Under the pieces are notes generated by a model. The model saw only the letters and a list, made by a program, of their open reading frames with translations, ran no database searches and had not been told where the DNA came from. This document shows, piece by piece, positions 1 to 64,000 of a DNA stretch of 64,000 nucleotides (positions within the stretch are counted from its first letter, which is position 1; each line of letters opens with the position of its first letter). The translations under genes and the position numbers were made by a program. Location of the stretch: IMG/VR virus record IMGVR_UViG_3300028837_000875, positions 24,572-88,571 of that record. One strand, written 5' to 3'. Source of the DNA: a virus.

Positions 1-270
1 GAAGAGGATTTCAGTATAGATGTGTATGTTGTTTACTGGGATAGAAAAGCAGAAATAGTAGAACGTAAAGTTCTTCGATATACAAAAGCAATAAGAAAAG
101 TTCTTGATGCTCAATCAATCTTTAAGGAAGTAACGCCAAGGCCATCTAATGTAGGAGATTCTGTTGTCTCCATGCTTAATTGGGACCCAACGGATTTTGA
201 AGGAGAAGTTTATTTTAAGTCAGGTTTCGTTAGAGTAAAAATTCGTGACATCTACACTTACGAGGATTAG
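1..270 (+). CDS. 5'-truncated virion protein, probably tail completion/terminator
   Basis: Frame open from position 1; lies upstream of the tail tube gene; call is positional. Confidence 0.4.
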   Translation, partial: EEDFSIDVYVVYWDRKAEIVERKVLRYTKAIRKVLDAQSIFKEVTPRPSNVGDSVVSMLNWDPTDFEGEVYFKSGFVRVKIRDIYTYED

Positions 271-278
271 GAGGAAAA

Positions 279-548
279 GTGGGTAAGATAATTTTTAAAG
301 GTTGTGTTGGTTCCAAAGCTGTTATTGGTGGAACTGTATTGCAACCAGGAGAAGAAATGAATTTGCCAATTGCAGCTATTCCTGAAGGCTGTATCAATTC
401 GAAGGACTATGAGGTCTTTGATGATGCTGGTGAACCAGTAAAATGGAAATCAAAATTAAGTAAACCAAAAGTAGGTGAAGCCAGAATCGGAAGTAAAGAG
501 AAAGGCAAAGAAGAGAACAAGAAAGAGAAGAAAGCTAAGGAAGATTAG
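279..548 (+). CDS. Hypothetical protein with Lys/Glu-rich C-terminus
   Basis: GGAGG SD before GTG; in the structural operon. Confidence 0.5.
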   Translation: MGKIIFKGCVGSKAVIGGTVLQPGEEMNLPIAAIPEGCINSKDYEVFDDAGEPVKWKSKLSKPKVGEARIGSKEKGKEENKKEKKAKED

Positions 549-577
549 GTTAAGAAAGATTGACAGGAGGACAAGGC

Positions 578-1309
578 ATGACGATTCTTAAAGCAGACTT
601 CCTGAAGATAGCGGATTCGATGGCCGCTCAATCTCAGGAGCTTGCGAAAGAGATGGGTACTGGAGTAGAAGCGGGCACGGCTTCACTCGGTGCACAAAAT
701 AACATTGGTATAATTATGAGTCCTCTCGCAGAGGATGTTGTTGAAGATTTACTGGAAGCATTTCGCGACCAGCTCGGAAAAATGACTACGTATCCGAATG
801 CTTATTCAGAACATGAAGTAGGAATGAAGGCACTTAATCGTCACACTGGGGGCATCAATACTTATTTGACAGCACAGGCTGCGCGAGTAGCTCCTGAGTT
901 CAAATGGGCAATTGAAATGCTGGCAATAGAATCTTTAGACCCTGCAAATACTTTCTCGCCTGTTGTAGACCCAATGGATACAGTTGAGATAACTGGTCTT
1001 GACGCTGCAACTTGGGTTGATATTACAGATATTGACTCAGATAATTATTATCAATCGCCTCTTGAATTAGTAAAGACTACTGCGGCTGGAGCAGCGGACC
1101 CAATAAACTTTACAATTCGATATACATTTTTTGATGGAACTACCTCTGACCAAATTACTACAGTTGATGCAAGTGATGCGATTGACACTGTAGATTTGCT
1201 TCCTCAGGAAGCTATCGCTGTCACTTTAGTTTCTGTAACTTGTGGAGCTGGGTCTGCTGGCCAAGCATGGAAAGTTCGTTCAAAACTTGAAAGAGTTGTT
1301 GTTCTTTAA
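578..1309 (+). CDS. Putative virion structural protein
   Basis: AGGAGG SD then ATG 578; acidic, Ala/Thr-rich; adjacent to tail tube gene. Confidence 0.5.
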   Translation: MTILKADFLKIADSMAAQSQELAKEMGTGVEAGTASLGAQNNIGIIMSPLAEDVVEDLLEAFRDQLGKMTTYPNAYSEHEVGMKALNRHTGGINTYLTAQAARVAPEFKWAIEMLAIESLDPANTFSPVVDPMDTVEITGLDAATWVDITDIDSDNYYQSPLELVKTTAAGAADPINFTIRYTFFDGTTSDQITTVDASDAIDTVDLLPQEAIAVTLVSVTCGAGSAGQAWKVRSKLERVVVL

Positions 1310-1335
1310 TCAAACAACTAAGAGGAGAAAGTCGT

Positions 1336-1845
1336 ATGAAAGAGTGCAAGAATATCCTTCATGGCATCGCGTCGGTATTCCTTGACGGAGCCGATATAGG
1401 ATATACCGAAGGCGGTGTTGAAGTTGAAAAAGGAATGGACACATTTGATAAGCTTGTGGACCAGGAGCTTGATGCTTGCGATATAGCAGTCACACAGTAC
1501 ACGATGATTGTGCGCACATCATTAGCTGAGACCACGCTTGAGAATATTAAGAGAGCTTGGAATGAAGCTGCTGTAATTACTACAACTCCAGGCCCGCCAA
1601 AGTATAGAACATTGACGTTTGGAATTCAGCAAGAAATTCCTGAGCATACATTGAAGTTTGTAGGATATTCTCCTGAGAAACTTAATCGTGAATATAATTT
1701 CAGAAGAGCAAAGCAAATTTCATCTTCGGCTCACACACTTCAGAAAGGTGACAAGGTTGTAGTGCCGGTAGAATTTCGCTGCTTGCCAGATTTTACCAAG
1801 CCCCGTGAAGAGCAGTATGGCTGGGTTGACGATTTTGAAAGCTAA
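1336..1845 (+). CDS. Major tail tube protein (siphovirus-type)
   Basis: IGYTEGGVEVE motif and C-terminal VPVEFRCLPD; precedes chaperone and tape measure genes. Confidence 0.75.
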   Translation: MKECKNILHGIASVFLDGADIGYTEGGVEVEKGMDTFDKLVDQELDACDIAVTQYTMIVRTSLAETTLENIKRAWNEAAVITTTPGPPKYRTLTFGIQQEIPEHTLKFVGYSPEKLNREYNFRRAKQISSSAHTLQKGDKVVVPVEFRCLPDFTKPREEQYGWVDDFES

Positions 1846-1873
1846 ATAGCTGACTTGCTTTAGGAGGTAAGAG

Positions 1874-2398
1874 ATGTCAGTAGAGGGTGTAGGTACCGAT
1901 AAAGAAGTTAATGCTGATAAAGCGGAAGAAATAAAAGAAAAGGTATTGGAAGTCAAAGACGCTTTTTCAGACATTGAAGTTCTTGCAGGACCTTGTAGGG
2001 AATACACCATCGGTGATAAGAAGTTTTCACAGAAGCCTCTCGTTATGCGTGATTTCGGGAGGCTGTTTGAACATCTTATCGAGATGCTAAGCATAGCTGT
2101 AGCAGTGAATCCTGATTTATTAAAGTCAGGAAAATTTGAAGTTGATACGGATAATCTTTCGCCAGCCTTTTTAATTGGAATGGCTCAAGGCAGTAAAGAA
2201 ATGATGGAGAAAGTATATGACATCATTACTTTGTTGCTAAATGCTGATAGAGATTTCCTGCTTGATAATCTGAACATTTCTCAATTCACTCGAATTTTGG
2301 CTGATGTAATAGAGCTTAATGACTTAAGGGAAATTATCGCAAATTTTTCAAGGATGGGACGTCAGGTACGGGAATATCTTCAGAAGAGCAAGACATAA
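1874..2398 (+). CDS. Tail assembly chaperone (gpG-like)
   Basis: Between tail tube and tape measure; in-frame slippery heptamer A AAT TTT at 2341-2347. Confidence 0.75.
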   Translation: MSVEGVGTDKEVNADKAEEIKEKVLEVKDAFSDIEVLAGPCREYTIGDKKFSQKPLVMRDFGRLFEHLIEMLSIAVAVNPDLLKSGKFEVDTDNLSPAFLIGMAQGSKEMMEKVYDIITLLLNADRDFLLDNLNISQFTRILADVIELNDLREIIANFSRMGRQVREYLQKSKT

Positions 2399-2673
2399 CT
2401 TGGGGTTCCATTTTTGAATTTTTTGCAGCGTGCTATACGTGGAAAAAAGAATATATCCTCGATAGCATGACGTTCCCACAAGTGAAGCTTTACTTAAATC
2501 GCAATCTTGCAAGGCGAGAAATGGAAGCCAAAGAAATAGAAAAAATTACAAATGTGACTGGAGCAATGTTTGATAGCAATAGAAGTAAGGAAGTTACTCC
2601 AATGACTAATGCTGATTTGCCTTCTTTTGGTCTTGGACTTAGGAAGAAAAAGAAAGAATCAGAGGCAGAATAA
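2347..2673 (+). CDS. Tail assembly chaperone -1 frameshift extension (gpGT-like)
   Basis: -1 frame is open from the slippery site to TAA 2673: FKDGTSG...WGSIFEFFAACYTWKKEYILDSMTFPQ. Confidence 0.7.
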   Translation, partial: FKDGTSGTGISSEEQDITWGSIFEFFAACYTWKKEYILDSMTFPQVKLYLNRNLARREMEAKEIEKITNVTGAMFDSNRSKEVTPMTNADLPSFGLGLRKKKKESEAE

Positions 2674-5600
2674 ATGGCGTTACTCAGCATAGGACTTGGC
2701 GTTATCACTGCTCCTTTTACTGCTGGCCTTGGATTAGCAGGCACCGCTGTCAAAGGATTTACGAGTATTCTTAGCGGTGCTTACGGTCTACTCAAAAGCT
2801 TCTGGATGAAAATCAAAAAGTGGGCGCTAATCGCAACAGCAGCACTTGCTGGTACAATTTATATGGCCGCCAAATTCCAGAAGCAAATGGCGTTTGTTGC
2901 TACAATGGTGAAGGACACAGACAAGTGGATGGGCAAATTTACTGAAAGCGTCAAACAAATGTCTGTTGCTTTCGGTCAATCTACGAACGGCATGACTCAA
3001 GCTCTCTATGATATTCTTTCTGCAAGCGTTCCTCCACAAAAAGCATTGAAGATGTTGGAGACAGCGGCAAAGGCCGCTGTTGCTGGTTTTACTGATGTAG
3101 AGCAAGTAGGAAAAACTCTAACTTCAGTGATGAATGGAATGGGTATTTCTTTCGAGCAGTCTGGAAAAGTTGCAGACGTGATGTTCAGAATTGTAGAGAA
3201 AGGACAATTAACATTTAATCAACTTCAAGGAAACATGGCTCGTGCCATGGTTGCTGCTCGTGCTGCACGAGTTCCATTTGAACAGCTTGCTGCTTCTTAT
3301 GCCTTCTTGACTCGTAAAGGTTTTAGTGTTGCAATGGCTGAGACAGCTATTGCAAGAGCACTTACATCTACGCTTACTCCAAGAAAAGAAGCGAGAAAAG
3401 CGGCTGAAAAATACGGAGTTGAACTTGGTGAAACTGCGCTTGCTACAAAAGGTTTGTTAGGAGTTATAAAGGATTTAGCAAAAGCAGGATTGACTGAAGC
3501 TCAACTTCAAGAATTGTTCCCAGCAATCAGGGCACGTAATGCTATCAGTGCAATGATAAAAGATGTAAAGGGATTTGAAGGCGACGTCATTGCTATGTAT
3601 CAGGCAGGAGGAGCACAGGGCAGGGCTTTCGCAAAAGCAACAGAAACGCTTGCGTTCCAATTTTCTAAATTCATTCAAGGCATGAAAGTATTCTTGATTG
3701 ACTTAGTCACTCCAATGTTGCCAGCTCTGCAAAAGCTATTCAAGCGACTTTCAATGATTGCAGAATACTTAAGGACAACTTTTGCGGTAGATATTGCTGG
3801 AGATATGGCCGCGCTTGCAGACAACATTGTTAAGAAAATAGAGAGTGTAATTTTTTGGATTATGCAAGAAGTTCCTTATATCTTCCAGAAGATTTGGGGC
3901 TATCTTAAGTTTACTATGAAAATCATTTCTACTGTTCTTGATGTTGGAATTCTCAAGACACTGGTTGGAGCTTATTGGACTTATCTTACAAATTTCTTTG
4001 AGAATATAATCAGAGTTGTAACTGGATTAGCTCGGGCAGTTGGCGAAAGACTTTATCAAATAGCTCGTAAAACCTGGTGGGAAATAAAAAGTTTTATTAC
4101 TGGTGAAGCGATTCCGGATTACATAAATGAATTTACTGGTATGCTTGATTACATAGAACTCCAATTGACTAACAGGATGCCAGATGCATTCAAAGAAGGA
4201 TGGCAAAAGGCAAGTAAATGGTATGAGGATTATACAAAAGGAATTGATGCTAAATATGAAGCACGAGCTAAAAAGCTTGCGGCGTTACGAGATAAGATGA
4301 ATCAAGAAGAACTCAAAGGCGCACAAGACAATGCTGAATCTGCAAGCAAGATAGACCATGCTTTTGAAAACGAGAAAATGAATGTAGCAAAAAAAGCTAT
4401 TAAGGAAATAATAGAGGAAGAGGAAAAGAAGATAGCACATCTTAAAGCTCTCGGTCAGCTTTCTTTGGATGAGGAAATCAAACGCTATAAGAAACTTCTT
4501 TCTATTGCAAAAGCTGATACAGAAGAAAGAATGAAGCTTGAACAGAAAGTATATGAGCTTGAGAAATCATTACGAGAAAGAAGGAAGAGCGAGGCTTTTG
4601 AGCACTTTGGTTATATGGAAAAAACTGAACGTGAAGTAACTCAAGCTAAGGTAGGTTATCTTGAAAAGTTTCTCAAGGAAGAAAAAGGAAGTTATCAAGA
4701 AAGACGAGCGGCTGCAATAGAACTATTCAAGCTACGTCAAGAGTTGCGCAAGATGGATATGGAAGAACAAAAGAAACTCAATGAATTTTATATGGATGAA
4801 GATTGGAAGCGACTCAAAGCTCAAGAAGAGATACTTAAGAAACGCAAGTTCATGTTTGCTCGTGATAAATTTGCACATCAGAAAATAGATGCAGCATTGC
4901 AAAAAAATCTAAGAAGGCAAGCTGAACAAAGAGCAGAGTTTATCCGCAAGCTTACAGTTAAGCAGACAAAGACTTGGGACCTTGAAGGACTTAGAAGGCT
5001 CAAGATTGCAGAGCGTCACGCAGAGGAAGCAGTAAAGAAGGACAAGCTCTCGGCAAAAGAGAAGGCAGCTTATGAGAAAGAGCTTGAGAAAATACGAGAG
5101 CAGATAACACAAGCTCGTGGCGACGTGATGAAAAAAGAGGGAATGAAAACTGAGGACCTGTTAAAGAAAGAACAAGAGTGGCATAAGGCACTTGAAAAAG
5201 AAATAGCAAAAGCAACTGGCAAGAGAGTAGACGAAGTTGCAGATAAAGAAAAATCAACACAAGAAAAACGAGTCCAGCAGGCAGAAGAGACAAAGCAGAA
5301 AGTTGGAGAGATAGGAGACAAAGCAAAAGGAAAGATAAAAGAAATCTCAGAAGCTATGCAAGATTCTATGACAAGTGCAATCAAAGCAATACTTGAAGCA
5401 TTGAAAAAACTTGAACAACAATTGATAGCTATCTTCGATAGAATCAGACAGATATGTGCAGCGGCTCAATGTGGCGGTGCTTTGCCGGTACCAGGCTTCG
5501 GCAAGGCGGCCGCTGGCAGATTGCTCAATGGAAAGAGAGCAGGAGCAGGGACGGCTATTACTAAGCGAGACGTTAAAGTGGGACCAATATACATTGGCAA

Positions 5601-5694
5601 GATTGATTCAATGGTTGATGTTATTCGAGCCGGCGAGAAGATAGGCGAAGAACTTGCAAGCTCGGCAGGAAGAGATTTCAGGGCAGTGCTATAA
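2674..5694 (+). CDS. Tail tape measure protein
   Basis: 1006 aa helical protein; TP901-type core (AFVATMV...ALYDILSA...AAKAAVAGFTD); long charged coiled-coil C-half; position after chaperones. Confidence 0.9.
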   Translation: MALLSIGLGVITAPFTAGLGLAGTAVKGFTSILSGAYGLLKSFWMKIKKWALIATAALAGTIYMAAKFQKQMAFVATMVKDTDKWMGKFTESVKQMSVAFGQSTNGMTQALYDILSASVPPQKALKMLETAAKAAVAGFTDVEQVGKTLTSVMNGMGISFEQSGKVADVMFRIVEKGQLTFNQLQGNMARAMVAARAARVPFEQLAASYAFLTRKGFSVAMAETAIARALTSTLTPRKEARKAAEKYGVELGETALATKGLLGVIKDLAKAGLTEAQLQELFPAIRARNAISAMIKDVKGFEGDVIAMYQAGGAQGRAFAKATETLAFQFSKFIQGMKVFLIDLVTPMLPALQKLFKRLSMIAEYLRTTFAVDIAGDMAALADNIVKKIESVIFWIMQEVPYIFQKIWGYLKFTMKIISTVLDVGILKTLVGAYWTYLTNFFENIIRVVTGLARAVGERLYQIARKTWWEIKSFITGEAIPDYINEFTGMLDYIELQLTNRMPDAFKEGWQKASKWYEDYTKGIDAKYEARAKKLAALRDKMNQEELKGAQDNAESASKIDHAFENEKMNVAKKAIKEIIEEEEKKIAHLKALGQLSLDEEIKRYKKLLSIAKADTEERMKLEQKVYELEKSLRERRKSEAFEHFGYMEKTEREVTQAKVGYLEKFLKEEKGSYQERRAAAIELFKLRQELRKMDMEEQKKLNEFYMDEDWKRLKAQEEILKKRKFMFARDKFAHQKIDAALQKNLRRQAEQRAEFIRKLTVKQTKTWDLEGLRRLKIAERHAEEAVKKDKLSAKEKAAYEKELEKIREQITQARGDVMKKEGMKTEDLLKKEQEWHKALEKEIAKATGKRVDEVADKEKSTQEKRVQQAEETKQKVGEIGDKAKGKIKEISEAMQDSMTSAIKAILEALKKLEQQLIAIFDRIRQICAAAQCGGALPVPGFGKAAAGRLLNGKRAGAGTAITKRDVKVGPIYIGKIDSMVDVIRAGEKIGEELASSAGRDFRAVL

Positions 5695-7566
5695 ATGGGA
5701 ACACATAGACAATTTGAAGGTGGAGGGGACCCACCGCAAAAGCCGATACCTCTTCCTCCAAAGGGAGGCAGAATCGGTGACTCTTGCGATGGCACAAGTA
5801 AACTTGCTCTTCAATTTATACTCACGCCATCACTGACGCCATCAGGTCCATTTGACTGGGAAGGCAAAAGTCTGGACCAGGAAATTCTTAATAGAATGGT
5901 TCCAGGCTTCACCGTCACTGCATATACTTTTAATGTTTGGGAAGGTAGACCAGTTCTTGCAAATAGAATGAGTCCAGAAGATTTCAGAGAAGCAACAGAG
6001 AATCCACCTAAAGGTATAGATGAAACGCCTAACAAACCAAGAACAACTGGAACCGATAAAGATGAAGAATGGAAAAAGAATCCGCGTACAGTTCCATCTG
6101 ACCCAGTTAGAAAATTGCAGAAGAGAGAAGAATACGAAGTAAAGAAAGTCAAGCAGATGCCTGACGGACCGAACAAAATAAAGCTTGAAGTAGAAGCTCA
6201 AAACAAGAAAGAAAAACTGCTTGAGAAAAAGATAAACAAACGCTTTGGGCCAGAATATGGAACGCCAAAAGTCAGCGATGTGGTTAAGTACGTTGCAGAG
6301 CAATGTGGCTTTAGTGATGCCCGTGTAGATGAAGTTGATATTGTTATGCCTACGTTTGACTGCCGTGAATATTACGCAAGAGAAGTTCTTGATATTTGCT
6401 CGAAGATTTCAGGAGGAGCATATACAATCCTTGAAAATACACTTCATTTCTTTACGCCTGGCTCAAGGCCAAATCCAGTTCCTGCAACTACTGACCCTAA
6501 CAAAAAGAATTGGGGCACTACTGTAAGAGATGATGATGTAATACCAAACGGAATCAGAAAAGGGACTCTTGAGGTTGAAAAGAACTCAGAGAATTTAGTC
6601 AACAAAGTGCAAGAAGCAAATTCAGGAGAGAAAGCAAAGCGCAAAGAAAAGTTAGTCGGTGATGGACAAAAGGATGAATTGCATTGCTCTTATGAGCCGG
6701 AAGAAACGTTTGTATTCACGATGCATTCTGATGGCGAAGGCGAGTCTCTTCCGCGCTTCATTAGACAGGACTGGGGTGATAGAGAAATTGTTCAGCACTA
6801 TCTTGATGCTGGAGTTGCTTACCCTTCTCCTGATTATGAAGGAGCAGTAGAGCCATCGAGTATTTGGGGCGTTTATGTAAATACAAAAGAGAAGGCAATT
6901 CGTCTTGTCTACGCCGATACAGGCCAACCATTTGTCATGCCAGATAACTCTTTGAACCCAGATTACTTTCTTGAGTTTGAATATTATTATCGAGCACCAG
7001 TATTCAGAATTCTCAGTGCTGATGCTTCTGTTGGAAGATGGGGCGAAAGAGAAACAATAATCGTATCTCCTGAGCGTCAGTATGATGAGCTTTATAGACG
7101 CCTTGCGGAAGCTGAACTTGCAGACTGGTGTGAACCAGTAACACAAGTGCGCTGTGAAGTATTTGATGACGTGTATCAGGTAGGAGATACGGTCAGATTC
7201 ATAGCTCCTGAAATCGGACTTGATAAAGAGTTTACTATCTTTGAGATAACAAGAGACTTCGATGCAGAAGTAAGACAGCATTATCCTCAAAAAGATTATG
7301 GTCAATCAGTACAAATCAAAGCAGGAAATAAGCTGCCGCGTGAACTTAGACATATACTTGCTTTTCTGAACAGGAATATCAATAATCTGAATAGAGCTTT
7401 TAATCTATCTGACTTGAATTCTGAATCTGGTAGTTCAGTACCCGTTCAATGGGAAAGATATTATCCAGAAGGAATTGAAGTAAGAGAAACTGTCACATGT
7501 GAACTTGGAGTTATGCCATTGGATAGAAAAGGCGGACGCATAGGACATACGCGGATACAAAGTTAA
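5695..7566 (+). CDS. Tail tip/baseplate hub-like protein
   Basis: Directly after tape measure; C-terminal YQVGDTVRFIAPEIGLDKEFTIFEITR resembles hub proteins. Confidence 0.6.
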   Translation: MGTHRQFEGGGDPPQKPIPLPPKGGRIGDSCDGTSKLALQFILTPSLTPSGPFDWEGKSLDQEILNRMVPGFTVTAYTFNVWEGRPVLANRMSPEDFREATENPPKGIDETPNKPRTTGTDKDEEWKKNPRTVPSDPVRKLQKREEYEVKKVKQMPDGPNKIKLEVEAQNKKEKLLEKKINKRFGPEYGTPKVSDVVKYVAEQCGFSDARVDEVDIVMPTFDCREYYAREVLDICSKISGGAYTILENTLHFFTPGSRPNPVPATTDPNKKNWGTTVRDDDVIPNGIRKGTLEVEKNSENLVNKVQEANSGEKAKRKEKLVGDGQKDELHCSYEPEETFVFTMHSDGEGESLPRFIRQDWGDREIVQHYLDAGVAYPSPDYEGAVEPSSIWGVYVNTKEKAIRLVYADTGQPFVMPDNSLNPDYFLEFEYYYRAPVFRILSADASVGRWGERETIIVSPERQYDELYRRLAEAELADWCEPVTQVRCEVFDDVYQVGDTVRFIAPEIGLDKEFTIFEITRDFDAEVRQHYPQKDYGQSVQIKAGNKLPRELRHILAFLNRNINNLNRAFNLSDLNSESGSSVPVQWERYYPEGIEVRETVTCELGVMPLDRKGGRIGHTRIQS

Positions 7567-7578
7567 GCTGAGGAAATA

Positions 7579-8100
7579 ATGGAACTTGAAATAAAAGGCC
7601 GAGCAGAAATAACCTTGCTGAGAGATGGCAAGATTATAGAAATCAGACGGATTGATAACCTCATAACAAATAACGGACTCAATACTATTGCCAAAGCTAT
7701 CCTTGCTGCGGGCGGATATGCAGGTGCATTAGGTGTTCCATATATTGCGGTAGGAGATAATGATGGCGTACCACTTGTTCCTGCACCTTCACCAACTGAT
7801 ACTGTGCTTGCTCACGAGTTACCAGATATTGATGTTCCAAGAAAACAAGTGCAAGCTTTGGGCGGCTTAAATCTGGAAAACAATGTAGCAATCTTTGAAG
7901 TTATATTTATGCCAGATGAAGCTAATCACGCAGTAGGAAAGCAGCTTGTAGACGCTGGGCTTTTTTGGGACGGAGCTACAGTGTTGAGGAATACTGGAGT
8001 TCTTGTTTCAAGAGTTTTGATTCTACCGCCTATGACTAAAAGTCCTGTGTTTAATACTCTGAGAATTAAATGGACGTATGAAATAAATCGCAAAGAATAG
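7579..8100 (+). CDS. Tail/baseplate structural protein
   Basis: DNLITNNGLN...YIAVGD...PTDTVLAHE pattern of tail-fibre/collar N-terminal domains. Confidence 0.55.
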   Translation: MELEIKGRAEITLLRDGKIIEIRRIDNLITNNGLNTIAKAILAAGGYAGALGVPYIAVGDNDGVPLVPAPSPTDTVLAHELPDIDVPRKQVQALGGLNLENNVAIFEVIFMPDEANHAVGKQLVDAGLFWDGATVLRNTGVLVSRVLILPPMTKSPVFNTLRIKWTYEINRKE

Positions 8101-8112
8101 AAAGGTTAAAGA

Positions 8113-9810
8113 ATGTCTAATCCAGATGTACCGAGAACAAAAGACTGGGAACCGTGGGGTCCTGATGACCTTATATCAGAATGGAGAGAGAACGGGGTTG
8201 ATGAAGAGGTTCTAAACAACGTGGTTCAAGGACTTCAGTTCCGTCCTAACGGCAATGGATTGCTCGGGCATAGAATCACCCCAGGCATAGCGTACATAGA
8301 CGGCTATCGTGTCAAATATGATATAGATGAAGTATTTGATTTTGTAGCTTCGACTTATTATACTTTCTGGGCTATCTTGAAGTTTACTGCTGACCCTTCA
8401 GGAGGAGTGTCAGATGCTTGGATTGAGATTAGAGTTCAGAGTAATGCCGGTAGTATTTATGACGGAGACCCACCTACGTTCCCAAAAATACTTCTTGGTT
8501 ACATTGTTGTTGGCGGTGCTGGTCCGTTTCTTACAGCAGGTTCGGTAATTTGGAAAGATAACTTAGCCATGTCTCCTGAAGAAATTGACGGCAATTCTGT
8601 ATCGCTTCTTAACATGTGGTTTTGGGATAGAACGCCAATAGCTCCTGGAGGTGTAGGAACATTTCTTTCTACTGTTTGGAGTCCTCAGTTCTATTATAAA
8701 ATGAGCGAGGGAATAACTGCTTCTTTGAAGAGCGAGACATCCGCGTTGGATGTAATAAATCCTAAAGCAGTGCTGCCGTTTGTTAGACCTGTTAGAGCCA
8801 GAAGAGGAAAAGGTCAATTGTTTGATGCATATATGGGTGGAGTCAATTCATATCGTTTCTCAACTAATCCTACATATATTAAAGCGGAAGGCTTGCTTCC
8901 ACTTTATTATACTTACTTTTTCTCAATTTGGGCTTATCCATTCCGTGATGATGTTGATATGTTTTTGCTCTTCAAGGACCAGGACTTTTATCTCAAATGG
9001 AATGCAGCTTCAAAGAAACTTGAGTTTTATATAGGAAACGGGGCAGGAGGATTCACTCGCTTTGTTGAGTCTCTTGCAATCACTTCTTTCAAAAATACTT
9101 GGTTCCATATTTCTTTTGGCTTCAATAATGCTACTAACAAGCATTGGATTGTAGTAAACGATGGAGCAATTCAAATAGAAATTGGAACTGGTGCAAGAGG
9201 AGTTGCGGCAACTGATTTTTATATGGGCAACAATGATACGCCTGATACTCCATTTTATGGTATTCTTGATGAGTTTTGCAAGTTTACTGTTAATGATTTT
9301 TATCACAGATTGTTTATACACGAGCTTTATAATCATGGAGTAGGGTTGAGATATATAAGTGAGGGAGAAGGAAATCGAAAATCACTTATCCAATTTGCAA
9401 CGTATATGAATGCTCCAATAGCAATCGGAGCTAATGCCGGAATTGTTGCACCATTCAACACTGGGGAAGCTGACCCATATGCTTGGATAAACAAATATTA
9501 CAATGCAGCTTTGTATAGATTCAACGTACCCAGAGCAGGAATATTTGAAGTCCATGCAAGAGTAACTCTGGATAACCCGATAGCTGGAGGTCATTATTAT
9601 ATTGCTACTCGTACAAACATCGGATTAGATGATTCAGCGGATTTTCATGCAGTTGATGCGGATGATTTGACGTTACAAATAACAGCAGTAATTTCGTTTC
9701 TTGCAGCGGCTGATTTTATTGAAGTTTATGTTTACAATGATACTGGTGTTATTGTGAATCTTAAAGGCGGGGCAAGCAACTCGTCATTTATCATAGAACA
9801 GATGGCTTAA
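8113..9810 (+). CDS. Tail fibre/receptor-binding protein with LamG/ConA-like domain and C1q/TNF-like C-terminus
   Basis: ITPGIAYIDGY anchor; NTWFHI...FYMG...FYGILDEF LamG motif; YRFNVPRAGIFEV C1q-like motif. Confidence 0.65.
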   Translation: MSNPDVPRTKDWEPWGPDDLISEWRENGVDEEVLNNVVQGLQFRPNGNGLLGHRITPGIAYIDGYRVKYDIDEVFDFVASTYYTFWAILKFTADPSGGVSDAWIEIRVQSNAGSIYDGDPPTFPKILLGYIVVGGAGPFLTAGSVIWKDNLAMSPEEIDGNSVSLLNMWFWDRTPIAPGGVGTFLSTVWSPQFYYKMSEGITASLKSETSALDVINPKAVLPFVRPVRARRGKGQLFDAYMGGVNSYRFSTNPTYIKAEGLLPLYYTYFFSIWAYPFRDDVDMFLLFKDQDFYLKWNAASKKLEFYIGNGAGGFTRFVESLAITSFKNTWFHISFGFNNATNKHWIVVNDGAIQIEIGTGARGVAATDFYMGNNDTPDTPFYGILDEFCKFTVNDFYHRLFIHELYNHGVGLRYISEGEGNRKSLIQFATYMNAPIAIGANAGIVAPFNTGEADPYAWINKYYNAALYRFNVPRAGIFEVHARVTLDNPIAGGHYYIATRTNIGLDDSADFHAVDADDLTLQITAVISFLAAADFIEVYVYNDTGVIVNLKGGASNSSFIIEQMA

Positions 9811-9829
9811 CTTTTCAAAGGAGAAAAAA

Positions 9830-10207
9830 ATGGGACAAGAGAAAGGCTTATACGGCAAGCAAAAATGGTGGAATGAAAAGCCGCTCATACTGCACGGAGC
9901 CGCAGCGGAGCCGAATCAGAATCCAATGGTATTTCCTGAAGGCGAATTCATGCGTGTCGTCGGAGAGATAAAAGGAAATCTTGTTGGATGCGTAGGCAAT
10001 TTTACAATCACGATTAAAGGCAAGCTTTACGGCGAGGAAGTTGTGATTGATACGCTCGTAGTTGTTGCTGCTGGCCTCGCTAAAGTTCTTGGAACTAAGC
10101 TTGTAGATATTCGCGGCTTCGATGAAATAACTGGTTCAGTAGTTTATGTGGATGGAGCTGGCCTTGGCGTCACGTATCAAGTTTATGTTGGAGTTCCTTA
10201 CAAATAA
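9830..10207 (+). CDS. Putative virion accessory protein
   Basis: SD and ATG; beta-rich; in tail operon. Confidence 0.45.
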   Translation: MGQEKGLYGKQKWWNEKPLILHGAAAEPNQNPMVFPEGEFMRVVGEIKGNLVGCVGNFTITIKGKLYGEEVVIDTLVVVAAGLAKVLGTKLVDIRGFDEITGSVVYVDGAGLGVTYQVYVGVPYK

Positions 10208-10222
10208 GTAGAGTGAAACAGA

Positions 10223-10822
10223 ATGGGTTGGCCAGAACTTATTCCAGAAAATTTACGAACCGTCCTCGACACATTGATGTACGAGGCTAATTCTAATACG
10301 CTTAGACTTACAGTATATCCTTCCAGTGATACAGTTAATTGGTCTCCTCCTCCTCTTGTGTATGTTCCTAATTCTTCAATGCAAGCTTTTGATTTTGGAA
10401 CAGTAGGAAAGAATGAAGGAATGTCAGGTCATTGTCAAATTTTTGATTATGACTTTCCTTTTGATAACAAATCAGCATACGGCTTAGGATTTAGAATCAA
10501 GTACTCCGCTGAAGGTGATGTTGCAGTAGACCAAAATGCTTATATAGATTTGGAATATAAAGTTATAAATCATTTGGGTGATAAGTCAACAGATATTATT
10601 ACAGCTGCGGATTTTCTGATTCCAGTTCCGACAGGTTCTGTTGAGCAGACTGAGAGATATTTAGATTATGGGTTTATACCCAGCACAGAGCTTTCGGTAG
10701 GAGCCATGGTTATAATGAAAATCTTTGGCAGAGATGCTACGCACGTAGATGATACTCTGGCAAGTCGTCTATTGATTGAAGAAATAATACCAAAGTTAAT
10801 GGACGTAGTTATTCCACCATAA
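10223..10822 (+). CDS. Putative virion accessory protein
   Basis: 199 aa acidic beta-rich ORF in tail operon. Confidence 0.45.
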   Translation: MGWPELIPENLRTVLDTLMYEANSNTLRLTVYPSSDTVNWSPPPLVYVPNSSMQAFDFGTVGKNEGMSGHCQIFDYDFPFDNKSAYGLGFRIKYSAEGDVAVDQNAYIDLEYKVINHLGDKSTDIITAADFLIPVPTGSVEQTERYLDYGFIPSTELSVGAMVIMKIFGRDATHVDDTLASRLLIEEIIPKLMDVVIPP

Positions 10823-10840
10823 TATTGGAGGTAAATAAAA

Positions 10841-11785
10841 ATGTTTTATGGATGTCCAGATTGTACTTCTGGATATTTTTCGCACGTAAAAGGTTTGGGT
10901 GGAGAAGAAGGCAAGGCAGTAGTTTTTTCTGACAAATATGATGGCGTAGATATGGTAGCAAAGATTATCAATGCTATCACTTCTGTATATGAAGGATATG
11001 GCTGTGGATTGGTGGTTGTGCCGCCTGGCCAGCACTACTCTGCTACTATTTTAACCCCAGTACAAGCCGTTCCAAAAGTCACAGTAATGGGGCTTGGATA
11101 TTATCTTGGTCAGTATAGTTTACCACCTACTCAACTTCTCCAAACAACAGACACATATGTAGTCAGACTTCTCACCCGAGGCAGTATATCTTTTTGTGGT
11201 TTAACTTTTATGTATGAACATCCACATAAAGGTATTGTAATGCATGGATACAATAGCGGTGCTGTCTATCTGCATCAATGTGGTCTGTATGGAGGATACA
11301 ACGGGCCTGAGACGTTAAGAGTTGAACAAAATGCTTCTGGTTGGGATATACGAGATTGTCAAATTGGCAGATATAATAATGGCGTAAATGGACATGCTAT
11401 TGTTTTTGATAATGCATACAATTGTCATTTGAAACGAGTTCGCGGCACTGTCAACGGGCATGGAGTAAAGATTTCTGGCAATGGTAGTGTGAGCAAGTAT
11501 AACAAAGACTTCAGTTTTGAAGAGTGCATGTTTGGCCCAGCCACGTATCAGGCAAATCAAAGAGACGCATACTACATTGATGCAGTGAATGTTGGACGGG
11601 TAGAGTGGCGTGATTGTACTCAGCTATCTTCACACGCTAACAACGGAGCCAACGCTCGTCATGCAATAAACTTGGTTTCAACTCCAGTTGACAGTCTGAA
11701 AATCTTTCATGGTAAGTTCTACGGGCAGACGGCGGCATTCAACGACAAGAGCAAGTTTGTGATGGATATGATTGAAATAGAATAG
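10841..11785 (+). CDS. Right-handed beta-helix (pectin-lyase-like) tailspike-type protein
   Basis: INAITS...LVVVPPGQHY N-cap; repeated GHAIVFDN/GHGVKIS/HAINL beta-helix rungs. Confidence 0.6.
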   Translation: MFYGCPDCTSGYFSHVKGLGGEEGKAVVFSDKYDGVDMVAKIINAITSVYEGYGCGLVVVPPGQHYSATILTPVQAVPKVTVMGLGYYLGQYSLPPTQLLQTTDTYVVRLLTRGSISFCGLTFMYEHPHKGIVMHGYNSGAVYLHQCGLYGGYNGPETLRVEQNASGWDIRDCQIGRYNNGVNGHAIVFDNAYNCHLKRVRGTVNGHGVKISGNGSVSKYNKDFSFEECMFGPATYQANQRDAYYIDAVNVGRVEWRDCTQLSSHANNGANARHAINLVSTPVDSLKIFHGKFYGQTAAFNDKSKFVMDMIEIE

Positions 11786-11795
11786 GAGAAAAACT

Positions 11796-12029
11796 ATGGG
11801 CATGAAATTGGAAACACAGGTAACAGAGACGCGGCAGATTGAGGCAGTTACTATTCGGATACTGGAACCTGAGAAGGATGTAACTGTTGAAGTATATTAC
11901 AGAAACAGAAGCGACATGACGCCATTCTTTGTAATGAAAGATAGTAAATCTGAAATAGGATTTGAGGCAGTCGAGCAGGCAACAAAAGCAATTCTTAATG
12001 CTATAGGAATTACTGTTACGGAGAAGTAG
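11796..12029 (+). CDS. Hypothetical protein
   Basis: AGGAG SD; in operon. Confidence 0.45.
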   Translation: MGMKLETQVTETRQIEAVTIRILEPEKDVTVEVYYRNRSDMTPFFVMKDSKSEIGFEAVEQATKAILNAIGITVTEK

Positions 12030-12030
12030 C

Positions 12031-12558
12031 ATGACGATAGAATCACGAAACTTAGATGTGCTACATTTTGCAGATATAGGAGCAGACCCTACAATTGCTG
12101 GTGAAGAAGTTCGGAATGGAGCCAGAAAGAAATTTCACGATGGTGCGATAGTACAGACAATTGCTTTCTTGAGCGACATTGGCGGTGGCGGTAGCCCAAC
12201 ACGTTTTGTGACGTTCAAAGTAGATGGCGGGGAAGCCCCACTTCTTCCGGGTTTTCAAGATTTCATTTTTGTCGGTTTTGCAGGTACTATCTCGGCTTGG
12301 GTCATTCTCGCAGATGCTCCAGGAGATATTAAGATAGACATTTGGAAGTGCGTCTATGCCGATTATCCGCCAAGTGATGAGGACTCTATTTGTGGTGGGC
12401 ATGAACCAGAGATTGCTGCGGCAGATAAGGACTTTGATGATGACCTGGAAGATTGGGATGACACTGCCTTAGCAATCGGAGACATCTTGAAATTTAATAT
12501 TGTTTCCAGCGACTTGATTAAGAAAGTAACATTGATGCTCATTTGTGAGCCAACTTAG
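12031..12558 (+). CDS. Putative virion accessory protein
   Basis: Acidic beta-rich ORF in tail operon. Confidence 0.45.
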   Translation: MTIESRNLDVLHFADIGADPTIAGEEVRNGARKKFHDGAIVQTIAFLSDIGGGGSPTRFVTFKVDGGEAPLLPGFQDFIFVGFAGTISAWVILADAPGDIKIDIWKCVYADYPPSDEDSICGGHEPEIAAADKDFDDDLEDWDDTALAIGDILKFNIVSSDLIKKVTLMLICEPT

Positions 12559-12569
12559 AGGAGATTCAA

Positions 12570-13349
12570 ATGGGATTTGTCGCCGGTTCTATTGGAGCTA
12601 CTGCAAGGAATAGTTTTGGTGAAGCAATAGCGGCATGGTTGATTGCTAACGCTGGTTGGACAAGATGTGAAGTGGGCTACACTGGCGTAGAAAGTCCAGA
12701 CGGAAACTGGGTTTTACAATATGTAATAACAGGAAGCAGTAGCATTGACGAATTGCGTTTCAGCAAAACATGGGACGCAGTTGCACATACACCAACGAGT
12801 TATGCTTGTATACAAATTAAATTTTGCTCTTCGTCATCTTCAAACATGTATGCTCTTCTGATTGCAGCAAGAGATTCGGACTACATTACGTTAAGATTGA
12901 CGAGTTCTTCTTCTCCATACTATCCAATTATCTATGCGTTCAGAAAGAATGGTTACATTGGGGCTGCAACAAATTCGCTGGTTGGTGGTACTTCGTACAT
13001 AGCAGTGCCAGTTTACACGGCTGCGATTTGGAGAGAGCTTGATGATGCTAAGCCACGAGGCTATTTCCCGGTGTTAATGCAGCCATGTGCTCTCGGAACA
13101 ACGTATGGTTATATTTCACATTTCTCGATTGTGACTGCTCCGAGTACAAAGACATTGCTCTTTCCGATATACTGTTCTGCAAATGACGGGGTTGAATTAT
13201 TTGCGCTGGACGACATTTACGGGCCTGGTGCTGATTTGATTGACGGGGATACTATTCAATATGATGGAAAGACATTCACCGTCTACACTCCTACCAATGT
13301 AGCTTGTCAGTCACAACTTTTGAAATGTCTTGCGTTGAGGACAGCATAA
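12570..13349 (+). CDS. Putative virion accessory protein
   Basis: Ser/Thr/Gly-rich; C-terminal DGDTIQYDGKTF. Confidence 0.45.
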   Translation: MGFVAGSIGATARNSFGEAIAAWLIANAGWTRCEVGYTGVESPDGNWVLQYVITGSSSIDELRFSKTWDAVAHTPTSYACIQIKFCSSSSSNMYALLIAARDSDYITLRLTSSSSPYYPIIYAFRKNGYIGAATNSLVGGTSYIAVPVYTAAIWRELDDAKPRGYFPVLMQPCALGTTYGYISHFSIVTAPSTKTLLFPIYCSANDGVELFALDDIYGPGADLIDGDTIQYDGKTFTVYTPTNVACQSQLLKCLALRTA

Positions 13350-13681
13350 TGGCAAACTATCCTGATGGCGAACCATTCGCAGGTGGCAAGACAGATGTTG
13401 CTTGGTCTGAAGCATACTATGACCAAGACAATGGAGCTAATCCTGCTGACTGGGTTTTAAGAAGTTCACTCGCACTCAGAGGCAGAGGAGTAGAAGGAGC
13501 CTTGAAACTTTGTACAGCAACCCCAACAAATTTTCTCTTTTGGGGCGCTGGTGAAACAACTCCTGTTGGTGCTAAGATGAAAGGATTGTTTGTTGGTTCT
13601 TTCCCGGCAGGAATTTACATGGGGACTCCTGTCAGTCATAGCTTCCCTTCTTGCATAAGGACTTCAGCAGGAGTAGGATAA
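13349..13681 (+). CDS. Hypothetical protein
   Basis: ATG 13349 overlaps upstream stop (TAATG). Confidence 0.45.
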   Translation: MANYPDGEPFAGGKTDVAWSEAYYDQDNGANPADWVLRSSLALRGRGVEGALKLCTATPTNFLFWGAGETTPVGAKMKGLFVGSFPAGIYMGTPVSHSFPSCIRTSAGVG

Positions 13682-13890
13682 TGAAGATAACTTTCAAAGT
13701 CACAGCAACATTCAAGGTTGATGAAGTGGAGCTGGACGAAACAGAAAATATCAACTTGATTGGTGACACAATCGGTGATGGTATTTCGGAGAGACTCAAA
13801 GAAGCATTTGATATTGACATCAACGATGGGCGGACAGTTCAGGCAAAACTTTTTGAGATGGAAGTTGCTTCAGACGGAATAAATGAATAG
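13681..13890 (+). CDS. Hypothetical acidic protein
   Basis: TAATG coupling and AGGAG SD. Confidence 0.45.
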   Translation: MKITFKVTATFKVDEVELDETENINLIGDTIGDGISERLKEAFDIDINDGRTVQAKLFEMEVASDGINE

Positions 13891-13899
13891 GAAGTTTCG

Positions 13900-15051
13900 A
13901 TGATAGAGTATATTGCAGATAAGTTCAACGAGACTCCGGCTGACATTGACAACAACAAGAAAGTTGTTGGGGGAGCGCTTCAGCTTTGGCAGGACTTCTT
14001 TGGGGTTGCTCTTGACGGCCATTGGGCGATAGGAACTCATCCATATTGGACTAACCCAGCAGGAACAAATATCATAGAGATTGGGGGCGACCTTCATTGT
14101 GAAACTTATTCTGCGGCGATGGTAGGCAGAGCTATTTATTCTCCTGCTGTTTTCAATGACTTGACATGCGTGATTGATTGGAATAACTTTGCGTGGGGAA
14201 ATGCTGACCATGACGCGAGCATGTTCATATTCAAAGACATCAACAATTATGTGTGGTTGCGGAGGTATGCCAATCCTTACTGGGCCAGTCTACATTTGAT
14301 AGTGTGTAACAAATGTGTTGCTGGGGTGCTAAGCGAAATAGCGCGTATCAACTTCTTCCCCACTGCTCCAAGAAACGGAAAGTTCAAGATTGTACGAGTC
14401 GCGGATATATTTGAGTTCTGGTATGATGTTGGCGCCGGCTGGGTGTTGTTAGCTACTTCTTCCGCTGCCATTGGTGCTGACTGCCAGTTGGTTCTGGCTA
14501 TTGCTGGAAGCGGATACCCTGCAAACAACTGGACTGAGATTGACTACGCATCGTGTGAGCTTTTCGATTCAAATTATTTTTGGGATGACCTGCCTTGGAT
14601 ATATGTCATCGCTTCTGAAGGAGTAGAGCATGCGTTTGATGCTGGTGTTGGAGAGACGTGGAAACTTACAGGAGCATCTTGCGTATCTGGGCCGTTAAGC
14701 TCCTCTCTCCTCTTTGAACTTGGGGTCTCAGATTCAGGACTATTCATTGATGTTGATTGGAAAGATATTATCTTCAAACCGATAGCACAGATTGCTGCTA
14801 ATGCGGCAGCAGGATTGTATGACGACCACAGATATATACATGTCAAGGCTCAGTATGTTTCTGACGGAACAGTTCAATCCTTTCTTACAAGTTTTAGTAT
14901 TTCAGAACTTAGTCCTCCTTCAGTCACTATAAAGAGACAGTTGATTGTTCCGTTGATTGATAAACAAATAACAATAGCGAGAGAGAGTAAAAGAATAACT
15001 ATTCCAAAGAAGCCAAAGAAACAGCTTACGTTTCAAGTGCCTATAAACTAA
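13900..15051 (+). CDS. Virion protein with lectin/ConA-like beta-sandwich
   Basis: Trp-rich; FKIVRVADIFEFWYD..GWVLL pattern of ConA-like folds. Confidence 0.5.
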   Translation: MIEYIADKFNETPADIDNNKKVVGGALQLWQDFFGVALDGHWAIGTHPYWTNPAGTNIIEIGGDLHCETYSAAMVGRAIYSPAVFNDLTCVIDWNNFAWGNADHDASMFIFKDINNYVWLRRYANPYWASLHLIVCNKCVAGVLSEIARINFFPTAPRNGKFKIVRVADIFEFWYDVGAGWVLLATSSAAIGADCQLVLAIAGSGYPANNWTEIDYASCELFDSNYFWDDLPWIYVIASEGVEHAFDAGVGETWKLTGASCVSGPLSSSLLFELGVSDSGLFIDVDWKDIIFKPIAQIAANAAAGLYDDHRYIHVKAQYVSDGTVQSFLTSFSISELSPPSVTIKRQLIVPLIDKQITIARESKRITIPKKPKKQLTFQVPIN

Positions 15052-15070
15052 TAGATTTGGAGGAACAACA

Positions 15071-15439
15071 ATGACTGCTGAAGTTGAGCTACAAGAAACT
15101 ATATTCAAGCAAAAGGAAGCAGGCCCGCTTGAATTTCTTTACGTTGATGAAAATGGAAGTCCGATTGATGTTTCTACTGGCACTTTCAATTTGTTAGTAA
15201 AGGAAAATAAAAGTAAAGATGATGCAGATGCTATCATTACCAAAGCCGATGCAGACTTAGATAAAACTCAAGCTGACGTTGGAAAAATAATAGCAACTAT
15301 TTTAGAAGCTGATACTGACCAGCTTGCAAAAAAATGGCTTGGTGAAATGAGAGCAGTCTTTGGTCCTGATGATATTGAAAAGAGCGATGACTTTTGGTTT
15401 ACAATAAGAGAAGCAATTCACAAAGACGATGCTCCTTAG
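15071..15439 (+). CDS. BppU-like baseplate/structural protein
   Basis: DENGSPIDVSTGTF...GKIIATILEADTDQL pattern of BppU N-terminal domains. Confidence 0.5.
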   Translation: MTAEVELQETIFKQKEAGPLEFLYVDENGSPIDVSTGTFNLLVKENKSKDDADAIITKADADLDKTQADVGKIIATILEADTDQLAKKWLGEMRAVFGPDDIEKSDDFWFTIREAIHKDDAP

Positions 15440-15447
15440 GAGAAACC

Positions 15448-15651
15448 GTGCAGGATAATTGTCAAGAAGGAATAAAAGCAGCTAACTTTAGAATTGCGTT
15501 GAAACATTTGAAGATAGCTTGGGATGCTCTAATAAAAACTGACAGAGCAGATTTAGGAAAGAGACTCAAGAAGATTGGAAGGCAAATCATAAGTGATGCT
15601 TTCAAAACATTGCCAGAAGATTTGGCAAGAAGGCTTGCAAATTCAGAATAA
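15448..15651 (+). CDS. Hypothetical protein
   Basis: AGGAG SD before GTG 15448. Confidence 0.4.
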   Translation: MQDNCQEGIKAANFRIALKHLKIAWDALIKTDRADLGKRLKKIGRQIISDAFKTLPEDLARRLANSE

Positions 15652-15745
15652 GAAAAAAGGTACTTTAAATTGAAAGAACAAGCAGCAAAACAAGTCATTC
15701 ATAAACGCGCCTCTGAGGCTCTCAAATCATCTATCTGGTATGAAT

Positions 15746-15790
15746 CATTGTGTTTCTCAACACAATGGCTTAGGCAAGGTCCTAGGACGT
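15746..15790. repeat. 9-bp hairpin plus GTCCTAGGAC palindrome (dispersed intergenic element, copy 1, reverse orientation)
   Basis: CATTGTGTT-TCTC-AACACAATG at 15746-15767; GTCCTAGGAC at 15779-15788. Confidence 0.7.
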
Positions 15791-15877
15791 CCTACAGAGT
15801 TAATATTCAGCAAAGCGTAGAGAGGATTTAGACGTGTCAGTTTATCGTATAAGAGCAAAGAGGATAGGAGGTGCTTC

Positions 15878-16087
15878 ATGGATACAGCAATAGTAATAAG
15901 CCTCATAGGTATTATCCTAACGCCATTGCTTACTGCTGCGTTTGTTTTCGGAGTGATGCGCGGAACAATAAACGGATTGAAAGAAAAAGTTGATAAGCTC
16001 TGCGGAGCCATCAATATAACGCACAAGCGTATAGATAATCACTTAGAAGGACATTGTAAATCTTGTCCAGGTACTCGCAAGAAGTAA
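15878..16087 (+). CDS. Holin-like membrane protein
   Basis: N-terminal TM helix plus coiled coil; end of the structural module. Confidence 0.5.
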   Translation: MDTAIVISLIGIILTPLLTAAFVFGVMRGTINGLKEKVDKLCGAINITHKRIDNHLEGHCKSCPGTRKK

Positions 16088-16097
16088 GGAGGAAGAA

Positions 16098-16415
16098 ATG
16101 GATATTGGTTTGAATGTCGAGACAATAGCAATTGTAATTACGCTTGTGAGTATAATTATTACTTTCATCCAAGTCAAGAAAAGAAAAGGCTGGAAGGCCG
16201 CTCTGCTTGCAGTGATGAGGACAATTCAAGGCGCCAAGGTTGATGAAGAAACAAAAGAGAAAGTTGAAGCTGCATTGAAAATTGCAGAAGAAATCAAAAA
16301 GCAATGGGACAAAAATTCAAAAGTCAAAGCCATTGCCAATATTGGCTCATTCATTGATACTGTTTATGATGCTCAAGTTAAAGACATCGAGAAGTGGAAG
16401 AATAAAATTCAATAA
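16098..16415 (+). CDS. Holin-like membrane protein
   Basis: N-terminal TM followed by a basic stretch; next to the previous membrane ORF. Confidence 0.45.
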   Translation: MDIGLNVETIAIVITLVSIIITFIQVKKRKGWKAALLAVMRTIQGAKVDEETKEKVEAALKIAEEIKKQWDKNSKVKAIANIGSFIDTVYDAQVKDIEKWKNKIQ

Positions 16416-16422
16416 GAGACTT

Positions 16423-16510
16423 GGTGAAATGGCAGTCGGCTAATTGCTGGCTACATTTCTTACCTCCAGAGGGGCCGATGGATTCTTATTCCTCGGCCTT
16501 CTCTCTTTCT
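16423..16510 (+). terminator. Two tandem RNA hairpins ending the late operon (terminator or structured RNA)
   Basis: GAAATG-GCAGTCGGC/GCTGGCTA-CATTTC stem with G-U pairs; GAGGGGCCGA/TCGGCCTTCTC stem followed by a pyrimidine run. Confidence 0.5.
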
Positions 16511-16516
16511 CTAAAG

Positions 16517-16538
16517 AGTCAACCTTACTCGGATAGAT
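16517..16538 (+). promoter_or_regulatory. Putative phage promoter motif AGTCAAnnnTACTCGGATAGAT (copy 1)
   Basis: 19/22 identical to 31822-31843; both follow hairpins and precede operons. Confidence 0.55.
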
Positions 16539-16563
16539 GATGATTGTATGAAGGATTATATCT

Positions 16564-17988
16564 GTGACAAAGCTAATAGTACATTTGAGCGATTCGTATA
16601 TTATCAAACTGAATCGGCTCTCGAAAGCCGAACAGCTCAATCTTCGTAACAGTTTTTCTAAGAAGAATCCTCAATATTATAAGCTCAGAGCATTAGGTTA
16701 TTCAACTCAAGGCATCAAAGCGCACATAAATCTTTTCGATATTCGTGGCGACAAAATCTGTCTACCTCGAGGAAATCGAGAGTTAATGGAAAATTTGCTG
16801 CCTGGCAAGGAGCTTGAATTTGTTGATGAACGAATCACTATTCCTCTTAGTAAAGACATCAAATTTAGAAAAGGATTCAAGTTTTGGACAGAACAAGAGA
16901 AAGCAATTGAAAGCGCCATCATTCAAGAACAAGGATTGATTCAAGGCGAGTGCGGTTCAGGCAAGACAGAAATATTACTAGGCATATTTGCTGAGCTTGG
17001 ACAGCGCACGTTGGTGGTTGTTGATAAGCTTGAACTAATGAAGCAATGGGTAAAGAGAGTCAAGGCAAGATTCGAGAACGTCGAAGTAAAAACAATTGGT
17101 GCTGGAAAGTGGGGCGTTGGTGATTTGACTATTGGCTCTCAGAAAACACTGTATAAGCACGCAAGCAAATTGCAGAACAAATTCGGAGCTATACTGTGTG
17201 ATGAAGTACATCACTTTGCCGCGCCCACTTTCCAGGACCTCATTTCCAAGATGCCGGCAAGATATAGAATTGGAGCTACAGCGACTCTTGCAAGAAAGGA
17301 CCGAAAGGAATTTTTAGTATACGCTGCATTTGGAAATGTTCTGCACACCATAACAGATGCTGATTTGAAAGAAGAGGGAAAGATATTTGAAATTGAAATG
17401 ATAGTTGTTCCAACTGATTTTGAGTGCTGTTCTTATATTGAAACTTATACTAACAAGATGACTAACGAAGAAGAAATTGTAAATTACAATTATCATGCTT
17501 TGCTTACTGAAATGAAAGTAGATGAACTCCGTAATCAACTACTTTTAGAGTTCATTGAAAAAGAGGTAAACAAAGGACATAAGTGTCTTGTGATGGCTGA
17601 CCGCATAGCCCATTGCATTTATATTAGGAGACTCTTGCAAAAGCGCAATATTTCAACTGGGCTAATGGTTGGAGAAAAAGAATTCGAGCAAGAGCGAGAG
17701 CAAGCACCAGAGCAACTCAAAAACGGTAAGATTTCTTGCATCGTAGTTTCTCCTCTTGTCCAAGAAGGATTTGACTTGCCAGAACTCGATAGAGGATTCA
17801 TCATAAATCCTTCAGCTAATAATGAAGGCAAGCTCAAGCAGCAAGCCGGAAGAATCAAGAGGATAGCTAAGGGAAAGAAGTCTGCAAAGGTTTATTATTT
17901 CTGGGATAAGAAAGTGCACGGCTTTCAAGCACACTTGAGGAAGATTCAAAAGCTCTTCCCGAAAACAAAGGTCTATGTTAAGCGATAA
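16564..17988 (+). CDS. Superfamily 2 DNA helicase (DEAH-type)
   Basis: GSGKT Walker A, DEVHH, ATAT, EGFDLP, QQAGRIKR motifs. Confidence 0.9.
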   Translation: MTKLIVHLSDSYIIKLNRLSKAEQLNLRNSFSKKNPQYYKLRALGYSTQGIKAHINLFDIRGDKICLPRGNRELMENLLPGKELEFVDERITIPLSKDIKFRKGFKFWTEQEKAIESAIIQEQGLIQGECGSGKTEILLGIFAELGQRTLVVVDKLELMKQWVKRVKARFENVEVKTIGAGKWGVGDLTIGSQKTLYKHASKLQNKFGAILCDEVHHFAAPTFQDLISKMPARYRIGATATLARKDRKEFLVYAAFGNVLHTITDADLKEEGKIFEIEMIVVPTDFECCSYIETYTNKMTNEEEIVNYNYHALLTEMKVDELRNQLLLEFIEKEVNKGHKCLVMADRIAHCIYIRRLLQKRNISTGLMVGEKEFEQEREQAPEQLKNGKISCIVVSPLVQEGFDLPELDRGFIINPSANNEGKLKQQAGRIKRIAKGKKSAKVYYFWDKKVHGFQAHLRKIQKLFPKTKVYVKR

Positions 17989-19048
17989 AGAAAAATCAAG
18001 AATAAAAGCGATAGAGGAAATCCTCTACAGAAATAAAACTGGGAACTATGCTGTAGCTCCTCTGCGGCTTATCGCTTATATCATTGTAGTTTTTGGTGAC
18101 CAGCGTATAATTCATCTAAGCTACAAAGATGAATGGATTAAGTTAAATTTCACACGCATAAGTTATATGCGTAGCGTTTCTTTTCTCAAGCTTAAAGATA
18201 TACTTCAAAGAAAAGTTTCTGGCAAAGATGTCTATAAGGTTAATTTCAAATATCTCAAAAATATAATTGTAGATGCACTTGATATTGAGGCTCTTTTAGA
18301 GATTGATAGTTTCTTTAAGTTCAGGAAGAAAAAGCTTAAAGTCAAACGTCTAAAAGAAAAAAGTAGTCAAACAGATAGTTCGGCTAATTTTAGTCTATAT
18401 AGATACAATAGGCCAGATGGCACAAAAAGAAACACATCTAAGTTAGATGTAGATGTAGATGTTAGGAAAGTAGATGTTAAGAAAAAAGAGTCTTTAGACT
18501 CTATGATAAAAACAAATGTGCAATCTAAATCTGCTTCAATAAAATCTTTGTCTAAATTAAAGTCTCTTATCAGGCAACGTTCTGGAAAGCCTCGCAAATC
18601 TCTTCGGAAAGACTCAACAGAACTCTATGGGCAATTCAAATTCAACCCTTCAGAGAATCCAAAGCTTTGTTCTTGGAAAAGCAGAGAAATTGAAAAGTGG
18701 CGTTCTATAGATTTCCTTGGCTATTATATCTGTCTTTATAAAGAGGAGACTGAATTAGAAAACATCTCTTTGCAGAATGACCAAGCTTACAGTAAAGTCA
18801 AACACATGATTCGTGATATGCTTAAACGTTGGTTCAATGGCAACAAGAAAATGATGTATGACTATCTCAAATGGTCTGTTCATTATTTCACACATGAAAT
18901 GGATGGAAGATATTCACCATCAATTGGAACACTGCTCAATCCATACAAGCAAACTCATTGGGTGTATGATTTATTTGTGAAGAATAAAAGCAAAAAAGGA
19001 AAGAGAAGTAAGGATAACAAGTGGGCATCAGAAAAAACATGGAGGTAG
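17975..19048 (+). CDS. Putative replication initiator protein
   Basis: Basic protein immediately upstream of DnaC-like and DnaB genes; internal TAGATG repeats. Confidence 0.45.
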   Translation: MLSDKEKSRIKAIEEILYRNKTGNYAVAPLRLIAYIIVVFGDQRIIHLSYKDEWIKLNFTRISYMRSVSFLKLKDILQRKVSGKDVYKVNFKYLKNIIVDALDIEALLEIDSFFKFRKKKLKVKRLKEKSSQTDSSANFSLYRYNRPDGTKRNTSKLDVDVDVRKVDVKKKESLDSMIKTNVQSKSASIKSLSKLKSLIRQRSGKPRKSLRKDSTELYGQFKFNPSENPKLCSWKSREIEKWRSIDFLGYYICLYKEETELENISLQNDQAYSKVKHMIRDMLKRWFNGNKKMMYDYLKWSVHYFTHEMDGRYSPSIGTLLNPYKQTHWVYDLFVKNKSKKGKRSKDNKWASEKTWR

Positions 19049-19051
19049 AAG

Positions 19052-19729
19052 ATGGCAAAAGATTCATGGCATGAGCGAAGAAAAGTTTTAATGCCGGCGA
19101 TTGTTGATAGGTTGCAAGAAGGACTTCATCCGGATGATATTCTATATCTTGCAGAAAGAGGACTGCCGAGAAAATTCATTAAGTACAATCTTGAGGACTA
19201 TCTCAGATTTATTAAGAATGAATCTTGGGAACTAATGAGCTGTTACGTTAGAGAATTTTGGGAGCGATTGAATCAGGGTAAAGGATTGATGTTTGTCGGT
19301 CCAGTTGGAACTGGCAAAACTTCAGCGGCTACAGCTATGCTCAAATATACTTTTGCATTTCTAAAGAACGATGAATTCTTTCAAGCGTTCGCTGATAATT
19401 TTCCAGGACGATTGAGTCCAGAATTCATAGTTTACTTTTGGCCGTCAGCACAAATATTGATGGACTACTTCAGATGCAAGGATGAATTTCAAGGCAAAGT
19501 TAATTCAATTGTGTTAGTTATTGATGACGTTACAAAAGTCTCTCAAGATATTTATAAAGAGGTTCTTGATTATATTGTGCGTTATCGAGACCATAGCGGA
19601 CTGCCGACAATTATAACTTCTCAATGTCCATTGAAGGAACTATTCGATTTATTTGGATTAGCAATTCACGATATACTTAGAGGCAATAACGAGGAGATTA
19701 AGCTTATAGGAGAATCTAAGAGGGGATAG
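19052..19729 (+). CDS. DnaC/IstB-like AAA+ helicase loader
   Basis: GLMFVGPVGTGKT Walker A; LVIDDV Walker B; LPTIITS. Confidence 0.8.
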   Translation: MAKDSWHERRKVLMPAIVDRLQEGLHPDDILYLAERGLPRKFIKYNLEDYLRFIKNESWELMSCYVREFWERLNQGKGLMFVGPVGTGKTSAATAMLKYTFAFLKNDEFFQAFADNFPGRLSPEFIVYFWPSAQILMDYFRCKDEFQGKVNSIVLVIDDVTKVSQDIYKEVLDYIVRYRDHSGLPTIITSQCPLKELFDLFGLAIHDILRGNNEEIKLIGESKRG

Positions 19730-19730
19730 A

Positions 19731-21059
19731 GTGAGCAAAGAACGAAATGTATTTGAGGACTTTGAAATCAACATACACAATGAGCAGTTGATTCTTGCTT
19801 CTCTTATACAATCTAAAAAAATGAGAGAAAGAATCCTGACTCAAGTTGAAGCTTCAGAGTTCATTGGTACAAGGCATCGGAATATTTTTAAAGTGCTGCT
19901 CAAAATGGAAAAAGAGCAGTTGGATTTTAATGAGGATTCATTTATACAAGTTGCTGGAGAGTCAGATGTTGGAGGCATCAAATATCTACGGAAGCTTCTC
20001 CAGGCGTTTGAGAAAAATGCAAACGTTGATTATCATATCAAGCAGCTAAAGACGGACCGCTTGAAGTTCTTGCTGTTCAGTGGCCCAGTAAAACAATTGA
20101 TTGAAGCTCTCACAAGTAAAGATGTGGAACGCAGAGAATTGCTTCAGCTGACTAATCGAATCAACGATGAAGTACTAAAGAAAACAGAAGCTGAAAGAAT
20201 TCACACTGGAGAAGAAACAAGTAGACTATACTTAGAGGATTTCAGCGATAGAATGAGCACGGCTTTTACTGGAACTGGATTGCCAGAGCTTGACGAAAAA
20301 CTCACTGATGGTTTTCGTCCTGGCACAATCTCTGTAATATCCGGAAGGCCACAAATGGGCAAGACACTTTTTATGATAAATGTCGTATCTCACTTAATGA
20401 GAAAAAAGAAGATGCTCATTTGTGAAATAGAGCAAGGAACAATGATGCTAATTGATATGCTTGTTGCTCTGCATACTGGGATTAACCTTAGCAAATTAGT
20501 AAAGTTTCCTGAACGGCTAAGTGAGAATGAACAGAAGCGTATCAAACTCAAAGTTCGACAACTTTTGAGTAATGAAAATCTTTCTTTCCATGATGACCCT
20601 GAATTGACTCTTGATAGATTGGAAATGGAGTTAAAGAATAGACGTTATGATATTTGCTTCATAGATTTGTTTGGCAGATTAGCAGACGTTCAGCCAACTC
20701 CAGAAGGATTTACCAAGAAGCTTTATCAAGTCAAACGTATAGCTCGAATGACAGAAACTCATTTGTGTCTTGTGCATCAAATAAAAAGAGGCAGAGAAAA
20801 AGATAAGAAGATGCGGCCAACTCTTGAAGGACTTAAGGATTCTGGAACTTGGGAGGAAGCCGGAGATTTGATTATCGGATTACATAGAGAAAAATATTAC
20901 GCTCCAAAACTTACAAGAGATGTGGCAGAGGTATCTATTCTCAAGCAGAAGCGTGGAGTTTCAAATATAGTACTACCATATTTGTTTGATGGAAGCATCT
21001 GCGAGTTTGGAGAATATGTTAGAGATTATGTGCATGGGCGAGATTTAAGTTCGTTCTAA
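19731..21059 (+). CDS. dnaB: Replicative DNA helicase
   Basis: EQLILASL N-domain, GRPQMGKT, HQIKR, RPTLEGLKDSGTWEE, ILKQKRG. Confidence 0.9.
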   Translation: MSKERNVFEDFEINIHNEQLILASLIQSKKMRERILTQVEASEFIGTRHRNIFKVLLKMEKEQLDFNEDSFIQVAGESDVGGIKYLRKLLQAFEKNANVDYHIKQLKTDRLKFLLFSGPVKQLIEALTSKDVERRELLQLTNRINDEVLKKTEAERIHTGEETSRLYLEDFSDRMSTAFTGTGLPELDEKLTDGFRPGTISVISGRPQMGKTLFMINVVSHLMRKKKMLICEIEQGTMMLIDMLVALHTGINLSKLVKFPERLSENEQKRIKLKVRQLLSNENLSFHDDPELTLDRLEMELKNRRYDICFIDLFGRLADVQPTPEGFTKKLYQVKRIARMTETHLCLVHQIKRGREKDKKMRPTLEGLKDSGTWEEAGDLIIGLHREKYYAPKLTRDVAEVSILKQKRGVSNIVLPYLFDGSICEFGEYVRDYVHGRDLSSF

Positions 21060-21104
21060 ATTAAAATAGTTTGGAAGTGTAAAAAATGATAGATAGGCTT
21101 TAGT

Positions 21105-21701
21105 ATGGATAAGAAGTATTGGTACAATACGCCTACAGAGAAGTGGCATACTAAGATTTGTGAATTTTGTGGCAAAGAATTTCAATGTTATGATAAGCGA
21201 AGAAAGTTTTGCTCTCACAGATGTAGTGGTAAGAATTCAGGAAGAAAAAGAATGCTTCCAATTGTAGTTAAGAAATGTCCTGTGTGCGGCAAAAAATTTA
21301 GAACTTCAAAGAAAGAAAAGAGGCACGGTCACAATGCAGAGAAGCGTTGTTGTTCTATTTCATGCGGCACTGTTTTTGGAGCAAGAACGAGAGCACTAAG
21401 AAAGGCTAAAAGGAATGGCTGTGAACCAAAGTTGCCTATTCGTTCTTTTGGCAGAGCAGTTCTTGAACACACTGCTGTTGCTGAAAAGAAATTAGAGCGT
21501 AAGCTGAAGCGTTATGAAACAGTGCATCATATCAATCATAATCCAAAGGATAATAGCCCTGAAAATTTATGGGTGTATTCAAGTCAGCGTGCGCATCTTA
21601 GAAATGGACATTGGAACTTTCAAGCATTGATAGCTTCTTGTGTCGGAAAGAAAATTAAGATTGATTTTGTTGATGGCAAGTATATTGTGAAGGAATTCTA
21701 A
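21105..21701 (+). CDS. Free-standing HNH homing endonuclease with Zn ribbons
   Basis: VHHINHNPKDNSPENL; CxxC..FCSxxC repeats; inserted between dnaB and primase. Confidence 0.85.
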   Translation: MDKKYWYNTPTEKWHTKICEFCGKEFQCYDKRRKFCSHRCSGKNSGRKRMLPIVVKKCPVCGKKFRTSKKEKRHGHNAEKRCCSISCGTVFGARTRALRKAKRNGCEPKLPIRSFGRAVLEHTAVAEKKLERKLKRYETVHHINHNPKDNSPENLWVYSSQRAHLRNGHWNFQALIASCVGKKIKIDFVDGKYIVKEF

Positions 21702-22714
21702 TGCTCGATGAAATAAGATACAAGCGTGCAGTCAAGAGAGTAGATATACGAGATGTGCTACGGCATCTTGAATTGGATTTTGAGGAGATAGGTTCTGAGC
21801 TTCGCTTTCTCTGCATCAATCCTGAGCACAAAGAGTCCGTTGCTTCAAGCACGATAAACTTTAATCCTCTCTCGGATAAGTACACTTGGTTTTCATGCTT
21901 TGGCTGTGATTATTCTGGGACCTTGCCGAAGCTTGTCTCAATTGTGGCAGGCATCACTATTGCAGAAGCAAAGAAATTTATCATGGAGTTTGATTCTGGA
22001 AAAGTTCCGTTCAAGAAAAAGAATCAATATCATATTGAAGGCAAGAAACGAATTATCAGGCGCGTAAAAATAAAGCTGCCAGAAGAATTCAGGCTGATAG
22101 ATTTGAATGTACACAATTCCTATCTTCGCTATTTGCAAAGCCGTGGAGTTATTGAAGCTGATATAATCAAATATGGATGGGGCTTTTGCGCCAAAGGTCA
22201 TTATGCAAAGCGAGTCATCTTGCCAGTATACATGAAAGACAAGCTCGTCAATTTTTTTGCTCGACACATCTCGACAGAGAATAAAAAGCGCAAACATTTT
22301 AATGCTTGGTGCGCAGAAGTTGAGCGTGTGGTTTTTCCTTATGATGAAATTGATTTTGATTTGAAATACATCTGGGTTGTAGAGTCTGCTTTCAATTTGT
22401 TCAAAGCTAAAAGACTGAAGCTAAAGAATCTGGTATGCACATTTGGAAACAAGTTGACTGAATGGAAAGAGGAATTGTTCAGAAAATTTGAAGAGGTCAG
22501 ATTTATTCCTGACGGCGATAAGGGTGGCAGAGAATTTGTGAGGAAAACACGACGGCGATTGCCTGAAGAGATAAGAGTAAAATCAGTACACATGTATGAT
22601 GGTGAGGACGTAGCTTCAATTTCTTTGAGGCAATTGAAATTTGTTTTGAGAACGTTGCACGAAGTAAAGCGATTCGGCACATCTGTTCAAGTCGACTACT
22701 CAATTAAGAAGTAA
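21701..22714 (+). CDS. dnaG: DNA primase (CHC2-type zinc finger + TOPRIM)
   Basis: CINPEH...CFGC zinc finger; YLQSRG; VVES; PDGDKGG TOPRIM. Confidence 0.85.
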   Translation: MLDEIRYKRAVKRVDIRDVLRHLELDFEEIGSELRFLCINPEHKESVASSTINFNPLSDKYTWFSCFGCDYSGTLPKLVSIVAGITIAEAKKFIMEFDSGKVPFKKKNQYHIEGKKRIIRRVKIKLPEEFRLIDLNVHNSYLRYLQSRGVIEADIIKYGWGFCAKGHYAKRVILPVYMKDKLVNFFARHISTENKKRKHFNAWCAEVERVVFPYDEIDFDLKYIWVVESAFNLFKAKRLKLKNLVCTFGNKLTEWKEELFRKFEEVRFIPDGDKGGREFVRKTRRRLPEEIRVKSVHMYDGEDVASISLRQLKFVLRTLHEVKRFGTSVQVDYSIKK

Positions 22715-22990
22715 ACAGCACTCAAACTATATCAGCACATTCATATTTGTAACATGTACTCAAATGCACCGTCGCTCAAAGTAACGCTACAAAACTGACA
22801 CTTTGGCTATGCCAAAATGACATATCGTTTTCGAGTTCAAAACACCCTTCCTGGTAGCCAAACGTGGTTTTCAGCTTTTTTTGCTGATTTTGACTTGAAA
22901 CAATCTTGAAAATAAATGAAGTTTTTTAAGTTCAAGTATTATAAGAACTTAGGATAAGTAAGTGATACGCTTGTGCTGCACTTCACTTGA

Positions 22991-23036
22991 AAAAATAAAA
23001 GTTCAAGTTGACGGCCGCATCTTATTGATGTATCAT
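22991..23036 (+). promoter_or_regulatory. Sigma70/SigA-type early promoter
   Basis: TTGACG (23008-13), 17-nt spacer, TATCAT (23031-36); upstream AAAAATAAAA UP-like tract. Confidence 0.7.
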
Positions 23037-23088
23037 TCACTTGGAATGAGAAAGCAAGCGCAAAACTTGGAACAGAAGGAGGTCAGAA

Positions 23089-23163
23089 ATGAAGCTGGTC
23101 TTTGTGTTGACTTGGGTGGTTCTGATTATCGGAGTGCTGATTCTCGACGGACACATTTTTTGA
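23089..23163 (+). CDS. 24-aa hydrophobic peptide MKLVFVLTWVVLIIGVLILDGHIF
   Basis: AAGGAGGT SD; first ORF after the promoter; single TM. Confidence 0.55.
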   Translation: MKLVFVLTWVVLIIGVLILDGHIF

Positions 23164-23240
23164 AGGAGGACGCTACTGCATCTATTTATATGGAGTCAGG
23201 AGTTTTGAAGTCGTATCAATCTATTTTGAGGAGGTGTACT

Positions 23241-23543
23241 GTGGCCAGAAGTGAGAAGCATTTTTATTGCAAGATTTGGGCGACGGAAGATGATTTTCTT
23301 CAGAGCAAGTTTGTGCTCAGAAGTTTTTATGCTGAATCTCTCCGCGACATTCGTCAGCGTTTGATTTTTCTGAAAGCCGAGTGTCCATACGTGACGGACG
23401 TGAGTACAATTCTCATTCGAGATAGAAAGAGTACGACCACTCTTCGCGGTGGTACCGTTCAAGCTAATGTTGAAACAATGATGCGGGCAATCAAGACCGG
23501 CCAGCTGGCAGTTGCAATCAATCAGCTTGCACAGCTTGCATAA
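23241..23543 (+). CDS. Hypothetical early protein
   Basis: GAGGAGGT SD before GTG 23241. Confidence 0.5.
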   Translation: MARSEKHFYCKIWATEDDFLQSKFVLRSFYAESLRDIRQRLIFLKAECPYVTDVSTILIRDRKSTTTLRGGTVQANVETMMRAIKTGQLAVAINQLAQLA

Positions 23544-23571
23544 CCCATCTATTATTATCTGGAGGTGAATC

Positions 23572-24057
23572 ATGGAGAGAACAGCAATGGAAGCGAGAGC
23601 ACAAGCGAAATATCAAGCAAGCGTCAAGAGAGCAAGAGCATCATACGAAAAAGCTTGCGGCAAAATTCTTTTCAAGAATGCTTCTGATAGTGAGAAACGA
23701 AAAGCTTATGACAAAGCACAGGCAAGACTTGAAAGAGCATACAGTCTTGCTCGTGAAAGATTTGAAAAAGATTCATTTTTGGGAACGTTTGTTTGCAAAG
23801 CAGAGAAAAAAGAAAAAAGAGTCGAGCGAAGATTTCATGCGTGGGTTCAAGCGGACAGAATGTATCGCAGAAGATTCCACGGCAAACACGCTTCCTCAAA
23901 TGCAAAGAAATGGATGCGAAATAAAACTGCTCAACTCCAGCGAGACGGAAAGCATCCGAACGATGCTAAGGTATGTTGGGACCGCTACGAAGATGGTGTG
24001 TTCATTTGCACAGAAGTTTACACTCGCTTGGGTGCAGACTTTGATTGGGCTGAATAG
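23572..24057 (+). CDS. Hypothetical early protein
   Basis: GGAGGTG SD and ATG. Confidence 0.55.
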   Translation: MERTAMEARAQAKYQASVKRARASYEKACGKILFKNASDSEKRKAYDKAQARLERAYSLARERFEKDSFLGTFVCKAEKKEKRVERRFHAWVQADRMYRRRFHGKHASSNAKKWMRNKTAQLQRDGKHPNDAKVCWDRYEDGVFICTEVYTRLGADFDWAE

Positions 24058-24074
24058 ATAAAAGAGGTGCTCAA

Positions 24075-24335
24075 ATGAGATGTAAAGAATTTGAAGAACG
24101 AGCCAAGCTATCAAGAGCGCTCAAACTTTCTAATGACGTATGGTCAAGGCCGGCACAGGATATGCTGAGAATTTATGCCTTTGCAGGCTTTGATACAAAG
24201 AAGATTGTTCGGAAAGCAGTAGTGCTGGCATCGCCGAATGCGCTTAAAATAAATCTGCCTACAGTCGAGAAAGCTTGGGGCAAGTGTTACAGAAATGCTG
24301 GTGATGGAAATTACGCAGATATTTCCGAGTTTTAA
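24075..24335 (+). CDS. Hypothetical early protein
   Basis: GAGGTG SD. Confidence 0.5.
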   Translation: MRCKEFEERAKLSRALKLSNDVWSRPAQDMLRIYAFAGFDTKKIVRKAVVLASPNALKINLPTVEKAWGKCYRNAGDGNYADISEF

Positions 24336-24353
24336 TTTTGAGGAGGTGCTCGA

Positions 24354-24614
24354 ATGTTGAGACCAGAATTTACAGATTGCTATACAACGCCTCCGGGATA
24401 CCACGAGTACTGCGAGTTGTGTCAGCAGGCAGTTGAATGGTTCAAGGTACATCTTTATTTTTATTCGAGAGTCACGACGATTGGCTATCTCGTTAAGCTT
24501 TTTGGCATTGAGAAGGACGATGCTGCACAAGTGTATGAAAATGTCTGGAGCATCTTCGGTCCTGAAGGGGAGTTCAGCATCGAAGATGAAAACGAAAACG
24601 TAGCGGCCGCTTAA
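24354..24614 (+). CDS. Hypothetical early protein
   Basis: GAGGAGGTG SD. Confidence 0.5.
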   Translation: MLRPEFTDCYTTPPGYHEYCELCQQAVEWFKVHLYFYSRVTTIGYLVKLFGIEKDDAAQVYENVWSIFGPEGEFSIEDENENVAAA

Positions 24615-24633
24615 TTTTTTAAGGAGGTTTGAT

Positions 24634-24864
24634 ATGGCTGAGAAGAAAGCGAAAAGAGATAAGTGGACTTGCAGAACTTGTGGACACAAGTTCACTGCAA
24701 AAGACAAGAGAGATTTTAGTGATGGAATGAATGGAAGCTATTGCACACTTTGCGATACACTTGTATGTCAAGACTGCCTCGATAAATATCTTGAGTCTTG
24801 TGGCGAAGGCAAAGAGGAGCTTTGCGAATATTGCGGCAAGGATGGTTTTCATTCTCCTTGCTAA
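24634..24864 (+). CDS. Cys-rich zinc-binding protein
   Basis: Four CxxC pairs in 76 aa; AAGGAGG SD. Confidence 0.6.
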   Translation: MAEKKAKRDKWTCRTCGHKFTAKDKRDFSDGMNGSYCTLCDTLVCQDCLDKYLESCGEGKEELCEYCGKDGFHSPC

Positions 24865-24996
24865 TCTTAATTTGAATGGAGGTAAGAAATGAGTGCAGCG
24901 GAAAGAAAGCAGAAAGCATTGAACGCATACATCGCAGTTCAAGTTGAGAGAATGAGAAAGACAAACGGCAAGAGCAAAAAGGAAGCGAGGTAAAAT

Positions 24997-25275
24997 TTGA
25001 GAAAGTTCAAAACAATTGATGAAGCAAGAGCCGCAACATTCCTTGAGATAATTGAGGAAGCGCGGGAAGAAATCATCAAGCTCAATGACGAAAAGTTTTA
25101 TCTTCATGCTGAGCAAATGAAATCTCGGTACTTCGTCGTAGAATTGATGCTGGCAAAAATCGAGAAGCTGTTTTCAAAGAAAGAGGAGGAGAGCATAGAA
25201 GAAAGTTTTCACAGAGCTGTTATGATTCGAGACGAGCTGGATAAAATCGTACCAGCTTGCGGTCGTTTGAATTAA
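24997..25275 (+). CDS. Hypothetical early protein
   Basis: GAGG SD before TTG. Confidence 0.45.
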   Translation: MRKFKTIDEARAATFLEIIEEAREEIIKLNDEKFYLHAEQMKSRYFVVELMLAKIEKLFSKKEEESIEESFHRAVMIRDELDKIVPACGRLN

Positions 25276-25287
25276 GGAGGTGCAGGA

Positions 25288-25494
25288 ATGTTGTTCACGA
25301 CTTTTGCAGAAATGAAGAGCGGACTAATAAAGAGGGAGCTTCTTTCACTCAAGCGGAATAAGCTTCGTTCGGTTATGCTCAGAGCAACAGGCAAGAGACG
25401 CCACAACGAAACGAAGGAGGATATGGCAGCAATCATATTGAAGAACACAAACGCGCAGACTGTACGCCAGATACTCGCGCACACGACGATATAA
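25288..25494 (+). CDS. Hypothetical early protein
   Basis: AAGGAGGTG SD. Confidence 0.45.
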   Translation: MLFTTFAEMKSGLIKRELLSLKRNKLRSVMLRATGKRRHNETKEDMAAIILKNTNAQTVRQILAHTTI

Positions 25495-25559
25495 GAAAAG
25501 AGATTCAGAATGTCTGGACCAAATACTTTGATAGATAGATTAGAAAGGAGGTTTGCATA

Positions 25560-25970
25560 TTGCGTTATGGAATTGCTACATGGCACTACACAAGCAAGCA
25601 CTGGTACTGCCGCAGCTATACCAAGCGTGCAACTTGGAAGTTTGAATATTCAAAGCAAAGAGTTCAAGCTCCAGATGGAAAGATGCGCTTCAAAGCAACT
25701 CGCTGGAAAGAAACTAATACGCGAGGAAATAGAGTTGTGCAAGAACGTTTCTTTCAAGTCAAGTGGCGTGCAAGGGACTGGTGCTATAAGCAGTGGTGCA
25801 AGTATGAAGGGGAAACATTTGAGTCCCTTCATGTTGTTTCAGAAGGAAGGAGAAAAGCAGGACACAAACTTCTCAAAGTCAAGAAGCTTCGTACCGAAGG
25901 AATCAAAGCTGGCCTCAAGCCAGTTCGGAGACGCAAAATTCTCCGCAAGAAAAATCTCAAGGAGGAATAA
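25560..25970 (+). CDS. Hypothetical basic protein
   Basis: AAGGAGG SD; ends RRRKILRKK; abuts the next gene. Confidence 0.5.
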   Translation: MRYGIATWHYTSKHWYCRSYTKRATWKFEYSKQRVQAPDGKMRFKATRWKETNTRGNRVVQERFFQVKWRARDWCYKQWCKYEGETFESLHVVSEGRRKAGHKLLKVKKLRTEGIKAGLKPVRRRKILRKKNLKEE

Positions 25971-25972
25971 TA

Positions 25973-27022
25973 ATGGTTAAGTTGAATGCAGCATTGATTG
26001 ATGAAGTCAATGAGCTTTTTGAAAGAGGCGTCATCATTGACTTGGATATTTCCTGGTGGTCAGGACAGGCGAAATTGAGAGCAGAAGATTTGGGCATCCC
26101 GAAAGATGACATCAATCTTGATTTATTCTCGCTCGGTAGGAAGCGGTTCATATCTAAGAATTGGATTGGCCGCTTTCGCAAGTATGAGCAGAAGGGACGC
26201 GCCCTTGTTGACGAATATTCTTTCAGATTCAAGAGAGGTGCAAATTCATTTGTCCCGCTCGATGCTCTTCCGGCAATGCTTGAGAGATTGAATGACTGCA
26301 AAGAGAATTTCCTCAAGGTCGTCCAAGGCTTTGCTGAGCAGTATCCAATGATAAAGAGAAAGATGATTGTGGCCTGGGGCGAAGAGGTTCCGAAAATATA
26401 CAAGCGTCTGAAATCTTTCGGAGCAAAGGTCCCGAGTGTAGAAACATTCGAGAAACGTTTCATGGAAGCAGTCAAGAACTGGTATCCGAAGGACCCAACT
26501 ATTTTCTTCAGATACACTTGGTCGTTTCATGAACTGACTTTGCCTCGGCAGTTCAAAGAGAAAGAAGTCAAGCTGAAAAGAAAGCTCAAGAAAGCGGACC
26601 TTGAAAGAGCAAAGCAAAGAGCATTGATTCAGAAATATAATGATGGCTTGCAGAATCAAGTCAGCGATTTTCTTGAGTCAGTTGTTCGCCAGCTAAGAAG
26701 CTCAACTGTTGAGCTTGCAGAAAGAGTACGCAAGCAGATAACAGACGGAAGCGTTACTGATAACAGACTTGATAGGCTCCGTGAGTTCATCGACAAATTC
26801 ACGAAGCTCAACTTTATGAATGACCGCGAGGTTGAAGTTTCTCTTCAGGACCTTAAGAAAAATCTTGAGCATACAGCAGAGGAATACAAATCTAATGAGG
26901 AGCTTGAGTCTGCTCTTCGCGGTTCGCTCGGAAAAGTAATCAAGATTGCATCGAAGAATGGCGCGGCTGTTCTTGCTTCTGCTTTCAGCAGGAAGCGCAA
27001 AGTCGTCCGTCGCAAAAAGTAA
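25973..27022 (+). CDS. DUF3150-like protein
   Basis: LDISWWSGQAKLRAEDLG...SLGRKRFI N-terminal pattern recalled for DUF3150. Confidence 0.6.
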   Translation: MVKLNAALIDEVNELFERGVIIDLDISWWSGQAKLRAEDLGIPKDDINLDLFSLGRKRFISKNWIGRFRKYEQKGRALVDEYSFRFKRGANSFVPLDALPAMLERLNDCKENFLKVVQGFAEQYPMIKRKMIVAWGEEVPKIYKRLKSFGAKVPSVETFEKRFMEAVKNWYPKDPTIFFRYTWSFHELTLPRQFKEKEVKLKRKLKKADLERAKQRALIQKYNDGLQNQVSDFLESVVRQLRSSTVELAERVRKQITDGSVTDNRLDRLREFIDKFTKLNFMNDREVEVSLQDLKKNLEHTAEEYKSNEELESALRGSLGKVIKIASKNGAAVLASAFSRKRKVVRRKK

Positions 27023-27045
27023 TAAGAATTGAAAGGAGAATAGAG

Positions 27046-28593
27046 ATGGGATTTAAGACAGAAATTACCAGCCACATAGCAGCTGGCTACTCGATTCTAT
27101 ATGTGCAGAGCTATGAAGAACTCAGAGCACGCATCGTCCTTCGCGACGTTGCTGAAAAGCTCGAAAAGAAATTCTATCTTTGGTCGTCAACCATCGGCCT
27201 TTGCGCTGTAGAAGGCGACGAGCTTACAAAGATAGAAGAGACGCAAAGCCCAGAAGAATTGCTGAGTCATCTTTTCGAGAGCTTCACTGAAGAGATGGCA
27301 GTTATCGTGCTTTGCGATTTCCACGAGTTCATGGACGACCCAATGGCAAAGAGAGTCATTCGTGAACTTGGCTCTCGCTTCAAAGAGAAAGGAAACAACT
27401 TAATTTTTCTCTCGCCAATTATGAAGCTTCCTCAGGAGTTGAAGAAAGACGTGACGCTCGTTGAGTTTGACTTGCCAAACAAGGAAGAGCTTGCGAAAGT
27501 TGTTGAGGAAGTTGGCGAAGAAAACGAAGTTGAAATAAATAATGGACAGCTTGATAAAGTTCTTGAAGCTGTTCTTGGTTTGACTACGATAGAAGCGGAA
27601 AACGCTCTTGCTCTTTCAGTGTACAACCATAATGAATTCTCTCCTGCTGAGCTAATGAAAACCAAAGCAGCAACAATCAAGAAGTCAGGAATACTCGAGT
27701 ACTTCGAGTCTGATTTCACATTGGAAGATGTTGGCGGCTTTCCAGTGCTCAAGGAATGGCTGAGACTCAGAGAGCTTGCATTCACAAAGGAAGCAAGAGA
27801 ATACGGAATAGACCCGCCGAAAGGTGCGTTGCTTCTTGGCGTACCAGGCTGCGGCAAAACGCTGTTAGCGCGTGCGGTTGCCAATGCCTGGGGTATGCCA
27901 TTGCTCAAGCTCGACCTTGGCCGTGTATTCGGTTCGCTGGTAGGTCAGTCAGAAGAAAACATGAGAGCAGCGATTCAACTTGCGGAAGCAGTAGCCCCTT
28001 GCATTCTCTTTGTAGACGAAATCGAGAAAGGACTTGCAGGAGCCGGAGGCGGTGGCAAGCATGATTCAGGAGTCACGGATAGAGTGTTCGGCACATGGCT
28101 GTCCTGGATGCAAGATAAGAAGTCTCAAGTATTCGTCATTGCTACAGCGAATAATATTGAGGCTCTTCCTGCACCGCTGCTCAGAAAAGGAAGATTCGAT
28201 GAAATGTTTTTCGTCGACCTTCCAACAGAGGAAGAAAGAAAAGAGATATTCAATATTCATCTGAGCAAGCGCAACCGCAAGCCGAAAAACTTTGACTTAA
28301 ACGAGCTTGTCAGACAGACGGATAATTTCACTGGCTCTGAAATTGAGGAAGCAGTCAAGTCTGGGCTGTTCCATTCTTTCTCGGAAAATCGAGAGCTTGA
28401 GACAAAGGATATTGTTCGAGTCATTAGAGGAACGGTACCGCTAAGCAAAACAATGTCACTTCAGCTTGATGCTATTCGCAAGTGGGCTAAGGACAGAACG
28501 GTTAACGTCTCTTGCTCTGGTTCCGAAAAGAAGCTCTTGAAGAAAAAAGTTATTCGCAAAATCAAAGGCCGCGGTAACAGCTCACTCAATTAA
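27046..28593 (+). CDS. Ycf46-type AAA+ ATPase
   Basis: Degenerate N-terminal AAA (YVQSYEE.R, LCDFHEF); GVPGCGKT, FVDEIEK, LLRKGRFDE, PLSKTM...IRKWA. Confidence 0.85.
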   Translation: MGFKTEITSHIAAGYSILYVQSYEELRARIVLRDVAEKLEKKFYLWSSTIGLCAVEGDELTKIEETQSPEELLSHLFESFTEEMAVIVLCDFHEFMDDPMAKRVIRELGSRFKEKGNNLIFLSPIMKLPQELKKDVTLVEFDLPNKEELAKVVEEVGEENEVEINNGQLDKVLEAVLGLTTIEAENALALSVYNHNEFSPAELMKTKAATIKKSGILEYFESDFTLEDVGGFPVLKEWLRLRELAFTKEAREYGIDPPKGALLLGVPGCGKTLLARAVANAWGMPLLKLDLGRVFGSLVGQSEENMRAAIQLAEAVAPCILFVDEIEKGLAGAGGGGKHDSGVTDRVFGTWLSWMQDKKSQVFVIATANNIEALPAPLLRKGRFDEMFFVDLPTEEERKEIFNIHLSKRNRKPKNFDLNELVRQTDNFTGSEIEEAVKSGLFHSFSENRELETKDIVRVIRGTVPLSKTMSLQLDAIRKWAKDRTVNVSCSGSEKKLLKKKVIRKIKGRGNSSLN

Positions 28594-28616
28594 GATAATA
28601 GAAAGAGAGGTGACAA

Positions 28617-29012
28617 ATGTCACATTGGTCAACAGTTGAAACTGAATTCACAAATGAGCAAGGATTGATTGATGCTCTTAAGGAGATGCATCCAGAACAT
28701 GAAGTAGTCAAAGGTGGCAACGTGCGCGGCTACCAAGGGACGCAGAAAGCTGATATCGTCCTGAAGGGAAAGAACATGACGCGCAGTTCTGGATTTGATA
28801 TCGGATTCAAGAAGAATGCCAATGGAATGTACTCAGAAATTTCCGATTGGTATGGACTTGATTGGCTTGGAGATAAGTCAACGTTCCAAGATAGATTGAA
28901 ACAGAGCTATGCCAAGGCAGTCGTCAAAAGGCGTGCGAAGAAATTCGGCTGGACCATCAAAGAAAAGCAGCAAGAAGATGGAACAGTCAAACTCTCTCTG
29001 ACAAAATTCTAA
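28617..29012 (+). CDS. DUF1257 (Ycf35-like) protein
   Basis: MSHWSTVETEF...VRGYQG..ADIV...DIGF...LKQSYA. Confidence 0.75.
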   Translation: MSHWSTVETEFTNEQGLIDALKEMHPEHEVVKGGNVRGYQGTQKADIVLKGKNMTRSSGFDIGFKKNANGMYSEISDWYGLDWLGDKSTFQDRLKQSYAKAVVKRRAKKFGWTIKEKQQEDGTVKLSLTKF

Positions 29013-29027
29013 GAAAGGAAGTGAGCT

Positions 29028-29219
29028 GTGAGAATAAGAAAAGAAATCATCGTCACGATAGGAACAAAAGGCGAGACAAAGATTGAAGCCAAAGGTTTCA
29101 AAAACCGAGAGTGCTTGAGAGCGACTCAGCCGTTTGAGGAAGCTCTCGGTAAAATCTCCAACAGAAAAATGAAGAGACCAGTTGAGACTCAGAAGGAGAC
29201 GCAGAGCCTTGGAAACTAA
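29028..29219 (+). CDS. DUF2997 protein
   Basis: EIIVTIGTKGETKIEAKGFKNRECLRATQPFEEALG. Confidence 0.75.
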   Translation: MRIRKEIIVTIGTKGETKIEAKGFKNRECLRATQPFEEALGKISNRKMKRPVETQKETQSLGN

Positions 29220-29379
29220 AATAGAAATCATCATTGAATCAGACGGCAAAATTAAATCTTGGTGGTCACCAGAGTTCGAGGAACTCGTATCAGAAGTGGC
29301 TACTGAAAAAATAGAGAATAGAGAAGGGGGTCCCCAGCCAATCGGGGACCTGCCCTTCCATCCTGAATTTTGCGGATGA
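29182..29379 (+). CDS. Small protein ending in FCG (likely start TTG near 29209)
   Basis: Overlaps the DUF2997 stop; IEIIIESDGKI motif. Confidence 0.45.
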   Translation: MRLRRRRRALETKIEIIIESDGKIKSWWSPEFEELVSEVATEKIENREGGPQPIGDLPFHPEFCG

Positions 29380-29498
29380 AAGCTGGATATAGATAAATGA
29401 AGCTTCAAAAGCATTCAAGACACCGCCTCATACCCTGTAGGAGGCCGTCTAACGAAGCACCTAATGGTTCTATATGCTGGCTTTCAGGGAGGGAATAG

Positions 29499-29897
29499 AT
29501 GTCTCATTATTCAGAAGTAGATACGGCGTTCAGAGATAGAGACTGTCTCGTTGAATCTCTGCAAGAGATGGGTTATCAAGTAGAGATTCACGAAGGTGAA
29601 GGCTCTAATCTTTTTGGTTATCAAGGAGACAAGCGAGAGCAGAAAGCAAACGTAATTGTTAGGCGTCAATTTGTTGGACGCTCTTCAAATGATTTGGGCT
29701 GGAAGTGGAACGCGAATAGCGGATGCTTCACTCAGATTATTTCTGAGTTCGACCAATACACAAGCAAGCTTGACGAAGGCAAGCTAAAACAAATGTATGC
29801 TGAGAAGAAAGTGACTAAGAAAGCACGTAAGCTTGGTTACAGAATCAAGCGCAATGTTGAGGACGGAGCTGTTCAGCTTACGTTGGTGAAATACTAA
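29499..29897 (+). CDS. Second DUF1257 (Ycf35-like) protein
   Basis: MSHYSEVDTAFRDRDCLVESL...LFGYQG...SNDLGW...LKQMYA. Confidence 0.75.
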   Translation: MSHYSEVDTAFRDRDCLVESLQEMGYQVEIHEGEGSNLFGYQGDKREQKANVIVRRQFVGRSSNDLGWKWNANSGCFTQIISEFDQYTSKLDEGKLKQMYAEKKVTKKARKLGYRIKRNVEDGAVQLTLVKY

Positions 29898-30115
29898 TGA
29901 ACAAAAGAGCAGAAAAAGAAAGACGACGAGAGCGAAAACAAGAACGCAAGTTCAAGCAAGAAGGAAGGAGACGTGAGCGTAGAAAAGAAGAAAGAAAAAT
30001 TGAAGAGGAATTTGTTAGCAAGCTGACCCCACAAGAGAAGGCAAGATACAAAGCACGTAAATTTGCCAAAGCTCTTGGCTGGAATGAAGAAGCTCTTGAT
30101 TCTTTGGACGTTTAG
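29897..30115 (+). CDS. Highly charged hypothetical protein
   Basis: TAATG coupling. Confidence 0.45.
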   Translation: MNKRAEKERRRERKQERKFKQEGRRRERRKEERKIEEEFVSKLTPQEKARYKARKFAKALGWNEEALDSLDV

Positions 30116-30236
30116 AATGTATCTAACAAAAGAATTTTCTCAAAGAGAAAAGACATTGAAGAGAGCGAAGCCAAAGAATAGAATGAGCAGCGACACATCA
30201 CGAGAGAGATGGTTGTTCATAGAAAGGAGTCGGCTA

Positions 30237-30857
30237 TTGTCAAATCGTTATTCGTATACCTTTGAGGAGGGAATGGAGAGATTAAAATCTTACGTTAGTT
30301 TTCATGCCTTCAGGTTTGGTACAATTTCAAGATTGAATGACAAGGAGGATTTTGAGTCAATCGCACATTCGGTCATCTGGAAATGCATCACAAAATACAA
30401 ACCTCAATGTCCGCTGTGTAGAAAGAAGTTCATTTCGTTTAGTGCGTATAAGAAGCACTCGCACAATCGTAGAAGAATACTCAAGCCAGTCTACAGTCTT
30501 GATTCATATATCAAGCTCAGAGTTCTTTCTGCATTTCAGTTGACAATTAAAAAGGAAATAGCTCAGAAAAGACTTCCTGAAGGTGGTGTTGGATTGCTTG
30601 AATCCGAACCGGCAAAATTGTATCAGGAGTTTGATGGCATTGAGTTGAGTGATGCGATTGATGTCATGTTGCGGGAATTTACATCAGTTGAAAGAGCTAT
30701 TGTCAGAATGCTCTGTGAGAGGTATCAAGTATCAGATATTATTACCATGCTTGAACCGCATGGAATCAATATGAGTTTTGTCAGACAGACGATTGTAAAG
30801 TTCAGGCAATACTTAACTAGTCAAAACTTTTCAAAAAATATGAGGCATACTGCTTGA
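30237..30857 (+). CDS. Sigma-factor-like protein with zinc-finger-like insert
   Basis: AAGGAG SD and TTG; DKEDFESIAHSVIWKCITKY and SLDSYIKLRV (region 2-like); FTSVERAIVRML..YQVSDI (region 4-like). Confidence 0.55.
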   Translation: MSNRYSYTFEEGMERLKSYVSFHAFRFGTISRLNDKEDFESIAHSVIWKCITKYKPQCPLCRKKFISFSAYKKHSHNRRRILKPVYSLDSYIKLRVLSAFQLTIKKEIAQKRLPEGGVGLLESEPAKLYQEFDGIELSDAIDVMLREFTSVERAIVRMLCERYQVSDIITMLEPHGINMSFVRQTIVKFRQYLTSQNFSKNMRHTA

Positions 30858-30937
30858 GTTTGGATAGAAAGCTAATGAGAGTCGAAGTAATGTGCTTCAA
30901 CAATTTGGAAATGCTCGGAAGAGCAAGGAGGTAAGGA

Positions 30938-31765
30938 ATGAAGTTAGAGGCGATGAAGTCGTTCGCAAAGGACAACGGAATCAAGGTCAGCAAGAAGGAG
31001 ACGGAGAAATCGCTGGAACTGAAGATACGCGAGAAGTGGGAAGAGGACGGCATTGAAAACGAATGCCTCTGCCCGTCTTGCAGTGCAGAAATTCCTGACT
31101 TGAATAGCTGTCCGTTCTGCGGTTCGGTATTTGAGGAAGAGGAGAAAGAGGAGCCTCAGCCTGAGAAGGAAGAGAAGAAAGAAAGCAAAAAGAAAGCAAA
31201 GTCAAAAGGTAAAGGGAAGAAAGACAAGCCCGCAAAGAAAGAGAAGCCGGCCAAGAAAGAGAAGGCGAAGAAAGAAAAGAAGGGACCCAAGGCAGGTGGC
31301 TTGAACTTCAAAGACTGCGTCGAGCACATTTCTTCTTACGTCGAGAAAGAGGGCTACGAAGTCAGGGTAAGAGGCAACTTTACTTCTTACTTCATCGACG
31401 GCCTCCGCGTTTTCCACATCTCAAAAGCTACCAGAGCTTACTCGATGGAAATCGGTGCTCCTGGTTTCTCAATGAAGATGAAGCACGGAGAAGTCAAGAC
31501 TTTCTCTGACGAAGAAAGAGCACGCAAGCACATGGCTGGCATGTTCGGCACTCTCAAGACAACCAATCTTGACGAAGCTCTTGCAGCGGTCAAGGAAATG
31601 ACCAAGTGTGCGAGAGCATATCTGGCGAAGAACAAGAAAGAGAAGCCGACAAAGAAAGAGAAGGCAGCGAAGAAAGTCAAGAAGCCTGCGAAGAAAGCGG
31701 CCAAGAAGCCCGCAAAGAAAGTGCTCAAGAAGAAAGTCAAGAGCAGCAAGAAGAAAAAGAAGTAA
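30938..31765 (+). CDS. Histone H1-like Lys/Ala/Pro-rich DNA-binding protein with zinc ribbon
   Basis: KKPAKK repeats; CPSC...CPFCG; AAGGAGGT SD; own terminator. Confidence 0.6.
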   Translation: MKLEAMKSFAKDNGIKVSKKETEKSLELKIREKWEEDGIENECLCPSCSAEIPDLNSCPFCGSVFEEEEKEEPQPEKEEKKESKKKAKSKGKGKKDKPAKKEKPAKKEKAKKEKKGPKAGGLNFKDCVEHISSYVEKEGYEVRVRGNFTSYFIDGLRVFHISKATRAYSMEIGAPGFSMKMKHGEVKTFSDEERARKHMAGMFGTLKTTNLDEALAAVKEMTKCARAYLAKNKKEKPTKKEKAAKKVKKPAKKAAKKPAKKVLKKKVKSSKKKKK

Positions 31766-31788
31766 CAACCATCTCTCTATTCTCTCGG

Positions 31789-31815
31789 GGAAGCTCTGCG
31801 GAGCTTCCTTTTTTT
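31789..31815 (+). terminator. Rho-independent terminator
   Basis: GGAAGCTC-TGCG-GAGCTTCC followed by T7. Confidence 0.85.
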
Positions 31816-31821
31816 ATGTTT

Positions 31822-31843
31822 AGTCAATGCTACTCGGATAGAT
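31822..31843 (+). promoter_or_regulatory. Putative phage promoter motif AGTCAAnnnTACTCGGATAGAT (copy 2)
   Basis: Matches 16517-16538. Confidence 0.55.
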
Positions 31844-31879
31844 AGATATAAAGAGAATTCAATTAAGCAGTAGGAGCAG

Positions 31880-33187
31880 TTGATGAAGGACAATCTGGTT
31901 ATCGGTGGAGGCATATCAGGCCTCATTTTTTGCTATTACAATCCTGAGTTTTATTTGATTACAGATTCTCTTGGAGGCTTGCTCAAACAAGAGGGTAAAT
32001 TTGGAGTAATGACTTTATGGGATACTCCAGAAACTCGAAAGCTCTTAAAAGATTTAGATATTGAAGTCAAGCCGTACAAGGCAGAGATTAGATATTTCTT
32101 CAATGGTAAAATTTATGAAGTGGCTCCTGACGTTTTGCGTCGTGAATACATTCAAAAAAAGATGGGGCAGCTTGCACACAAAATTGACTTTGCAGATTTG
32201 GCTTTGTCTACTGACGAGACGAATTATATTCCTGCTCTCAAAGTTGACTTTGATGTGCTCATGGAAAAGTTGCTGCACGAAGTTGAGAGCCGAAAGAATT
32301 ATATGATAGCTACAATTTCAGAAATTCGAGATGATTCAATTACTCTTTATGATATGAAGAGTCCTTCAAGAATAATGAAATATAAAACGCTTGTCTCTAC
32401 TATCCCAGCATTTCTATTTTGGTTGATGTGGAAAGGACGAGAGTGCAGAGAAGTTTGTGTTCCAGGAGAATTTGCTTTCAGTCCAACTACTACAGTTTCT
32501 ATGAAAGCTCCTCATAAAAATTTGATTTCACTCTTTGATGAAATGAACGGAATGATTCCAGCGTATATCTATTATCTTGATAACTCAAGATTTCATAGAT
32601 TCTCGCACAGCTCTCAAGGCTGTTACGCTTTTCAGTTTGCAGGAGAGATTTCAAAGGAAGAGATTGCAATATATCTTGAAGTAGATGAATCTGATTTAGA
32701 ATATCGAGTCGAGAAGATAGGGCAGTTCGTTACGCACAAGGGTAACATTCCTCCACGCAATATTATGTTTCTTGGAAGGCATGCGCAATGGGATTATAAA
32801 GTTAAGGTCCAGGACATTGTGCGTGTCTCTCGATTCTCTAAGTTCATGCTTGCTGATATGAGGAGCAGGCAATCAAGATTCAATAAGAACTTTATGGACT
32901 TCAATTCGCTGAGCTTTGAAGATAGACAGCGATTGACTGAGAAGTGGATTCTGTATGTGCAGGCAGAGTTGACCGAACTCTTGGACGAAACAAACTGGAA
33001 GTTGCATCGGCCTGGAAAGGAGATTGAAAAGAGCAAGATATTAAATGAGTGGATTGATTCTTTGAAGTTTTTATTAGGTATTGCAGATATTTGGGGCTTT
33101 GACAATGCGGAGATATTCAAGGCGTTCCACGATAAGAGCGACTTTGTTGAGAAACGTTTTCAGGAGGAAGAGAAGAATGGGAAATGA
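31880..33187 (+). CDS. FAD-dependent oxidoreductase fused to all-alpha dimeric dUTPase/NTP-pyrophosphatase
   Basis: VIGGGISG Rossmann motif and LGRHAQW; C-terminal AELTELLDETNWK...NEWIDSLKF...AFHDKS. Confidence 0.75.
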   Translation: MMKDNLVIGGGISGLIFCYYNPEFYLITDSLGGLLKQEGKFGVMTLWDTPETRKLLKDLDIEVKPYKAEIRYFFNGKIYEVAPDVLRREYIQKKMGQLAHKIDFADLALSTDETNYIPALKVDFDVLMEKLLHEVESRKNYMIATISEIRDDSITLYDMKSPSRIMKYKTLVSTIPAFLFWLMWKGRECREVCVPGEFAFSPTTTVSMKAPHKNLISLFDEMNGMIPAYIYYLDNSRFHRFSHSSQGCYAFQFAGEISKEEIAIYLEVDESDLEYRVEKIGQFVTHKGNIPPRNIMFLGRHAQWDYKVKVQDIVRVSRFSKFMLADMRSRQSRFNKNFMDFNSLSFEDRQRLTEKWILYVQAELTELLDETNWKLHRPGKEIEKSKILNEWIDSLKFLLGIADIWGFDNAEIFKAFHDKSDFVEKRFQEEEKNGK

Positions 33188-34112
33188 GTTTGAGTCAATC
33201 ACAGAGTTCCATGGCAAGAAAATGTTGAATGCATTTCATAAAGGAGAGAAGCCGAAAACAGATTTCAAAGATTCTTCGGATTCTGTTAGAGTTGCTTTGC
33301 TTAATTATTCTCCAAGTGTATACGAGGACATGTTCTGGTTCATCATGGGCTCGTATGGAAACGAAGCCAACAAGAGAAAGCAGTTCACTCCTTCAGAGGA
33401 AGATATTGAAAAGGTTATTGAAGCTTGCTTGAATCGTGAAGCAATGCCGTTAGCTCTTGAAATTCCGAAGTTTACTTTCGTAATATGGGGCATTGATAGA
33501 ATCATCACTCACCAGATAGTCAGAAACAGAATTGGTGTTGTGTATTCTCAACACTGTACGGGAGACAATGACATACGTCATGTAGATTTTCTCCTGCCAC
33601 ATCGAATGATAGGAGCAAACACAGAGGACGAAGTAGATTTCAGGATGCGAGTGAAGGAATGGCATAGAGTTGGCAAGGCACTCTACGCAGAAGGCATTGA
33701 CGTCCATGGATATTCCATGCAGGACATGAGGCACATGATGCCGCAGGACGTGGATACGTACGTAATGATGAGTTGTAATTACATGATGCTTCAGAACTTT
33801 GTCGGCCGGCGTCTCTGCTCAAATGAGACGATGCAGATTCAGCGAGTAGCAGAATTGATTAAAGAGGAAGTGACAAAGGTCTATCCGTTTCTTGGTCGTC
33901 ATCTAATGAGCAATTGCGATAGAGCAAAGAGATGTCACTTCAAGAAGAATGGAACAATCTTTGGAGGTTCTGTTTATTATCCTTGCGGCAAGTATCCATG
34001 GAGCAGCAAAGAAGCTCCTGACCCGGAGGCATTCATTCACCCTATGACTTCAGAAGAAATCAGACAGGTAGAGAATCCGGCTTACAGACATTTAGAATCT
34101 GAGCAGGATTAG
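33177..34112 (+). CDS. thyX: ThyX-like flavin-dependent enzyme with non-canonical motifs
   Basis: FTFVIWGIDRIITHQIVRNRIG..YSQHC; QDMRHMMP; FVGRRLC. Confidence 0.75.
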   Translation: MGNEFESITEFHGKKMLNAFHKGEKPKTDFKDSSDSVRVALLNYSPSVYEDMFWFIMGSYGNEANKRKQFTPSEEDIEKVIEACLNREAMPLALEIPKFTFVIWGIDRIITHQIVRNRIGVVYSQHCTGDNDIRHVDFLLPHRMIGANTEDEVDFRMRVKEWHRVGKALYAEGIDVHGYSMQDMRHMMPQDVDTYVMMSCNYMMLQNFVGRRLCSNETMQIQRVAELIKEEVTKVYPFLGRHLMSNCDRAKRCHFKKNGTIFGGSVYYPCGKYPWSSKEAPDPEAFIHPMTSEEIRQVENPAYRHLESEQD

Positions 34113-34144
34113 CTCTATCAGAATCAGAGCCTCAAATAGGGCAA

Positions 34145-34195
34145 GAAGCGTCCTAGGACCCTGTCTGAGGCCATTGAATAGATTATCTTAGGTAT
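34145..34195 (+). repeat. Dispersed GTCCTAGGAC element (copy 2)
   Basis: GAAGCGTCCTAGGACCCTGTCTGAGGC in an intergenic gap. Confidence 0.7.
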
Positions 34196-34264
34196 GATAT
34201 AGCTGAGGCATATAGTTCTGAAGGACAGCGTATTATCAAAAGGCTCTGATAGAGGATTCAATCC

Positions 34265-34804
34265 ATGATAATTTCAGTAGAAGGACCTGACGGATGTGGA
34301 AAGACAAGCTTTGCAAAAGAGCTTGAAAAGAAAACAGGCTTGCCAATAATCGAGTACAACTTTCAGATTGTTGGAGGCAATAGAAAAGAAGAACTTGCAT
34401 ATATTCAAATGCTTTCGTTTGTTGCCATCTCTTTTCATTTTAATTTCATCCGTGATAGGCATCTAATGTCTAATATGGTTTATGCATCTATATTTTCTGA
34501 TGATTGTTATTGGCGTAAATATCTTGAGCTAATAGAAAGGACTCAAATACTCATTGCATATATTCACGTTCCAGCAGAAGAATTGATTAAGAGAATCAAG
34601 CAGCGTGAAGCAAGTGATGGAATTAAAGAGCCTGAAGATATACTTCTAAACTTGTTGGTGGCACATGAAAGTTTTGAAACTGCTTATTTTGAAATCAAGA
34701 AAAGATTTCCAGAGAAGATAATCAAACTTGATGGCTTGCTGACAATTGAGGATATGGTCAGTGATTATTTCAAGAAAAGACTCCAGCAAGAAAGGCAAAC
34801 ATGA
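34265..34804 (+). CDS. Thymidylate/dNMP kinase
   Basis: IISVEGPDGCGKTS P-loop; IRDR..SNMVY. Confidence 0.8.
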   Translation: MIISVEGPDGCGKTSFAKELEKKTGLPIIEYNFQIVGGNRKEELAYIQMLSFVAISFHFNFIRDRHLMSNMVYASIFSDDCYWRKYLELIERTQILIAYIHVPAEELIKRIKQREASDGIKEPEDILLNLLVAHESFETAYFEIKKRFPEKIIKLDGLLTIEDMVSDYFKKRLQQERQT

Positions 34805-35856
34805 AACCTTATACTGAAAAGAAATTCGAGAAAATCTTTCCTTGGTTTGAAGCAATCAATCTTGATTTGCTGAAGGCACCAGTTGCAGTAAGACTTTTGG
34901 TGACAGATAAGTGCGCTTGCAAATGTCACATGTGTACGCACTGGAAGATGAAAAAGTTTTACTCGCTCGATTATAAAACGTTCAGTTCAATTGTGCTTGC
35001 TTGTCAGAACAATGGAACTCAATCTATGTTTCTTTCAGGAGGAGATGTCTTTTCTTGGGAGTGCTGGGAAAGATTTTTGAAAGATGAAGAAATTACAATT
35101 GCTGCTCTGACTGTTACGCCATTGATAATTCCAAAAAGCTTTGACAAAGATTTGCTCAAGAGACTCAAATGGCTACGAGTTTCTTTTGATGCAATCAAGA
35201 GTGAAACGTTCAAAAAAATCAGAGGCGTAAACGCGTTGTCATCTGTAAAGCATGACTTGTCTTATATCCTCGCTAACAAATTGGTAGAGGATATCGGCAT
35301 GACAACTGTTTTGCAGAAGGATAATTTTTCAGAGATTATAGAGATGGGTGAATACTTCGTTAACTTGGGCATCAAGAGATGGATAGTTCAGCCAGTCAAT
35401 TATAATCCAAGGCTCAGCTTAACTCCTGAAGCAATACAAATGCTTGGCTATCAGTTGAGCAAGAAGTTTGGTGAAGCCATACCAACAAACAATTTCGATG
35501 TCCTTCAAAGCGATTTCAGTCTTTGGAATTCTACTCACAATCTGCCTTGCATAATTCCGCGCATGGAAGCATTCATTGATACAAGACTCAGGGTATGGCC
35601 TTGCTGCAATCTTGCTCAAGATGCGCACGGAGATGAAGAAAGAGCAGAGAGATTGAAAATGGGTACGTTTATACAAGGCGCAAGTGCCGGTGAATATTTC
35701 CTTGAGCTTTGGCGTGAACGTAGAAATCTGCTCGATAAATTTACTGACTTCAAAGACATTCATCCTTTATGCAAGCAGACATGTAAGTTCAAATACTTCT
35801 ACTATAATCTTGGCTTTGATTGGTGCAGAAAAAACAGAGAAGCTATTTATATTTGA
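34801..35856 (+). CDS. Radical SAM protein with SPASM/twitch domain
   Basis: CACKCHMC (CxxxCxxC), LSGGD, VSFDA, LPC...VWPCC...CKQTC. Confidence 0.85.
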   Translation: MKPYTEKKFEKIFPWFEAINLDLLKAPVAVRLLVTDKCACKCHMCTHWKMKKFYSLDYKTFSSIVLACQNNGTQSMFLSGGDVFSWECWERFLKDEEITIAALTVTPLIIPKSFDKDLLKRLKWLRVSFDAIKSETFKKIRGVNALSSVKHDLSYILANKLVEDIGMTTVLQKDNFSEIIEMGEYFVNLGIKRWIVQPVNYNPRLSLTPEAIQMLGYQLSKKFGEAIPTNNFDVLQSDFSLWNSTHNLPCIIPRMEAFIDTRLRVWPCCNLAQDAHGDEERAERLKMGTFIQGASAGEYFLELWRERRNLLDKFTDFKDIHPLCKQTCKFKYFYYNLGFDWCRKNREAIYI

Positions 35857-35867
35857 TAGGATGTAAT

Positions 35868-36482
35868 GTGCCTCAAATTTCAGAAAGAATGCTGATTAGG
35901 AAACACCGATTTCATTTGGAGCGTTCTATTCAAGAATGTTCAGAGTGCAGCATACATAGAAACGAAGAGAATATACAATCCAAATCTATGGGTAATGGCA
36001 ATTGCTATGACCCTGATATTTTTTTCATAGGCTTAGCTCCTTCTCAGAATAGACGGCCGCTCAAGCAAGATAAGCATGGCAACAAAATTCCTCTAAGAAC
36101 ATTTGAGTATTTAGTAGGTGGAAGATTTAGAAGATTGCTCAAGAGCTTAGGACTATATGAGAGAAGCTATCTAACAAATCTACTCAAGTGCAGCACTCCT
36201 GATAATAGAAAACCAAAACACACAGAAATAAAAAATTGCTCAGTATGGTTTCACAAGGAATTCAATATGCTATCTCCCAGAGCCATTGTCCCTTTGGGCA
36301 ATGTTGCAAGACGTGCTCTCGAAAGAACGATGCAAATGACAGATGACAACAGAGGATTTTTATTTGGCGTAGAGGTAATCGTCATCAATTGCTTTCATCC
36401 GAATTATTGTTATAGCTATGGTGGAATAACTGAGGAACGTTATGCCGAGCTATTATTAAAAGTAGAGAAAGAGTTAGAGTGA
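35868..36482 (+). CDS. Uracil-DNA glycosylase family 4-like (Fe-S) protein with divergent motif A
   Basis: CSEC, FFIGLAPS, YLTNLLKC...NRKP...EIKNC, FHPNY; overlaps the dnaE start. Confidence 0.75.
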   Translation: MPQISERMLIRKHRFHLERSIQECSECSIHRNEENIQSKSMGNGNCYDPDIFFIGLAPSQNRRPLKQDKHGNKIPLRTFEYLVGGRFRRLLKSLGLYERSYLTNLLKCSTPDNRKPKHTEIKNCSVWFHKEFNMLSPRAIVPLGNVARRALERTMQMTDDNRGFLFGVEVIVINCFHPNYCYSYGGITEERYAELLLKVEKELE

Positions 36483-39400
36483 AAAGATTTCCTAAAAAGT
36501 TAGACATGACCATTCCGGAATATGAAGAGGATAAACATCTGTATACACCCATTCATGTTCATTCTTCGTATTCTCTTTTTGATTCAGTCAGCACAATCAT
36601 GGAGATTCCAGAAGTTGCCAAGAAGCTTGGAATGAAAGCTGTCTCTTTATCTGACCATGGAACAATGAGCGGTACGTTTTCTTTTGTCGAGCATTGCAAA
36701 AGTAGTGGAGTTAAACCAATTGTAGGCTGTGAGTTCTATGTCAATCCAAGAAGATTAAAAAAAGATAAAGATGCAAACAACCAACACTTGTGTTTGTTTG
36801 CAATGAACATGGAAGGATGGAAGAATCTACTCAAGATAACTTATGACGCAGTTACTAATGGATTCTACTTCAGGCCAAGAACAGATTTGGATTTTATAGC
36901 TGAGCATTCGGAAGGACTCATTTGCACTACTGCTTGCATGGCCTCGCCAATCATCAAGCCGTTTCTCGATGATAATAAAAAGCAAGCTCTAAACAACTTG
37001 AAAAAGTTGAAAGAAGTTTTTGGAGATAGGCTGTACATAGAATTTCAATTCAACGAATTGGATATTCAAAAAAAGATTGTAGACTGGCTTGAATTTATTA
37101 CCAAACGCTTTGGTCTCAAATCTTTGTATGGACTTGATTCTCATTACACGTATCCGAATGATGTGTATCTGCAAGATATTATAAAACTCAATAGAAGAAA
37201 GATGACTGTATATGATGCCAATTGGCAGGAGGCGATTTTTGATATACGTAGACTTTTTATTAAGCCGTTTCAAGTGGCTCTCGACGAACCTGAGGAACTG
37301 GGATTCAAAGTAACCAAACAACGAGTTCGGTCACTTTTAGAAACAACTAATGAGCTTGCAGGTAGAATTCATTTTGAGTTTGAATTAGGATTGCACGCAC
37401 CTGTTTATGAGCATCGTGGCAAAGCGGTAGACCAAGCCAAGTTTTTGAAGCTTCAAATTCAACGCGGCTTCTTGAAGAAAATCAAACAAGGTATGATTCC
37501 AAAAGGACAAGAGGAAGCTTATAGAAAAAGAACATGGTATGAATATGAGCAGATACTTAAATGCGGTTATCCAAATTATTTCTTAATGATTTGGGATATG
37601 GTTCGCGTTGCTGTAAGGCGTGGAATACAAAAGGGCATAGGCAGAGGCAGTGCTTCTGGTTCGCTTGTGTCTTTTGTTCTTGATATAAGCGGAGTGGACC
37701 CCATCAAACATGGCTTGCTCTTCGAGAGATTTCTTGACGTAGAAAGAAAAGACCCACCAGATATAGATTTAGACTGGGAATCAGAACGCAGAAATGAGAT
37801 TGAAGATTATCTTGTCGAGAAGTATGGAAAAGAAAAAGTAGCTCATGTTGCAACGTTCAGTTATTGGGGAACAAAGTCTGCTCTCAGTGAAGTATTCAAA
37901 ACGCTTGGAGAAGATGGAAGTCCTATCTTCGAGATGTCAAAATGGATTCGTTCTGATGAAAAAGACATTCGATATGCAAAGCATGTTGATGATGCTATTG
38001 AATGGCTGAGAAAATATTGTCCGAAAAATGAAGTGATAGATTTAGTTGATAGACAAATGGAACTGGGCGTACCGCTTGCAAAGCGGCTGGTTGATAATGT
38101 GCGTCATGTAGGTTTGCACGCCGGAGGAATTGTCGTCTCTCCTAAGCCGATATGGGAATACATTCCAGTGATTCAGCATAAAGGAAAAATTGTAACTGGT
38201 TTTCCTCAGAGTTCAGAAATACGAAGAGGAGAATGGGGAACGCTTGAGAAAATAGGATTGATAAAGATTGATAATCTTGGAGTCAATTCAGTCTCTACAA
38301 TTAAAGCAACACTTCTCTTGATAAAAGAGAGGCATGACTTAGATTTGTTTGAGCATATATGGAAAGTTGAGTTAGATGATTCTGAGGTATATCGTTTTTA
38401 TGCTGAGTGTTTTACGGAAGGTGTATTTCAAGTAGAGTCAGATAGCATAAACAATTTTATCAGAAGATTGAAGCCAAGCAATTTCAGTGACATCTGTGCT
38501 CTTATGGCTTTGTATAGACCAGGTAGTTTGCAATCAGGAGAATCAGAACGCTTTATAAAGCGCAAGGCTGGAAAAGAGAAGATTGAATATGTACATCCAA
38601 AGCTCAAGAAATATCTTGAGGATACGTATGGGTGTTTTGTTTATCAAGAGCAGCTAATGTTTATCATGCAAGAGCTGGCTGGCTTTGGAAAAGGAGAAGT
38701 TCTACGCAAGATGAAACTTCTCAAGCAAGCATATGATGTCAACAATGTAGATGTGCTTGCAATGGTAAAGCGATTGAGAGAGGAATTGATAAGGCTTTCT
38801 AACTTTACAGAAAAGCAAGCAGATGAATTAACTGAAATGATGCGCAAGTGTTATGCGTATATCTTCAACAAATCTCACGCGACTTCTTATGCGTTCTTCT
38901 CATACCAAATGATGTGGCTTAAAGTACATTATCCTATTGAGTTCTTTTGTGGATTGCTTTCTCGCACGGAGAATCAAATCACAGAATTGAAAGGTGGTGC
39001 AATCAAGTTAAAAATTAAGAAGTATATCTCCGCAGCAAAAAAGCTTGGCATCACAGTTCTTCCTCCAAAGTTTGGAGTATCTGGAAGTGAATTCAAAATT
39101 ATAGATGACAGCACAATTGTTGCTGGTACTCGCATCATAGTTGGCATCGGCAAATCAGCGGCAGAGCTTGACAAGACTGTGGATGATTCCTGCTTTGAGG
39201 ATTTTGTCTGCAATGAAAATATACAGTGGCAGAAACTCAACAAAAGTAAAGTTGAGAAGCTAATAAAAATTGGCTACTTTGATGATTCAGTAAAGACAAG
39301 AAAGAGCATCACCAAAAAACAATTAGTACATGCATGGAAGCTTTACAACGAGAGAAAGAAAAAGAAATGTGAAAGAGATACGATAGTAGAAGCAATCAAA

Positions 39401-39934
39401 GAATCAGTCAAGATAGTTGAAGGAGAATATAGCAAAGCAGAGTTGCTTGAGTTCCAGATTCAAATGTTCAGATTTTTCTTTACTGAACATCCGTTAGAAT
39501 CAAAAGACATAGTCAATCTCATTTGGAAATACAATAAGAAGCAATCTAAGAAAGCACTCAAGATACGCAAGGTCTCTGAGCTTAATTCATCTTCCGCTAA
39601 GCGTGGCACAATGATAGGTTATATCTCAAGCATAAGACGTACAGTGCCGAAGTGCGGCCCATCTAAGGGTGAGCAAATGGCAATTGTCACAATAGAAGAT
39701 AACAGAGATAAGGCAAGAGTTCTTATATGGCCTGAGTTCTATGAGATTCCAGAATATAAAAAGTTGCTGAAAGAGGGAAACGTTCTTGTGCTCAGATTGA
39801 AACGCAAGAAACAATCTGGTGAGGAAGATTCAAAAGTATATGAGCTTGCAGATATTAGCGGCAAAGCACAATTGGTGAGTGCGGTAGACTTGGGTAGAAG
39901 AATAAAGAGAAACACAAAAAGAAAGAAGGAATAA
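36479..39934 (+). CDS. dnaE: DNA polymerase III alpha subunit (family C)
   Basis: PHP HVHSSYS/SDHG, GRGSASGSLV, FERFL, PDIDLD, FNKSHA, C-terminal OB fold. Confidence 0.95.
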   Translation: MKRFPKKLDMTIPEYEEDKHLYTPIHVHSSYSLFDSVSTIMEIPEVAKKLGMKAVSLSDHGTMSGTFSFVEHCKSSGVKPIVGCEFYVNPRRLKKDKDANNQHLCLFAMNMEGWKNLLKITYDAVTNGFYFRPRTDLDFIAEHSEGLICTTACMASPIIKPFLDDNKKQALNNLKKLKEVFGDRLYIEFQFNELDIQKKIVDWLEFITKRFGLKSLYGLDSHYTYPNDVYLQDIIKLNRRKMTVYDANWQEAIFDIRRLFIKPFQVALDEPEELGFKVTKQRVRSLLETTNELAGRIHFEFELGLHAPVYEHRGKAVDQAKFLKLQIQRGFLKKIKQGMIPKGQEEAYRKRTWYEYEQILKCGYPNYFLMIWDMVRVAVRRGIQKGIGRGSASGSLVSFVLDISGVDPIKHGLLFERFLDVERKDPPDIDLDWESERRNEIEDYLVEKYGKEKVAHVATFSYWGTKSALSEVFKTLGEDGSPIFEMSKWIRSDEKDIRYAKHVDDAIEWLRKYCPKNEVIDLVDRQMELGVPLAKRLVDNVRHVGLHAGGIVVSPKPIWEYIPVIQHKGKIVTGFPQSSEIRRGEWGTLEKIGLIKIDNLGVNSVSTIKATLLLIKERHDLDLFEHIWKVELDDSEVYRFYAECFTEGVFQVESDSINNFIRRLKPSNFSDICALMALYRPGSLQSGESERFIKRKAGKEKIEYVHPKLKKYLEDTYGCFVYQEQLMFIMQELAGFGKGEVLRKMKLLKQAYDVNNVDVLAMVKRLREELIRLSNFTEKQADELTEMMRKCYAYIFNKSHATSYAFFSYQMMWLKVHYPIEFFCGLLSRTENQITELKGGAIKLKIKKYISAAKKLGITVLPPKFGVSGSEFKIIDDSTIVAGTRIIVGIGKSAAELDKTVDDSCFEDFVCNENIQWQKLNKSKVEKLIKIGYFDDSVKTRKSITKKQLVHAWKLYNERKKKKCERDTIVEAIKESVKIVEGEYSKAELLEFQIQMFRFFFTEHPLESKDIVNLIWKYNKKQSKKALKIRKVSELNSSSAKRGTMIGYISSIRRTVPKCGPSKGEQMAIVTIEDNRDKARVLIWPEFYEIPEYKKLLKEGNVLVLRLKRKKQSGEEDSKVYELADISGKAQLVSAVDLGRRIKRNTKRKKE

Positions 39935-40491
39935 TGAAGCGCAAAGTTCTTCGTAAACCAAGAGAGTGGAATACTGAGGGCTACAAAGTATTTATCAAAG
40001 ATACTGAAAGCCTGAAAATTCGTAAAGCGTATGATAGATTGAAGAATAAGTTATCATTGAAAACGCAGAGAATGAGTCACGAAAGTTTGATTCAAGCTCT
40101 TGATTCTGCATCTGACGATTATGTGCTTGCTTGCGATTTGTTTTTAATTGCAAAAGATGAAATGGATAAGTTTCAAATTCATTATGATATTGAAATGTCT
40201 AAATACACATCTGAAGCTCACACAGCACTTGAGAAGAAAAAGAAAGCAAAGACAATTACATCACAGATTACTGAATCACTTAAGAAATCATGGGTATATG
40301 AACATCACGAAGAGAAAGTAAAAGAACTGGAGGAGACTAAAAGACAATTAAAAATAGTGCGATTGAGAATGGAGATACTGAAAGATGCTTGGGAAAAGCG
40401 AATGTCAAGCTTGCAATCTCAAGCAAGAGCAATTGAAAGTCAACGTCAAATTCGTCTTGGTAGAGGAGGAAAAGATGGCTCCGAAGAGTAA
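39934..40491 (+). CDS. Helical protein, possible recombination mediator (UvsY-like position)
   Basis: Coiled coil; upstream of SSB-like and RecA genes. Confidence 0.35.
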   Translation: MKRKVLRKPREWNTEGYKVFIKDTESLKIRKAYDRLKNKLSLKTQRMSHESLIQALDSASDDYVLACDLFLIAKDEMDKFQIHYDIEMSKYTSEAHTALEKKKKAKTITSQITESLKKSWVYEHHEEKVKELEETKRQLKIVRLRMEILKDAWEKRMSSLQSQARAIESQRQIRLGRGGKDGSEE

Positions 40492-40657
40492 AGGAAAAGA
40501 GCCAGAAGTTCTAATGCAGAAATCGCAATCGTCCTGCACAATCAAGCGGGACTCAAAAGGTGTTACTTCATTTGAAATTAAAACTTATGCTGATACTATT
40601 GAAGAGGCGGTAACGAAAGCGGAAAAAGAATTCAAGAAGCTTGAGAAAAACCATTAG
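40475..40657 (+). CDS. Small hypothetical protein
   Basis: GAGGAGG SD before ATG 40475. Confidence 0.45.
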   Translation: MAPKSKGKEPEVLMQKSQSSCTIKRDSKGVTSFEIKTYADTIEEAVTKAEKEFKKLEKNH

Positions 40658-40671
40658 GAGGTAAGACGGCA

Positions 40672-41850
40672 ATGGCAGGACTTGGAAGTAAGAAATTCAT
40701 GGGCGAGACAAAAGGCGGCAGCGGAGATATTTTAAGTTGGAAAGATGACGGGAAGATAGTCGGATTCATTCATCTGAAAGGCTTCTTTCCGCGTAAGACT
40801 TATTGGCTTTCATTTATGAGAGAAAATGATGAAGAGGAAATGGAACTCGTACGCCAGCCGTTCGTTTGTCCTGGCATAGAAAACAGATGTCCAATCTGTG
40901 AGTTGCGAGAGCACTTGAAAGAAAATTCTGATATTGAAGATGACGAAACAATATATGAAGTTGGCAAGAAGAAAAAGAAAGTAGAGATACTGAAGGGTGA
41001 TGCCCTCGGCCTTAAAGATTATGACTGGCGGCAGTCTCTCATTCCGAATAAGGAATTTCTTTTCGGCTTCATTGATTCTGATAATGTCGAAGGTGGAGTA
41101 GGCATTATCATTGCTTCTGCTGGACTCGGACGTGCAGTATCAAATTGCATGGAGAGCAGAATGGATGACGTCGGCGACGAGGAAGGAGACCCGTTGCAAC
41201 ATCCATACGCTATCAAGCTTGTGTACAAAGAAAAAGAATCTCCAGCAAACAAGTACAAAGCGTATTTCAATGATGCTGAATTGACTGAAGAAATTAAAGA
41301 GCTTCTTGAAGGAGCAGGTCCTAAGCTTGACAATCTTGTAGCTGCAAATACTCCGCGTGAGATTTGGGACATCATTGAAGATGGACTTGATGTCAAGGGT
41401 TTTACTCCTTCGTTCCTGGAACATGAAGATGAAGAGGGCAGCAAGGAACAGAAGTCAAAGAGCAAGAAGAAAAAAGAAGATGACGAAGATGAGGAAGAAA
41501 AGTCATCTAAGAAAAAGAAAAAGTTCAAGACAAAAAAAGTGAAGGAGACGAAGGACGAGGACGAGGATGAAGAGAAATCTTCAAAGAAGAAAAAGAAGCT
41601 CAAGATAAAGAAAAAGAAAGAGGAGGAAGAGGACGAGGATATGGAGCCATGTCCCGCTTGCAACAAAGAGATTCCTCTTTCAAGCAAGAAGTGTAAGTAC
41701 TGCGGAGTTGAATTTGAATTGACAGAAGATGAAGATGGAGAATCGAGTGACAAAGACGATGACGATGAGAAAATGAAAAAGTGTGAGTACTGCGGAGAGA
41801 AAGTCAAAGCATCATCGAAGAGATGCGCCGAATGCGGAGAGAAGTTTTGA
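40672..41850 (+). CDS. ssDNA-binding protein-like (gp32-type) with charged tail and zinc ribbons
   Basis: CPG...CPIC motif, GDPL..Y.IKL; Asp/Glu/Lys tail; two CxxC-CxxC ribbons; next to RecA. Confidence 0.55.
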   Translation: MAGLGSKKFMGETKGGSGDILSWKDDGKIVGFIHLKGFFPRKTYWLSFMRENDEEEMELVRQPFVCPGIENRCPICELREHLKENSDIEDDETIYEVGKKKKKVEILKGDALGLKDYDWRQSLIPNKEFLFGFIDSDNVEGGVGIIIASAGLGRAVSNCMESRMDDVGDEEGDPLQHPYAIKLVYKEKESPANKYKAYFNDAELTEEIKELLEGAGPKLDNLVAANTPREIWDIIEDGLDVKGFTPSFLEHEDEEGSKEQKSKSKKKKEDDEDEEEKSSKKKKKFKTKKVKETKDEDEDEEKSSKKKKKLKIKKKKEEEEDEDMEPCPACNKEIPLSSKKCKYCGVEFELTEDEDGESSDKDDDDEKMKKCEYCGEKVKASSKRCAECGEKF

Positions 41851-41907
41851 GCAACAATAAGAAGAAAAAGAAGCTCAAGTTAAAGAGGAAAATCAAAGGG
41901 CAGGATA

Positions 41908-42843
41908 ATGTCAGCTTCACATATTGGTGGACTGCCAGGCGGCTGTATCGTTGAGTTTCACGGACCGAACATGGGAGGCAAGACTACACTTGGAGTTGCG
42001 TGCCTTGCTTCTGCTCAACGAAGCGGTCATGTTGTAGGCATCAAAGATTATGAAGGTTCATTCAAAGATAAGAAGTGGCCAAAAGCTCTCGGCTTAGATT
42101 TAAGCACTTGTCTTTATGATGCTCCACTTACGCTCGAAGAGGGTGCAGACAGTCTCAATGAAACAGTTATAAAATTCAAAAAGCGTGCATCTAAGGACAA
42201 ACGATATAAAGATAAGATGATGCTTTGGCTTATAGACTCTGCACCAGCAATGGTTCCGCTGTCTGAACTTGAAGAGAAAACTGGAAAGCGCAACTTTGGT
42301 TTACAAGCAAACCTTTTTTCAAGTTGGTTGAGGAAGCTCAACACTTTGATAAAGCGTACAAACATATCAATCATCTTTATCAATCAGGAACGTGTCAGGA
42401 TAGGAGCTAAGGCCTTCGAGAAGAAATGGAAAACTGCCTGCGGTGAAGCTCTAAAATATTATGCTCATTTTAGAGTCCGTGTTCTGCAAGCTTCAAAGTG
42501 GAAGATGGGCGACAGGATAATAGGCAAGGAACACAGATTTATTGTAGAGAAGAATAAAGTTTCTGCTCCAGATGAAATGGGTTATTTCTATACTTCAAAT
42601 GGAAATTATCCGGAGACATGCAAGCTTGGTTTTGGCATGTCAAAAACTTTATTAAAAGAAGCAACGGAGCAGGAAATAATTACCAAGCAAGGTAAAGTAA
42701 AATGGACCTGCGATTTTGATGAAGCTACTGAAGGCGGTTTAACCGAGAGCAAGATGCTTGATAAACTCAGCAACGATTGGAGATTTGAGCAATGGTTGTT
42801 ATCTGAGTTTGAGAGGAGAATGCAAAGTGACAGACAAGGTTAA
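41908..42843 (+). CDS. recA: RecA/UvsX-like recombinase (N-terminus appears missing)
   Basis: IGGLPGG.IVEFHGPNMGGKTT, IDSAPAMVP, IFINQER, GEALKYYA, KNKVSAP. Confidence 0.9.
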   Translation: MSASHIGGLPGGCIVEFHGPNMGGKTTLGVACLASAQRSGHVVGIKDYEGSFKDKKWPKALGLDLSTCLYDAPLTLEEGADSLNETVIKFKKRASKDKRYKDKMMLWLIDSAPAMVPLSELEEKTGKRNFGLQANLFSSWLRKLNTLIKRTNISIIFINQERVRIGAKAFEKKWKTACGEALKYYAHFRVRVLQASKWKMGDRIIGKEHRFIVEKNKVSAPDEMGYFYTSNGNYPETCKLGFGMSKTLLKEATEQEIITKQGKVKWTCDFDEATEGGLTESKMLDKLSNDWRFEQWLLSEFERRMQSDRQG

Positions 42844-43120
42844 ACCAGATAAAGCAAGAAAGTTAAACAATCAAACAATGTTCAATTTAGTCAGCAAGAG
42901 ATACGGACTTGGGAAAGTAGATTTTGCTAAGCTGGAGCCTGCTATACGCAAGCTTATAAATGAAGAAACTCCAATGAACATACCAGACAGTTTAAGTTTT
43001 CCGTTTGGTGTTATATTGCTAACTTTCTTAATTAGGGTGAAGGCTGTATTTATTGATGGCAAGGGCTATGTAGATTTGGAAAAGTTGCTCAAGATAAAAC
43101 AGAAACAGAAGGACAAATGA
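42827..43120 (+). CDS. Hypothetical protein
   Basis: GAGGAG SD and GTG; overlaps neighbours. Confidence 0.4.
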   Translation: MTDKVKPDKARKLNNQTMFNLVSKRYGLGKVDFAKLEPAIRKLINEETPMNIPDSLSFPFGVILLTFLIRVKAVFIDGKGYVDLEKLLKIKQKQKDK

Positions 43121-43860
43121 AAGCAATAACAATTGGATGCTCTCACTTTGGATTAGTATACAAGGGCATCAATTTCAATGACAGAATACATAAGTGCTTT
43201 GAGCAGATTTTTGACTATGCTCAAAAAGTTAAACCGGACATCATAATTTTTCTTGGTGATATTTTTCATAACATGGGCTATTCAATGGATGCCATGGTAT
43301 TGGTTATTCAATGGCTTCATAACTTTGATTCTCTTGGGTGCAGGATAGAAGTAGTGCAAGGCAACCATGATAAAAAGAAGTTCAGCAATGACGAGAAGGA
43401 TGTCTTTGATTTGCTTGAAGTTTTGAAGTTTGATAATATAATGATACGGCGTGGAAGGCTTTCTTTCTACGCAGTTAAAAAAGAAAAGCTTGCTTTCATT
43501 TTCATTCCATATCTTGATAAATCAGATTTGCCAGAAGAATATTCAAACGTTCAGAAGTATATTGATGATATGGCTGAGCTTGTTCTTGAAAAATTGAAGA
43601 GTAAATGGCAAGGATACAAAGCTTATGTCTTCAGTCATCTTTCAGTTGAAGGTGCAAAGACTGGTTCAGAGATTGAATTCATAAGCAGTTCAGATATAAG
43701 CGTGCCTAAATGCTTGATTAAATCTCAAGCAGTCAAGAAGATATTCAACGGACATATTCACTTGAAACAAGAAGTAGGAAAGGTAGTGATGCCAGGCTCG
43801 ATTGAATCTTTTCGTTTTGGTGAAGGAAGCGAAAGATTTTTCTTGGACATAGAGTTATGA
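43117..43860 (+). CDS. sbcD: SbcD/Mre11-like metallophosphoesterase nuclease domain
   Basis: SHFG, LGDIFH, GNHD, FSH, GHIH, PGS...FGE. Confidence 0.85.
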   Translation: MKAITIGCSHFGLVYKGINFNDRIHKCFEQIFDYAQKVKPDIIIFLGDIFHNMGYSMDAMVLVIQWLHNFDSLGCRIEVVQGNHDKKKFSNDEKDVFDLLEVLKFDNIMIRRGRLSFYAVKKEKLAFIFIPYLDKSDLPEEYSNVQKYIDDMAELVLEKLKSKWQGYKAYVFSHLSVEGAKTGSEIEFISSSDISVPKCLIKSQAVKKIFNGHIHLKQEVGKVVMPGSIESFRFGEGSERFFLDIEL

Positions 43861-44240
43861 TTAAGTGGCAAAAAATCAAAGGAACAAAACTTGTTGAGTT
43901 AGGTTATGACTTGACTCGACATAAGGCAAAGATAATATTGCCGAAAGATATTTCTGGTAGTATCGTCAAAGTAAATTTTGTGCTATCTAAAGAGGACTAC
44001 AAACAGAGCAAGATAGATTCTATTATTGATTCATTGAAAAGTAAAAAGCCGGCATTAGTTTTCATCGGAAAGATTCAAGTCAAGGATGATAGGTTTGCAG
44101 AAGATGAAGAAAAGAGTTTGCCACTATCGTTAAGCAGAGAAGAGTTGATTAAAGAGTTTGCAAAACTTTTTGCTCCTGAAAGATTGAGAGCTAAAGTAAT
44201 TAAGACAGCCATGATTGTTTTGGAAAAGACAAATGCTTAA
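43857..44240 (+). CDS. Probable SbcD C-terminal (cap/linker) domain encoded separately
   Basis: ATGA overlap; GSIVKVNF...SLSREELIKEF pattern; between sbcD and sbcC. Confidence 0.5.
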   Translation: MIKWQKIKGTKLVELGYDLTRHKAKIILPKDISGSIVKVNFVLSKEDYKQSKIDSIIDSLKSKKPALVFIGKIQVKDDRFAEDEEKSLPLSLSREELIKEFAKLFAPERLRAKVIKTAMIVLEKTNA

Positions 44241-44264
44241 AGATAAAATCAATGGAGCAACTTA

Positions 44265-46385
44265 ATGTTACGTTCACTCGAATTTGAATATTTCTTGTGC
44301 TTTGGTCCTAAGGTGACGCTAAGCTTTGGACCTGAGTTCAACGTGATGATAACAGGCAAATGGAAAGACCAAAAACATCGTTCTAATTGGTCAGGAAAAT
44401 CTTCATTGCTTGAAGTTATTAAGTTCTTGCTCTACGGAGAATCGAGAAGCAAGTATGTAAAAGATATTCCAAATGATAATTTTGATAAGCCGGCCAAAGT
44501 TTCAGGAGTAATAAATATTGATGGCAAAGAGCTTGAGATTTCAAGAGAAGTGCAAGGTGGAACTTCAAAGCTTGAAGTCAAAGGCTGGAGTTCAGTAGAC
44601 AAAAAAGTATTGCAAGCCAGATTGAATCGGCTTCTTGGTTATGACTATGATGATTTCATTTCTACTTGCTTCTTTAATCAAGGAGAGATTCATCAGTTCA
44701 TGGCAGCTAAGCCAGCAGAGAAGCTTGCGTTATTAGAAAAGTGGATGGAGATTCTCACATGGGATGAATGTGAGCAAGAAACAAAAGAGAGAAAAAAAGA
44801 AGTTGAGAGCAAGCTTGAAGAAATACAAGAAGCGATTGAGCAGTTACCAGAATTGAAATCAAATCTTCGAGAGACAAATGAGTCTATCGAAGAGACAGAG
44901 AATAAAATCAAAGAGGAGGAAGAGCAAGCAAAAAGGTTGCAAGATAAAGTTGATAACATGAGGTTCCGAATCGCAAGCAAAGGTTATGAAGATGAACTCA
45001 AGCAGAAGAAAGATGCAGAGAATGAATCTTTCAAGCTTGGAGAATTGAAACATGCTGAACAAGACTTAAAGCAAATCGAAAAAGACATCATGTCTAACGG
45101 TGAAGTCATAAGAGAAGCAACAAGCAACGCTCCTGAATTAAAGAAACTATATAATCGTAAGAGAGACATTTGGAGCAACGTAGAGCGATATGCAGCAAGG
45201 TTGACAGAATGTCAGAGGGACATTTCAACAGTTGAAGATAGGATAGATAAGATAGGAAGCGGCAAGCAGTGCCCGCTTGATGGAAAGTCTTGTGTTCGTA
45301 CTGATAGCATTCTTGATTATAAAAAAAAGCAAAGGCAAGAACTCAAGAAGCTTCAAGAGAAAGAGAAAACGATAAGTACCAAAAAGCGTTCACTTGAATC
45401 AGAGCATACAAAAGTAGAGTTTAGTATTTCTGATATGAGGGCAACAGCTAATCAAGCAGAGAAAGCAGAACTCAAAATTGAAACGCTTGAAGAGAAGCTT
45501 ACGGCAGCAAGCAAAAAGATTGAGCGTATAAAGCATCTCAATGCTGTTATCAAATCACTGAACACAAAGCTTGCAAAGAGTTCAAAGTCTGATTCGTTAG
45601 TCGATAAATTGAAAAAAGAACTTGAAGAGAAGCGGGAAGAATTGCAAGAGCTTCAAAGTGAAACCAAAGATAAGTATGAACGTCTTGGTGAATTAAAGAA
45701 TGAGCGAGAGCAGATAAGGACAAAGCTTAAAGAAGTAAAGTCAGGTGAGAAGCGAATGAGTTTATTGTTACAGCAAAAAGAGGTATTGACTTTCTGCTCA
45801 TTGATGTTTGGCAAAAGAGGAATCCGTTCTTCTCAGCTTAGAAGCAGGATTGAAAACATAGAACGAGAAACAAACTTAATTCTTGACGAGCTTGATTCAA
45901 AGCTTCAGATTGAAATACATACTGAGCGTGAGTTAGGTGCTTGGGAATCCTCTTGCATTTATTGCGGCAGGGACTTTCCAAAAGGTTATTCAAAGCGAAA
46001 ATGTGATGCGTGTAATAATTTCAGGAGGAAGAAACGCAAAGAAGAATTTGATATTAAGATAGTCAACAACGGAAGAACAAGGGGCTTCAATCAGGAATCA
46101 GGTGGAGTAAAAACACTTGTGTCATTAGCCATCAGATTATCTCTGGTGAAGCTCCGTCAAAGAATTACAGGCAAGTCAATTGATTTGCTTTTCCTTGACG
46201 AGATATACGGGATGCTTGATTCAGTTAACAGAGAACAAGTGTATAGGTTCTTGCTCGATTATGCAAAGAACAAACTCGGCTTCAAGCAGATATTCCAAAT
46301 CACTCATATAGATGATGGAAGAACTGAAGGTGATAAAATAGAAGTCATTAAGCGTAGAAGATTTTCGGAAGTAAATTGGGCATGA
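44265..46385 (+). CDS. sbcC: SbcC/Rad50-like SMC ATPase
   Basis: SNWSGKSS Walker A, FNQG Q-loop, coiled coil with CPLDG hook, ESGG signature, FLDE, ITH. Confidence 0.9.
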   Translation: MLRSLEFEYFLCFGPKVTLSFGPEFNVMITGKWKDQKHRSNWSGKSSLLEVIKFLLYGESRSKYVKDIPNDNFDKPAKVSGVINIDGKELEISREVQGGTSKLEVKGWSSVDKKVLQARLNRLLGYDYDDFISTCFFNQGEIHQFMAAKPAEKLALLEKWMEILTWDECEQETKERKKEVESKLEEIQEAIEQLPELKSNLRETNESIEETENKIKEEEEQAKRLQDKVDNMRFRIASKGYEDELKQKKDAENESFKLGELKHAEQDLKQIEKDIMSNGEVIREATSNAPELKKLYNRKRDIWSNVERYAARLTECQRDISTVEDRIDKIGSGKQCPLDGKSCVRTDSILDYKKKQRQELKKLQEKEKTISTKKRSLESEHTKVEFSISDMRATANQAEKAELKIETLEEKLTAASKKIERIKHLNAVIKSLNTKLAKSSKSDSLVDKLKKELEEKREELQELQSETKDKYERLGELKNEREQIRTKLKEVKSGEKRMSLLLQQKEVLTFCSLMFGKRGIRSSQLRSRIENIERETNLILDELDSKLQIEIHTERELGAWESSCIYCGRDFPKGYSKRKCDACNNFRRKKRKEEFDIKIVNNGRTRGFNQESGGVKTLVSLAIRLSLVKLRQRITGKSIDLLFLDEIYGMLDSVNREQVYRFLLDYAKNKLGFKQIFQITHIDDGRTEGDKIEVIKRRRFSEVNWA

Positions 46386-46681
46386 AAAAGAAACTGAGAA
46401 AGAAGAAAATAAAAACTGAAGTCGAAATATGGGAGCCGCTTAGTGATTGCGTGATGCTCTCTATTATAGATTCTCCTCCCGAATTACACAAGTGTAAAGT
46501 TTTGAAGGTTGGTCCAGGTATTCCAACCTATATGGGAACTATATATCCCACAGGAATAAAAGTTGGTGACATCGTATTGATAAGTCGTTATCCGCATATA
46601 GATTTGTTCAAAGGCAAGGAGCGTATTATATTAGTTAGAGCTACGAAAATTCTCGCGCTTTGCAAGAAAGTGAAATCATAA
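46376..46681 (+). CDS. groES: GroES/Cpn10-like co-chaperonin lacking the mobile loop
   Basis: EPLSDCV...KVLKVGPG...IKVGDIVL...VRATKILA. Confidence 0.7.
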   Translation: MGMKKKLRKKKIKTEVEIWEPLSDCVMLSIIDSPPELHKCKVLKVGPGIPTYMGTIYPTGIKVGDIVLISRYPHIDLFKGKERIILVRATKILALCKKVKS

Positions 46682-47265
46682 TGAAGATAAAGAAAATCAA
46701 AGTTGCAGCTTTTCCTAAAAAGAAATACACAGTTATTTATGCAGACCCACCCTGGCCATTTGGTAGTAGAACAAGAGGACCAAAAACTTCTGACCCATTT
46801 GTATCAATTGCTACTCATTATCCAACTATGAGCGTCAAAGAAATCTGTGCTCTGCCTATATCTCAAATCTCAAACAGCACGTGCGCTTGCCTCTTGTGGG
46901 TGCCTGATGCTTTTCTTGATGAAGGAATTCAAGCTCTTAAATCTTGGGGCTTTAAGTATAAAACAGTTGCGTTTGTTTGGTCTAAGATTACAAAGAACGG
47001 AAAGCAAGTTTGCAATAAAGCTCCTTACACAATGAAGAATTGTGAGTTGGTTTTGCTTGGCACTCGAGGACCAGTTACAAAGCTTATGAAAAAAAGAAAC
47101 GTAAGACAATTACAGATAGCAATCAGACCAAAGCAGCATAGCGCAAAACCAGACGAGATTAGAAACAAGATAGTAGAAATGTTTGGTAAGAGAGTCAAGC
47201 GGATTGAATTGTTTGCTCGAAAGAAATCTGAAGGCTGGGATTCGTGGGGCAATGAAATAAAATGA
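46681..47265 (+). CDS. MT-A70 family N6-adenine methyltransferase
   Basis: IYADPPW, HYPTMS, HSAKP, IELFAR, GWDSWGNE. Confidence 0.9.
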   Translation: MKIKKIKVAAFPKKKYTVIYADPPWPFGSRTRGPKTSDPFVSIATHYPTMSVKEICALPISQISNSTCACLLWVPDAFLDEGIQALKSWGFKYKTVAFVWSKITKNGKQVCNKAPYTMKNCELVLLGTRGPVTKLMKKRNVRQLQIAIRPKQHSAKPDEIRNKIVEMFGKRVKRIELFARKKSEGWDSWGNEIK

Positions 47266-48197
47266 GTTCAACATACTCACATATTTTGATAGACGGGAAT
47301 AACTTAGCACGGAAGAATTTCTATACGCATAAAGAGCTAAGCACAGAGCTTAATGGAGAGACTCTAAAGACTGGTACGGCATTTGGATTCTTGACTTCTA
47401 TTGCTTCTCTTTCTAAACGTTGGTTAAAAGAAGATGGCTCTTTGATTATTGTTTGGGACCGTGGCTATACTCGCAAGTTAAAACTATTTCCTGATTATAA
47501 AAAAGAGAGGCGAGAGAATAGAGACGAAGAGGAGTATGAAGATTTCAGAAAGCAACGAGCATTGCTTGAACGTTTGCTCAAGCATACAAGATTTAGTTCT
47601 GCCTTTGCTGAAGGCGAGGAAGCTGATGACGTTATGGCTACATTGGCTTTGAACATGTTGATGCTCTCAGAAGATTTCAAAGTTCTGATAGTCAGTAGTG
47701 ATAGGGATATGCATCAACTCGTTAGCAGAAGAATACATCAAATGAATATTTCACGCACAGGCAAAGAGCAGATTCTAAAGCCAGCAGAAATAAAGAAAGC
47801 ATATAGCGTCACGCCAAAACAATATTTATTGATTCAGCTTATGTGCGGCGATAAAGGAGACGGTGTTCCTGGTGTTCATTTGATTGGACCCAAGACTGCA
47901 TTGAAAATAATTCAGGCATCGAGCAAAGAGGAGCTTCTTGATTTTTCAGTTTCAGAAGGACAGAAGATGCCGAAGGCTTTAATAGAATGGCTCAAGAAAA
48001 AAGGCAGAGATATTGATGAAGTGAAAAAGCTTTTCGGCATAACGTATAACGTTCTGAAGCTTGACGTCAACATTCCTCCAAGGGCATTAAGAGTCAAGCG
48101 TGGCAGGAGTAATGAGGATAGACTTGTTGATATGTTTGTTGAGCTTGAATTTATGTCATTGATTAAAGGCAGGAAGTTCAGGGAGTTCATAGCATGA
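47262..48197 (+). CDS. 5'-3' exonuclease/flap endonuclease (Pol I N-domain/T4 RNase H-like)
   Basis: LIDGNN, YKKER, EADDVMAT, SSDRDMHQL, GDKGDGVPGV..IGPKTA. Confidence 0.9.
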   Translation: MSSTYSHILIDGNNLARKNFYTHKELSTELNGETLKTGTAFGFLTSIASLSKRWLKEDGSLIIVWDRGYTRKLKLFPDYKKERRENRDEEEYEDFRKQRALLERLLKHTRFSSAFAEGEEADDVMATLALNMLMLSEDFKVLIVSSDRDMHQLVSRRIHQMNISRTGKEQILKPAEIKKAYSVTPKQYLLIQLMCGDKGDGVPGVHLIGPKTALKIIQASSKEELLDFSVSEGQKMPKALIEWLKKKGRDIDEVKKLFGITYNVLKLDVNIPPRALRVKRGRSNEDRLVDMFVELEFMSLIKGRKFREFIA

Positions 48198-48829
48198 AGA
48201 AAAAAAGAATCAAGTTGACAGACAATCCTTGCTTCATTGGCTTGGACATGTCTATTAACGGAACTGGAATTTGCATCTTCAACAATGTGCAGAATATGGT
48301 TCACGTTGAGGTTGTTGAACCAAAACTTCTTGCAAGCTCTGATGTAGCAAAATGCGTCATAGGCAGATTAAGAATTTCTGACTTCAGTAGATACAGAGAG
48401 GTAGTCAATAGAATCATTCAACTCATTAAAGCATTTCAAGTCAAGGCAGTAGTAATTGAGAATTATGCTTTTGGTATCAGGAAGTCTAAATCTCTAACAA
48501 AACTTGGTGAGCTTGGCGGGATATTAAGAAATGCCTTGATTGATATGAGTATTCCTTTTACTGAGGTTACACCTAACTCAGCAAAGAAATTCATCAGCGG
48601 CAAAGGTGTATGTCCTGAACCTCTAATGCTTCTGAAGGTTGCAAAGAAATGGAAAGAGGAATTCGATTCAGTCAAGGATAGAAGAAAGATTGATGCAGCG
48701 ATAGCATATGGCCTTGGCAGAATTGCCTGGAACATATATTCTGAGAAATCAAAAATGAGTGATTTGCTTGAGTACGAAGTTGAAGTGTTAAAGAAGATTG
48801 CGAAGGATAAAGATGCCAAGGATAATTAA
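48194..48829 (+). CDS. RuvC-like Holliday junction resolvase
   Basis: IGLDMSINGTG, VVIENYAF, LGELGG, VTPNSAKKF. Confidence 0.8.
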   Translation: MKKKRIKLTDNPCFIGLDMSINGTGICIFNNVQNMVHVEVVEPKLLASSDVAKCVIGRLRISDFSRYREVVNRIIQLIKAFQVKAVVIENYAFGIRKSKSLTKLGELGGILRNALIDMSIPFTEVTPNSAKKFISGKGVCPEPLMLLKVAKKWKEEFDSVKDRRKIDAAIAYGLGRIAWNIYSEKSKMSDLLEYEVEVLKKIAKDKDAKDN

Positions 48830-49373
48830 AGCAACTTGGGATAATCTATATCACATGTGGAAAGACTGCAAGAGATGTGACTTGCATGAAAACCGCAGTC
48901 GAGTTGTCTTTGGCAAAGGTCCAAAGAAAGCGAAAATCTTTTTGATTGGTCAGGCTCCTGGAAAGACTGAAGATAAACTTGGAAAACCATTTGTAGGTTT
49001 GATGGGTAAACTGCTTAGAGAAATGATGGAAGCAATAGGAATGAGTCCTGATAGAATGTACATTTCTAATTCTGCGGCTTGTTATCCTCTTGCGGATGCA
49101 ATGCCCACAGTTCATCAAGTAAAAATGTGCTATCCAAGATTGAAGATGGAAATTGAGTTAGTAAAACCAAAATTCATTATCTATTGCGGAATGAGAGCCG
49201 CTACAATTTCTGGCTTGTGTGAAGAGTACGCAAGATTCTTTGAACAGTTCAAGACTTTATTTATGAATCATCCGGGTTCTATCAGAAGGGACTCGGGAAG
49301 AAAAGAAGATATAAGAAAGCAACTTCAATTTATTAAGGATGCTATCATAAGAGATGGAGGGAAAGTAGCGTGA
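48813..49373 (+). CDS. Uracil-DNA glycosylase family 4
   Basis: CKRCDLH, VFGKG, IGQAPG..ED..GKPFVG, YISN...C, HPG. Confidence 0.85.
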   Translation: MPRIIKATWDNLYHMWKDCKRCDLHENRSRVVFGKGPKKAKIFLIGQAPGKTEDKLGKPFVGLMGKLLREMMEAIGMSPDRMYISNSAACYPLADAMPTVHQVKMCYPRLKMEIELVKPKFIIYCGMRAATISGLCEEYARFFEQFKTLFMNHPGSIRRDSGRKEDIRKQLQFIKDAIIRDGGKVA

Positions 49374-52300
49374 TAAAATTTCCGAAGCTTGGCTACAAGA
49401 TTACAGAGAATGCCTTGGCAGTTCTGAAAGAACGTTATCTTTTTAGAAATCCAGAAGGAGAGATAATCGAGAATCCATCAGAAATGTTTTGGCGCGTAGC
49501 TAAGTATGTTGCTTCAGTTGAAAAGACAAAAGCAAAAAGAATTAAATGGACTGAGATATTCTATGATTTGATGGCATCGGGTGATTTCATGCCGAACACA
49601 CCGACGTTGTTAAATTCAGGCAGAGAAAATCTTTCAGTCCTTGCTGGTTGCTTCGTCATAGAGGTCAACGATACTATTTACGGAGGACTTGATTCTATTT
49701 TTGGTTCAATAGAACTCATGGCATTGATTCATAAGATGGGTGGAGGAACTGGTTGCTCATTTCATAAGCTTCGCCCACATGGAGCACGCGTTACTTCTAC
49801 TGGTCATGTTGCTTCAGGACCGGTGTCCTTCATGCGCAACTTTGATGAAGCGATTGAAGCAATTCAGCAAGGTGGCATGAGACGTGGAGCACACATGTCA
49901 ATAATGAAAGTAGACCATCCAGACATCGAAGAATTTATTGAATGCAAGAATAAGTTGAATCAAAGAACAAAAGTTGTTCTTGATAGAATAACGAAAGCCT
50001 TGCATCTTGATTTGGATGGAGAGTTCAGAACAATAATCAAAGAAGCTATCATTCGTTCACAACTGACAAACATGAACATTTCAATATCATTGACTGCTGA
50101 ATTTAAACAAGCTTTGAAGAAAGGAACTTCATACGATATAGTAAGTCCTCAGACTGGCAAAGTAGTCAGACAAGAAAATGCAGGACGCATTTTTAATCTC
50201 ATGGCTCAGAATGCTTGGAAGTCAGGAGAGCCTGGCTTTATTGATTTAGAAAGAATCAATGCAGATAATACTTGTCCGCATCTTGGGGAAATATATTCAA
50301 CCAATCCTTGTGTAGTTGGAGATACTCCAGTTTCAACAGTAAATGAAGGACCTCAAATCTTTGAGGATTTAGTTGGTAGAGAAGTTTTGGTTTATGCTTA
50401 TGATAATAAGAGTAGTGAAATCAAAGTAAGTATGATGCGCAACATACGAAGAACTGGTAAAAACATTCCTATTATGAAATTGGTAATTGATAAAGGAACT
50501 GCTAATGGTATTTTGAGTCAAGATTATAATGGACGTTTTGAAGAACACAAATTGACTCCTGAACACAAACTGTATTTAAGAAACGGTTTAGAAGTGATGA
50601 TAAAGAACTTAGTTCCAGGAGACAGATTGTTTCCGCATCAAATTAAAGCAAGCGGAAGAGCGAGAGTAGTTATAAGAAATGGATTAGGCAAATATAAATC
50701 TCGCTCTCATTATGTAGCAGAATATAAGTTTGGGAGAAAGCTTAGAAATGATGAAGTAGTTCATCACAAAGATGGCAATGGCAGTAATGATAATCCTGAA
50801 AATCTTGAAATTGAAACTGATAGTTATCACAAATCACATCATTGTAGAGACTCAAATTTAAGTGGCATACGAAGTTTGAAAGGCTCTAAGAATCCAAACT
50901 TTAATCATATCAAAAAAGAGACATTGATATATTATGGATGTCTCTGTGTTTCTAAGTATGGAACTGTCAGAAACGGAAGTGTTTGGAATGAGTTCAGAAA
51001 AGAAGTTAGAGAAATTGAGTTGCCAGGAAGAGGAACTATTGAAAGGCTATTTGGCAGTTATCGTGAGTTTCAAGAAGCATGTATCTTATCTTCTGTTTTG
51101 ATTGAAAATCACAAAGTTGTTTCAGTTGAATACTGTGGCAAAGCAGATGTATTTAATGGAACTGTAGATAAGTATCACAACTATTTCATTGCGGATAGAA
51201 AGGCGCGTTCTGGGAATTTAGTTACAGGAATACTCAGTAAAAATTGTGGTGAACAGCCGTTGAGACCATTTGAGTCTTGCACGCTTGGTTCAATTGCTGT
51301 TTCAAGAATGGTTGAAAAGAAAAATGGACAGCTCAAATTTGACTATGTCAAGTTCAAAGAAAGAATTTATCAGGCCATACGCTTTCTTGATAACGTTCTT
51401 GATGCACAAAAGTATCCAGTGTCTGAGATAAAAGAAGAATCACAACGTACTCGTAAGATAGGCCTTGGAGTTATGGGTTTTGCAGATTTGCTAATTAAGT
51501 TTGGCATTCCGTATGGCTCTCAAGATTGTATTGATTTGATTCATGTGATGATGTCTAAGTTTGAGATACAGACTCGTCGAGCTTCAATAGACCTTGCAAG
51601 AGAAAAAGGAAAGTTTCCAGCTTGGAAAAAATCGACTTATGGCAAACAAGGATTGCCGATGCGCAATGCAATGCGGACAACAATAGCGCCAACAGGTTCA
51701 ATCTCTGGGATAGCTGGAGTTTCGTTTGGCATTGAACCGCTTTATGGTTTATCTTTCACTCGTAGAATCTTGGACGGTAAAACATTTGTTGAAGTTTCAG
51801 AGGTTGCAAAAGAAGCATTGAAGCGCAAACATTGTTGGAGTGAAAGAGCAGAGCAAACGATTCGTGAAGATGGTACACTAAATAATTGTGAATGGATTCC
51901 TCCTGATATTAGAATGGCATTCAAGACAGCACACGAGATAAATCCCGAAGAGCACTTAATAGTTCAAGCAGCGTTTCAGAAATATATTGATAATGCTGTT
52001 TCCAAAACAATCAATCTTCCAAACTCTGCTACTGTTGAGGATGTCAACAATATATTCAGGAGAGCAATTGAATTGAAGTGCAAAGGCATCACTGTATATC
52101 GTGATGCTTCAAGAGAAGAACAAGTTCTAACTACAGGAAAAGCAAAGTTTCAATCAATTAGAGAAGTTAGAAAGAGACCAAGAAAGCTTAATGGAACAAC
52201 CTACGAAAAGCAAGTTGGAGAATGCGGCAAGCTTTTTGTAATAGTCAATTCAGATAAAGATGGTTATCCATTTGAGATTTTCATTGAGGCTGGAAAATCG

Positions 52301-52630
52301 GGTGGCTGTATGCAGTCTCAACTTCAAGCTATTGGAAGATTGATTTCAAAATCTTGGCAGAGCGGTTTGGGATTAGAAACAATAGTCAAGCAGTTGACAG
52401 GAATTACTTGTCATCAGTCTAAGCCTTCGTTTGATAAAAAACAATCGTTTCTATCTTGTGCGGATGCAATTGCAAAAATTATTCAAGAACATTTTATTGG
52501 AGAGGAAGGAGAGGAAGAGCAGTTTGATGAAAAGCCAAAGAGTAATATCTGCTCGTATTGCGGAGGGCCGATGATACATGAAGGACATTGTTCTACATGC
52601 ACGGCTTGTTTCAAAAGTTTATGTGGATAG
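49370..52630 (+). CDS. nrdJ: Class II (B12-dependent) ribonucleotide reductase with intein and C-terminal TSCPD/Zn domain
   Basis: VLKERYL, FMPNTPTL, GGGTG, QQGGMRRGA, NP|CGEQ, TIAPTGSIS, SKTINLP, KGITVYRD. Confidence 0.92.
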   Translation: MIKFPKLGYKITENALAVLKERYLFRNPEGEIIENPSEMFWRVAKYVASVEKTKAKRIKWTEIFYDLMASGDFMPNTPTLLNSGRENLSVLAGCFVIEVNDTIYGGLDSIFGSIELMALIHKMGGGTGCSFHKLRPHGARVTSTGHVASGPVSFMRNFDEAIEAIQQGGMRRGAHMSIMKVDHPDIEEFIECKNKLNQRTKVVLDRITKALHLDLDGEFRTIIKEAIIRSQLTNMNISISLTAEFKQALKKGTSYDIVSPQTGKVVRQENAGRIFNLMAQNAWKSGEPGFIDLERINADNTCPHLGEIYSTNPCVVGDTPVSTVNEGPQIFEDLVGREVLVYAYDNKSSEIKVSMMRNIRRTGKNIPIMKLVIDKGTANGILSQDYNGRFEEHKLTPEHKLYLRNGLEVMIKNLVPGDRLFPHQIKASGRARVVIRNGLGKYKSRSHYVAEYKFGRKLRNDEVVHHKDGNGSNDNPENLEIETDSYHKSHHCRDSNLSGIRSLKGSKNPNFNHIKKETLIYYGCLCVSKYGTVRNGSVWNEFRKEVREIELPGRGTIERLFGSYREFQEACILSSVLIENHKVVSVEYCGKADVFNGTVDKYHNYFIADRKARSGNLVTGILSKNCGEQPLRPFESCTLGSIAVSRMVEKKNGQLKFDYVKFKERIYQAIRFLDNVLDAQKYPVSEIKEESQRTRKIGLGVMGFADLLIKFGIPYGSQDCIDLIHVMMSKFEIQTRRASIDLAREKGKFPAWKKSTYGKQGLPMRNAMRTTIAPTGSISGIAGVSFGIEPLYGLSFTRRILDGKTFVEVSEVAKEALKRKHCWSERAEQTIREDGTLNNCEWIPPDIRMAFKTAHEINPEEHLIVQAAFQKYIDNAVSKTINLPNSATVEDVNNIFRRAIELKCKGITVYRDASREEQVLTTGKAKFQSIREVRKRPRKLNGTTYEKQVGECGKLFVIVNSDKDGYPFEIFIEAGKSGGCMQSQLQAIGRLISKSWQSGLGLETIVKQLTGITCHQSKPSFDKKQSFLSCADAIAKIIQEHFIGEEGEEEQFDEKPKSNICSYCGGPMIHEGHCSTCTACFKSLCG
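50309..51244 (+). mobile_element. Intein (312 aa) with HNH homing endonuclease
   Basis: Interrupts NP|CGE; starts CVVGDT, block B LTPEH, ends VFNGTV..YHNY...ILSKN; internal VHHKDGNGSNDNPENL. Confidence 0.9.
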
Positions 52631-52678
52631 AGAGCAAGAAAGGATAGATTGCTTGATTAAGAGCGAATTTGCTATGGA

Positions 52679-52730
52679 GAAGCGTCCTAGGACCTCGCCT
52701 AAGGCAATCCGATGGGGCTTGCCGAGGTAA
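52679..52730 (+). repeat. Dispersed GTCCTAGGAC element (copy 3)
   Basis: GAAGCGTCCTAGGACCTCGCCTAAGGC after the RNR gene. Confidence 0.7.
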
Positions 52731-52902
52731 GATACCATTCTTTTTTCTTAGGGAGCTAAGGAATGAAGAAAGAAGCATTGATTGAAGCTATCAAGAGAGA
52801 GTTAATGAGTCATTATCCTGAAGGGACTCAGTGGAGAGAATCAACTGCTGAGCAGCAAGCCAAAGCGTTAGTTAAGAAGTTTGACATCAGAGGAAAACGC
52901 AA

Positions 52903-53115
52903 ATGTCAGAAGAAAGAATCATAGCAACTGACGAAGATAAGATTGAGAGGTATCCAATTGTACTTCGTTTCAAGCGCGGAGATTTGAAAGTGCTTGAGCT
53001 TATTTGCAAGAAGATAATTCGGATGCATGGAATTGGAGCCGTGTATCCAGACTTAACTGAAAAAGAACTTGAACTAGTGAGGCTGATATGGGAATTCACG
53101 AACAAGACTCGTTAA
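52903..53115 (+). CDS. Hypothetical protein
   Basis: GAGG SD. Confidence 0.4.
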   Translation: MSEERIIATDEDKIERYPIVLRFKRGDLKVLELICKKIIRMHGIGAVYPDLTEKELELVRLIWEFTNKTR

Positions 53116-53522
53116 TTGAAAAAATTTCTGAAGGCTCTGATTTAAATGATGCTATGCTTATTGCTTTGAAAAGATGTAATGAGAAAATTAAGATATGGAT
53201 TGAAAGCTTGCCAGAAAGAGTTTTTTGTTTGTTATGTGGATTGCGTATAGAAAAGAGTGAGCTTCTTTTTTATACAGAGGATACTCCACAATTTAATTAT
53301 GATGAAGATAGCGGCACGCTCAAAGCCAATCGTTATGTTTTTGGAATGTGTTCTAAATGTGCAGAAGAATTAAACAATGAAGAGGATGCACTTGATAACT
53401 GGGACAATAAATTTATTCTTCCATGGCAAGAAGAATTGATTAAGGATGGAAACTGGGATATGTCAAATTTGCATACTCGCGGTGAAGCAAAGAGGTTTAT
53501 TGTAGATTGGTTAAAGAATTAG
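53088..53522 (+). CDS. Hypothetical Zn-binding protein
   Basis: CLLC...CSKC. Confidence 0.45.
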   Translation: MGIHEQDSLIEKISEGSDLNDAMLIALKRCNEKIKIWIESLPERVFCLLCGLRIEKSELLFYTEDTPQFNYDEDSGTLKANRYVFGMCSKCAEELNNEEDALDNWDNKFILPWQEELIKDGNWDMSNLHTRGEAKRFIVDWLKN

Positions 53523-53659
53523 AAGTCGAAGATATATTTTCTTCGGATGCTCTTGAAACATTAGAACTATTGTCGCTCAAGTGCAAAGTATCTGAAGAGC
53601 ACTGCATCACATTGTTGGAAGTTGTGAAAAAGAAAACTGAAATAGAAGGAGAAAAGAAG

Positions 53660-53953
53660 ATGAAGAAAGGCAAGACGAGAGGCAAAGATAAAAAAGTAAA
53701 GAAGGGCGGACCGCTTTCACGAATCTATTATGAATTATCAGATGAATTACAAGCAGTAGTAGGAAAGAAGAAAGCAAATCGTCCTGAGATTATGAAGGGT
53801 CTTTGGAAGTATATCAAAGCTGAAAATCTTCAGGACCCGGATGATAAGAGAACAATTGTATTTGATGAAAAATTTGCTGCTGTCTTTGGAGGAAAGAAGT
53901 GCGATATGTTCTTTTTAGCTAAGGGCATATCAAAGCACTTAAAAAGAATCTAA
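53660..53953 (+). CDS. SWIB/MDM2-domain protein
   Basis: LSDELQAVVG...RPEIMKGLWKYIKAENLQDPDDKRTIVFDEKFAAVFG...ISKHL; AAGGAG SD at ATG 53660. Confidence 0.85.
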   Translation: MKKGKTRGKDKKVKKGGPLSRIYYELSDELQAVVGKKKANRPEIMKGLWKYIKAENLQDPDDKRTIVFDEKFAAVFGGKKCDMFFLAKGISKHLKRI

Positions 53954-54033
53954 GAACAAGTATGTTCTTAATGGATAGAGAGTAAGCATGGTTGACGTAT
54001 TCTTATTTCTTAATTTTGAGAGGAGGTCTGGGG

Positions 54034-54717
54034 ATGGCTGGAAAGAATGGCAAGAGTGGACGCAGGTTTCAGTCTCACAAAATGCGGGACGTCATGCCAT
54101 CAGGTTTAGTTGCAAGCAAGGTGACTTGTTGTCATTGCGGAGCAAAAGCGGAGAGAAAGGATTCGCTCTGTGACCACAGGTTAAAAGATTCTGATGGCAG
54201 ATATTGTCGGTTCTGTTCTAACTGCACGGAGGTATTTAAAGCTGCTGTCAATGCAGTAGATGACCCAACTGGACTTGTGTTCGATGAAGGAGTTGAAGTT
54301 GACCTCGGAGATAAGGACCCGTTCTTCAGGATACGTTTTTTCTCTGAGCATGGAGAGATGCCTTCATGGAGAGTAGTTCCTCCTGAAGATGAAACAGGTG
54401 GACTGCTTGTCTTTGTGCGCAGGGTAGGTTCGTTCGTAGCAGTTAAAGAGGTTGGCGGACCAAAGCATCTCACGTGCAAGGTTGTCATCACAAAGAAGTC
54501 AACTCGCGTTGCTTTTGCAGAGCCTTATATTCCAAAGCCGTCAGCAAAAGTAATAATAGTAGAAGCAAGTGAGGAAGTTGAAGAACTTAAGAGTGAGCAA
54601 GATAAACTTGATGAAGCTCACGAGGAAGTTGATAAAGCAGAAGTTGAAAGTGATAAGGAAGAGATAGAGGAAAAAGAAAAAGAAGAGGAACTCGAAATCG
54701 AAAAAGAAGAGGAGTAG
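54034..54717 (+). CDS. Hypothetical Zn-binding protein with acidic tail
   Basis: AGGAGG SD; Cys clusters; Glu-rich C-terminus. Confidence 0.5.
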   Translation: MAGKNGKSGRRFQSHKMRDVMPSGLVASKVTCCHCGAKAERKDSLCDHRLKDSDGRYCRFCSNCTEVFKAAVNAVDDPTGLVFDEGVEVDLGDKDPFFRIRFFSEHGEMPSWRVVPPEDETGGLLVFVRRVGSFVAVKEVGGPKHLTCKVVITKKSTRVAFAEPYIPKPSAKVIIVEASEEVEELKSEQDKLDEAHEEVDKAEVESDKEEIEEKEKEEELEIEKEEE

Positions 54718-54746
54718 ATATGGCCCTTAAGGGTTCAGGTAAAGGC

Positions 54747-54806
54747 CTGTCTCTTATACACATCTCCGAGCCCACGAGACGCTACGCTATCTCGTATGCC
54801 GTCTTC
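54747..54806 (+). other. Illumina Nextera adapter read-through (artefact)
   Basis: CTGTCTCTTATACACATCT-CCGAGCCCACGAGAC, 8-nt index GCTACGCT, then ATCTCGTATGCCGTCTTC. Confidence 0.97.
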
Positions 54807-54824
54807 GAAAAGACGAAGCAATAA

Positions 54825-55034
54825 ATGAGAGATTGGAAACAGAAGTTGGCAATTTATCTTTTGGTAGGTGCTCTAACTTTTCTTGCTTTGATTGATGCAG
54901 AGTATAGACCAATCATAATTGGAATGTTAGCGCCGATAGTTATCTGGGTAATCGAGAGAAGGGATAAGGTTGAAAAAGAAAAGCAAAAAAAAGTCAAAGG
55001 CAATCAGACGAAAGAAGAGGGAAAGAAGAAATAG
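54825..55034 (+). CDS. Small two-TM membrane protein
   Basis: Two hydrophobic segments and a basic tail. Confidence 0.5.
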   Translation: MRDWKQKLAIYLLVGALTFLALIDAEYRPIIIGMLAPIVIWVIERRDKVEKEKQKKVKGNQTKEEGKKK

Positions 55035-55036
55035 AA

Positions 55037-55741
55037 GTGAAAATGGCCGAACGAATAAGTAAGTTTATTAAGGCAGTTGGACCAGCTACTAAAGCTGCTA
55101 AGGAATTTGAATCTTCAATGAAGGGAGTGGGTCAAGCAATGGCAAAGATTCAGCCAAAGAAATTAAGTGCTCATGGTCTGGGCCGAGAGGTTGTAGACCA
55201 TTATTCTAATTTATATGCTCGAAGAAAAGAAGAGAATATTCAAAAGGATATTGAGCGTCAAAGAAAGGAAGTCCGCAGAAAAGCTATTGAAAAGAAGCTT
55301 GAAGAAAGTAAGTCTATGCCAAAGAAGCTTAGAGACAAGCTTCAAGCCGAAGCGGATTCAATTAGTCTTGATGCTATCAATCCGTTTGTTATTCAGCCAA
55401 GGGTTGTGGCAAATCAGTCTATCCCTTGGCGTGGTACGGTAATAATTCCTTCCGAGAGGGAGCATCCAGTTCGTGTCAAGGAAATCAAGTTAGCTGATTT
55501 ATTTGTTAAAGAGGAAGTTGAAAAATCTGTTCCTGATGTGTTGCAAAGCAAAATAGTTGAGAAAGCCAAGAAGATACTAAGAAGAAACCCAAAGCTCAAG
55601 GGACCGCACATTAACGCTGAAGAGTTCAAGCGAAGAGTGGCCGAGGAAATTGAACAAGAGATTTCAAACGAAGAACAGAGAGACCTTCAAGAGAAGGTAG
55701 TTTTGAAACGCAGACGGAAGGTCATAAGAAGAAAGGACTGA
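55037..55741 (+). CDS. Hypothetical protein
   Basis: 234 aa; ends RRRKVIRRKD. Confidence 0.55.
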   Translation: MKMAERISKFIKAVGPATKAAKEFESSMKGVGQAMAKIQPKKLSAHGLGREVVDHYSNLYARRKEENIQKDIERQRKEVRRKAIEKKLEESKSMPKKLRDKLQAEADSISLDAINPFVIQPRVVANQSIPWRGTVIIPSEREHPVRVKEIKLADLFVKEEVEKSVPDVLQSKIVEKAKKILRRNPKLKGPHINAEEFKRRVAEEIEQEISNEEQRDLQEKVVLKRRRKVIRRKD

Positions 55742-55744
55742 ATC

Positions 55745-55915
55745 ATGCCATTGAAGAAAGGCGAAGAGAAGAAACTTAAAGGACCGCAGGATGGCCGAGG
55801 CAGGGGCAAGGGCTTAGTAGGTGGTGGACGTGGTAGCAAGAATACGGAAGAGTGTCCGGACGGCGGTCCTGGCAAGGGTCAAGGCCAGGGCAGAGGCAAA
55901 GGAAAGAACAGATAA
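55745..55915 (+). CDS. 56-aa Gly/Lys/Arg-rich peptide
   Basis: MPLKKGEEKKLKGPQDGRGRGKG...GGPGKGQGQGRGKGKNR; fills the gap; TAATG coupled to the next gene. Confidence 0.5.
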   Translation: MPLKKGEEKKLKGPQDGRGRGKGLVGGGRGSKNTEECPDGGPGKGQGQGRGKGKNR

Positions 55916-56406
55916 TGCTTACGCTATTCTTTGATGCTCTTGGGGCTACGCTCTGTATCACAGCGCTATGGATAATTGGAAATAAGAAATGGTATGGCTG
56001 GGGAGTTTCTCTTTGTGCTGCCGCTTCTTATTTCTGCTTAGGCATTATAGTTGGACTTCCATTCTTAATCATGTTGAATTGCATTCTGTTTTGTATTCAC
56101 TCAAGAAATTTAATCAAATGGAAGCGAGAGGCGAGAGGAGAAAATGTGGACTTAAAAGCTTGCGATATTTGCATGGAGATTCAAGGTACTCAACGAATTG
56201 AAATCCCGATTGCTATTGAGTCTGACCCGGAGTTGAGCAAGGACCATCCATTCAAAGATGCTCAAATGGATTTATGTCCTGAGCATATGAAAGAAGCTCT
56301 TGAAATCGTGTTGCGTTCAGAGAAAGAAGCAATAGGAGAGCCACATAAACTTGGAGCAGCTGTCTGGAAATGGTTCAGAGCAAAGACGAAAGACAAGAAG
56401 CAATGA
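55915..56406 (+). CDS. PnuC-like membrane domain protein
   Basis: GATLCITALWIIGNKKWYGW...RNLIKW pattern; C-terminal Cys motifs. Confidence 0.45.
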   Translation: MLTLFFDALGATLCITALWIIGNKKWYGWGVSLCAAASYFCLGIIVGLPFLIMLNCILFCIHSRNLIKWKREARGENVDLKACDICMEIQGTQRIEIPIAIESDPELSKDHPFKDAQMDLCPEHMKEALEIVLRSEKEAIGEPHKLGAAVWKWFRAKTKDKKQ

Positions 56407-56615
56407 AGCAAGTCAAATGGATATGTCCGTTCTGTGCCACGGAGAAAAAAGACATGAAGCTTGTAGATAAAGATTATTTGCCTTCGTGTGGACAGAAGTG
56501 CAGAGCAGATATTCCAAAGCGCATTTGGAAAGAAAGATATAAATGCAAGTGCGGAATGGTTCTGACTAACTTCAATTTAAGGAAGATTGAAACATTTGAT
56601 TTTAAGATTGGCTGA
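56403..56615 (+). CDS. Small Cys-rich protein
   Basis: CPFC, CKC; ATGA overlap. Confidence 0.4.
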   Translation: MKQVKWICPFCATEKKDMKLVDKDYLPSCGQKCRADIPKRIWKERYKCKCGMVLTNFNLRKIETFDFKIG

Positions 56616-57251
56616 GTGAAGGAAGGAATTCAATTGAGCTTCAAGGCATTCATAAAGAAGTTATGCTTTTGGAGAAAGAAGAAAGTGGAAGCTAAGCCTC
56701 AACTCACATTTCTCTTGCGTGATGCGTTAGAGAAGAATAAACCTCGAGTCAAAACATTAGTAGATAAGTACATAGATAATATTCTCAAGCTTGCAGCATC
56801 TTCTGGAATGACTGGAATGACTATAGACGAAGCATCACGTGTTCTTGCAACCGCATCGCAGATACCATTGCCTCCAGAACAAATGCTCAATTGTCATTGG
56901 GAAGAACAACCAAGCGTTGAAAGTGAATCAACTTATGTGAATGACACGGATGGTTTTAGGGAGCTATTGGCTCAAAGACCGATTCCAAACAGAAGATTAG
57001 AAATTATAAGAAGAATGCCTCATGGCATTGATAGAAAAGTTTGTGCACACGTTGATTCACGTGGAAATCAATGCAGCAACTTAGTAGATGATGAAGCTTA
57101 TAGCTTCTGCAAAATACACAGGCATCATGCCATGCGCAATGAAGAGCAGAGAGAAATTGATAGGCAATTAAAAGAACGGGAACAAGAACAGAAAAAGAAA
57201 CATAAGTTATCAAATGGAAAGAGACGCAAGATAATCAGGAGGAAGAAATGA
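56616..57251 (+). CDS. Hypothetical protein with C3H-type motif
   Basis: C..GNQC...FCKIH; ends RRKIIRRKK. Confidence 0.5.
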   Translation: MKEGIQLSFKAFIKKLCFWRKKKVEAKPQLTFLLRDALEKNKPRVKTLVDKYIDNILKLAASSGMTGMTIDEASRVLATASQIPLPPEQMLNCHWEEQPSVESESTYVNDTDGFRELLAQRPIPNRRLEIIRRMPHGIDRKVCAHVDSRGNQCSNLVDDEAYSFCKIHRHHAMRNEEQREIDRQLKEREQEQKKKHKLSNGKRRKIIRRKK

Positions 57252-57532
57252 GTGCAGAAGTAATGATAATCTTAAGTCTTAGTATACTTGTTATTGGTTA
57301 TGTTATCGGAGTTTGCAGAGAGAAATATAAATGGTGGAAGGTCTTTAATTGTGTTGAGCCAGAGGATTTTTTTATCAGAAAGAATATCTGGATGAACACA
57401 ATGGATGAAGAACAACTTGAAGCTCATTATCACAACGCTTCAGTAGAACTCAAAAGGTCTTTTTGGAAAAGTCTTATAACAGCAATTATTGTAGTCACGT
57501 GGATAGTTCTGGTAGTACATCTTGTTTGGTAA
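57248..57532 (+). CDS. Membrane protein
   Basis: Two TM segments. Confidence 0.45.
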   Translation: MSAEVMIILSLSILVIGYVIGVCREKYKWWKVFNCVEPEDFFIRKNIWMNTMDEEQLEAHYHNASVELKRSFWKSLITAIIVVTWIVLVVHLVW

Positions 57533-57543
57533 GGAGAAACTGA

Positions 57544-58386
57544 ATGAAGGTGTTTCATCATAATGATAATGACGGAAGATTATCAGCGTTCTTAGTTATG
57601 CAGCAACTTACGCTTGCCGTACCGATTGAAGTCAATTATGGCAAGCCATTCCCGCTTGAGCAGATAGAAGAGGATGAAGAGATATGGATTGTAGATTATA
57701 ATCCGCTTCCTGAAGAGATGCAGAAAATTATTGAACGCACTCAGAAGATAACGTGGATAGACCATCACAAGACAGGCATCGAGCTATTCAAAGATTTTCC
57801 TCACAAGATAGCTGGAGTCAGAGACTCAAGCAAGGCAGCATGTGAACTCGTCTACGAATATATCTATTCGCACGCAGGAGGAAGAACAAGGAGATTCATA
57901 GATTTAGTCGGCGACAGAGACACATGGACTTTCAAATATGGAGACGATTCTAAGTATTTTCATCTTGGTTCGATGCTATACGATACATCTCCAAGAACAG
58001 AAGTGGAGAACGGAGAGATAGGACTTTGGTCAGGACTATGGAATGAGAGCTTGAAAGTAGAGGACATAATTCAGAAGGGAAAGATAGTCGAAGTTTTCAG
58101 AGATAGGCAGAACGCGGACCTTTGCAAGGCGTGGGCATTTGAAGTTGAGTTTTCAGGACACAAAGCTCTTGCAATGGTCACTGGAATGAAAGGCTCTGAA
58201 GTCTTTGGAAAGCAGATTGATGATTATCCTATTTGTATAGCCATGGCATTCAATGGAAAGATGTGGGTGAATTCGCTTTATTCAAAGACGATTGATGTCG
58301 GAGAGATAGCCAAGGGACTCGGAGGCGGTGGACACAAAGGAGCAGCAGGATTTCAGACAACGGACTTTCTGTTCTGGCATTTATAA
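57544..58386 (+). CDS. DHH/DHHA1 phosphoesterase
   Basis: HHNDNDG, IVDY, WIDHHKT, GGGGHKGAAGF. Confidence 0.9.
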   Translation: MKVFHHNDNDGRLSAFLVMQQLTLAVPIEVNYGKPFPLEQIEEDEEIWIVDYNPLPEEMQKIIERTQKITWIDHHKTGIELFKDFPHKIAGVRDSSKAACELVYEYIYSHAGGRTRRFIDLVGDRDTWTFKYGDDSKYFHLGSMLYDTSPRTEVENGEIGLWSGLWNESLKVEDIIQKGKIVEVFRDRQNADLCKAWAFEVEFSGHKALAMVTGMKGSEVFGKQIDDYPICIAMAFNGKMWVNSLYSKTIDVGEIAKGLGGGGHKGAAGFQTTDFLFWHL

Positions 58387-58397
58387 GAGATAACGAT

Positions 58398-59831
58398 ATG
58401 AGCAAAATCATTTGTGCAAAGTCTGAGGAGCTACTTCCAAAGCTTCAAGCAGAGAGTTTTGATTTGCTCTGCACTGACCCACCATACGGAATGAGTTTTA
58501 TGGGCAAGGAATGGGATAAAGCACTTCCGGATAAAGAGATATGGAAAGAGTGCTTGCGAGTCTTGAAGCCTGGAGCGTTTGCTTTTGTAATGTGCATACC
58601 AAGAGCAGATTGTCTTTGGAGAATGATACGTGATTTAGAGCTTGCAGGATTTATAATCAAGTTCACTCCAATGTATTGGGCATATGCATCTGGATTTCCA
58701 AAAGCTCAGAATATTGGAAAGACACTTGAGAAAAGACATAGGAAACCGGATAAAATAGTTGAAGTAAATGGATGCGGAGGTATGAAGAACAGTAAGGGAT
58801 ATAATACAACTAAACGACGTTTCATATATGATAAGTTTGAAAGCAATGAAGCAAAAGAGCTTAATGGTTCTTATGCAGGCTTTCAGCCTAAGCCAGCAGT
58901 AGAAGTTATCATCGTTGCAATGAAACCGTTGAACGAAAAGAATTACGTTGAGCAAGCTCGAAAGAATAAGAAAGGAATTACTTGGATTGACGATTGCAGA
59001 ATACCAGTAACGGATGGAAGAAAATTAGATGGAGGTGGATATTCTGGAGGAGAGCATAAGGGCCATTCAACTTGCTGGCCTGGCAGTAAGAGATTGACAG
59101 CTGGGGAATTTGAAACTCCACAAGGCCGCTTCCCTGCTAACTTATTAGTCTCTGATGATGTCTTGAATGATGGGGTTGAAAGAAAATCAGTTGGAGGTGG
59201 GAATCCAGAAAAAAGCGGAATGCAATTTACAAACAAATATGGTGAATACAATCAAGTAGACCAGTGGTCCGGTCAAGGTGGTTATAAAGACTCAGGTTCA
59301 TTTTCCAGATACTTTGATATAGATAAATGGTTCTCTGAAATGCTCAAGCAGAGATTAGGCAGCAAGTTTGAAAGAGCAGCAAAGACATTTCCATTTCTGT
59401 TATCTCCAAAAGCATCAAAGACTGAGAAATGGTTTTACTGTAGAGTCTGCAAAAGCACACAAGAAGCTGCAAGAGAGAAGGAGCATCACAGCCATGTTTG
59501 TTGGTGTAAAGACTGTCAGGAAATGATAAGTCAAAAGAGAATGAAGCAATGCAAAAAGAAAAAGCACAAACTTGTTCCCAATCTTATATATCATCCTACA
59601 GTCAAGCCATTAAGATTGATGGCTTATCTCGTGACTCTTGGTTCAAGAGAAGGAGATAAAGTCCTTGACCCATTCGCTGGTACATGCAAGACTGCAATGG
59701 CTTGTGAGTTGCTCAAGCGCAATTATCTAATGATTGATTCTGACAAGATAGCTCTCAAGCTTGGCAGAGCAGGAATAGAGGCGTTGGATAATCCTCCGTT
59801 GAGAAAGAAGCTGTTGAAACGAATAGAGTAA
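58398..59831 (+). CDS. N4/N6 DNA methyltransferase (beta class)
   Basis: TDPPY, GFPK, GRFPAN, HPTVKP, VLDPFAG. Confidence 0.9.
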   Translation: MSKIICAKSEELLPKLQAESFDLLCTDPPYGMSFMGKEWDKALPDKEIWKECLRVLKPGAFAFVMCIPRADCLWRMIRDLELAGFIIKFTPMYWAYASGFPKAQNIGKTLEKRHRKPDKIVEVNGCGGMKNSKGYNTTKRRFIYDKFESNEAKELNGSYAGFQPKPAVEVIIVAMKPLNEKNYVEQARKNKKGITWIDDCRIPVTDGRKLDGGGYSGGEHKGHSTCWPGSKRLTAGEFETPQGRFPANLLVSDDVLNDGVERKSVGGGNPEKSGMQFTNKYGEYNQVDQWSGQGGYKDSGSFSRYFDIDKWFSEMLKQRLGSKFERAAKTFPFLLSPKASKTEKWFYCRVCKSTQEAAREKEHHSHVCWCKDCQEMISQKRMKQCKKKKHKLVPNLIYHPTVKPLRLMAYLVTLGSREGDKVLDPFAGTCKTAMACELLKRNYLMIDSDKIALKLGRAGIEALDNPPLRKKLLKRIE

Positions 59832-60037
59832 TGGCAGCATGGGGAATAGAGAATGCTGGTAAGGACTGTTACAAAGTTATTTGGTTTCCATATAGGTGGC
59901 AGTGCAGAGAGTGGATTGCAAAGAAATCGGCCAAGCGGAGATTTGCTCAAAACAACGCATTAGATAATCATCTTAAAGCTAAAGTGCGATTTGTGAAATA
60001 TAGAACAGTCAAGGATACGAGGAGAAAGAAAGGATAA
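59831..60037 (+). CDS. Hypothetical protein
   Basis: TAATG coupling. Confidence 0.4.
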   Translation: MAAWGIENAGKDCYKVIWFPYRWQCREWIAKKSAKRRFAQNNALDNHLKAKVRFVKYRTVKDTRRKKG

Positions 60038-60040
60038 GTA

Positions 60041-60202
60041 ATGGGAAGAGTAGTCTTTGTACAAGAGAAAAAAGGTTCAGGCTGTCTCGTGATTGCAGCT
60101 TGGTTCGGATTCTTTATCACTGGTATTGTAGGAATAATCTGCTGGCCGTTGTGGCTCTTGTCACTTTGCTGTATTATGATTGCTCTGTTTGCCAGGAGAT
60201 AA
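60041..60202 (+). CDS. 53-aa membrane peptide
   Basis: MGRVVFVQEKKGSGCLVIAAWFGFFITG...IALFARR; fills the gap between genes. Confidence 0.45.
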   Translation: MGRVVFVQEKKGSGCLVIAAWFGFFITGIVGIICWPLWLLSLCCIMIALFARR

Positions 60203-60207
60203 TAATA

Positions 60208-60504
60208 ATGCTCTTGCACAAAAAGAATGAAGGCGTTTATCCTTGCGGATGCAGATATGCAGAGTACGGAAGCTCTAAGACAAAAACAAAAGCGTTGATA
60301 CATAATATATCTCCTCATTGCAAGCTTGATGCAAACAAGCAAGGAAAAAAGATAAGCACTTATTTTTATGTAAGCGTTCAAGAGCTTCCAAACGTGCTTG
60401 AAGTTGCTCAGCAAGGCCGTGTGTATTTTGTAGGACCTGCTATATTAAGAGTCAAGACAATCAAAAAGAAACTCAAGAGAAAGAAGATAAAGCAATGTCA
60501 TTAA
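60208..60504 (+). CDS. Hypothetical protein
   Basis: Likely start ATG 60208; basic C-terminus. Confidence 0.35.
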   Translation: MLLHKKNEGVYPCGCRYAEYGSSKTKTKALIHNISPHCKLDANKQGKKISTYFYVSVQELPNVLEVAQQGRVYFVGPAILRVKTIKKKLKRKKIKQCH

Positions 60505-60854
60505 ATTGTCTCATGTGCGGAAAGCTAATTGATAGGCCAAGCGTGCTCTATTGCTCGAAGTGTATTGGAAGAATAAAAGCTCAGAATAAAAGAGGCGTGA
60601 TAGATGCAGCTAACTTTGAGTACATCAACGTATACAAACTTCCAAGAAAGGAAGGCAAGAACACAGACGTATATGAAATCAAGAACAATACAAATTCTAT
60701 TCTGCTTGGTACTATCAAATGGTATTTTCAATGGAGGCAGTACTGCTTCTTTCCTGAAGGGAAAACAATCTGGAATACAAAGTGCTTGAATGACATAATT
60801 GATTTTCTCGAAAGGCTGAGAAAGAAAGAGGAAGAGAATGAGAATCAGACTTAA
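60495..60854 (+). CDS. Hypothetical phage protein
   Basis: CLMC..CSKC and LGTIKWY..WRQYCFFP...CLNDI. Confidence 0.5.
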   Translation: MSLNCLMCGKLIDRPSVLYCSKCIGRIKAQNKRGVIDAANFEYINVYKLPRKEGKNTDVYEIKNNTNSILLGTIKWYFQWRQYCFFPEGKTIWNTKCLNDIIDFLERLRKKEEENENQT

Positions 60855-60975
60855 GTTCCGCTGGTATGATTTGTTTATTGGAATCTATTATGATAGAGAG
60901 TGGAGTACGATATATTTCTGCCCTCTGCCAATGGTTGTCATCAGAATTCAATTGTAAAGACTGAGAGGATAAGCA

Positions 60976-61200
60976 ATGCTCCACATTTATTATCGCATCT
61001 CTTGCGCTGGCATAGCAGGAGACCCGAGCAAACTGTTAGTAGCTACTTCATCAAGAGGCCACAAGACAAGGACTCTCTTCAATTCAGATTCAAAGCGTTC
61101 ACTTAAAAGAGCAATCAAAAAACTCAAACGTTTAATGCTCGATTACTTCAACCTGAAAGAAGCAATCATCGTTCCGCCGTGGCTGAACAAAACTCTTTAG
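60976..61200 (+). CDS. Hypothetical protein
   Basis: GAGG SD. Confidence 0.35.
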   Translation: MLHIYYRISCAGIAGDPSKLLVATSSRGHKTRTLFNSDSKRSLKRAIKKLKRLMLDYFNLKEAIIVPPWLNKTL

Positions 61201-61221
61201 TCTTTTGGTGAGGATAAAAGA

Positions 61222-61599
61222 ATGAAGCTCTCGAAGAAATGTCAAGCGTGCGTATACATGACTTGCAAAGAGGCAGGAGCTTTCAATTATCCATGCAACC
61301 TTTGCAAGAAAGGAAAGTACTACAAGAAGCAAAAGCCATTAAAGAAAATAGACAGAGCACTTGTAAAAAAGGCAGAGAAGAAAGCAACAGGAGCAGACAT
61401 TCATGCGGTGAGAGGTCAGCTATGTTTATACACAGATAATTTTTCTCTGCTCAAATCCAAAGACGTTAAGATAAGAGCCAGAGCACTCAGGAGAATAAAT
61501 AAAGCTGAACAGGTACTTAATCTTTATATCAAAGGCAAAACTATCCAAGAAGCAATCAAAGAGGTGAACACTCTCCTCGCATTGCATAGCCTTCATTAG
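61222..61599 (+). CDS. Hypothetical protein
   Basis: GAGG SD; Cys-rich N-terminus. Confidence 0.45.
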   Translation: MKLSKKCQACVYMTCKEAGAFNYPCNLCKKGKYYKKQKPLKKIDRALVKKAEKKATGADIHAVRGQLCLYTDNFSLLKSKDVKIRARALRRINKAEQVLNLYIKGKTIQEAIKEVNTLLALHSLH

Positions 61600-61844
61600 A
61601 TAAAAACGCCTATTCCTATTTGGAAAAGAACTCAAAGAGAAAGCATTTCCTATAAGATATAATATAAGATAGAGCCTATAGTATATAGACACATCTCTCT
61701 ACACTAAGAATACAAGCCCAAGTAATAAACACAAACTGAGACTGGTATTAAAAGAAAACAATAGTTTATAGAGAGGCAGAAGGCAGGGTGTAATATTTCT
61801 TTGCTTAATGGTGACTCAAGGTACTCATAGGATTAGCTTGGCAG

Positions 61845-61874
61845 AGATAGGAGAAGATAGGAGAAGATAGGAGA
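61845..61874. repeat. Tandem repeat (AGATAGGAGA)x3
   Basis: Read directly. Confidence 0.85.
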
Positions 61875-62405
61875 GTGATGTGAAATATCTTGAGCAGTGT
61901 TCCGATAAAGCAATATACACGCCTATTCTGCAAGTTCTGAATCCTGCCTCTAAGCCACAGGAAAGAATAGCTATCATTCTATATAGGGGAAGCAATCGAA
62001 GAGCCGTAGGAGCAGGATGTGAGCCAGGGCGGGGCAGAGAATCAGCGGCTCAGAATAGCTCAATCAGCCTATTAGTTGTCAGCCTCTTGTCAGTGTCATG
62101 TCAGCCTGTGGCGCGGGAGACTGTAGGTTATTCTACATGTTTGTAAGAGCGAGCAGAAAAGAACAGGGGGCAACTGAATCTAATAAACATAAACAGTAGA
62201 GGAATCATTCTCCATCAAACCGCTCAGGCTCTTTGGTAAAGAACAAAGCAGCGAAAAGAACTCAGGAAGAAAACAAAAAGAAAATCAATCAAGAAATCAG
62301 ACAGTAGAGAAAAGCAGATAGAACAGAAGGCAAAGCTATATGTATATATATGGCTGAAAATCCGTAGAGGTCTGGCTGTTCCAAGTTTCCTTAACATCTG
62401 AAACT

Positions 62406-62522
62406 CTACAAGTCTTATACTATAAGGGTTGTAGGCTGTTATTCAAGTGCTAACCCTTATAGCATATACAAGTGCTTCTACTATGCGGGTTGTAGGAGGG
62501 AGCCGCGTGCAAACCCTTATAG
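62406..62522. repeat. Two ~60-bp direct repeats with internal inverted repeats
   Basis: TACAAGT..TACTAT..GGGTTGTAGG..GTGC.AACCCTTATAG twice; CTATAAGGGTT/AACCCTTATAG inverted pair. Confidence 0.75.
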
Positions 62523-62740
62523 ACTCTACGTCTTAGCACTGTATAAAAAGAATTCTTTGTTACAGTCAGTTATTGTCAGCCGTGACGGGACACTGTGCAC
62601 CCATTGACGTGCGCTATAAATCCCAAGTATCTTTATGTAAGGTTGCTTTATTTCAGATATGCACAGACTTAGATAGAATGCTTATGGAATATTGTTTATA
62701 AGGTTGAAGAATTGCTTGAAGAAAAGCAGAAAGCAAAGGA

Positions 62741-63100
62741 ATGTCCAAAGTAATTGGAATCATAGGTACGCGGCGGAGAGATAGCAAGAAAGATTATCTC
62801 AAAGTGCGTAAAGCATTCTTGCAGATATACGAAGAGGGCGACACGATATGCTCAGGCATGTGTCTACGCGGTGCTGACCGCTTCGCAGTAGTATTGGCTG
62901 AGCGTTATGGCACGCCGATAATCTGGCACCCTGCCGAATGGGATAAATATGGCAAGGCTGCCGGGTTCATACGAAATGGATTTATAGCCAGAGATTCAGA
63001 CGTGCTCATTGCATGTGTGGCAAAAGATAGAAAAGGCGGTACAGAAGATACGATAAAGAAGTTTCAGAAGCTCGGAAAGACAAATCTTATTTTGGTGTGA
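62741..63100 (+). CDS. SLOG superfamily protein (YspA/DUF2493-like)
   Basis: IGIIGTR, SGMCLRGAD, HPAEWDKYGKAAGFIRN, GGTEDTI. Confidence 0.8.
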   Translation: MSKVIGIIGTRRRDSKKDYLKVRKAFLQIYEEGDTICSGMCLRGADRFAVVLAERYGTPIIWHPAEWDKYGKAAGFIRNGFIARDSDVLIACVAKDRKGGTEDTIKKFQKLGKTNLILV

Positions 63101-63288
63101 GGAGAGATAAGATGGCAGAGATAAACCCAAAAGAATTTGAGCCGGTATACTGTGAACATTGCGGCAACAAGAGTTTTGAAGTAAGCTGTGATATTCCTGA
63201 GACAGGGCATACGGAAATTATTCTTCAATGCACTGAATGCGGCAAGACAATCAGGCTCACTTCAAGAATTGTGAAGGAGGATAAGTGA
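63097..63288 (+). CDS. Small Zn-ribbon protein
   Basis: CEHC...CTEC. Confidence 0.45.
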   Translation: MRRDKMAEINPKEFEPVYCEHCGNKSFEVSCDIPETGHTEIILQCTECGKTIRLTSRIVKEDK

Positions 63289-63432
63289 AAGAACAAGTAA
63301 AAGCTCTTGAGTGTACTTGCGGCAGCCAACAAGCGAATACCCCGATGCCCGTGTGGTTATCGTGCACATGTACGGAGCAACGGTCGAAAAGTGTATAGAG
63401 GCCGCACGTGAAAAGTTCAAGCTCTCCCATGA

Positions 63433-63669
63433 ATGGGAAGTAAAGAATGTGGAGGCAGGGAAATGATAATCATCGCGTGTGAGAACAAGGTGAATTGGGG
63501 GTGCCCTTTTGAGAATGCTGAGTTTCCGCATTGCCAGATAGCGAGCAAGGACAAGAAGTGTTGGTGCTATTACAAAGATGAGGAGATTGGGTTTGCTCTG
63601 CCACCTGATTGGTGCCCCTTACGCCGTGAAAATATAGTGGTGAGACTTGGAGGTCAGAAAAATGAATAA
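63433..63669 (+). CDS. Small Cys-rich protein
   Basis: C-terminal PDWCPL motif common in phage proteins. Confidence 0.45.
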   Translation: MGSKECGGREMIIIACENKVNWGCPFENAEFPHCQIASKDKKCWCYYKDEEIGFALPPDWCPLRRENIVVRLGGQKNE

Positions 63670-64000
63670 CGAGCAGAAAGCTGAAGCGAACCGGCTGATA
63701 GCTGAGTTGTTGGGCACAACAGAACATTGGTGCCAATGGAATCCTGACCGTGCGGTTTTATGTACCGAAATCGAAACAAAATGCCCAAAGGGGTTGACGC
63801 ACGATGCTTGTAATAAACATTTCGAAAAATATCCCGCCTACTCCACCTGCGACCCTGACGCGCTGGAGGGGATAAAGGCGCTGCAGGCCAGAAAAATCAT
63901 CGATGTTGAGTGTAGATTCCACGAAGATGGCGACTATACGGTTTCAATCGGGCGGGGTTTCCATGCGAGCGGGGTTATTTCAGAAGAAACTCGTGATTCC

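What the first reader, a model, noticed from the sequence alone, without database searches (positions are those of the whole stretch)
31880..39934. Candidate undescribed DNA base-modification pathway coupled to the phage polymerase
Seen: behind a terminator and a conserved promoter-like motif sits a contiguous, mostly overlapping gene run. It encodes an FAD oxidoreductase fused to an all-alpha dNTP pyrophosphatase, a ThyX-fold enzyme with altered catalytic motifs, a dNMP kinase, a radical SAM/SPASM enzyme, a UDG-4-like Fe-S protein and DnaE. Established: phages that replace a base typically combine a thymidylate-synthase-like modifier, a kinase for the modified dNMP, a pyrophosphatase removing the canonical dNTP, and their own polymerase (the logic of T4 hmC and SPO1 hmU). 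Inference: this is the same logic built from different chemistry (two flavoenzymes plus radical SAM), giving a non-standard pyrimidine. I do not recognise this combination as a characterised pathway.
Basis: partly seen in the sequence, partly recalled or inferred. Interest (0 to 1): 0.88.

Follow-up and report, generated by a model that had tools for sequence, protein, structure and literature searches.

The report
Phage flavoprotein–ThyX pyrimidine-modification cassette
An uncultured marine-sediment phage carries, just ahead of its DNA polymerase gene, an enzyme set built around a sugar-mutase-like flavoprotein and an unusual ThyX; the same pair occurs in many phages, including Pseudomonas therapy phages whose DNA was recently found to hold a modified thymine made by unknown genes, so it probably makes a non-standard DNA base, though this is unproven.

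Summary
Behind a terminator (31787-31810) and a twice-occurring promoter-like motif sits a + strand run: a UGM-fold flavoprotein fused to an all-alpha NTP pyrophosphatase, a divergent ThyX, a YorR-like dNMP kinase, a radical SAM enzyme, an Fe-S UDG-like protein and DnaE.

The core is the flavoprotein plus ThyX pair. It co-occurs in 18 of 22 uncultivated phage loci (the other four are cut by contig ends), in 4 Patescibacteria genome islands, and, as remote homologues, in PB1-like cultured phages. The kinase, radical SAM and UDG-like genes recur only in some lineages.

Three of the four cellular carriers also have a canonical ThyA or ThyX, and this phage has two extra ThyA-like genes, so a plain dTMP role is unlikely to be the whole story. 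Pbunavirus DNA carries a hypermodified thymidine whose genes are unnamed (Yee et al. 2025).

My reading is a pre-replicative pyrimidine-modification cassette of unknown chemistry (about 0.5). The main rival is ordinary dTTP supply and uracil exclusion (about 0.3).

UDG-like is better read as a polymerase accessory, and the ThyX changes are milder than claimed. Other agents of this scan reached the Pbunavirus link on other DNA.

The parts
31787..31810 (+). Intrinsic terminator closing the upstream gene (10-bp stem, loop of 4, T run)
   Evidence: sequence
31822..31843 (+). Promoter-like motif AGTCAA-N3-TACTCGGATAGAT, about 40 nt before the ORF1 start. The second copy is at 16517-16538, before the helicase gene
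   Evidence: 2 exact matches against 0.06 expected
31883..32842 (+). ORF1 N-terminal domain (residues 1 to about 320): UGM-fold, GR2-type flavoprotein of a phage-dominated family without a Pfam model
32843..33187 (+). ORF1 C-terminal domain: all-alpha NTP pyrophosphatase (dUTPase_2 / MazG-like) with the ExxE...ExxD acidic motif
33177..34112 (+). Divergent ThyX (311 aa). It reads RNR for RHR, Cys127 for the motif Ser, and has a 5-residue insertion and a C-terminal extension. Cys214, Cys247, Cys253 and Cys/Asp270 are conserved
34145..34160 (+). Conserved intergenic motif GAAGCGTCCTAGGACC inside the only gap of the gene run. The second copy is at 52679
34265..34804 (+). YorR-like P-loop dNMP kinase (thymidylate-kinase-like)
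34801..35856 (+). Radical SAM enzyme (CxxxCxxC at residues 38-45) with a Cys-rich, SPASM/twitch-like tail. It belongs to a rare family found beside the pair in L007, L012 and L022
35820..36482 (+). Fe-S UDG-superfamily protein with motif A GLAPS (family-5-like), motif B HPN and 4 Cys. An alternative ATG start lies at 35889
36479..39934 (+). DnaE-type replicative polymerase (PHP, pol III alpha core, fingers, HhH)
48798..49373 (+). Second, more family-4-like UDG (GQAPG, CxxC, HPG). Related context, not part of the operon

Best explanation
This is an operon in the replication module of an uncultivated tailed phage from marine sediment. Its core is a conserved two-protein unit: a UDP-galactopyranose-mutase-fold flavoprotein, here fused to an all-alpha NTP pyrophosphatase, and a distinct ThyX subfamily with a Cys-rich C-terminal extension.

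Proposed route; every step is inferred and none is shown:
1. The pyrophosphatase domain turns a canonical pyrimidine dNTP into the dNMP.
2. The ThyX-type enzyme and the flavoprotein convert that dNMP into a non-canonical 5-substituted pyrimidine dNMP by flavin chemistry.
3. The YorR-like kinase phosphorylates the product.
4. The phage DnaE incorporates it into DNA.

The radical SAM enzyme would be a lineage-specific tailoring step. The UDG-like Fe-S protein would be an accessory of the polymerase rather than a biosynthetic enzyme.

What is shown: gene content, folds, motif states, the co-occurrence pattern, and homology to the cassette of PB1-like phages.
For: 1. Co-occurrence. Relatives of ORF1 were fetched from 22 viral loci, and 18 also hold a ThyX-like gene within a few kb. 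The other four are cut by contig ends. All 4 loci from cellular genomes hold the pair.

2. One-sided dependence. 389 GenBank phage records have a ThyX match, but none matches ORF1 by tblastn.

3. The ThyX is an extra copy.
- Three of the four Patescibacteria MAGs with the cassette also have a canonical ThyA or ThyX. In one MAG the canonical gene lies on the same contig, 53 kb away.
- Only 2 of 31 related genomes carry the cassette type.
- This phage also has an Asn-type and an Asp-type ThyA paralogue and a MazG.
- ThyA-like genes also lie in several of the related loci that hold the pair.

4. A distinct ThyX clade.
- It shares RxR with the His lost, and the conserved Cys214, Cys247, Cys253 and Cys/Asp270.
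- In a quick tree, the ThyX of PB1-like phages nests inside the ORF1-associated group, apart from canonical cellular ThyX.

5. Link to cultured phages.
- Pbunavirus phage 109, XcP1, WTB and TropicalSun each carry a protein of 312-333 aa near their ThyX. It matches the 168-sequence ORF1 family profile at E 4e-6 to 1e-8 with Z set to 1e6, and shares all the family motifs.
- Their ThyX matches the family profile at hhalign probability 99.7.
- An NTP-PPase, a HAD/PNKP phosphatase and DnaE lie in the same block.

6. A known modification without genes. Pbunavirus F8 and 14-1 virion DNA holds hypermodified thymidine: nucleoside masses 362 and 390, about a quarter of T, in TG context. The authors name no genes and note that these phages lack known modification genes (bioRxiv 10.1101/2025.03.31.646159). 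No later paper found assigns genes.

7. YorR-like kinases sit in other phage pyrimidine-hypermodification clusters (PMC13326640).
Against: - No chemistry has been measured for any member of the cassette.
- dUTPase-like plus ThyX plus thymidylate-kinase-like plus UDG is also the textbook set for dTTP supply and uracil exclusion.
- The ThyX keeps every nucleotide-binding Arg, so it may still make dTMP.
- The link between the cassette and the Pbunavirus base is circumstantial. That base is context-specific (TG), which points to a step on DNA rather than on free nucleotides.
- This phage has no glycosyltransferase, SDR or HAD gene that would fit a sugar adduct.
- The two ThyA-like genes could be the true modifiers, leaving ThyX as the ordinary synthase.
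- FAD binding by ORF1 is inferred from fold and the GxGxxG motif only.
Confidence: 0.5

Rival explanations
1. Ordinary dTTP supply and uracil exclusion. The pyrophosphatase domain acts as a dUTPase that yields dUMP. The ThyX makes dTMP and the kinase makes dTDP. The UDG-like protein removes uracil from DNA. The flavoprotein merely helps ThyX, for example by handling flavin redox in an anoxic host. The radical SAM gene is unrelated cargo.
For: - Pfam and PHROG assignments fit this set.
- The invariant residues E95, R116, R118, R185 and R212 match the dUMP and FAD contacts of solved ThyX.
- The phage also encodes RNR, a second UDG and other nucleotide-supply genes.
- Pbunavirus DNA keeps about three quarters of its T as plain thymidine, which needs a dTMP source.
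Against: - Three of the four cellular carriers, and this phage, already have other thymidylate-synthase-type genes.
- Canonical ThyX in 389 phage records needs no such flavoprotein.
- GR2-type flavoproteins of this fold have no NAD(P)H domain, so a reductase role has no precedent in the matches found.
- The score against the ThyX equivalog model is 44.7 bits, against a cut-off of 87.9.
- Radical SAM genes of the same family sit beside the pair in four lineages.
Confidence: 0.3
2. The cassette makes a nucleotide-derived small molecule that is not incorporated into the phage genome, for example a modified nucleotide used as a signal, an inhibitor or a counter-defence agent. Alternatively it acts on DNA after replication: the UDG-like protein flips the base out and the flavoenzymes modify it in place.
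For: - The cassette sits as a sporadic island in Patescibacteria chromosomes among cellular genes, together with a NUDIX hydrolase.
- In L012-L014 an HhH-GPD glycosylase domain is fused to a ThyA-like domain next to the pair.
- UDG-like genes recur beside the pair.
- The TG context of the Pbunavirus base implies recognition at the DNA level.
- The radical SAM enzyme's nearest curated families act on nucleotides (MoaA, viperin), but at weak scores.
Against: - The ThyX fold keeps the arginines that bind the 5'-phosphate of a mononucleotide.
- The dNMP kinase and the NTP pyrophosphatase make most sense for free nucleotides headed to a polymerase.
- In phages the cassette always lies in the replication module next to the polymerase.
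Confidence: 0.15
3. The adjacency is a mosaic of unrelated replication-module genes with no shared pathway.
For: - Phage replication modules are gene-dense and mosaic.
- The kinase, radical SAM and UDG-like genes are each present in only some loci.
Against: - The flavoprotein and ThyX pair persists across loci whose proteins are only 20-35% identical and whose polymerases differ (DnaE, PolB, PolA).
- The flavoprotein is fused to, or directly followed by, the pyrophosphatase.
Confidence: 0.05

Closest known systems
Flavoprotein - ThyX - HAD/PNKP - DnaE block of PB1-like phages (Pbunavirus phage 109 genes 091/085/083/081-082; also XcP1, Burkholderia WTB, Erwinia TropicalSun), and the TG-context hypermodified thymidine of Pbunavirus F8 and 14-1 (Yee et al. 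2025)
   Same: - Homologous flavoprotein, found by profile match with all family motifs shared.
- ThyX of the same Cys-motif clade.
- An all-alpha NTP-PPase in the block and DnaE downstream.
   Different: - Here the NTP-PPase is fused to the flavoprotein.
- A dNMP kinase, a radical SAM enzyme and a UDG-like gene are inserted.
- No HAD/PNKP or SDR gene is present.
- Sequence identity is very low.
- The genes behind the Pbunavirus base are themselves unassigned.
T4 hmC and SPO1 hmU base-replacement logic (dNTPase, thymidylate-synthase-type modifier, dNMP kinase, own polymerase)
   Same: The same four roles can be assigned to the genes present.
   Different: - The modifier is ThyX-fold, not ThyA-fold.
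- An extra flavoprotein and a radical SAM enzyme are present.
- No product is known.
Thymidine hypermodification clusters of M6, ViI, PaMx11 and SP10 (Lee et al. 2018, 2021: 5-HMUDK, aGPT-Pplase, rSAM isomerase, PLP decarboxylase, FAD lyase)
   Same: They use a radical SAM enzyme, an FAD enzyme and a P-loop kinase around a DnaE-type polymerase.
   Different: - No aGPT-Pplase was seen in any ORF scanned.
- The radical SAM enzyme has no tblastn match in any cultured phage, M6 included.
- The kinase matches Bacillus-phage YorR-type kinases, not the M6 or ViI DNA kinases.
Glycosylated 5-hydroxycytosine pathways (RB69 gp48, DLP3 gp80, HY126 AfhB; RL38J1 with a true UGM; NAR 2026, PMC13326640)
   Same: - Flavin-dependent members of a thymidylate-synthase family.
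- A YorR-like nucleotide kinase, a dCTPase, and in RL38J1 a UGM.
   Different: - Those synthases are ThyA-fold.
- No glycosyltransferase is present here.
ThyX homologues with other roles: PolB UMP/dUMP methylase of polyoxin biosynthesis (4p5b) and the ThyX of C. glutamicum that is not required for thymidylate synthesis (3ge9, 3fnn)
   Different: No sequence-level kinship beyond the fold. Neither has the Cys-rich extension or a partner flavoprotein.

Membership tests
ThyX / flavin-dependent thymidylate synthase | Thy1 fold and Pfam PF02511 above the gathering score | tested here: met
ThyX / flavin-dependent thymidylate synthase | ThyX signature RHR-x7-S-x-RY and the equivalog score (TIGR02170) | tested here: not met
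   The motif reads RNRIGVVYSQHC..(5-residue insertion)..RH. TIGR02170 scores 44.7 bits against a cut-off of 87.9.
ThyX / flavin-dependent thymidylate synthase | Arginines that bind the dUMP phosphate and the uracil (T. maritima R78, R80, R147, R174) | tested here: met
   R116, R118, R185 and R212 are invariant in 24 family sequences.
ThyX / flavin-dependent thymidylate synthase | Makes dTMP from dUMP, CH2-THF and NADPH | not testable with these tools
   Needs an enzyme assay or complementation.
UDP-galactopyranose mutase (Glf/UGM) | UGM-type three-domain flavoprotein fold | tested here: met
UDP-galactopyranose mutase (Glf/UGM) | Sequence membership (Pfam GLF PF03275) | tested here: not met
   Only 1 of 19 family members hits, at E 0.021. 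The window's protein has no hit.
UDP-galactopyranose mutase (Glf/UGM) | UDP-Galp to UDP-Galf mutase activity; FAD bound | not testable with these tools
   Only GxGxxG and the fold are seen.
All-alpha NTP pyrophosphatase (dimeric dUTPase / MazG-like) | Pfam dUTPase_2 above the cut-off, and the acidic metal motif | tested here: met
   27.9 bits against 22.9, but covering only profile positions 4-89 of 162. 11 of 19 family members hit. The ExxE...ExxD motif is in the family consensus.
dTMP kinase (Tmk) | Equivalog score (TIGR00041) | tested here: not met
   34.9 bits against 83.25. Pfam Thymidylate_kin scores 33.8 against 27. The best solved relative is YorR 2axp, E 3e-7.
Radical SAM / SPASM | CxxxCxxC cluster motif and the Pfam Radical_SAM model | tested here: inconclusive
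   The motif CACKCHMC is present. The window's protein scores 20.5 bits against 29.5. Five of the six family proteins found carry PF04055. The L012 homologue hits Radical_SAM at E 1.1e-10 and SPASM at E 8.3e-9.
Family 4 uracil-DNA glycosylase | Motif A GE(A/G)PG and the TIGR00758 score | tested here: not met
   Motif A is GLAPS, like GLAPA of family 5 (PMC4787834). TIGR00758 scores 65.2 against 125.3. Superfamily Pfam UDG scores 57.6 against 24.3, which is met.
Thymidine hypermodification system of Lee et al. (5-HMUDK + aGPT-Pplase) | Presence of an aGPT-Pplase amino-acid:DNA transferase and a 5-hmdU DNA kinase | tested here: not met
   No such Pfam family appeared among the ORFs scanned. The kinase and the radical SAM enzyme have no tblastn match to M6, ViI or PaMx11.
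PB1-like flavoprotein-ThyX cassette | Homologous flavoprotein beside a ThyX of the same clade, upstream of the polymerase | tested here: met
PB1-like flavoprotein-ThyX cassette | HAD/PNKP-type phosphatase in the block | tested here: not met
   No HAD family appeared in the contig's ORFs. It is present in related loci as a dUTPase_2-HAD fusion.

The most novel reading that the evidence does not exclude
The ThyX-type enzyme no longer transfers a folate-borne methylene. Together with the UGM-fold flavoprotein it would use flavin N5-iminium chemistry, which UGM uses on sugars and ThyX on CH2, to join a larger carbon unit to C5 of dUMP before replication. The radical SAM enzyme would tailor the product.

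Arithmetic on the published Pbunavirus masses is compatible with this, and only that: 362 = dU 228 + pentose 150 - O 16, and 390 = dU 228 + hexose 180 - H2O 18. The same sums fit an O-linked adduct on 5-hmdU. The conserved Cys3-Cys/Asp site in the ThyX extension would then be a metal or Fe-S site that feeds electrons.
Probability: 0.15. Interest if true: 0.92.

Novelty: new variant of a known kind. Interest (0 to 1): 0.72.

Why it matters
Phage DNA hypermodifications decide whether restriction, CRISPR and modification-dependent nucleases can stop a phage, including therapy phages.

Pbunavirus, a main therapeutic family, was shown in 2025 to carry a modified thymine with no known genes. This window shows that the best candidate gene pair belongs to a large family:
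- The profile search found 2297 cluster representatives at E <= 0.001 and 229 at E <= 1e-30.
- The family is spread over many uncultivated phage lineages and some ultra-small bacteria.
- Its accessory enzymes vary: kinase, radical SAM, SDR, HAD, methyltransferase, ThyA fusions.

If the pair is the modifier, it would give ThyX-fold and UGM-fold flavoenzymes a new role. It would also point to a family of related but different DNA bases, and it makes the question testable in cultivable phages.

Tried and rejected
- Near-identity search of the 8.2-kb region against GenBank phages: no match.
- tblastn against GenBank phages: no match for ORF1, the radical SAM enzyme or the Asp-type ThyA.
- PDB sequence search: nothing meaningful for ORF1. 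The radical SAM enzyme gave only insignificant hits to PqqE and viperin.
- hhalign of the 19-sequence ORF1 alignment against the Pbunavirus 'polyamine oxidase' gave only probability 27. The 168-sequence profile was needed to see the homology.
- Rfam scan of 31-41 kb: nothing.
- Fold of the 152-nt gap: z -1.66, not significant.
- Sigma-70 promoter scan: no more sites than in shuffles.
- Sequencing runs: only contigs of marine-sediment DNA runs hold the stretch, and no RNA holder is listed. Read laying was therefore not used, since contigs cannot show base modification.
- Model coordinates are not readable in the script box, so I could not measure whether the four conserved Cys/Asp residues of the ThyX extension meet in space.
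- The careful tree search did not finish. Only the quick tree with SH-aLRT support is reported, and several cellular rows sit on long branches.
- The idea that ORF1 is a PaMx11 gp47-type lyase was dropped. That family did not appear among the structural matches shown, and the best matches are UGM.


Full report
**Setting**

The window is bases 24572-88571 of an 88,571-bp IMG/VR virus contig, estimated 78% complete. The stretch is held by marine-sediment metagenome runs. All large genes lie on the + strand. The contig encodes a tape-measure protein and other tail genes, portal, terminase and capsid, and a full replication set. That set comprises two helicases, primase, DnaE, RecA/UvsX-like, SbcCD-like, FEN and an RNR with an intein. 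It is a tailed phage with no close relative in GenBank.

**The observation**

Behind the terminator at 31787-31810 and a motif AGTCAA-N3-TACTCGGATAGAT lie six genes whose ends mostly overlap. The motif occurs exactly twice in the window, at 16517 and 31822, against 0.06 expected. One 152-nt gap, 34113-34264, holds a second recurring motif.

- **Kinase.** A P-loop, thymidylate-kinase-like protein whose best solved relative is the SPbeta prophage protein YorR.
- **Radical SAM.** It has CxxxCxxC and a Cys-rich tail, and only weak matches to MoaA, viperin and SPASM maturases.
- **ORF5.** A UDG-superfamily protein with four Cys. Its motif A, GLAPS, looks like family 5 (GLAPA) rather than family 4 (GE[A/G]PG).
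- **DnaE.** Ordinary in its domain make-up.

**What is conserved**

Word-based searches found only 6 close ThyX-like proteins, 6 radical SAM proteins and 19 ORF1 relatives. These shared the same few contigs.

A profile of the ORF1 family found 2297 cluster representatives at E <= 0.001 and 229 at E <= 1e-30 among 1.84 billion. Most are stand-alone proteins of about 300 aa. The ESM Atlas neighbours are unannotated viral clusters.

Fetching 22 viral loci with ORF1 relatives showed a ThyX-like gene within a few kb in 18 of them. The other four are cut by contig ends. The pair always sits in the replication module, next to DnaE, PolB or PolA.

In some lineages ORF1 is split into the flavoprotein and a dUTPase_2-HAD fusion. 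Other neighbours vary by lineage:
- dNMP kinases;
- radical SAM enzymes (the window's family in L007, L012 and L022; another rSAM-SPASM in L016 and L018);
- UDG-like proteins, free in L020-L023 and fused to the DnaE C-terminus in L012, L013, L016, L018 and L028;
- NDP-sugar epimerase-type SDRs, a SAM methyltransferase and an HD 5'-nucleotidase;
- ThyA-like proteins, one of them fused to an HhH-GPD glycosylase domain.

The conserved unit is therefore the flavoprotein (with its pyrophosphatase) plus the ThyX. The rest is accessory.

**Is the ThyX just a thymidylate synthase?**

Aligned to M. tuberculosis ThyX, RHR reads RNR. The motif Ser is Cys, five residues are inserted before the next Arg, and the folate-stacking His of the EH motif is Ile.

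Across 24 family members E95, R116, R118, Y170, R185 and R212 are invariant, so a nucleotide 5'-phosphate and pyrimidine are still bound. The His of RHR is lost in 22 of the 24; only L016 and L018 keep it. Cys214, Cys247, Cys253 and Cys/Asp270 in and before a C-terminal extension are conserved, which suggests a metal site absent from canonical ThyX.

Four Patescibacteria MAG loci carry a six-gene cassette among cellular genes: ORF1-like, ThyX-like, kinase, an unknown protein, UDG-like and NUDIX. Three of these four genomes also have a canonical ThyA or ThyX, in one case 53 kb away on the same contig. Only 2 of 31 related genomes have the cassette type.

This phage itself has two divergent ThyA paralogues elsewhere on the contig, plus a MazG and a DUF488-N3a protein. 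One has Asn at the dUMP-selecting position (PPNLA). The other has Asp (SFDLA), the state of dCMP-modifying enzymes.

The ThyX-type gene is thus an extra, sporadically distributed copy. That argues against a purely housekeeping role but does not exclude dTMP synthesis.

**The link to cultured phages**

tblastn with the ThyX-like protein reached the ThyX of PB1-like phages at about 24% identity. In Pseudomonas phage 109 (Pbunavirus) that ThyX has RTR and the same Cys motif, and matches the family profile at hhalign probability 99.7.

In phage 109 a 333-aa 'polyamine oxidase' lies 1.2 kb upstream; a HAD/PNKP-like protein and DnaE follow, with an all-alpha NTP-PPase in the same block. XcP1, Burkholderia WTB and Erwinia TropicalSun each carry a matching 312-324-aa protein just upstream of their ThyX; a PNKP-type gene follows in WTB and TropicalSun, an SDR in XcP1 and TropicalSun, and DnaE in WTB and TropicalSun.

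A 168-sequence profile of the ORF1 family hits the 312-333-aa protein of all four phages at E 4e-6 to 1e-8 with Z set to 1e6. The alignment shares every family motif: GxGxxGL, KK(M/V), (S/N)T(I/M/A)P, Y..Y(F/Y)......R(A/F)S and GR(F/H)AxW....D.

In a quick tree, the PB1-like ThyX group sits inside the ORF1-associated ThyX radiation and apart from canonical cellular ThyX. The tree carries SH-aLRT support only, the careful search did not finish, and some cellular rows have long branches.

Yee et al. (bioRxiv 10.1101/2025.03.31.646159) report the following for Pbunavirus F8 and 14-1 virion DNA. It resists enzymes whose sites contain TG. It holds novel thymidine-derived nucleosides of mass 362 and 390, which replace about a quarter of T. 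The authors read these as a tetrose sugar-alcohol derivative and a cyclised aldopentose derivative. They note that these phages lack known modification genes. I found no later paper that assigns genes. The window's operon is therefore a distant relative of the best, still unproven, genetic candidate for that base.

**Comparison with known systems**

The T4/SPO1 logic fits the roles: dNTPase, modifier, kinase, own polymerase.

The Lee et al. thymidine-hypermodification families are not present. No aGPT-Pplase was found, and the radical SAM enzyme and the kinase have no match to M6, ViI or PaMx11.

The glycosylated 5-hydroxycytosine pathways (PMC13326640) show that thymidylate-synthase-family enzymes can be flavin-dependent hydroxylases. 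They also show that YorR-like kinases sit in such clusters, and that RL38J1 uses a true UGM. ORF1 is only UGM-like, and this phage has no glycosyltransferase, SDR or HAD gene.

**Verdict**

A pre-replicative pyrimidine-modification cassette is the best reading (about 0.5). Ordinary dTTP supply and uracil exclusion is the main rival (about 0.3).

Other agents of this scan reached the same Pbunavirus link on other DNA. That is not independent evidence; I tested the homology here myself.

Noticed in passing
window 54747-54810: An Illumina Nextera adapter read-through is assembled into the contig: CTGTCTCTTATACACATCTCCGAGCCCACGAGAC, then an index, then ATCTCGTATGCCGTCTTC. This is an assembly artefact and a possible false join. 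It lies 15 kb downstream of the finding and does not affect it.
   Followed up: partly
L004:3799-4551 and L004:5281-5991 (same contig, 18-21 kb before the window): Two divergent ThyA paralogues. One has Asp (SFDLA) and one Asn (PPNLA) at the substrate-selecting position. A MazG lies at L004:6967-7518 and a DUF488-N3a protein at L004:1665-2057. Together they look like a second pyrimidine-modification cluster.
   Followed up: partly
window 34145-34160 and 52679-52694: The exact 16-nt motif GAAGCGTCCTAGGACC lies in two intergenic regions, with a partial copy near 15790. The 152-nt gap 34113-34264 is closed by a 13-bp stem, but its fold is not better than shuffles (z -1.66) and it has no Rfam match.
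   Followed up: partly
window 48798-49373: A second UDG-superfamily gene with family-4-like motifs (GQAPG, CxxC, HPG), just before the RNR gene.
   Followed up: partly
L012:12275-13168 (also L013, L014): A fusion of an HhH-GPD DNA-glycosylase domain to a ThyA-like domain, directly downstream of the ThyX-like gene in three uncultivated phages.
   Followed up: no
L029, L031, L032 (Patescibacteria MAGs) and L009, L030: A six-gene cassette (ORF1-like, ThyX-like, kinase, unknown 182-aa protein, UDG-like, NUDIX) sits among cellular genes in ultra-small bacteria and is sporadic among their relatives.
   Followed up: partly
window 49370-52630: The ribonucleotide reductase large subunit has a TSCPD tail and is interrupted by an intein with an HNH endonuclease.
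   Followed up: no
window 25973-29897: A module of DUF3150, an AAA ATPase (phrog_8638) and two DUF1257 proteins lies upstream of the operon and is conserved in the relative L007.
   Followed up: no
contig ORFs outside the finding: Pfam hits to a PvuRts1I-like N-terminal nuclease domain, MT-A70, SWIB and DHH/DHHA1. PvuRts1I is a 5-hmC-dependent restriction enzyme family. The ORFs carrying these hits were not mapped.
   Followed up: no

Follow-up and report, generated by a model that had tools for sequence, protein, structure and literature searches.

A ThyX-fold protein with a rewired active site is encoded in a conserved, virus-only module next to a flavoprotein. The best explanation, with in our judgement an even chance of being correct, is that the protein modifies pyrimidines at C5 before replication and is not the dTMP synthase of the phage. 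The gene lies in a window of 64,000 nucleotides, the whole stretch of DNA analysed (positions 24,572 to 88,571 of IMG/VR virus record IMGVR_UViG_3300028837_000875), and its product is designated P0001. The locus contains the following features:

31787 to 31810, plus strand: terminator-like hairpin and T-run just 5' of the module, from a consensus scan only.
31880 to 33187, plus strand: 435-aa fusion of a flavoprotein domain resembling UGM, amine oxidases and renalase (about residues 1 to 318) with an all-alpha NTP pyrophosphatase domain of the dimeric-dUTPase-like type (residues 326 to 412); from Pfam dUTPase_2, AF2, Foldseek, hhalign and adjacency.
33162 to 33167, plus strand: Shine-Dalgarno sequence AGGAGG, 9 nt 5' of ATG 33177; read directly from the sequence, with agreeing homologue N-termini.
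33177 to 34112, plus strand: rewired ThyX-fold protein P0001 ("class C"), 311 aa; from Pfam Thy1, TIGR02170, AF2 and Foldseek.
34265 to 34804, plus strand: P-loop kinase resembling dNMP and thymidylate kinases; from Pfam and PHROG 761.
34801 to 35856, plus strand: radical SAM-like protein, peripheral; common only to the closest relative, L002.
35820 to 36482, plus strand: protein of the UDG superfamily; from Pfam UDG.
36479 to 39934, plus strand: DnaE-type DNA polymerase III alpha; homologues in L002 and L005.

All close homologues of P0001 start at the methionine that matches ATG 33177, and the reading frame and its start are, judged from sequence, real. The product had been called a ThyX homologue in the first-pass annotation, and the proposed alignment to ThyX profiles and structures bore this out. 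P0001 matched Pfam Thy1 (PF02511) over profile positions 5 to 190 of 191 with an E-value of 8e-21 and 75 bits (gathering score 24.8). The score against TIGR02170, the NCBI equivalog model for thyX, was 45 bits and thus under the curated cut-off of 87.9. The AF2 model had a pLDDT of 92, with 97-98 across the active-site loop, and Foldseek placed it with an E-value of 1e-10 and a probability of 1.0 on 3gwc, 2af6, 1o26 and 4p5b; ThyX of Mycobacterium tuberculosis (Mtb), Thermotoga maritima and Helicobacter pylori as well as PolB were all matched with a probability of 1.0. The target TM-score to canonical ThyX (T. maritima TM0449, Mtb) reached 0.80. By profile and model, P0001 is a true member of the ThyX family with the ThyX fold. 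Its family comprises 906 representatives at E<1e-3 and extends over hundreds of viral contigs.

Motifs were aligned in 91 sequences, canonical-type members among them. Within the gene, the following elements were located (residue numbers of P0001):

33450 to 33464, plus strand: L-A-L-E-I, with E95 invariant and I96 where T. maritima has H53; from the alignment.
33510 to 33581, plus strand: active-site segment H112-Q113...R116-x-R118-I-G...Q125-x-C127-T128-G129-D130-x-D132-x-R134-H135, in place of RHR-x7-S-x-R-Y; from the alignment and 40 class-C proteins.
33777 to 33785, plus strand: N201-Y202-M203 in place of the N-x-R contact to the FAD phosphate (Mtb R190); from the alignment, role of R190 from PMC6514825.
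33810 to 33818, plus strand: R212, kept (Mtb R199, T. maritima R174, PolB R193; contact to pyrimidine O2), followed by C214; from the alignment, role from PMC5003785.
33915 to 33986, plus strand: C-terminal cysteine cluster C247, C253 and C270; from column counts.

The residues E95, R108, H112, Q113, R116, R118, Q125, R185 and R212 were kept in all 91 sequences or nearly all. Six of these, R108, R116, R118, Q125, R185 and R212, correspond to Mtb R87, R95, R97, Q103, R172 and R199, the contacts to phosphate, sugar and O2 of dUMP (PMC6514825, PMC5003785); each is invariant or more than 90 % conserved, R212 being invariant. Canonical ThyX and P0001 share the R-x-R element, the arginines equivalent to Mtb R87, R172 and R199, and the glutamines for 3'-OH binding. 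P0001 has lost what corresponds to H53, H79, S88, R90 and Y91 of T. maritima and to S71 and R190 of Mtb. Unlike canonical ThyX, P0001 has neither the Ser-x-Arg-Tyr element nor the histidines of RHR and L-E-H nor the arginine of N-x-R, and it carries an extra glycine after R-x-R, a G-[D/E]-x-D-x-R-H motif and a cysteine-bearing C-terminal extension of about 75 residues. Its motif reads R-N-R-x8-C-T-G-D in place of the canonical R-H-R-x7-S-x-R-Y, with R116-N117-R118...C127-T128-G129-D130 coded at 33522-33566. At the positions that contact phosphate and ribityl of FAD (His of RHR, Mtb S71 and R190, PMC6514825) P0001 has N117, L92 and M203. The missing residues are critical in validated ThyX and PolB according to mutagenesis and structures (PMC11940539, PMC5003785, PMC6514825). 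H53 of T. maritima stacks on folate and the reduced flavin; S88 and Y91 are described as strictly conserved and critical, and mutation of Y91 slows flavin oxidation 1000-fold (PMC11940539). In PolB, R98 binds O4 and the Y99A variant is nearly dead (PMC5003785).

The first-pass annotation had read RNR...CTGD and the upstream LALEI by eye, and both were found at their sites. Its replacement of RY by GD and of EH by EI was confirmed by the 91-sequence alignment, in which S-Q-R-Y falls on C127-T128-G129-D130, LEH on LEI and N-x-R on NYM, the last again as annotated. The stretch from Q125 to P141 has 16 residues, as in the canonical-type protein P0077 and in Mtb ThyX, and a gap is unnecessary. A pairwise HMMER alignment placed R134-H135 on the Arg-Tyr pair by means of a 5-residue gap; this less parsimonious solution was rejected because class B proteins possess R129 as well as R134 and the loops, being of equal length, align ungapped. 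The exchanges of His for Asn and of Ser for Cys hold for P0001 itself (N117, C127) but are not fixed in the clade, where position 117 is N, S, T, Q or A and position 127 is C, G or A. Position 96 is I, A, T, S, L or V, with histidine restricted to canonical-type members. The annotated cysteine-rich tail was present as well: cysteine occupies position 214 in 78, position 247 in 77 and position 253 in 83 of the 91 sequences, while position 270 is cysteine in 40 and aspartate in 35. C214 together with C247, C253 and C270 forms a Cys3-(Cys/Asp) pattern, also found in P0170 and P0171, which from its residues is probably a metal site. The tail is not specific to rewired forms; members of the wider clade with a canonical motif carry it too, which rules it out as a mark of functional change.

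The rewired proteins form a monophyletic clade (FastTree) of mostly viral origin. Their conserved new motif is G-[D/E]-x-D-x-R-H: at 20-30 % identity among the 40 class-C proteins, G129, D/E130, D132, R134 and H135 show no or almost no variation. This pattern indicates purifying selection on the new motif and substitutions that are not decay. Intermediates between the canonical and the rewired motif were observed as classes A' and B. Literature searches found no account of a rewired ThyX-like clade or of a flavoprotein-dependent ThyX.

The stop of the flavoprotein fusion gene overlaps the start of the ThyX-like gene at 33177. The AF2 model of the fusion protein had a pLDDT of 88.8, and UDP-galactopyranose mutases were among its best Foldseek matches; phmmer against PDB sequences gave only noise. 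Across about 90 loci, flavoprotein adjacency tracks the loss of the catalytic tyrosine and histidine. A flavoprotein, fused or separate, was encoded on the same strand within 1.6 kb of 66 of the 84 Tyr-less ThyX-like genes versus one of the eight that keep the tyrosine (Fisher p 3.6e-4, uncorrected for phylogeny). The partner is conserved at rewired loci and absent from canonical ThyX loci. Gene neighbourhoods indicate that flavoprotein and ThyX-like protein form a conserved, virus-only, two-component module. A dNMP kinase was near 33 of 47 class-C loci, a UDG-like gene adjoins the ThyX-like gene in locus L003, and DnaE was near it in 15 metagenome loci; the phage DnaE is the likely consumer of the product of the module. 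The radical SAM gene, with one homologue only among about 84 loci, was ruled out as a member of the conserved module. A predicted assembly of the flavoprotein domain and two copies of the ThyX-like protein scored 0.00 and was not weighed for or against a complex.

The same genome encodes two further synthase-like proteins, an Asn-type and an Asp-type ThyA. Besides the ThyX-like gene, the closest complete relative (G002, 100 % complete) and G004 (91 % complete) each possess a dCMP deaminase and a ThyX that is fully canonical. In 11 of 14 viral genomes of at least 90 % completeness that carry the non-canonical gene, no other ThyA or ThyX was found. A general coexistence of the ThyX-like gene with a canonical synthase was thus ruled out, and in these 11 genomes the ThyX-like protein may itself serve as a divergent dTMP synthase. 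The suggestion of the first-pass annotation that substrate or reaction had changed and that the protein may not be a thymidylate synthase gains partial support from the loss of critical residues, the new motif, the flavoprotein partner and the additional canonical synthases; the 11 genomes without another synthase speak against it.

In the modification pathway that we infer, P0001 would be the nucleotide-binding catalytic component of a two-flavoprotein module. The all-alpha pyrophosphatase domain would convert a pyrimidine dNTP to the dNMP, which P0001 would bind via the contacts to phosphate, deoxyribose and O2 that it has kept. A carbon substituent would be added at C5, with flavin chemistry dependent on the UGM/renalase-like partner. 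The product would differ from dTMP, as the Ser, Arg and Tyr for O4 binding and reductive methylation and the folate-stacking His have given way to G-[D/E]-x-D-x-R-H. The adjacent dNMP kinase would phosphorylate this product, and the phage DnaE would incorporate it. The base acted on may be that of dUMP or dCMP; for the subclade of P0001 we lean towards cytosine because the O4-binding arginine is lost, invariant acidic residues are gained and the gene complement of G002 is T4-like. If it acted on dCMP, P0001 would do what the Asp-type ThyA is already expected to do, and the set of dUTPase-like domain, ThyX and dNMP kinase also fits an ordinary dTTP supply; both count against the modification reading.

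The foremost alternative, possible though clearly less probable, is that P0001 still forms dTMP as a divergent, two-component thymidylate synthase. The partner would take over NAD(P)H oxidation or flavin reduction, and residues of the new loop would activate dUMP in place of Ser, Arg and Tyr. P0001 has kept the fold and every contact to phosphate, sugar and O2, class A' and class B intermediates exist, and in 11 of 14 near-complete genomes sampled no second candidate was found; the dUTPase-like domain and the thymidylate-kinase-like neighbour suit dTTP supply, and the partner has the size of renalase, which binds NAD(P)H. Against a synthase stand its redundancy, given the Asn-type ThyA here and the canonical ThyX of both G002 and G004, the importance of the lost residues in every validated enzyme (PMC11940539, PMC5003785), and modified thymidine in cultured phages with a homologous gene pair (PMC12191111). 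A different substrate, such as a base in DNA or RNA, a ribonucleotide or a nucleotide-sugar, with the UGM-like partner supplying or processing the sugar, is improbable. The UDP-galactopyranose mutases among the best structural matches of the partner, the sugar-derived, context-dependent modification of Pbunavirus (PMC12191111) and PolB, which demonstrates that the ThyX fold can change its sugar specificity (PMC5003785), would agree with it, but the residues for monophosphate and 3'-OH binding are fully retained and the linked genes for a dNTP pyrophosphatase and a dNMP kinase point to a pathway of free deoxynucleotides. That P0001 is a catalytically dead relic kept as nucleotide-binding or regulatory subunit would account for the missing catalytic residues, but is very improbable in view of the nearly invariant new loop across a large, divergent clade, the well-ordered model of that loop and the conserved operon linkage with enzymes.

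To our knowledge, PolB is the only ThyX paralogue with experimentally shown neofunctionalisation. PolB/SVIThyX2, a UMP/dUMP C5-methylase of polyoxin biosynthesis (4p5a, 4p5b), was among the best matches of P0001 with a target TM-score of 0.76. It keeps R-H, S96-A97-R98-Y99 and the FAD pocket, exactly the elements that P0001 has lost, and still methylates uracil in a folate- and NADPH-dependent reaction (PMC5003785). According to its PDB titles, the ThyX homologue of Corynebacterium glutamicum (3ge9, 3fnn) is atypical in structure and dispensable for thymidylate synthesis; it is a cellular protein with a marginal phmmer match to P0001 (E 0.25). Pre-replicative pyrimidine replacement in phage T4 involves the dCTPase/dUTPase gp56, the dCMP hydroxymethylase gp42, the dNMP kinase gp1, and cd and td. 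The module and G002 resemble this logic with NTP pyrophosphatase, putative C5-transferase, dNMP kinase and dCMP deaminase alongside a distinct thymidylate synthase, but the putative C5-transferase has the ThyX fold instead of the ThyA fold of T4 and is proposed to need a second flavoprotein.

Cultured phages encode related pairs. A flavoprotein and a Tyr-less, His-less, Cys-tailed ThyX-like protein were found in Pbunavirus (R12 gp24/gp30; F8), in Xanthomonas phage XcP1 (gp49/gp50) and in Serratia MyoSmar-type phages; F8 carries the segment at 92 % identity. As at the P0001 locus, the genes belong to the replication module and have the DNA polymerase close by, and in XcP1 the flavoprotein gene is directly upstream of the ThyX-like gene. 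A tblastn search of 50,697 cultured phage records with the flavoprotein domain of the P0001 partner gave no match, and the first flavoprotein HMM missed XcP1 and R12; the link emerged only via an intermediate family member, with an hhalign probability of 99.4 % and an E-value of 2e-21 to the family of XcP1 gp50 and R12 gp30. The Pbunavirus-type ThyX-like proteins are only about 24 % identical to P0001 and keep Arg129 (T-S-R-A), their flavoprotein lacks the dUTPase fusion, and in place of a dNMP kinase a polynucleotide kinase/phosphatase and a FabG-like reductase are encoded nearby. DNA of F8 and 14-1 is reported to contain hypermodified thymidine for which no biosynthetic genes are known; the modification is sugar-derived and depends on sequence context (2025 preprint, PMC12191111). 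In F8, three quarters of all thymidines are normal, and the modification occurs in a TG context, which suggests a post-replicative step; like the low identity and the kept Arg129, both count against a pre-replicative modifying role of P0001.

A more specific variant, which we rate as a long shot, is that flavin-N5 iminium chemistry lets the ThyX-like protein and the UGM-like flavoprotein place a non-folate carbon electrophile on pyrimidine C5. As the electrophile would then not be a folate-derived methylene, the folate-stacking histidine would be dispensable. If a sugar reacted here through its carbonyl carbon, which is conceivable, bases with a C-C-linked sugar would arise. By arithmetic alone, the Pbunavirus nucleoside masses correspond to dU + aldopentose + 2H - H2O (362) and dU + aldohexose - H2O (390). 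With dCMP as acceptor, the enzyme of the P0001 subclade could be the first flavin-dependent cytosine-C5 alkylase.

All phage pre-replicative pyrimidine modifications known to us (hm-dC, hm-dU, m5-dC) start from enzymes of the ThyA fold. If the modification reading is true, modified DNA would also arise by a new enzymatic route, through a ThyX-fold enzyme with a dedicated second flavoprotein. The family extends to the cultured, therapy-relevant Pbunavirus phages with hypermodified thymidine, and since the biosynthetic genes for this base are not known, the gene pair is a testable candidate for its formation. If P0001 is only a divergent thymidylate synthase, ThyX would be workable without residues now held essential, which would bear on the mechanism of the enzyme and on the design of ThyX inhibitors.

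The rewired ThyX-fold protein P0001 is encoded by an ORF with AGGAGG nine bases before the ATG, a start methionine shared with close homologues and an overlap with the stop of the gene upstream. The gene lies within a replication module, every member of which is on the plus strand. The complete record is a viral contig of 88.6 kb with an estimated completeness of 78 %.

Features of the phage (window positions; L001, coordinates of the phage genome itself)
33177-34112, plus strand: P0001, 311 aa
Replication module, plus strand: helicases, DnaB, primase, DnaE, RecA, SbcCD-like pair, FEN, RuvC, class II RNR, DNA methyltransferases
L001:3799-4551 and L001:5281-5991, upstream of the window: ThyA-family paralogues, with a 253-aa ORF lacking a Pfam match between them

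Two genes of the UDG superfamily were present, one inside the module (window 35820-36482), the other before the RNR gene (48798-49373). An intein-like segment containing an HNH endonuclease interrupts the class II-like ribonucleotide reductase (1086 aa, 49370-52630), whose C-terminal end is a TSCPD domain. Since an MT-A70 family methyltransferase (46660-47265) and an N6/N4 DNA methylase (58398-59831) are encoded, the phage appears to perform ordinary post-replicative methylation as well.

Pfam Thy1 matched P0001 along the full profile (E 8e-21, 75 bits), while the NCBI thyX equivalog model gave 45 bits, below its cut-off of 87.9. The AlphaFold model, built from 91 homologues, was confident (pLDDT 92), and its Foldseek matches were ThyX proteins and PolB only. 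Family match, fold and residue mapping confirm the rewired ThyX homologue observed in the first-pass annotation.

Active-site residues of P0001 and their canonical roles (equivalences from a 91-sequence alignment including canonical-type members; roles from PMC11940539, PMC6514825, PMC5003785)
R108, R116, R118, R185: kept, phosphate contacts
Q113, Q125: kept, 3'-OH contacts
R212: kept, pyrimidine O2 contact
I96: lost, His stacking on folate and FADH-
N117 (variable across the clade): lost, His of R-H-R
C127-T128-G129-D130: lost, Ser-x-Arg-Tyr (Ser, O4-binding Arg, Tyr lid/acid)
M203: lost, Arg of N-x-R

A HMMER pairwise alignment offered R134-H135 as the Arg-Tyr pair. This was rejected because the Q125..P141 loop has the canonical length, R129 and R134 are both present in intermediate proteins, and MAFFT sets S-Q-R-Y over C-T-G-D; the manual alignment of the rewired active site therefore stands.

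An exhaustive search with P0001 yielded 906 representatives at E<1e-3, and non-canonical forms were the majority of the top 150. The ThyX-like proteins were sorted into four classes.

Classes of ThyX-like proteins
A: canonical motif complete
A': RHR and Arg retained, Tyr lost
B: His lost, Arg129 retained, plus D132-x-R134-H135
C (including P0001): Gly in place of Arg129; D/E130, D132, R134, H135

Class C was monophyletic (FastTree), and its new motif varies little or not at all among 40 proteins of only 20-30 % identity, as expected if purifying selection maintains a new active site. P0001 is a member of a family and not a decayed gene. A Cys3-(Cys/Asp) pattern (C214, C247, C253, C/D at position 270; window 33810-33986) is common to classes A, B and C and recurs in the ThyX-like proteins of Pbunavirus and XcP1. 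It probably serves as a structural metal site (Zn or Fe-S) adjoining the O2-binding Arg; a functional switch was rejected, as canonical-motif and rewired members alike carry it. A subclass with C-T-G-D-R-[MF]-x-[HNS]-H, devoid of D132 and R134, was found in L103, L116 and L121 and in the metagenome loci L027, L030, L036, L039-L041, L045 and L052. Its ThyX-like gene is directly followed by a short ORF of ~160-180 aa; in genomes G005, G010 and G011 Pfam assigns it to the ThyA family (25-32 bits), so that the two genes form a ThyX-like and mini-ThyA pair. One database protein, P0013 (7571 aa), aligned with P0001 at 70 distinct places (269 bits); it probably reflects an error of assembly or gene calling, or else a tandem array.

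The upstream gene product (435 aa; AF2 pLDDT 88.8) joins an N-terminal flavoprotein to a C-terminal all-alpha dimeric-dUTPase-like pyrophosphatase domain. Structural matches were UDP-galactopyranose mutases, amino-acid and amine oxidases, protoporphyrinogen oxidase and renalase, consistent with an ESM atlas lead. In 84 loci of viral or metagenomic origin and another 80 from viruses, flavoprotein and pyrophosphatase, fused or as two genes, were located just upstream of non-canonical ThyX-like genes. Among non-redundant loci with sufficient upstream sequence, a flavoprotein lay within 1.6 kb of 66/84 Tyr-less versus 1/8 Tyr-keeping ThyX-like genes (Fisher p 3.6e-4, to be read as a tendency and not a probability because the loci are related). 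A dNMP kinase, searched with an HMM seeded on the phage's own enzyme, was near 33 of 47 class-C loci and near none of 32 class-B loci. In the 207-kb virus G004, a ThyX-like gene more degenerate than class C (L005:9971-10945; A-D-Q for T-H-Q, no Cys cluster) is directly 3' of DnaE. About 8 kb away are a homologue of the flavoprotein and another ORF that matches the fusion protein.

Outside the window, the phage possesses two ThyA-family genes, one with the dUMP-type Asn (RSWDLWGGLPPN), the other with Asp at the same position (RSWDLWNEFSFD). This position corresponds to E. coli N177, with Asn as the dUMP type; Asp is seen there in dCMP-modifying ThyA relatives. The paralogues with the nearby DUF488-N3a protein (L001:1665-2057) and MazG (L001:6967-7518) suggest a second nucleotide-modification module. 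Beside its class-C gene, G002, the nearest relative with a complete genome (95.9 kb, terminal repeats), encodes a canonical ThyX (LEH, RHR-x7-SQRY and NLR all intact) and a dCMP deaminase. G002 thus parallels T4 in its gene set (dCTPase, C5-transferase, dNMP kinase, dCMP deaminase, thymidylate synthase). G004 (91 % complete) likewise has a full canonical ThyX and a dCMP deaminase.

We see an even chance that P0001 is a pre-replicative pyrimidine-C5 modifying enzyme acting with the flavoprotein partner. The base would be dUMP or dCMP. For the subclade of this phage, cytosine is somewhat favoured, since the Arg that binds O4 is lost and acidic residues are gained. The changed reaction proposed in the first-pass annotation is favoured by residue loss, the new motif and the canonical synthases alongside, but is unproven: across a further 22 long contigs of viruses, the non-canonical protein was usually the sole thymidylate-synthase-like gene, and with G002 and G004 included this held for 11 of 14 genomes at least 90 % complete. 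A thymidylate synthase of a divergent, two-component kind is therefore a serious rival, yet a less probable one in view of the phage's own dUMP-type ThyA and of the canonical ThyX and dCMP deaminase in G002 and G004. Other substrates, or a dead enzyme, take the small remaining share.

A more distant flavoprotein family member, from L153, matched 362 cultured phage records, 292 of Pseudomonas phages. Profile-profile comparison related the partner flavoprotein family of P0001 to that of gp50 of Xanthomonas phage XcP1 (L006) and gp30 of Pbunavirus R12 (L007; 99.4 %, E 2e-21). These cultured phages have a single Tyr-less, Cys-tailed ThyX-like protein (R-T-R ... T-S-R-A) and lack ThyA. The flavoprotein gene of XcP1 is directly upstream of the ThyX-like gene; in Pbunavirus F8 this segment (3.1 kb) is present with 92 % identity. 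A polynucleotide kinase/phosphatase follows the ThyX-like gene in XcP1 and R12, and XcP1 also has a FabG-like reductase. Actinophage Xenia2 (DV cluster) carries a similar set of oxidoreductase, phosphatase, FabG-like reductase, MazG, DnaE and ThyX-like gene (PMC11385102). Virion DNA of F8 and 14-1 is reported to contain hypermodified thymidines with masses of 362 and 390 Da, which take the place of about one quarter of T in TG context, and Pbunaviruses are reported to be without known hypermodification genes (PMC12191111, 2025 preprint). By arithmetic only, these masses equal dU plus aldose minus water, with or without two hydrogens; as an idea and not a result, they would fit an alkylation of the ThyX type in which the carbonyl of a sugar replaces methylene. 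Our literature search returned no published description of the class-C ThyX-like clade.

What the first reader, a model, noticed from the sequence alone, without database searches (positions are those of the whole stretch)
31880..33187. FAD-oxidoreductase / dimeric dUTPase-like fusion
Seen: a single 435-aa ORF. The first ~315 aa have GxGxxG and a C-terminal LGRHAQW, reminiscent of UDP-galactopyranose mutase/protoporphyrinogen oxidase-like flavoproteins. The last ~115 aa carry ExxE...NWK...EWID all-alpha NTP-PPase motifs. Inference: the fusion ties the flavoenzyme to nucleotide handling, for example processing a nucleotide or nucleotide-sugar while the PPase removes the competing dNTP.
Basis: partly seen in the sequence, partly recalled or inferred. 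Interest (0 to 1): 0.7.

Follow-up and report, generated by a model that had tools for sequence, protein, structure and literature searches.

The report
Sugar-mutase-like flavoprotein fused to dNTP pyrophosphatase
A gene of an uncultured marine-sediment phage fuses an orphan relative of the flavin enzyme UDP-galactopyranose mutase to a small nucleotide-triphosphate-cleaving domain; it heads a widely conserved, uncharacterised enzyme set built around an altered ThyX that probably makes a modified, possibly sugar-bearing, pyrimidine for the phage's DNA.

Summary
One intact ORF (31883..33187, 434 aa from the ATG) joins two domains. The N-domain (~319 aa) matches no Pfam, PHROG or NCBIfam model. 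Its closest folds, and its only sequence relatives in the PDB, are UDP-galactopyranose mutases. The C-domain (118 aa) is an all-alpha NTP pyrophosphatase (dUTPase_2, above Pfam's cut-off) with a complete ExxE...ExxD metal site. Contigs from other samples show no stop or indel, and about 40 diverged protein clusters share the fusion.

The gene belongs to a cassette. A non-canonical ThyX lies within five genes in 20 of 21 informative loci. The pyrophosphatase is fused or adjacent in 14 of 17, and a dNMP kinase is present in 15 of 17. GalE-type sugar epimerases recur, but glycosyltransferases do not. Host genomes also carry other thymidylate synthases.

The N-domain is homologous (hhalign 97.8 %) to Pbunavirus F8 gp065. 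F8 DNA carries sugar-derived hypermodified thymidine whose genes are unknown.

My best reading is a T4 gp56-like pyrophosphatase coupled to a sugar-handling flavoenzyme in a pyrimidine hypermodification pathway. The chemistry is not shown.

This scan found the same cassette before on other DNA (a CPR bacterium, Pbunavirus and uncultured phages). I found no publication that characterises it.

The parts
31787..31816 (+). Terminator-like hairpin plus T-run ending the upstream unit; the fusion gene heads a new transcription unit
   Evidence: 10-pair stem, 5 GC pairs, T-run; sequence
31872..31876 (+). Ribosome-binding site AGGAG, 6 nt before ATG 31883
31883..33187 (+). Fusion gene (434 aa from the ATG; the ORF is open from TTG 31880): flavoN domain plus NTP-PPase domain
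   Evidence: identical 434-aa P0002; intact in independent contigs
31880..32836 (+). N-domain ('flavoN', aa 1-319): orphan UGM-like Rossmann flavoprotein fold
   Evidence: No Pfam, PHROG or NCBIfam hit; AF2 pLDDT 90; UGM best by Foldseek and VIA-align; only UGMs significant in the profile search against PDB sequences; stand-alone homologues end here
31904..31921 (+). Dinucleotide-binding motif GxGxxG (G9, G11 invariant; G14 in 42 of 43)
32570..32599 (+). Invariant Y231...R240, aligned to UGM Y317...R327 (A. fumigatus) and R278 (E. coli Glf)
32774..32797 (+). G299-R300...W304.Y306 motif, aligned to UGM GRFGSWRY / GGRLAEYKY
32837..33184 (+). C-domain (aa 320-435): compact all-alpha NTP pyrophosphohydrolase (dUTPase_2 / MazG-like)
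32966..32977 (+). Metal-ligand motif ExxE (E363, E366)
   Evidence: E363 in 15 of 15 and E366 in 13 of 15 fused rows
33047..33058 (+). Metal-ligand motif ExxD (E390, D393)
   Evidence: 15 of 15 fused rows
33177..34112 (+). Non-canonical ThyX-like gene; its ATG overlaps the end of the fusion gene by 11 nt and follows an AGGAGG at 33162-33167
34265..34804 (+). P-loop dNMP kinase-like gene (cassette member)
34801..35856 (+). Radical SAM-like gene (weak Pfam hit below cut-off; only in the window's close relatives)
35820..36482 (+). UDG-superfamily gene
36479..39934 (+). PolIII-alpha-type replicative polymerase closing the gene run (labelled from its 1151-aa translation and its clustering with PolIII-alpha-sized ORFs in related loci; not itself scanned against Pfam)
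   Evidence: an annotated PolIII alpha occupies the same position in Serratia phage Hera

Best explanation
The ORF is a genuine bifunctional protein that opens a pyrimidine-nucleotide modification operon. The order is fusion gene, altered ThyX, dNMP kinase, radical SAM, UDG-like gene, polymerase.

Inferred role of the C-domain: it works like T4 gp56. It cleaves a canonical pyrimidine dNTP (dUTP, dCTP or dTTP; the specificity is unknown) to dNMP plus PPi. This feeds the ThyX-like enzyme and keeps the unmodified dNTP out of DNA. The kinase then re-phosphorylates the modified dNMP for the phage polymerase.

Inferred role of the N-domain: it is a pared-down UGM-type flavoenzyme. It keeps UGM's diphosphate- and sugar-contacting Arg/Tyr set, so it most likely binds an NDP-sugar and processes it through reduced-flavin N5 chemistry (ring opening or ring contraction). 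That would supply the sugar-derived group that ends up on the pyrimidine made by this cassette.

Shown here: the two domains, the intact metal site, the UGM-type fold and motifs, the conserved gene set, the non-canonical ThyX, and homology to Pbunavirus F8 gp065. Inferred: every substrate, the flavin cofactor and the product.
For: 1. Domains. dUTPase_2 scores above its cut-off. ExxE...ExxD is conserved in the fused forms and invariant in stand-alone relatives.
3. Cassette. A ThyX-like gene lies within 5 genes in 20 of 21 loci with enough downstream DNA. The PPase is fused or adjacent in 14 of 17 loci and a kinase is present in 15 of 17. Across the family tree the PPase is fused, separate downstream, or separate upstream. 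In the window, the ThyX-like start overlaps the fusion gene's end by 11 nt.
4. The ThyX-like enzyme is not a housekeeping thymidylate synthase. The equivalents of T. maritima H53, S88 and R90 are kept in only 2, 5 and 0 of 25 sequences; their roles are described in PMC11940539. The three CPR genomes checked carry an additional, stronger-scoring ThyX-family gene, and one also has a ThyA. The phage has two ThyA-family genes.
5. Sugar link. A GalE-type NDP-sugar epimerase/dehydratase sits in the cassette in at least 10 loci, often between flavoN and ThyX. One locus has a cytidylyltransferase-like gene plus an FkbM methyltransferase there. One family member is fused behind a DXD glycosyltransferase (P0161).
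6. Cultured relatives. The flavoN family is homologous over its full length to Pbunavirus F8 gp065 and its relatives (hhalign 97.8 %, E 1e-12, 275 columns). These also sit beside a non-canonical ThyX. F8 and 14-1 DNA carries sugar-derived hypermodified thymidine with no known genes (PMC12191111).
7. Precedent. Phage hypermodification clusters combine a dCTPase, a TS homologue, a kinase and sugar-nucleotide enzymes, including a UGM in phage RL38J1 (PMC13326640).
Against: I found no glycosyltransferase or sugar enzyme among about 60 window ORFs scanned, and none recurs in the flanks of about 45 loci. A classical 'make the donor, then transfer with a GT' scheme therefore lacks its transferase here.

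Pfam's GLF model does not register. The N-domain is about 50-190 residues shorter than UGMs, and the region where UGM carries its uridine-binding helical domain is reduced to two helices.

The acidic residue at the end of beta-2, which usually holds the FAD ribose, is present in only 9 of 43 members, although the window's protein has D29. Flavin binding is predicted, not shown.

Sugar enzymes occur in only a minority of loci, whereas the nucleotide enzymes are nearly universal. The fusion need not mean consecutive steps: the same PPase module is also fused to NT5C phosphatases, a kinase and UDG domains.

The Pbunavirus modification is motif-specific (TG, about a quarter of T), which points to chemistry on DNA rather than on free nucleotides.
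Confidence: 0.5

Rival explanations
1. Direct nucleotide redox partner. The N-domain is an oxidase or dehydrogenase of the PPO/amine-oxidase kind. It acts on the ThyX-like product itself, for example by oxidising a C5-hydroxymethyl or aminomethyl group of a dNMP. The conserved Arg/Tyr residues would hold the nucleotide's phosphate rather than an NDP-sugar.
Against: UGMs stand about 4 Z units above PPO. Only UGMs are found by sequence, and UGM-specific Arg/Tyr motifs are kept. NDP-sugar enzymes recur in the cassette, and a GT fusion exists.
Confidence: 0.2
2. Ordinary UGM. The N-domain simply makes UDP-galactofuranose (or another NDP-furanose) for a conventional glycosyltransferase encoded elsewhere, as proposed for phage RL38J1. 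It has no mechanistic tie to ThyX-like, and the fusion is only pathway-level bookkeeping.
For: UGM is the closest known family. There are GalE-like neighbours, the GT-flavoN fusion P0161 and the RL38J1 precedent. The phage record is only 78 % complete, so a GT could lie outside it.
Against: GLF does not match. The helical uridine-binding region is much reduced. No GT was found in the window or in about 45 neighbourhoods. This reading does not explain why ThyX-like is present in 20 of 21 loci.
Confidence: 0.15
3. Plain thymidylate supply. A dUTPase makes dUMP, ThyX makes dTMP, the kinase makes dTDP, and the N-domain serves as an NAD(P)H-dependent reductase that recharges the ThyX flavin.
For: The gene order matches the textbook dUTP to dUMP to dTMP to dTDP route. 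Eukaryote-type UGMs, the closest folds, bind NAD(P)H (entries 5vwt and 5vwu).
Against: ThyX-like lacks the folate-stacking His, the Ser and the Arg-Tyr of canonical ThyX. The CPR genomes and the phage carry other thymidylate synthases. Sugar enzymes sit inside the cassette. No UGM-fold protein is known to me as a flavin reductase for another enzyme.
Confidence: 0.1

Closest known systems
UDP-galactopyranose mutase (Glf/UGM, EC 5.4.99.9; e.g. PDB 4dsg, 3ukh, E. coli K-12 Glf), including the UGM of Rhizobium phage RL38J1 proposed to supply UDP-Galf for DNA glycosylation (PMC13326640)
   Different: There is no match to Pfam GLF. The domain is 50-190 residues shorter, with the helical uridine-binding region reduced. 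Identity is only 12-16 %. It is paired with a ThyX-like enzyme rather than a galactofuranosyltransferase, and it is fused to an NTP-PPase.
Pbunavirus F8 gp065-type flavoproteins of cultured phages (also Serratia phage Hera gp54, Rhizobium phage RHph_Y65 gp191, Wifcevirus); F8 and 14-1 carry sugar-derived hypermodified thymidine (PMC12191111)
   Same: The two families are homologous over their full length (hhalign 97.8 %, E 1e-12, 275 columns). They share the conserved motifs and the placement beside a non-canonical ThyX and the replicative polymerase.
   Different: The families are separate: tblastn with the window protein finds no cultured phage. gp065-type proteins are not fused to the PPase (F8 has a separate MazG-like gp049). 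Their partner genes differ (HAD/PNK phosphatase, SDR, glyoxalase-fold).
T4 gp56 dCTPase/dUTPase with gp42 and gp1; RB69 and DLP3 dCTPase, 5hodCMP synthase and kinase (PMC13326640)
   Same: The logic is the same: an all-alpha NTP-PPase, a thymidylate-synthase-type enzyme and a dNMP kinase replace a canonical pyrimidine. That T4 gp56 belongs to the dUTPase_2 family is my recollection, not tested here.
   Different: The base-modifying enzyme here has a ThyX fold, not a ThyA fold. The PPase is a 118-aa core fused to a flavoprotein.
Dimeric dUTPases (C. jejuni 1w2y, L. major 2cje) and MazG-like pyrophosphatases (4qgp, YpjD 2gta)
   Same: Profile hits at E 6e-5 to 1e-3 cover the ExxE...(W)K...ExxD motifs.
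   Different: The domain lacks the second (mobile) domain and the C-terminal motifs of true dimeric dUTPases. It matches only positions 4-89 of the 162-position Pfam model.

Membership tests
UDP-galactopyranose mutase (Pfam GLF PF03275) | Match to the curated GLF family model | tested here: not met
   hmmscan of the protein at E<=1 gives no GLF hit. A six-frame search of the whole phage record with PF03275 at E<=10 finds nothing, while the control genomes respond.
UDP-galactopyranose mutase (Pfam GLF PF03275) | Rossmann FAD-binding domain with GxGxxG and the overall UGM fold | tested here: met
UDP-galactopyranose mutase (Pfam GLF PF03275) | Essential active-site Arg (E. coli R278 / K. pneumoniae R280 / A. 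fumigatus R327; residue roles from my own knowledge and from the mutant entries 3ukp and 3ukq) | tested here: met
   Family-invariant R240 aligns to this Arg in HMMER and hhalign alignments.
UDP-galactopyranose mutase (Pfam GLF PF03275) | C-terminal G-R...Y.Y motif (E. coli R340, Y346; A. fumigatus R447, Y453) | tested here: met
   G299 and R300 are invariant and W304 is present in 41 of 43. Y306 is present in the window and in 23 of 43 members (His or Phe in most others).
UDP-galactopyranose mutase (Pfam GLF PF03275) | Five-helix uridine-binding domain and mobile-loop Arg (K. pneumoniae R174 / A. fumigatus R182) | tested here: inconclusive
   The model has only two helices (84-101, 124-137) and a lower-confidence loop in that region. 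No sequence alignment covers it. No residue-level structural alignment was available.
UDP-galactopyranose mutase (Pfam GLF PF03275) | Interconversion of UDP-Galp and UDP-Galf by the reduced flavin | not testable with these tools
   This needs an enzyme assay.
All-alpha NTP pyrophosphohydrolase (Pfam dUTPase_2 PF08761 / MazG-like) | Family model match above the curated cut-off | tested here: met
   27.9 bits against a cut-off of 22.9, residues 326-412; PHROG 173 and 18650; PDB profile hits 4qgp, 2cje, 1w2y and 2gta.
All-alpha NTP pyrophosphohydrolase (Pfam dUTPase_2 PF08761 / MazG-like) | Four acidic metal ligands ExxE...ExxD | tested here: met
   E363, E366, E390 and D393 are present. In the fused rows they are kept in 15/15, 13/15, 15/15 and 15/15, and they are invariant in stand-alone relatives.
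Dimeric dUTPase proper (C. jejuni / trypanosomatid type) | Two-domain (rigid plus mobile) architecture of about 230-290 aa | tested here: not met
   The domain has 118 aa and matches only positions 4-89 of the 162-position model. Alignments to 2cje and 1w2y cover only their first ~86 residues.
Canonical ThyX (for the coupled neighbour 33177..34112) | RHR...S.RY motif and the folate-stacking His | tested here: not met
   The window's motif reads VRNRIGVVYSQHCTGD (family consensus VRNRIG.TYSQQC.GD) against VRHRH-FSFSQLSQRF in a solved ThyX. His53-equivalent is kept in 2 of 25, Ser88-equivalent in 5 of 25 and Arg90-equivalent in 0 of 25. Residue roles are from PMC11940539.
Flavin amine oxidase / protoporphyrinogen oxidase (Pfam Amino_oxidase PF01593) | Family model match; best structural neighbour | tested here: not met
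gp065-type phage flavoproteins (Pbunavirus F8 gp065 and relatives) | Full-length profile-profile homology and placement beside a non-canonical ThyX | tested here: met
   hhalign probability 97.8 %, E 1.1e-12, 275 columns. ThyX genes lie nearby in F8, Hera and RHph_Y65. F8 ThyX against the ThyX-like profile gives 99.2 %, E 1e-19.

The most novel reading that the evidence does not exclude
The UGM-like flavoprotein and the altered ThyX together perform a glycosyltransferase-independent, flavin-N5-iminium-mediated transfer of a sugar carbon chain onto C5 of a pyrimidine dNMP. An NDP-sugar would replace methylene-tetrahydrofolate as the carbon donor. UGM chemistry opens the sugar on reduced flavin, and ThyX chemistry delivers an N5-bound carbon to C5. 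The products would be C5-C1'-linked polyhydroxyalkyl or C-glycosyl pyrimidines. This would explain four things: the obligate pairing, the loss of the folate-contacting residues in ThyX-like, the recurrent NDP-sugar enzymes, and the absence of GTs. By my own arithmetic it also fits the Pbunavirus nucleoside masses: dU minus H plus C5H11O4 gives 362.3, and dU minus H plus C6H11O5 gives 390.3.
Probability: 0.15. Interest if true: 0.92.

Novelty: new variant of a known kind. Interest (0 to 1): 0.66.

Why it matters
Phage DNA hypermodifications defeat restriction enzymes and CRISPR, and they are a source of new nucleic-acid chemistry and tools. This cassette (UGM-like flavoprotein, altered ThyX, NTP-PPase, kinase) is widespread: 627 protein clusters match at E<=0.001. 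It occurs in uncultured phages, on what look like CPR-bacterial chromosomes, and, through the homologous gp065 family, in 362 cultured-phage records that include the Pseudomonas therapy phages of genus Pbunavirus. Those phages carry a sugar-derived modified thymidine whose genes are unknown, so the cassette is a concrete, genetically testable candidate for making it. The fusion in this window adds a Rosetta-stone argument that the flavoprotein belongs to dNTP-pool chemistry. If the two flavoenzymes cooperate, it would be a new way to attach a sugar to a nucleobase.

Tried and rejected
I built the context from the search for related loci instead.
- tblastn of the window protein against 50,697 phage records found no match. 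The link to cultured phages appeared only through profile-profile comparison.
- Complex prediction of the ThyX-like protein with the N-domain gave no verdict (score 0.00, controls not run). I do not use it as evidence either way.
- No RNA holder was listed for the stretch, so nothing can be said about expression.
- A search for longer architectures (>762 aa) containing the N-domain found none, which is weak evidence.
- The context of the GT-flavoN fusion P0161 was not found in viral contigs.
- Pfam GLF found nothing in the own genome.
- hhalign of the family against E. coli Glf alone, or against a 20-sequence UGM profile, recovered only the C-terminal ~90 residues (E 0.007 and 4.7e-4). No full-length sequence alignment to bacterial UGM was obtained.
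- F8 gp066 is unrelated. F8 gp065 as a single sequence matched only the Rossmann segment.
- A batch Pfam census of 142 unlabelled neighbour clusters showed no recurrent glycosyltransferase. Singletons with weak E-values would not have been listed.
- I considered mis-binned phage as the source of the CPR MAG copies. For G001 contig C4 I rejected this, because two class II aaRS genes flank the module. A prophage or genomic island is not excluded.
- Terminase_6N was not found in the three MAGs.
- I recalled the His53 folate-stacking role and then confirmed it in PMC11940539, after two reviews did not state it.
Full report
**1. Observation**

The window is the last 64 kb of an 88.6-kb IMG/VR virus record estimated at 78 % complete. 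The long ORFs run almost entirely on the + strand and encode phage tail, replication and nucleotide genes.

- The ORF 31880..33187 is uninterrupted.
- An AGGAG lies 6 nt before the ATG at 31883, which makes ATG the likely start. That gives 434 aa, the length of the identical database protein P0002.
- A terminator-like hairpin at 31787-31810 precedes the gene.
- The next gene's ATG (33177, behind an AGGAGG) overlaps the end of the fusion gene by 11 nt.
- Public assemblies agree. One contig, probably from the source sample, spans everything without a difference. A second sample's contig crosses the domain junction identically. Variant strains from other marine-sediment and subsurface studies show only substitutions, almost all at third codon positions by my count, with no indel or stop.

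**2. The two domains**

*C-domain.* Residues 326-412 pass Pfam's cut-off for dUTPase_2 and hit PHROG NTP-PPase and dUTPase families.
- A profile of this domain and its stand-alone relatives finds a compact archaeal MazG-like pyrophosphatase (4qgp). It also finds the first ~86 residues of Leishmania and Campylobacter dimeric dUTPases, and YpjD.
- The ExxE...ExxD ligands (E363, E366, E390, D393) are conserved.
- It is a 118-aa MazG-sized core, not a complete dimeric dUTPase.

*N-domain.* It has no hit in Pfam, PHROGs, NCBIfam or single-sequence PDB searches.
- With a 43-sequence alignment (A1), AlphaFold2 gives pLDDT 90 and pTM 0.78.
- Foldseek ranks UGMs first.
- The family profile searched against PDB sequences finds only UGMs at significance (E 3e-5).
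- Family-invariant Y231 and R240 align to A. fumigatus Y317 and R327, and GRxAQWxY aligns to GRFGSWRY. The same mapping to E. coli Glf R278, R340 and Y346 comes from hhalign.
- Pfam GLF itself does not register. The region where UGM has its uridine-binding helical bundle is reduced to two helices.

**3. The family**

An exhaustive HMMER search finds 627 representative clusters at E<=0.001 and 209 at E<=1e-10. By my count of the table, about 40 of the best 150 are fused like the window's protein. Others are stand-alone N-domains of about 300 aa or stand-alone PPase domains of about 120 aa.

The PPase module also occurs fused to NT5C/HAD 5'-nucleotidases and to a thymidylate-kinase-like domain. 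One N-domain sits behind a DXD glycosyltransferase (P0161).

In an N-domain tree, fused forms make at least two well-supported clades. A basal clade has the PPase as a separate downstream gene, and a PolB-phage clade has it two genes upstream. The flavoprotein-PPase association is therefore family-wide and takes three arrangements.

**4. The cassette**

I collected 54 loci from viral contigs, metagenomes and genome bins, clustered their ORFs and labelled them from Pfam-checked references.

- Of 21 non-identical loci with at least 2.5 kb downstream, 20 have a ThyX-like gene within five genes, usually the next gene.
- Of 17 loci with both flanks, 14 have the PPase fused or adjacent and 15 have a dNMP-kinase-like gene.
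- Frequent extras are UDG-family genes, a short thymidylate-synthase-like fragment (sometimes fused to HhH-GPD), NUDIX, a deoxyribosyltransferase-like protein, and PolB or PolIII-alpha.
- A GalE-type NAD-dependent NDP-sugar epimerase/dehydratase occurs in at least 10 loci, often between the flavoprotein and ThyX-like genes. One locus has a cytidylyltransferase-like gene and an FkbM methyltransferase there instead.
- I found no glycosyltransferase in the window ORFs scanned or recurring among 142 unlabelled neighbour clusters.

**5. The partner ThyX is not canonical**

Against a solved ThyX, the motif VRHRH-FSFSQLSQRF becomes VRNRIGVVYSQHCTGD in the window, and LEH becomes LEI. Across 25 sequences, the equivalents of T. 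maritima His53, Ser88 and Arg90 are kept in 2, 5 and 0.

In canonical ThyX, His53 stacks the folate pteridine, Ser88 and Tyr91 are strictly conserved and critical for activity, and Arg90 is conserved beside Tyr91 (PMC11940539).

The enzyme is also an extra copy. Fused forms occur in Patescibacteria MAGs, one of them on a 454-kb contig where two aminoacyl-tRNA synthetase genes flank the module. Those genomes carry a separate, stronger-scoring ThyX-family gene, and one carries a ThyA as well. The phage has two ThyA-family genes upstream of the window.

**6. Literature and cultured relatives**

I found no paper on this family.

Lee et al. 2026 (PMC13326640) show that phage cytosine hypermodification clusters combine a dCTPase, a flavin-using ThyA homologue, kinases, glycosyltransferases and sugar-nucleotide enzymes. 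Phage RL38J1 encodes a canonical UGM for UDP-Galf.

Notes from earlier reports of this scan led me to Yee et al. 2025 (PMC12191111). Pbunavirus F8 and 14-1 replace about a quarter of their thymidines, in a TG motif, by nucleosides of 362 U and 390 U. The authors interpret these as sugar-alcohol and cyclised-pentose derivatives, and they identify no genes for them.

I tested the link to the window's family.
- F8's annotated ThyX (gp059) matches the ThyX-like profile at 99.2 % probability (E 1e-19) and has a non-canonical motif.
- An alignment of F8 gp065 with its relatives from Serratia phage Hera, Rhizobium phage RHph_Y65 and a Wifcevirus matches the flavoN family over 275 columns (97.8 %, E 1e-12), with all signature motifs aligned.
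- gp065 relatives occur in 362 phage records.
- In Hera, the flavoprotein, the ThyX, redox enzymes and PolIII follow one another.
- My model's Foldseek hit in Pbunavirus PA5 is plausibly this same protein.

**7. Interpretation**

The safe part:
- The ORF is a real bifunctional protein.
- It is the first gene of a conserved cassette that is not ordinary thymidylate synthesis.
- Its PPase, ThyX-like and kinase core has the logic of T4-type base replacement.

The uncertain part is what the flavoprotein does. I favour an NDP-sugar-handling, UGM-type role that provides the sugar-derived part of a modified pyrimidine, at confidence 0.5 for the explanation as a whole. The reasons are that UGM-specific residues are kept, that NDP-sugar enzymes and one GT fusion accompany the family, and that homologous cassettes sit in phages with sugar-derived thymidine.

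Against this reading:
- No transferase is present.
- The nucleotide-binding domain is reduced.
- Sugar genes are present in only a minority of loci.
- The Pbunavirus modification is motif-specific, which suggests steps on DNA.

The rivals are a direct redox role on the modified nucleotide (0.2), a plain UGM serving an unseen glycosyltransferase (0.15), and a reductase for an otherwise ordinary thymidylate route (0.1).

The most novel reading not excluded is that the two flavoenzymes cooperate to put a sugar carbon chain on C5 without folate and without a glycosyltransferase. By my own arithmetic this also fits the two Pbunavirus nucleoside masses.

**8. Verdict**

- I class this as a new variant of a known kind: a phage pyrimidine-replacement or hypermodification cassette built on a ThyX-fold enzyme and an orphan UGM-like flavoprotein.
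- The same cassette, including the fused form in a CPR bacterium, was noted earlier in this scan on other DNA.
- I found no publication that characterises it.

Noticed in passing
L006:13044-13559; L003:12120-12974 (16 loci in all): A short (170-310 aa) protein with a partial thymidylate-synthase (ThyA) match lies directly downstream of the ThyX-like gene and upstream of the polymerase. In some loci it is fused to an HhH-GPD glycosylase domain. It may be a DNA-level base-flipping or transfer enzyme of the cassette.
   Followed up: partly
L053:10642-11193 (10 loci); L011:9458-9943 (9 loci): Two conserved proteins of unknown function have no Pfam hit. One (181 aa) lies between the second kinase type and the UDG gene in the fused-type loci. 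The other (98-162 aa) lies just upstream of the flavoprotein gene.
   Followed up: partly
L037, L038, L054 (genes upstream of flavoN); L041: Further fusions occur inside the cassette: dUTPase_2-UDG proteins of about 275-295 aa, and a UDG-PolIII-alpha protein of 1447 aa.
   Followed up: no
G002:C9:1524-2882 and G003:C13:8208-9542: Patescibacteria MAGs encode single ORFs (721 and 557 aa) with two tandem Thy1 (ThyX) domains, separate from the cassette's ThyX-like gene.
   Followed up: no
L053:8001-9195 versus L002:9959-11242: Nearly identical N-domains (tree distance about 0.04) are fused in the viral contig L002 but split into a 360-aa and a 124-aa ORF on the CPR chromosome contig. This is a recent fission, a frameshift or an assembly error.
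   Followed up: no
window 49370-52630: The ribonucleotide reductase large subunit (1086 aa) carries intein and HNH endonuclease signatures plus a TSCPD domain.
   Followed up: no
window 35820-36482 and 48798-49373: The same phage has two separate UDG-superfamily genes, one inside the cassette and one next to RuvC and RNR.
   Followed up: no
window 46660-47265 and 58398-59831: The same genome encodes an MT-A70-type and an N6/N4-type DNA methyltransferase, so its DNA probably carries methylation in addition to whatever the cassette makes.
   Followed up: no
window 30938-31765 (also L001, L007, L009, L013, L014): A lysine-rich protein with an N-terminal zinc ribbon lies directly upstream of the fusion gene. 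It is conserved in that position in the window's closer relatives.
   Followed up: no
G000:C1:4246-4641 and 5563-5943 (upstream of the window): Two diverged ThyA-family ORFs score weakly against Pfam (34 and 42 bits). The first match contains in-frame stops in the six-frame read.
   Followed up: partly
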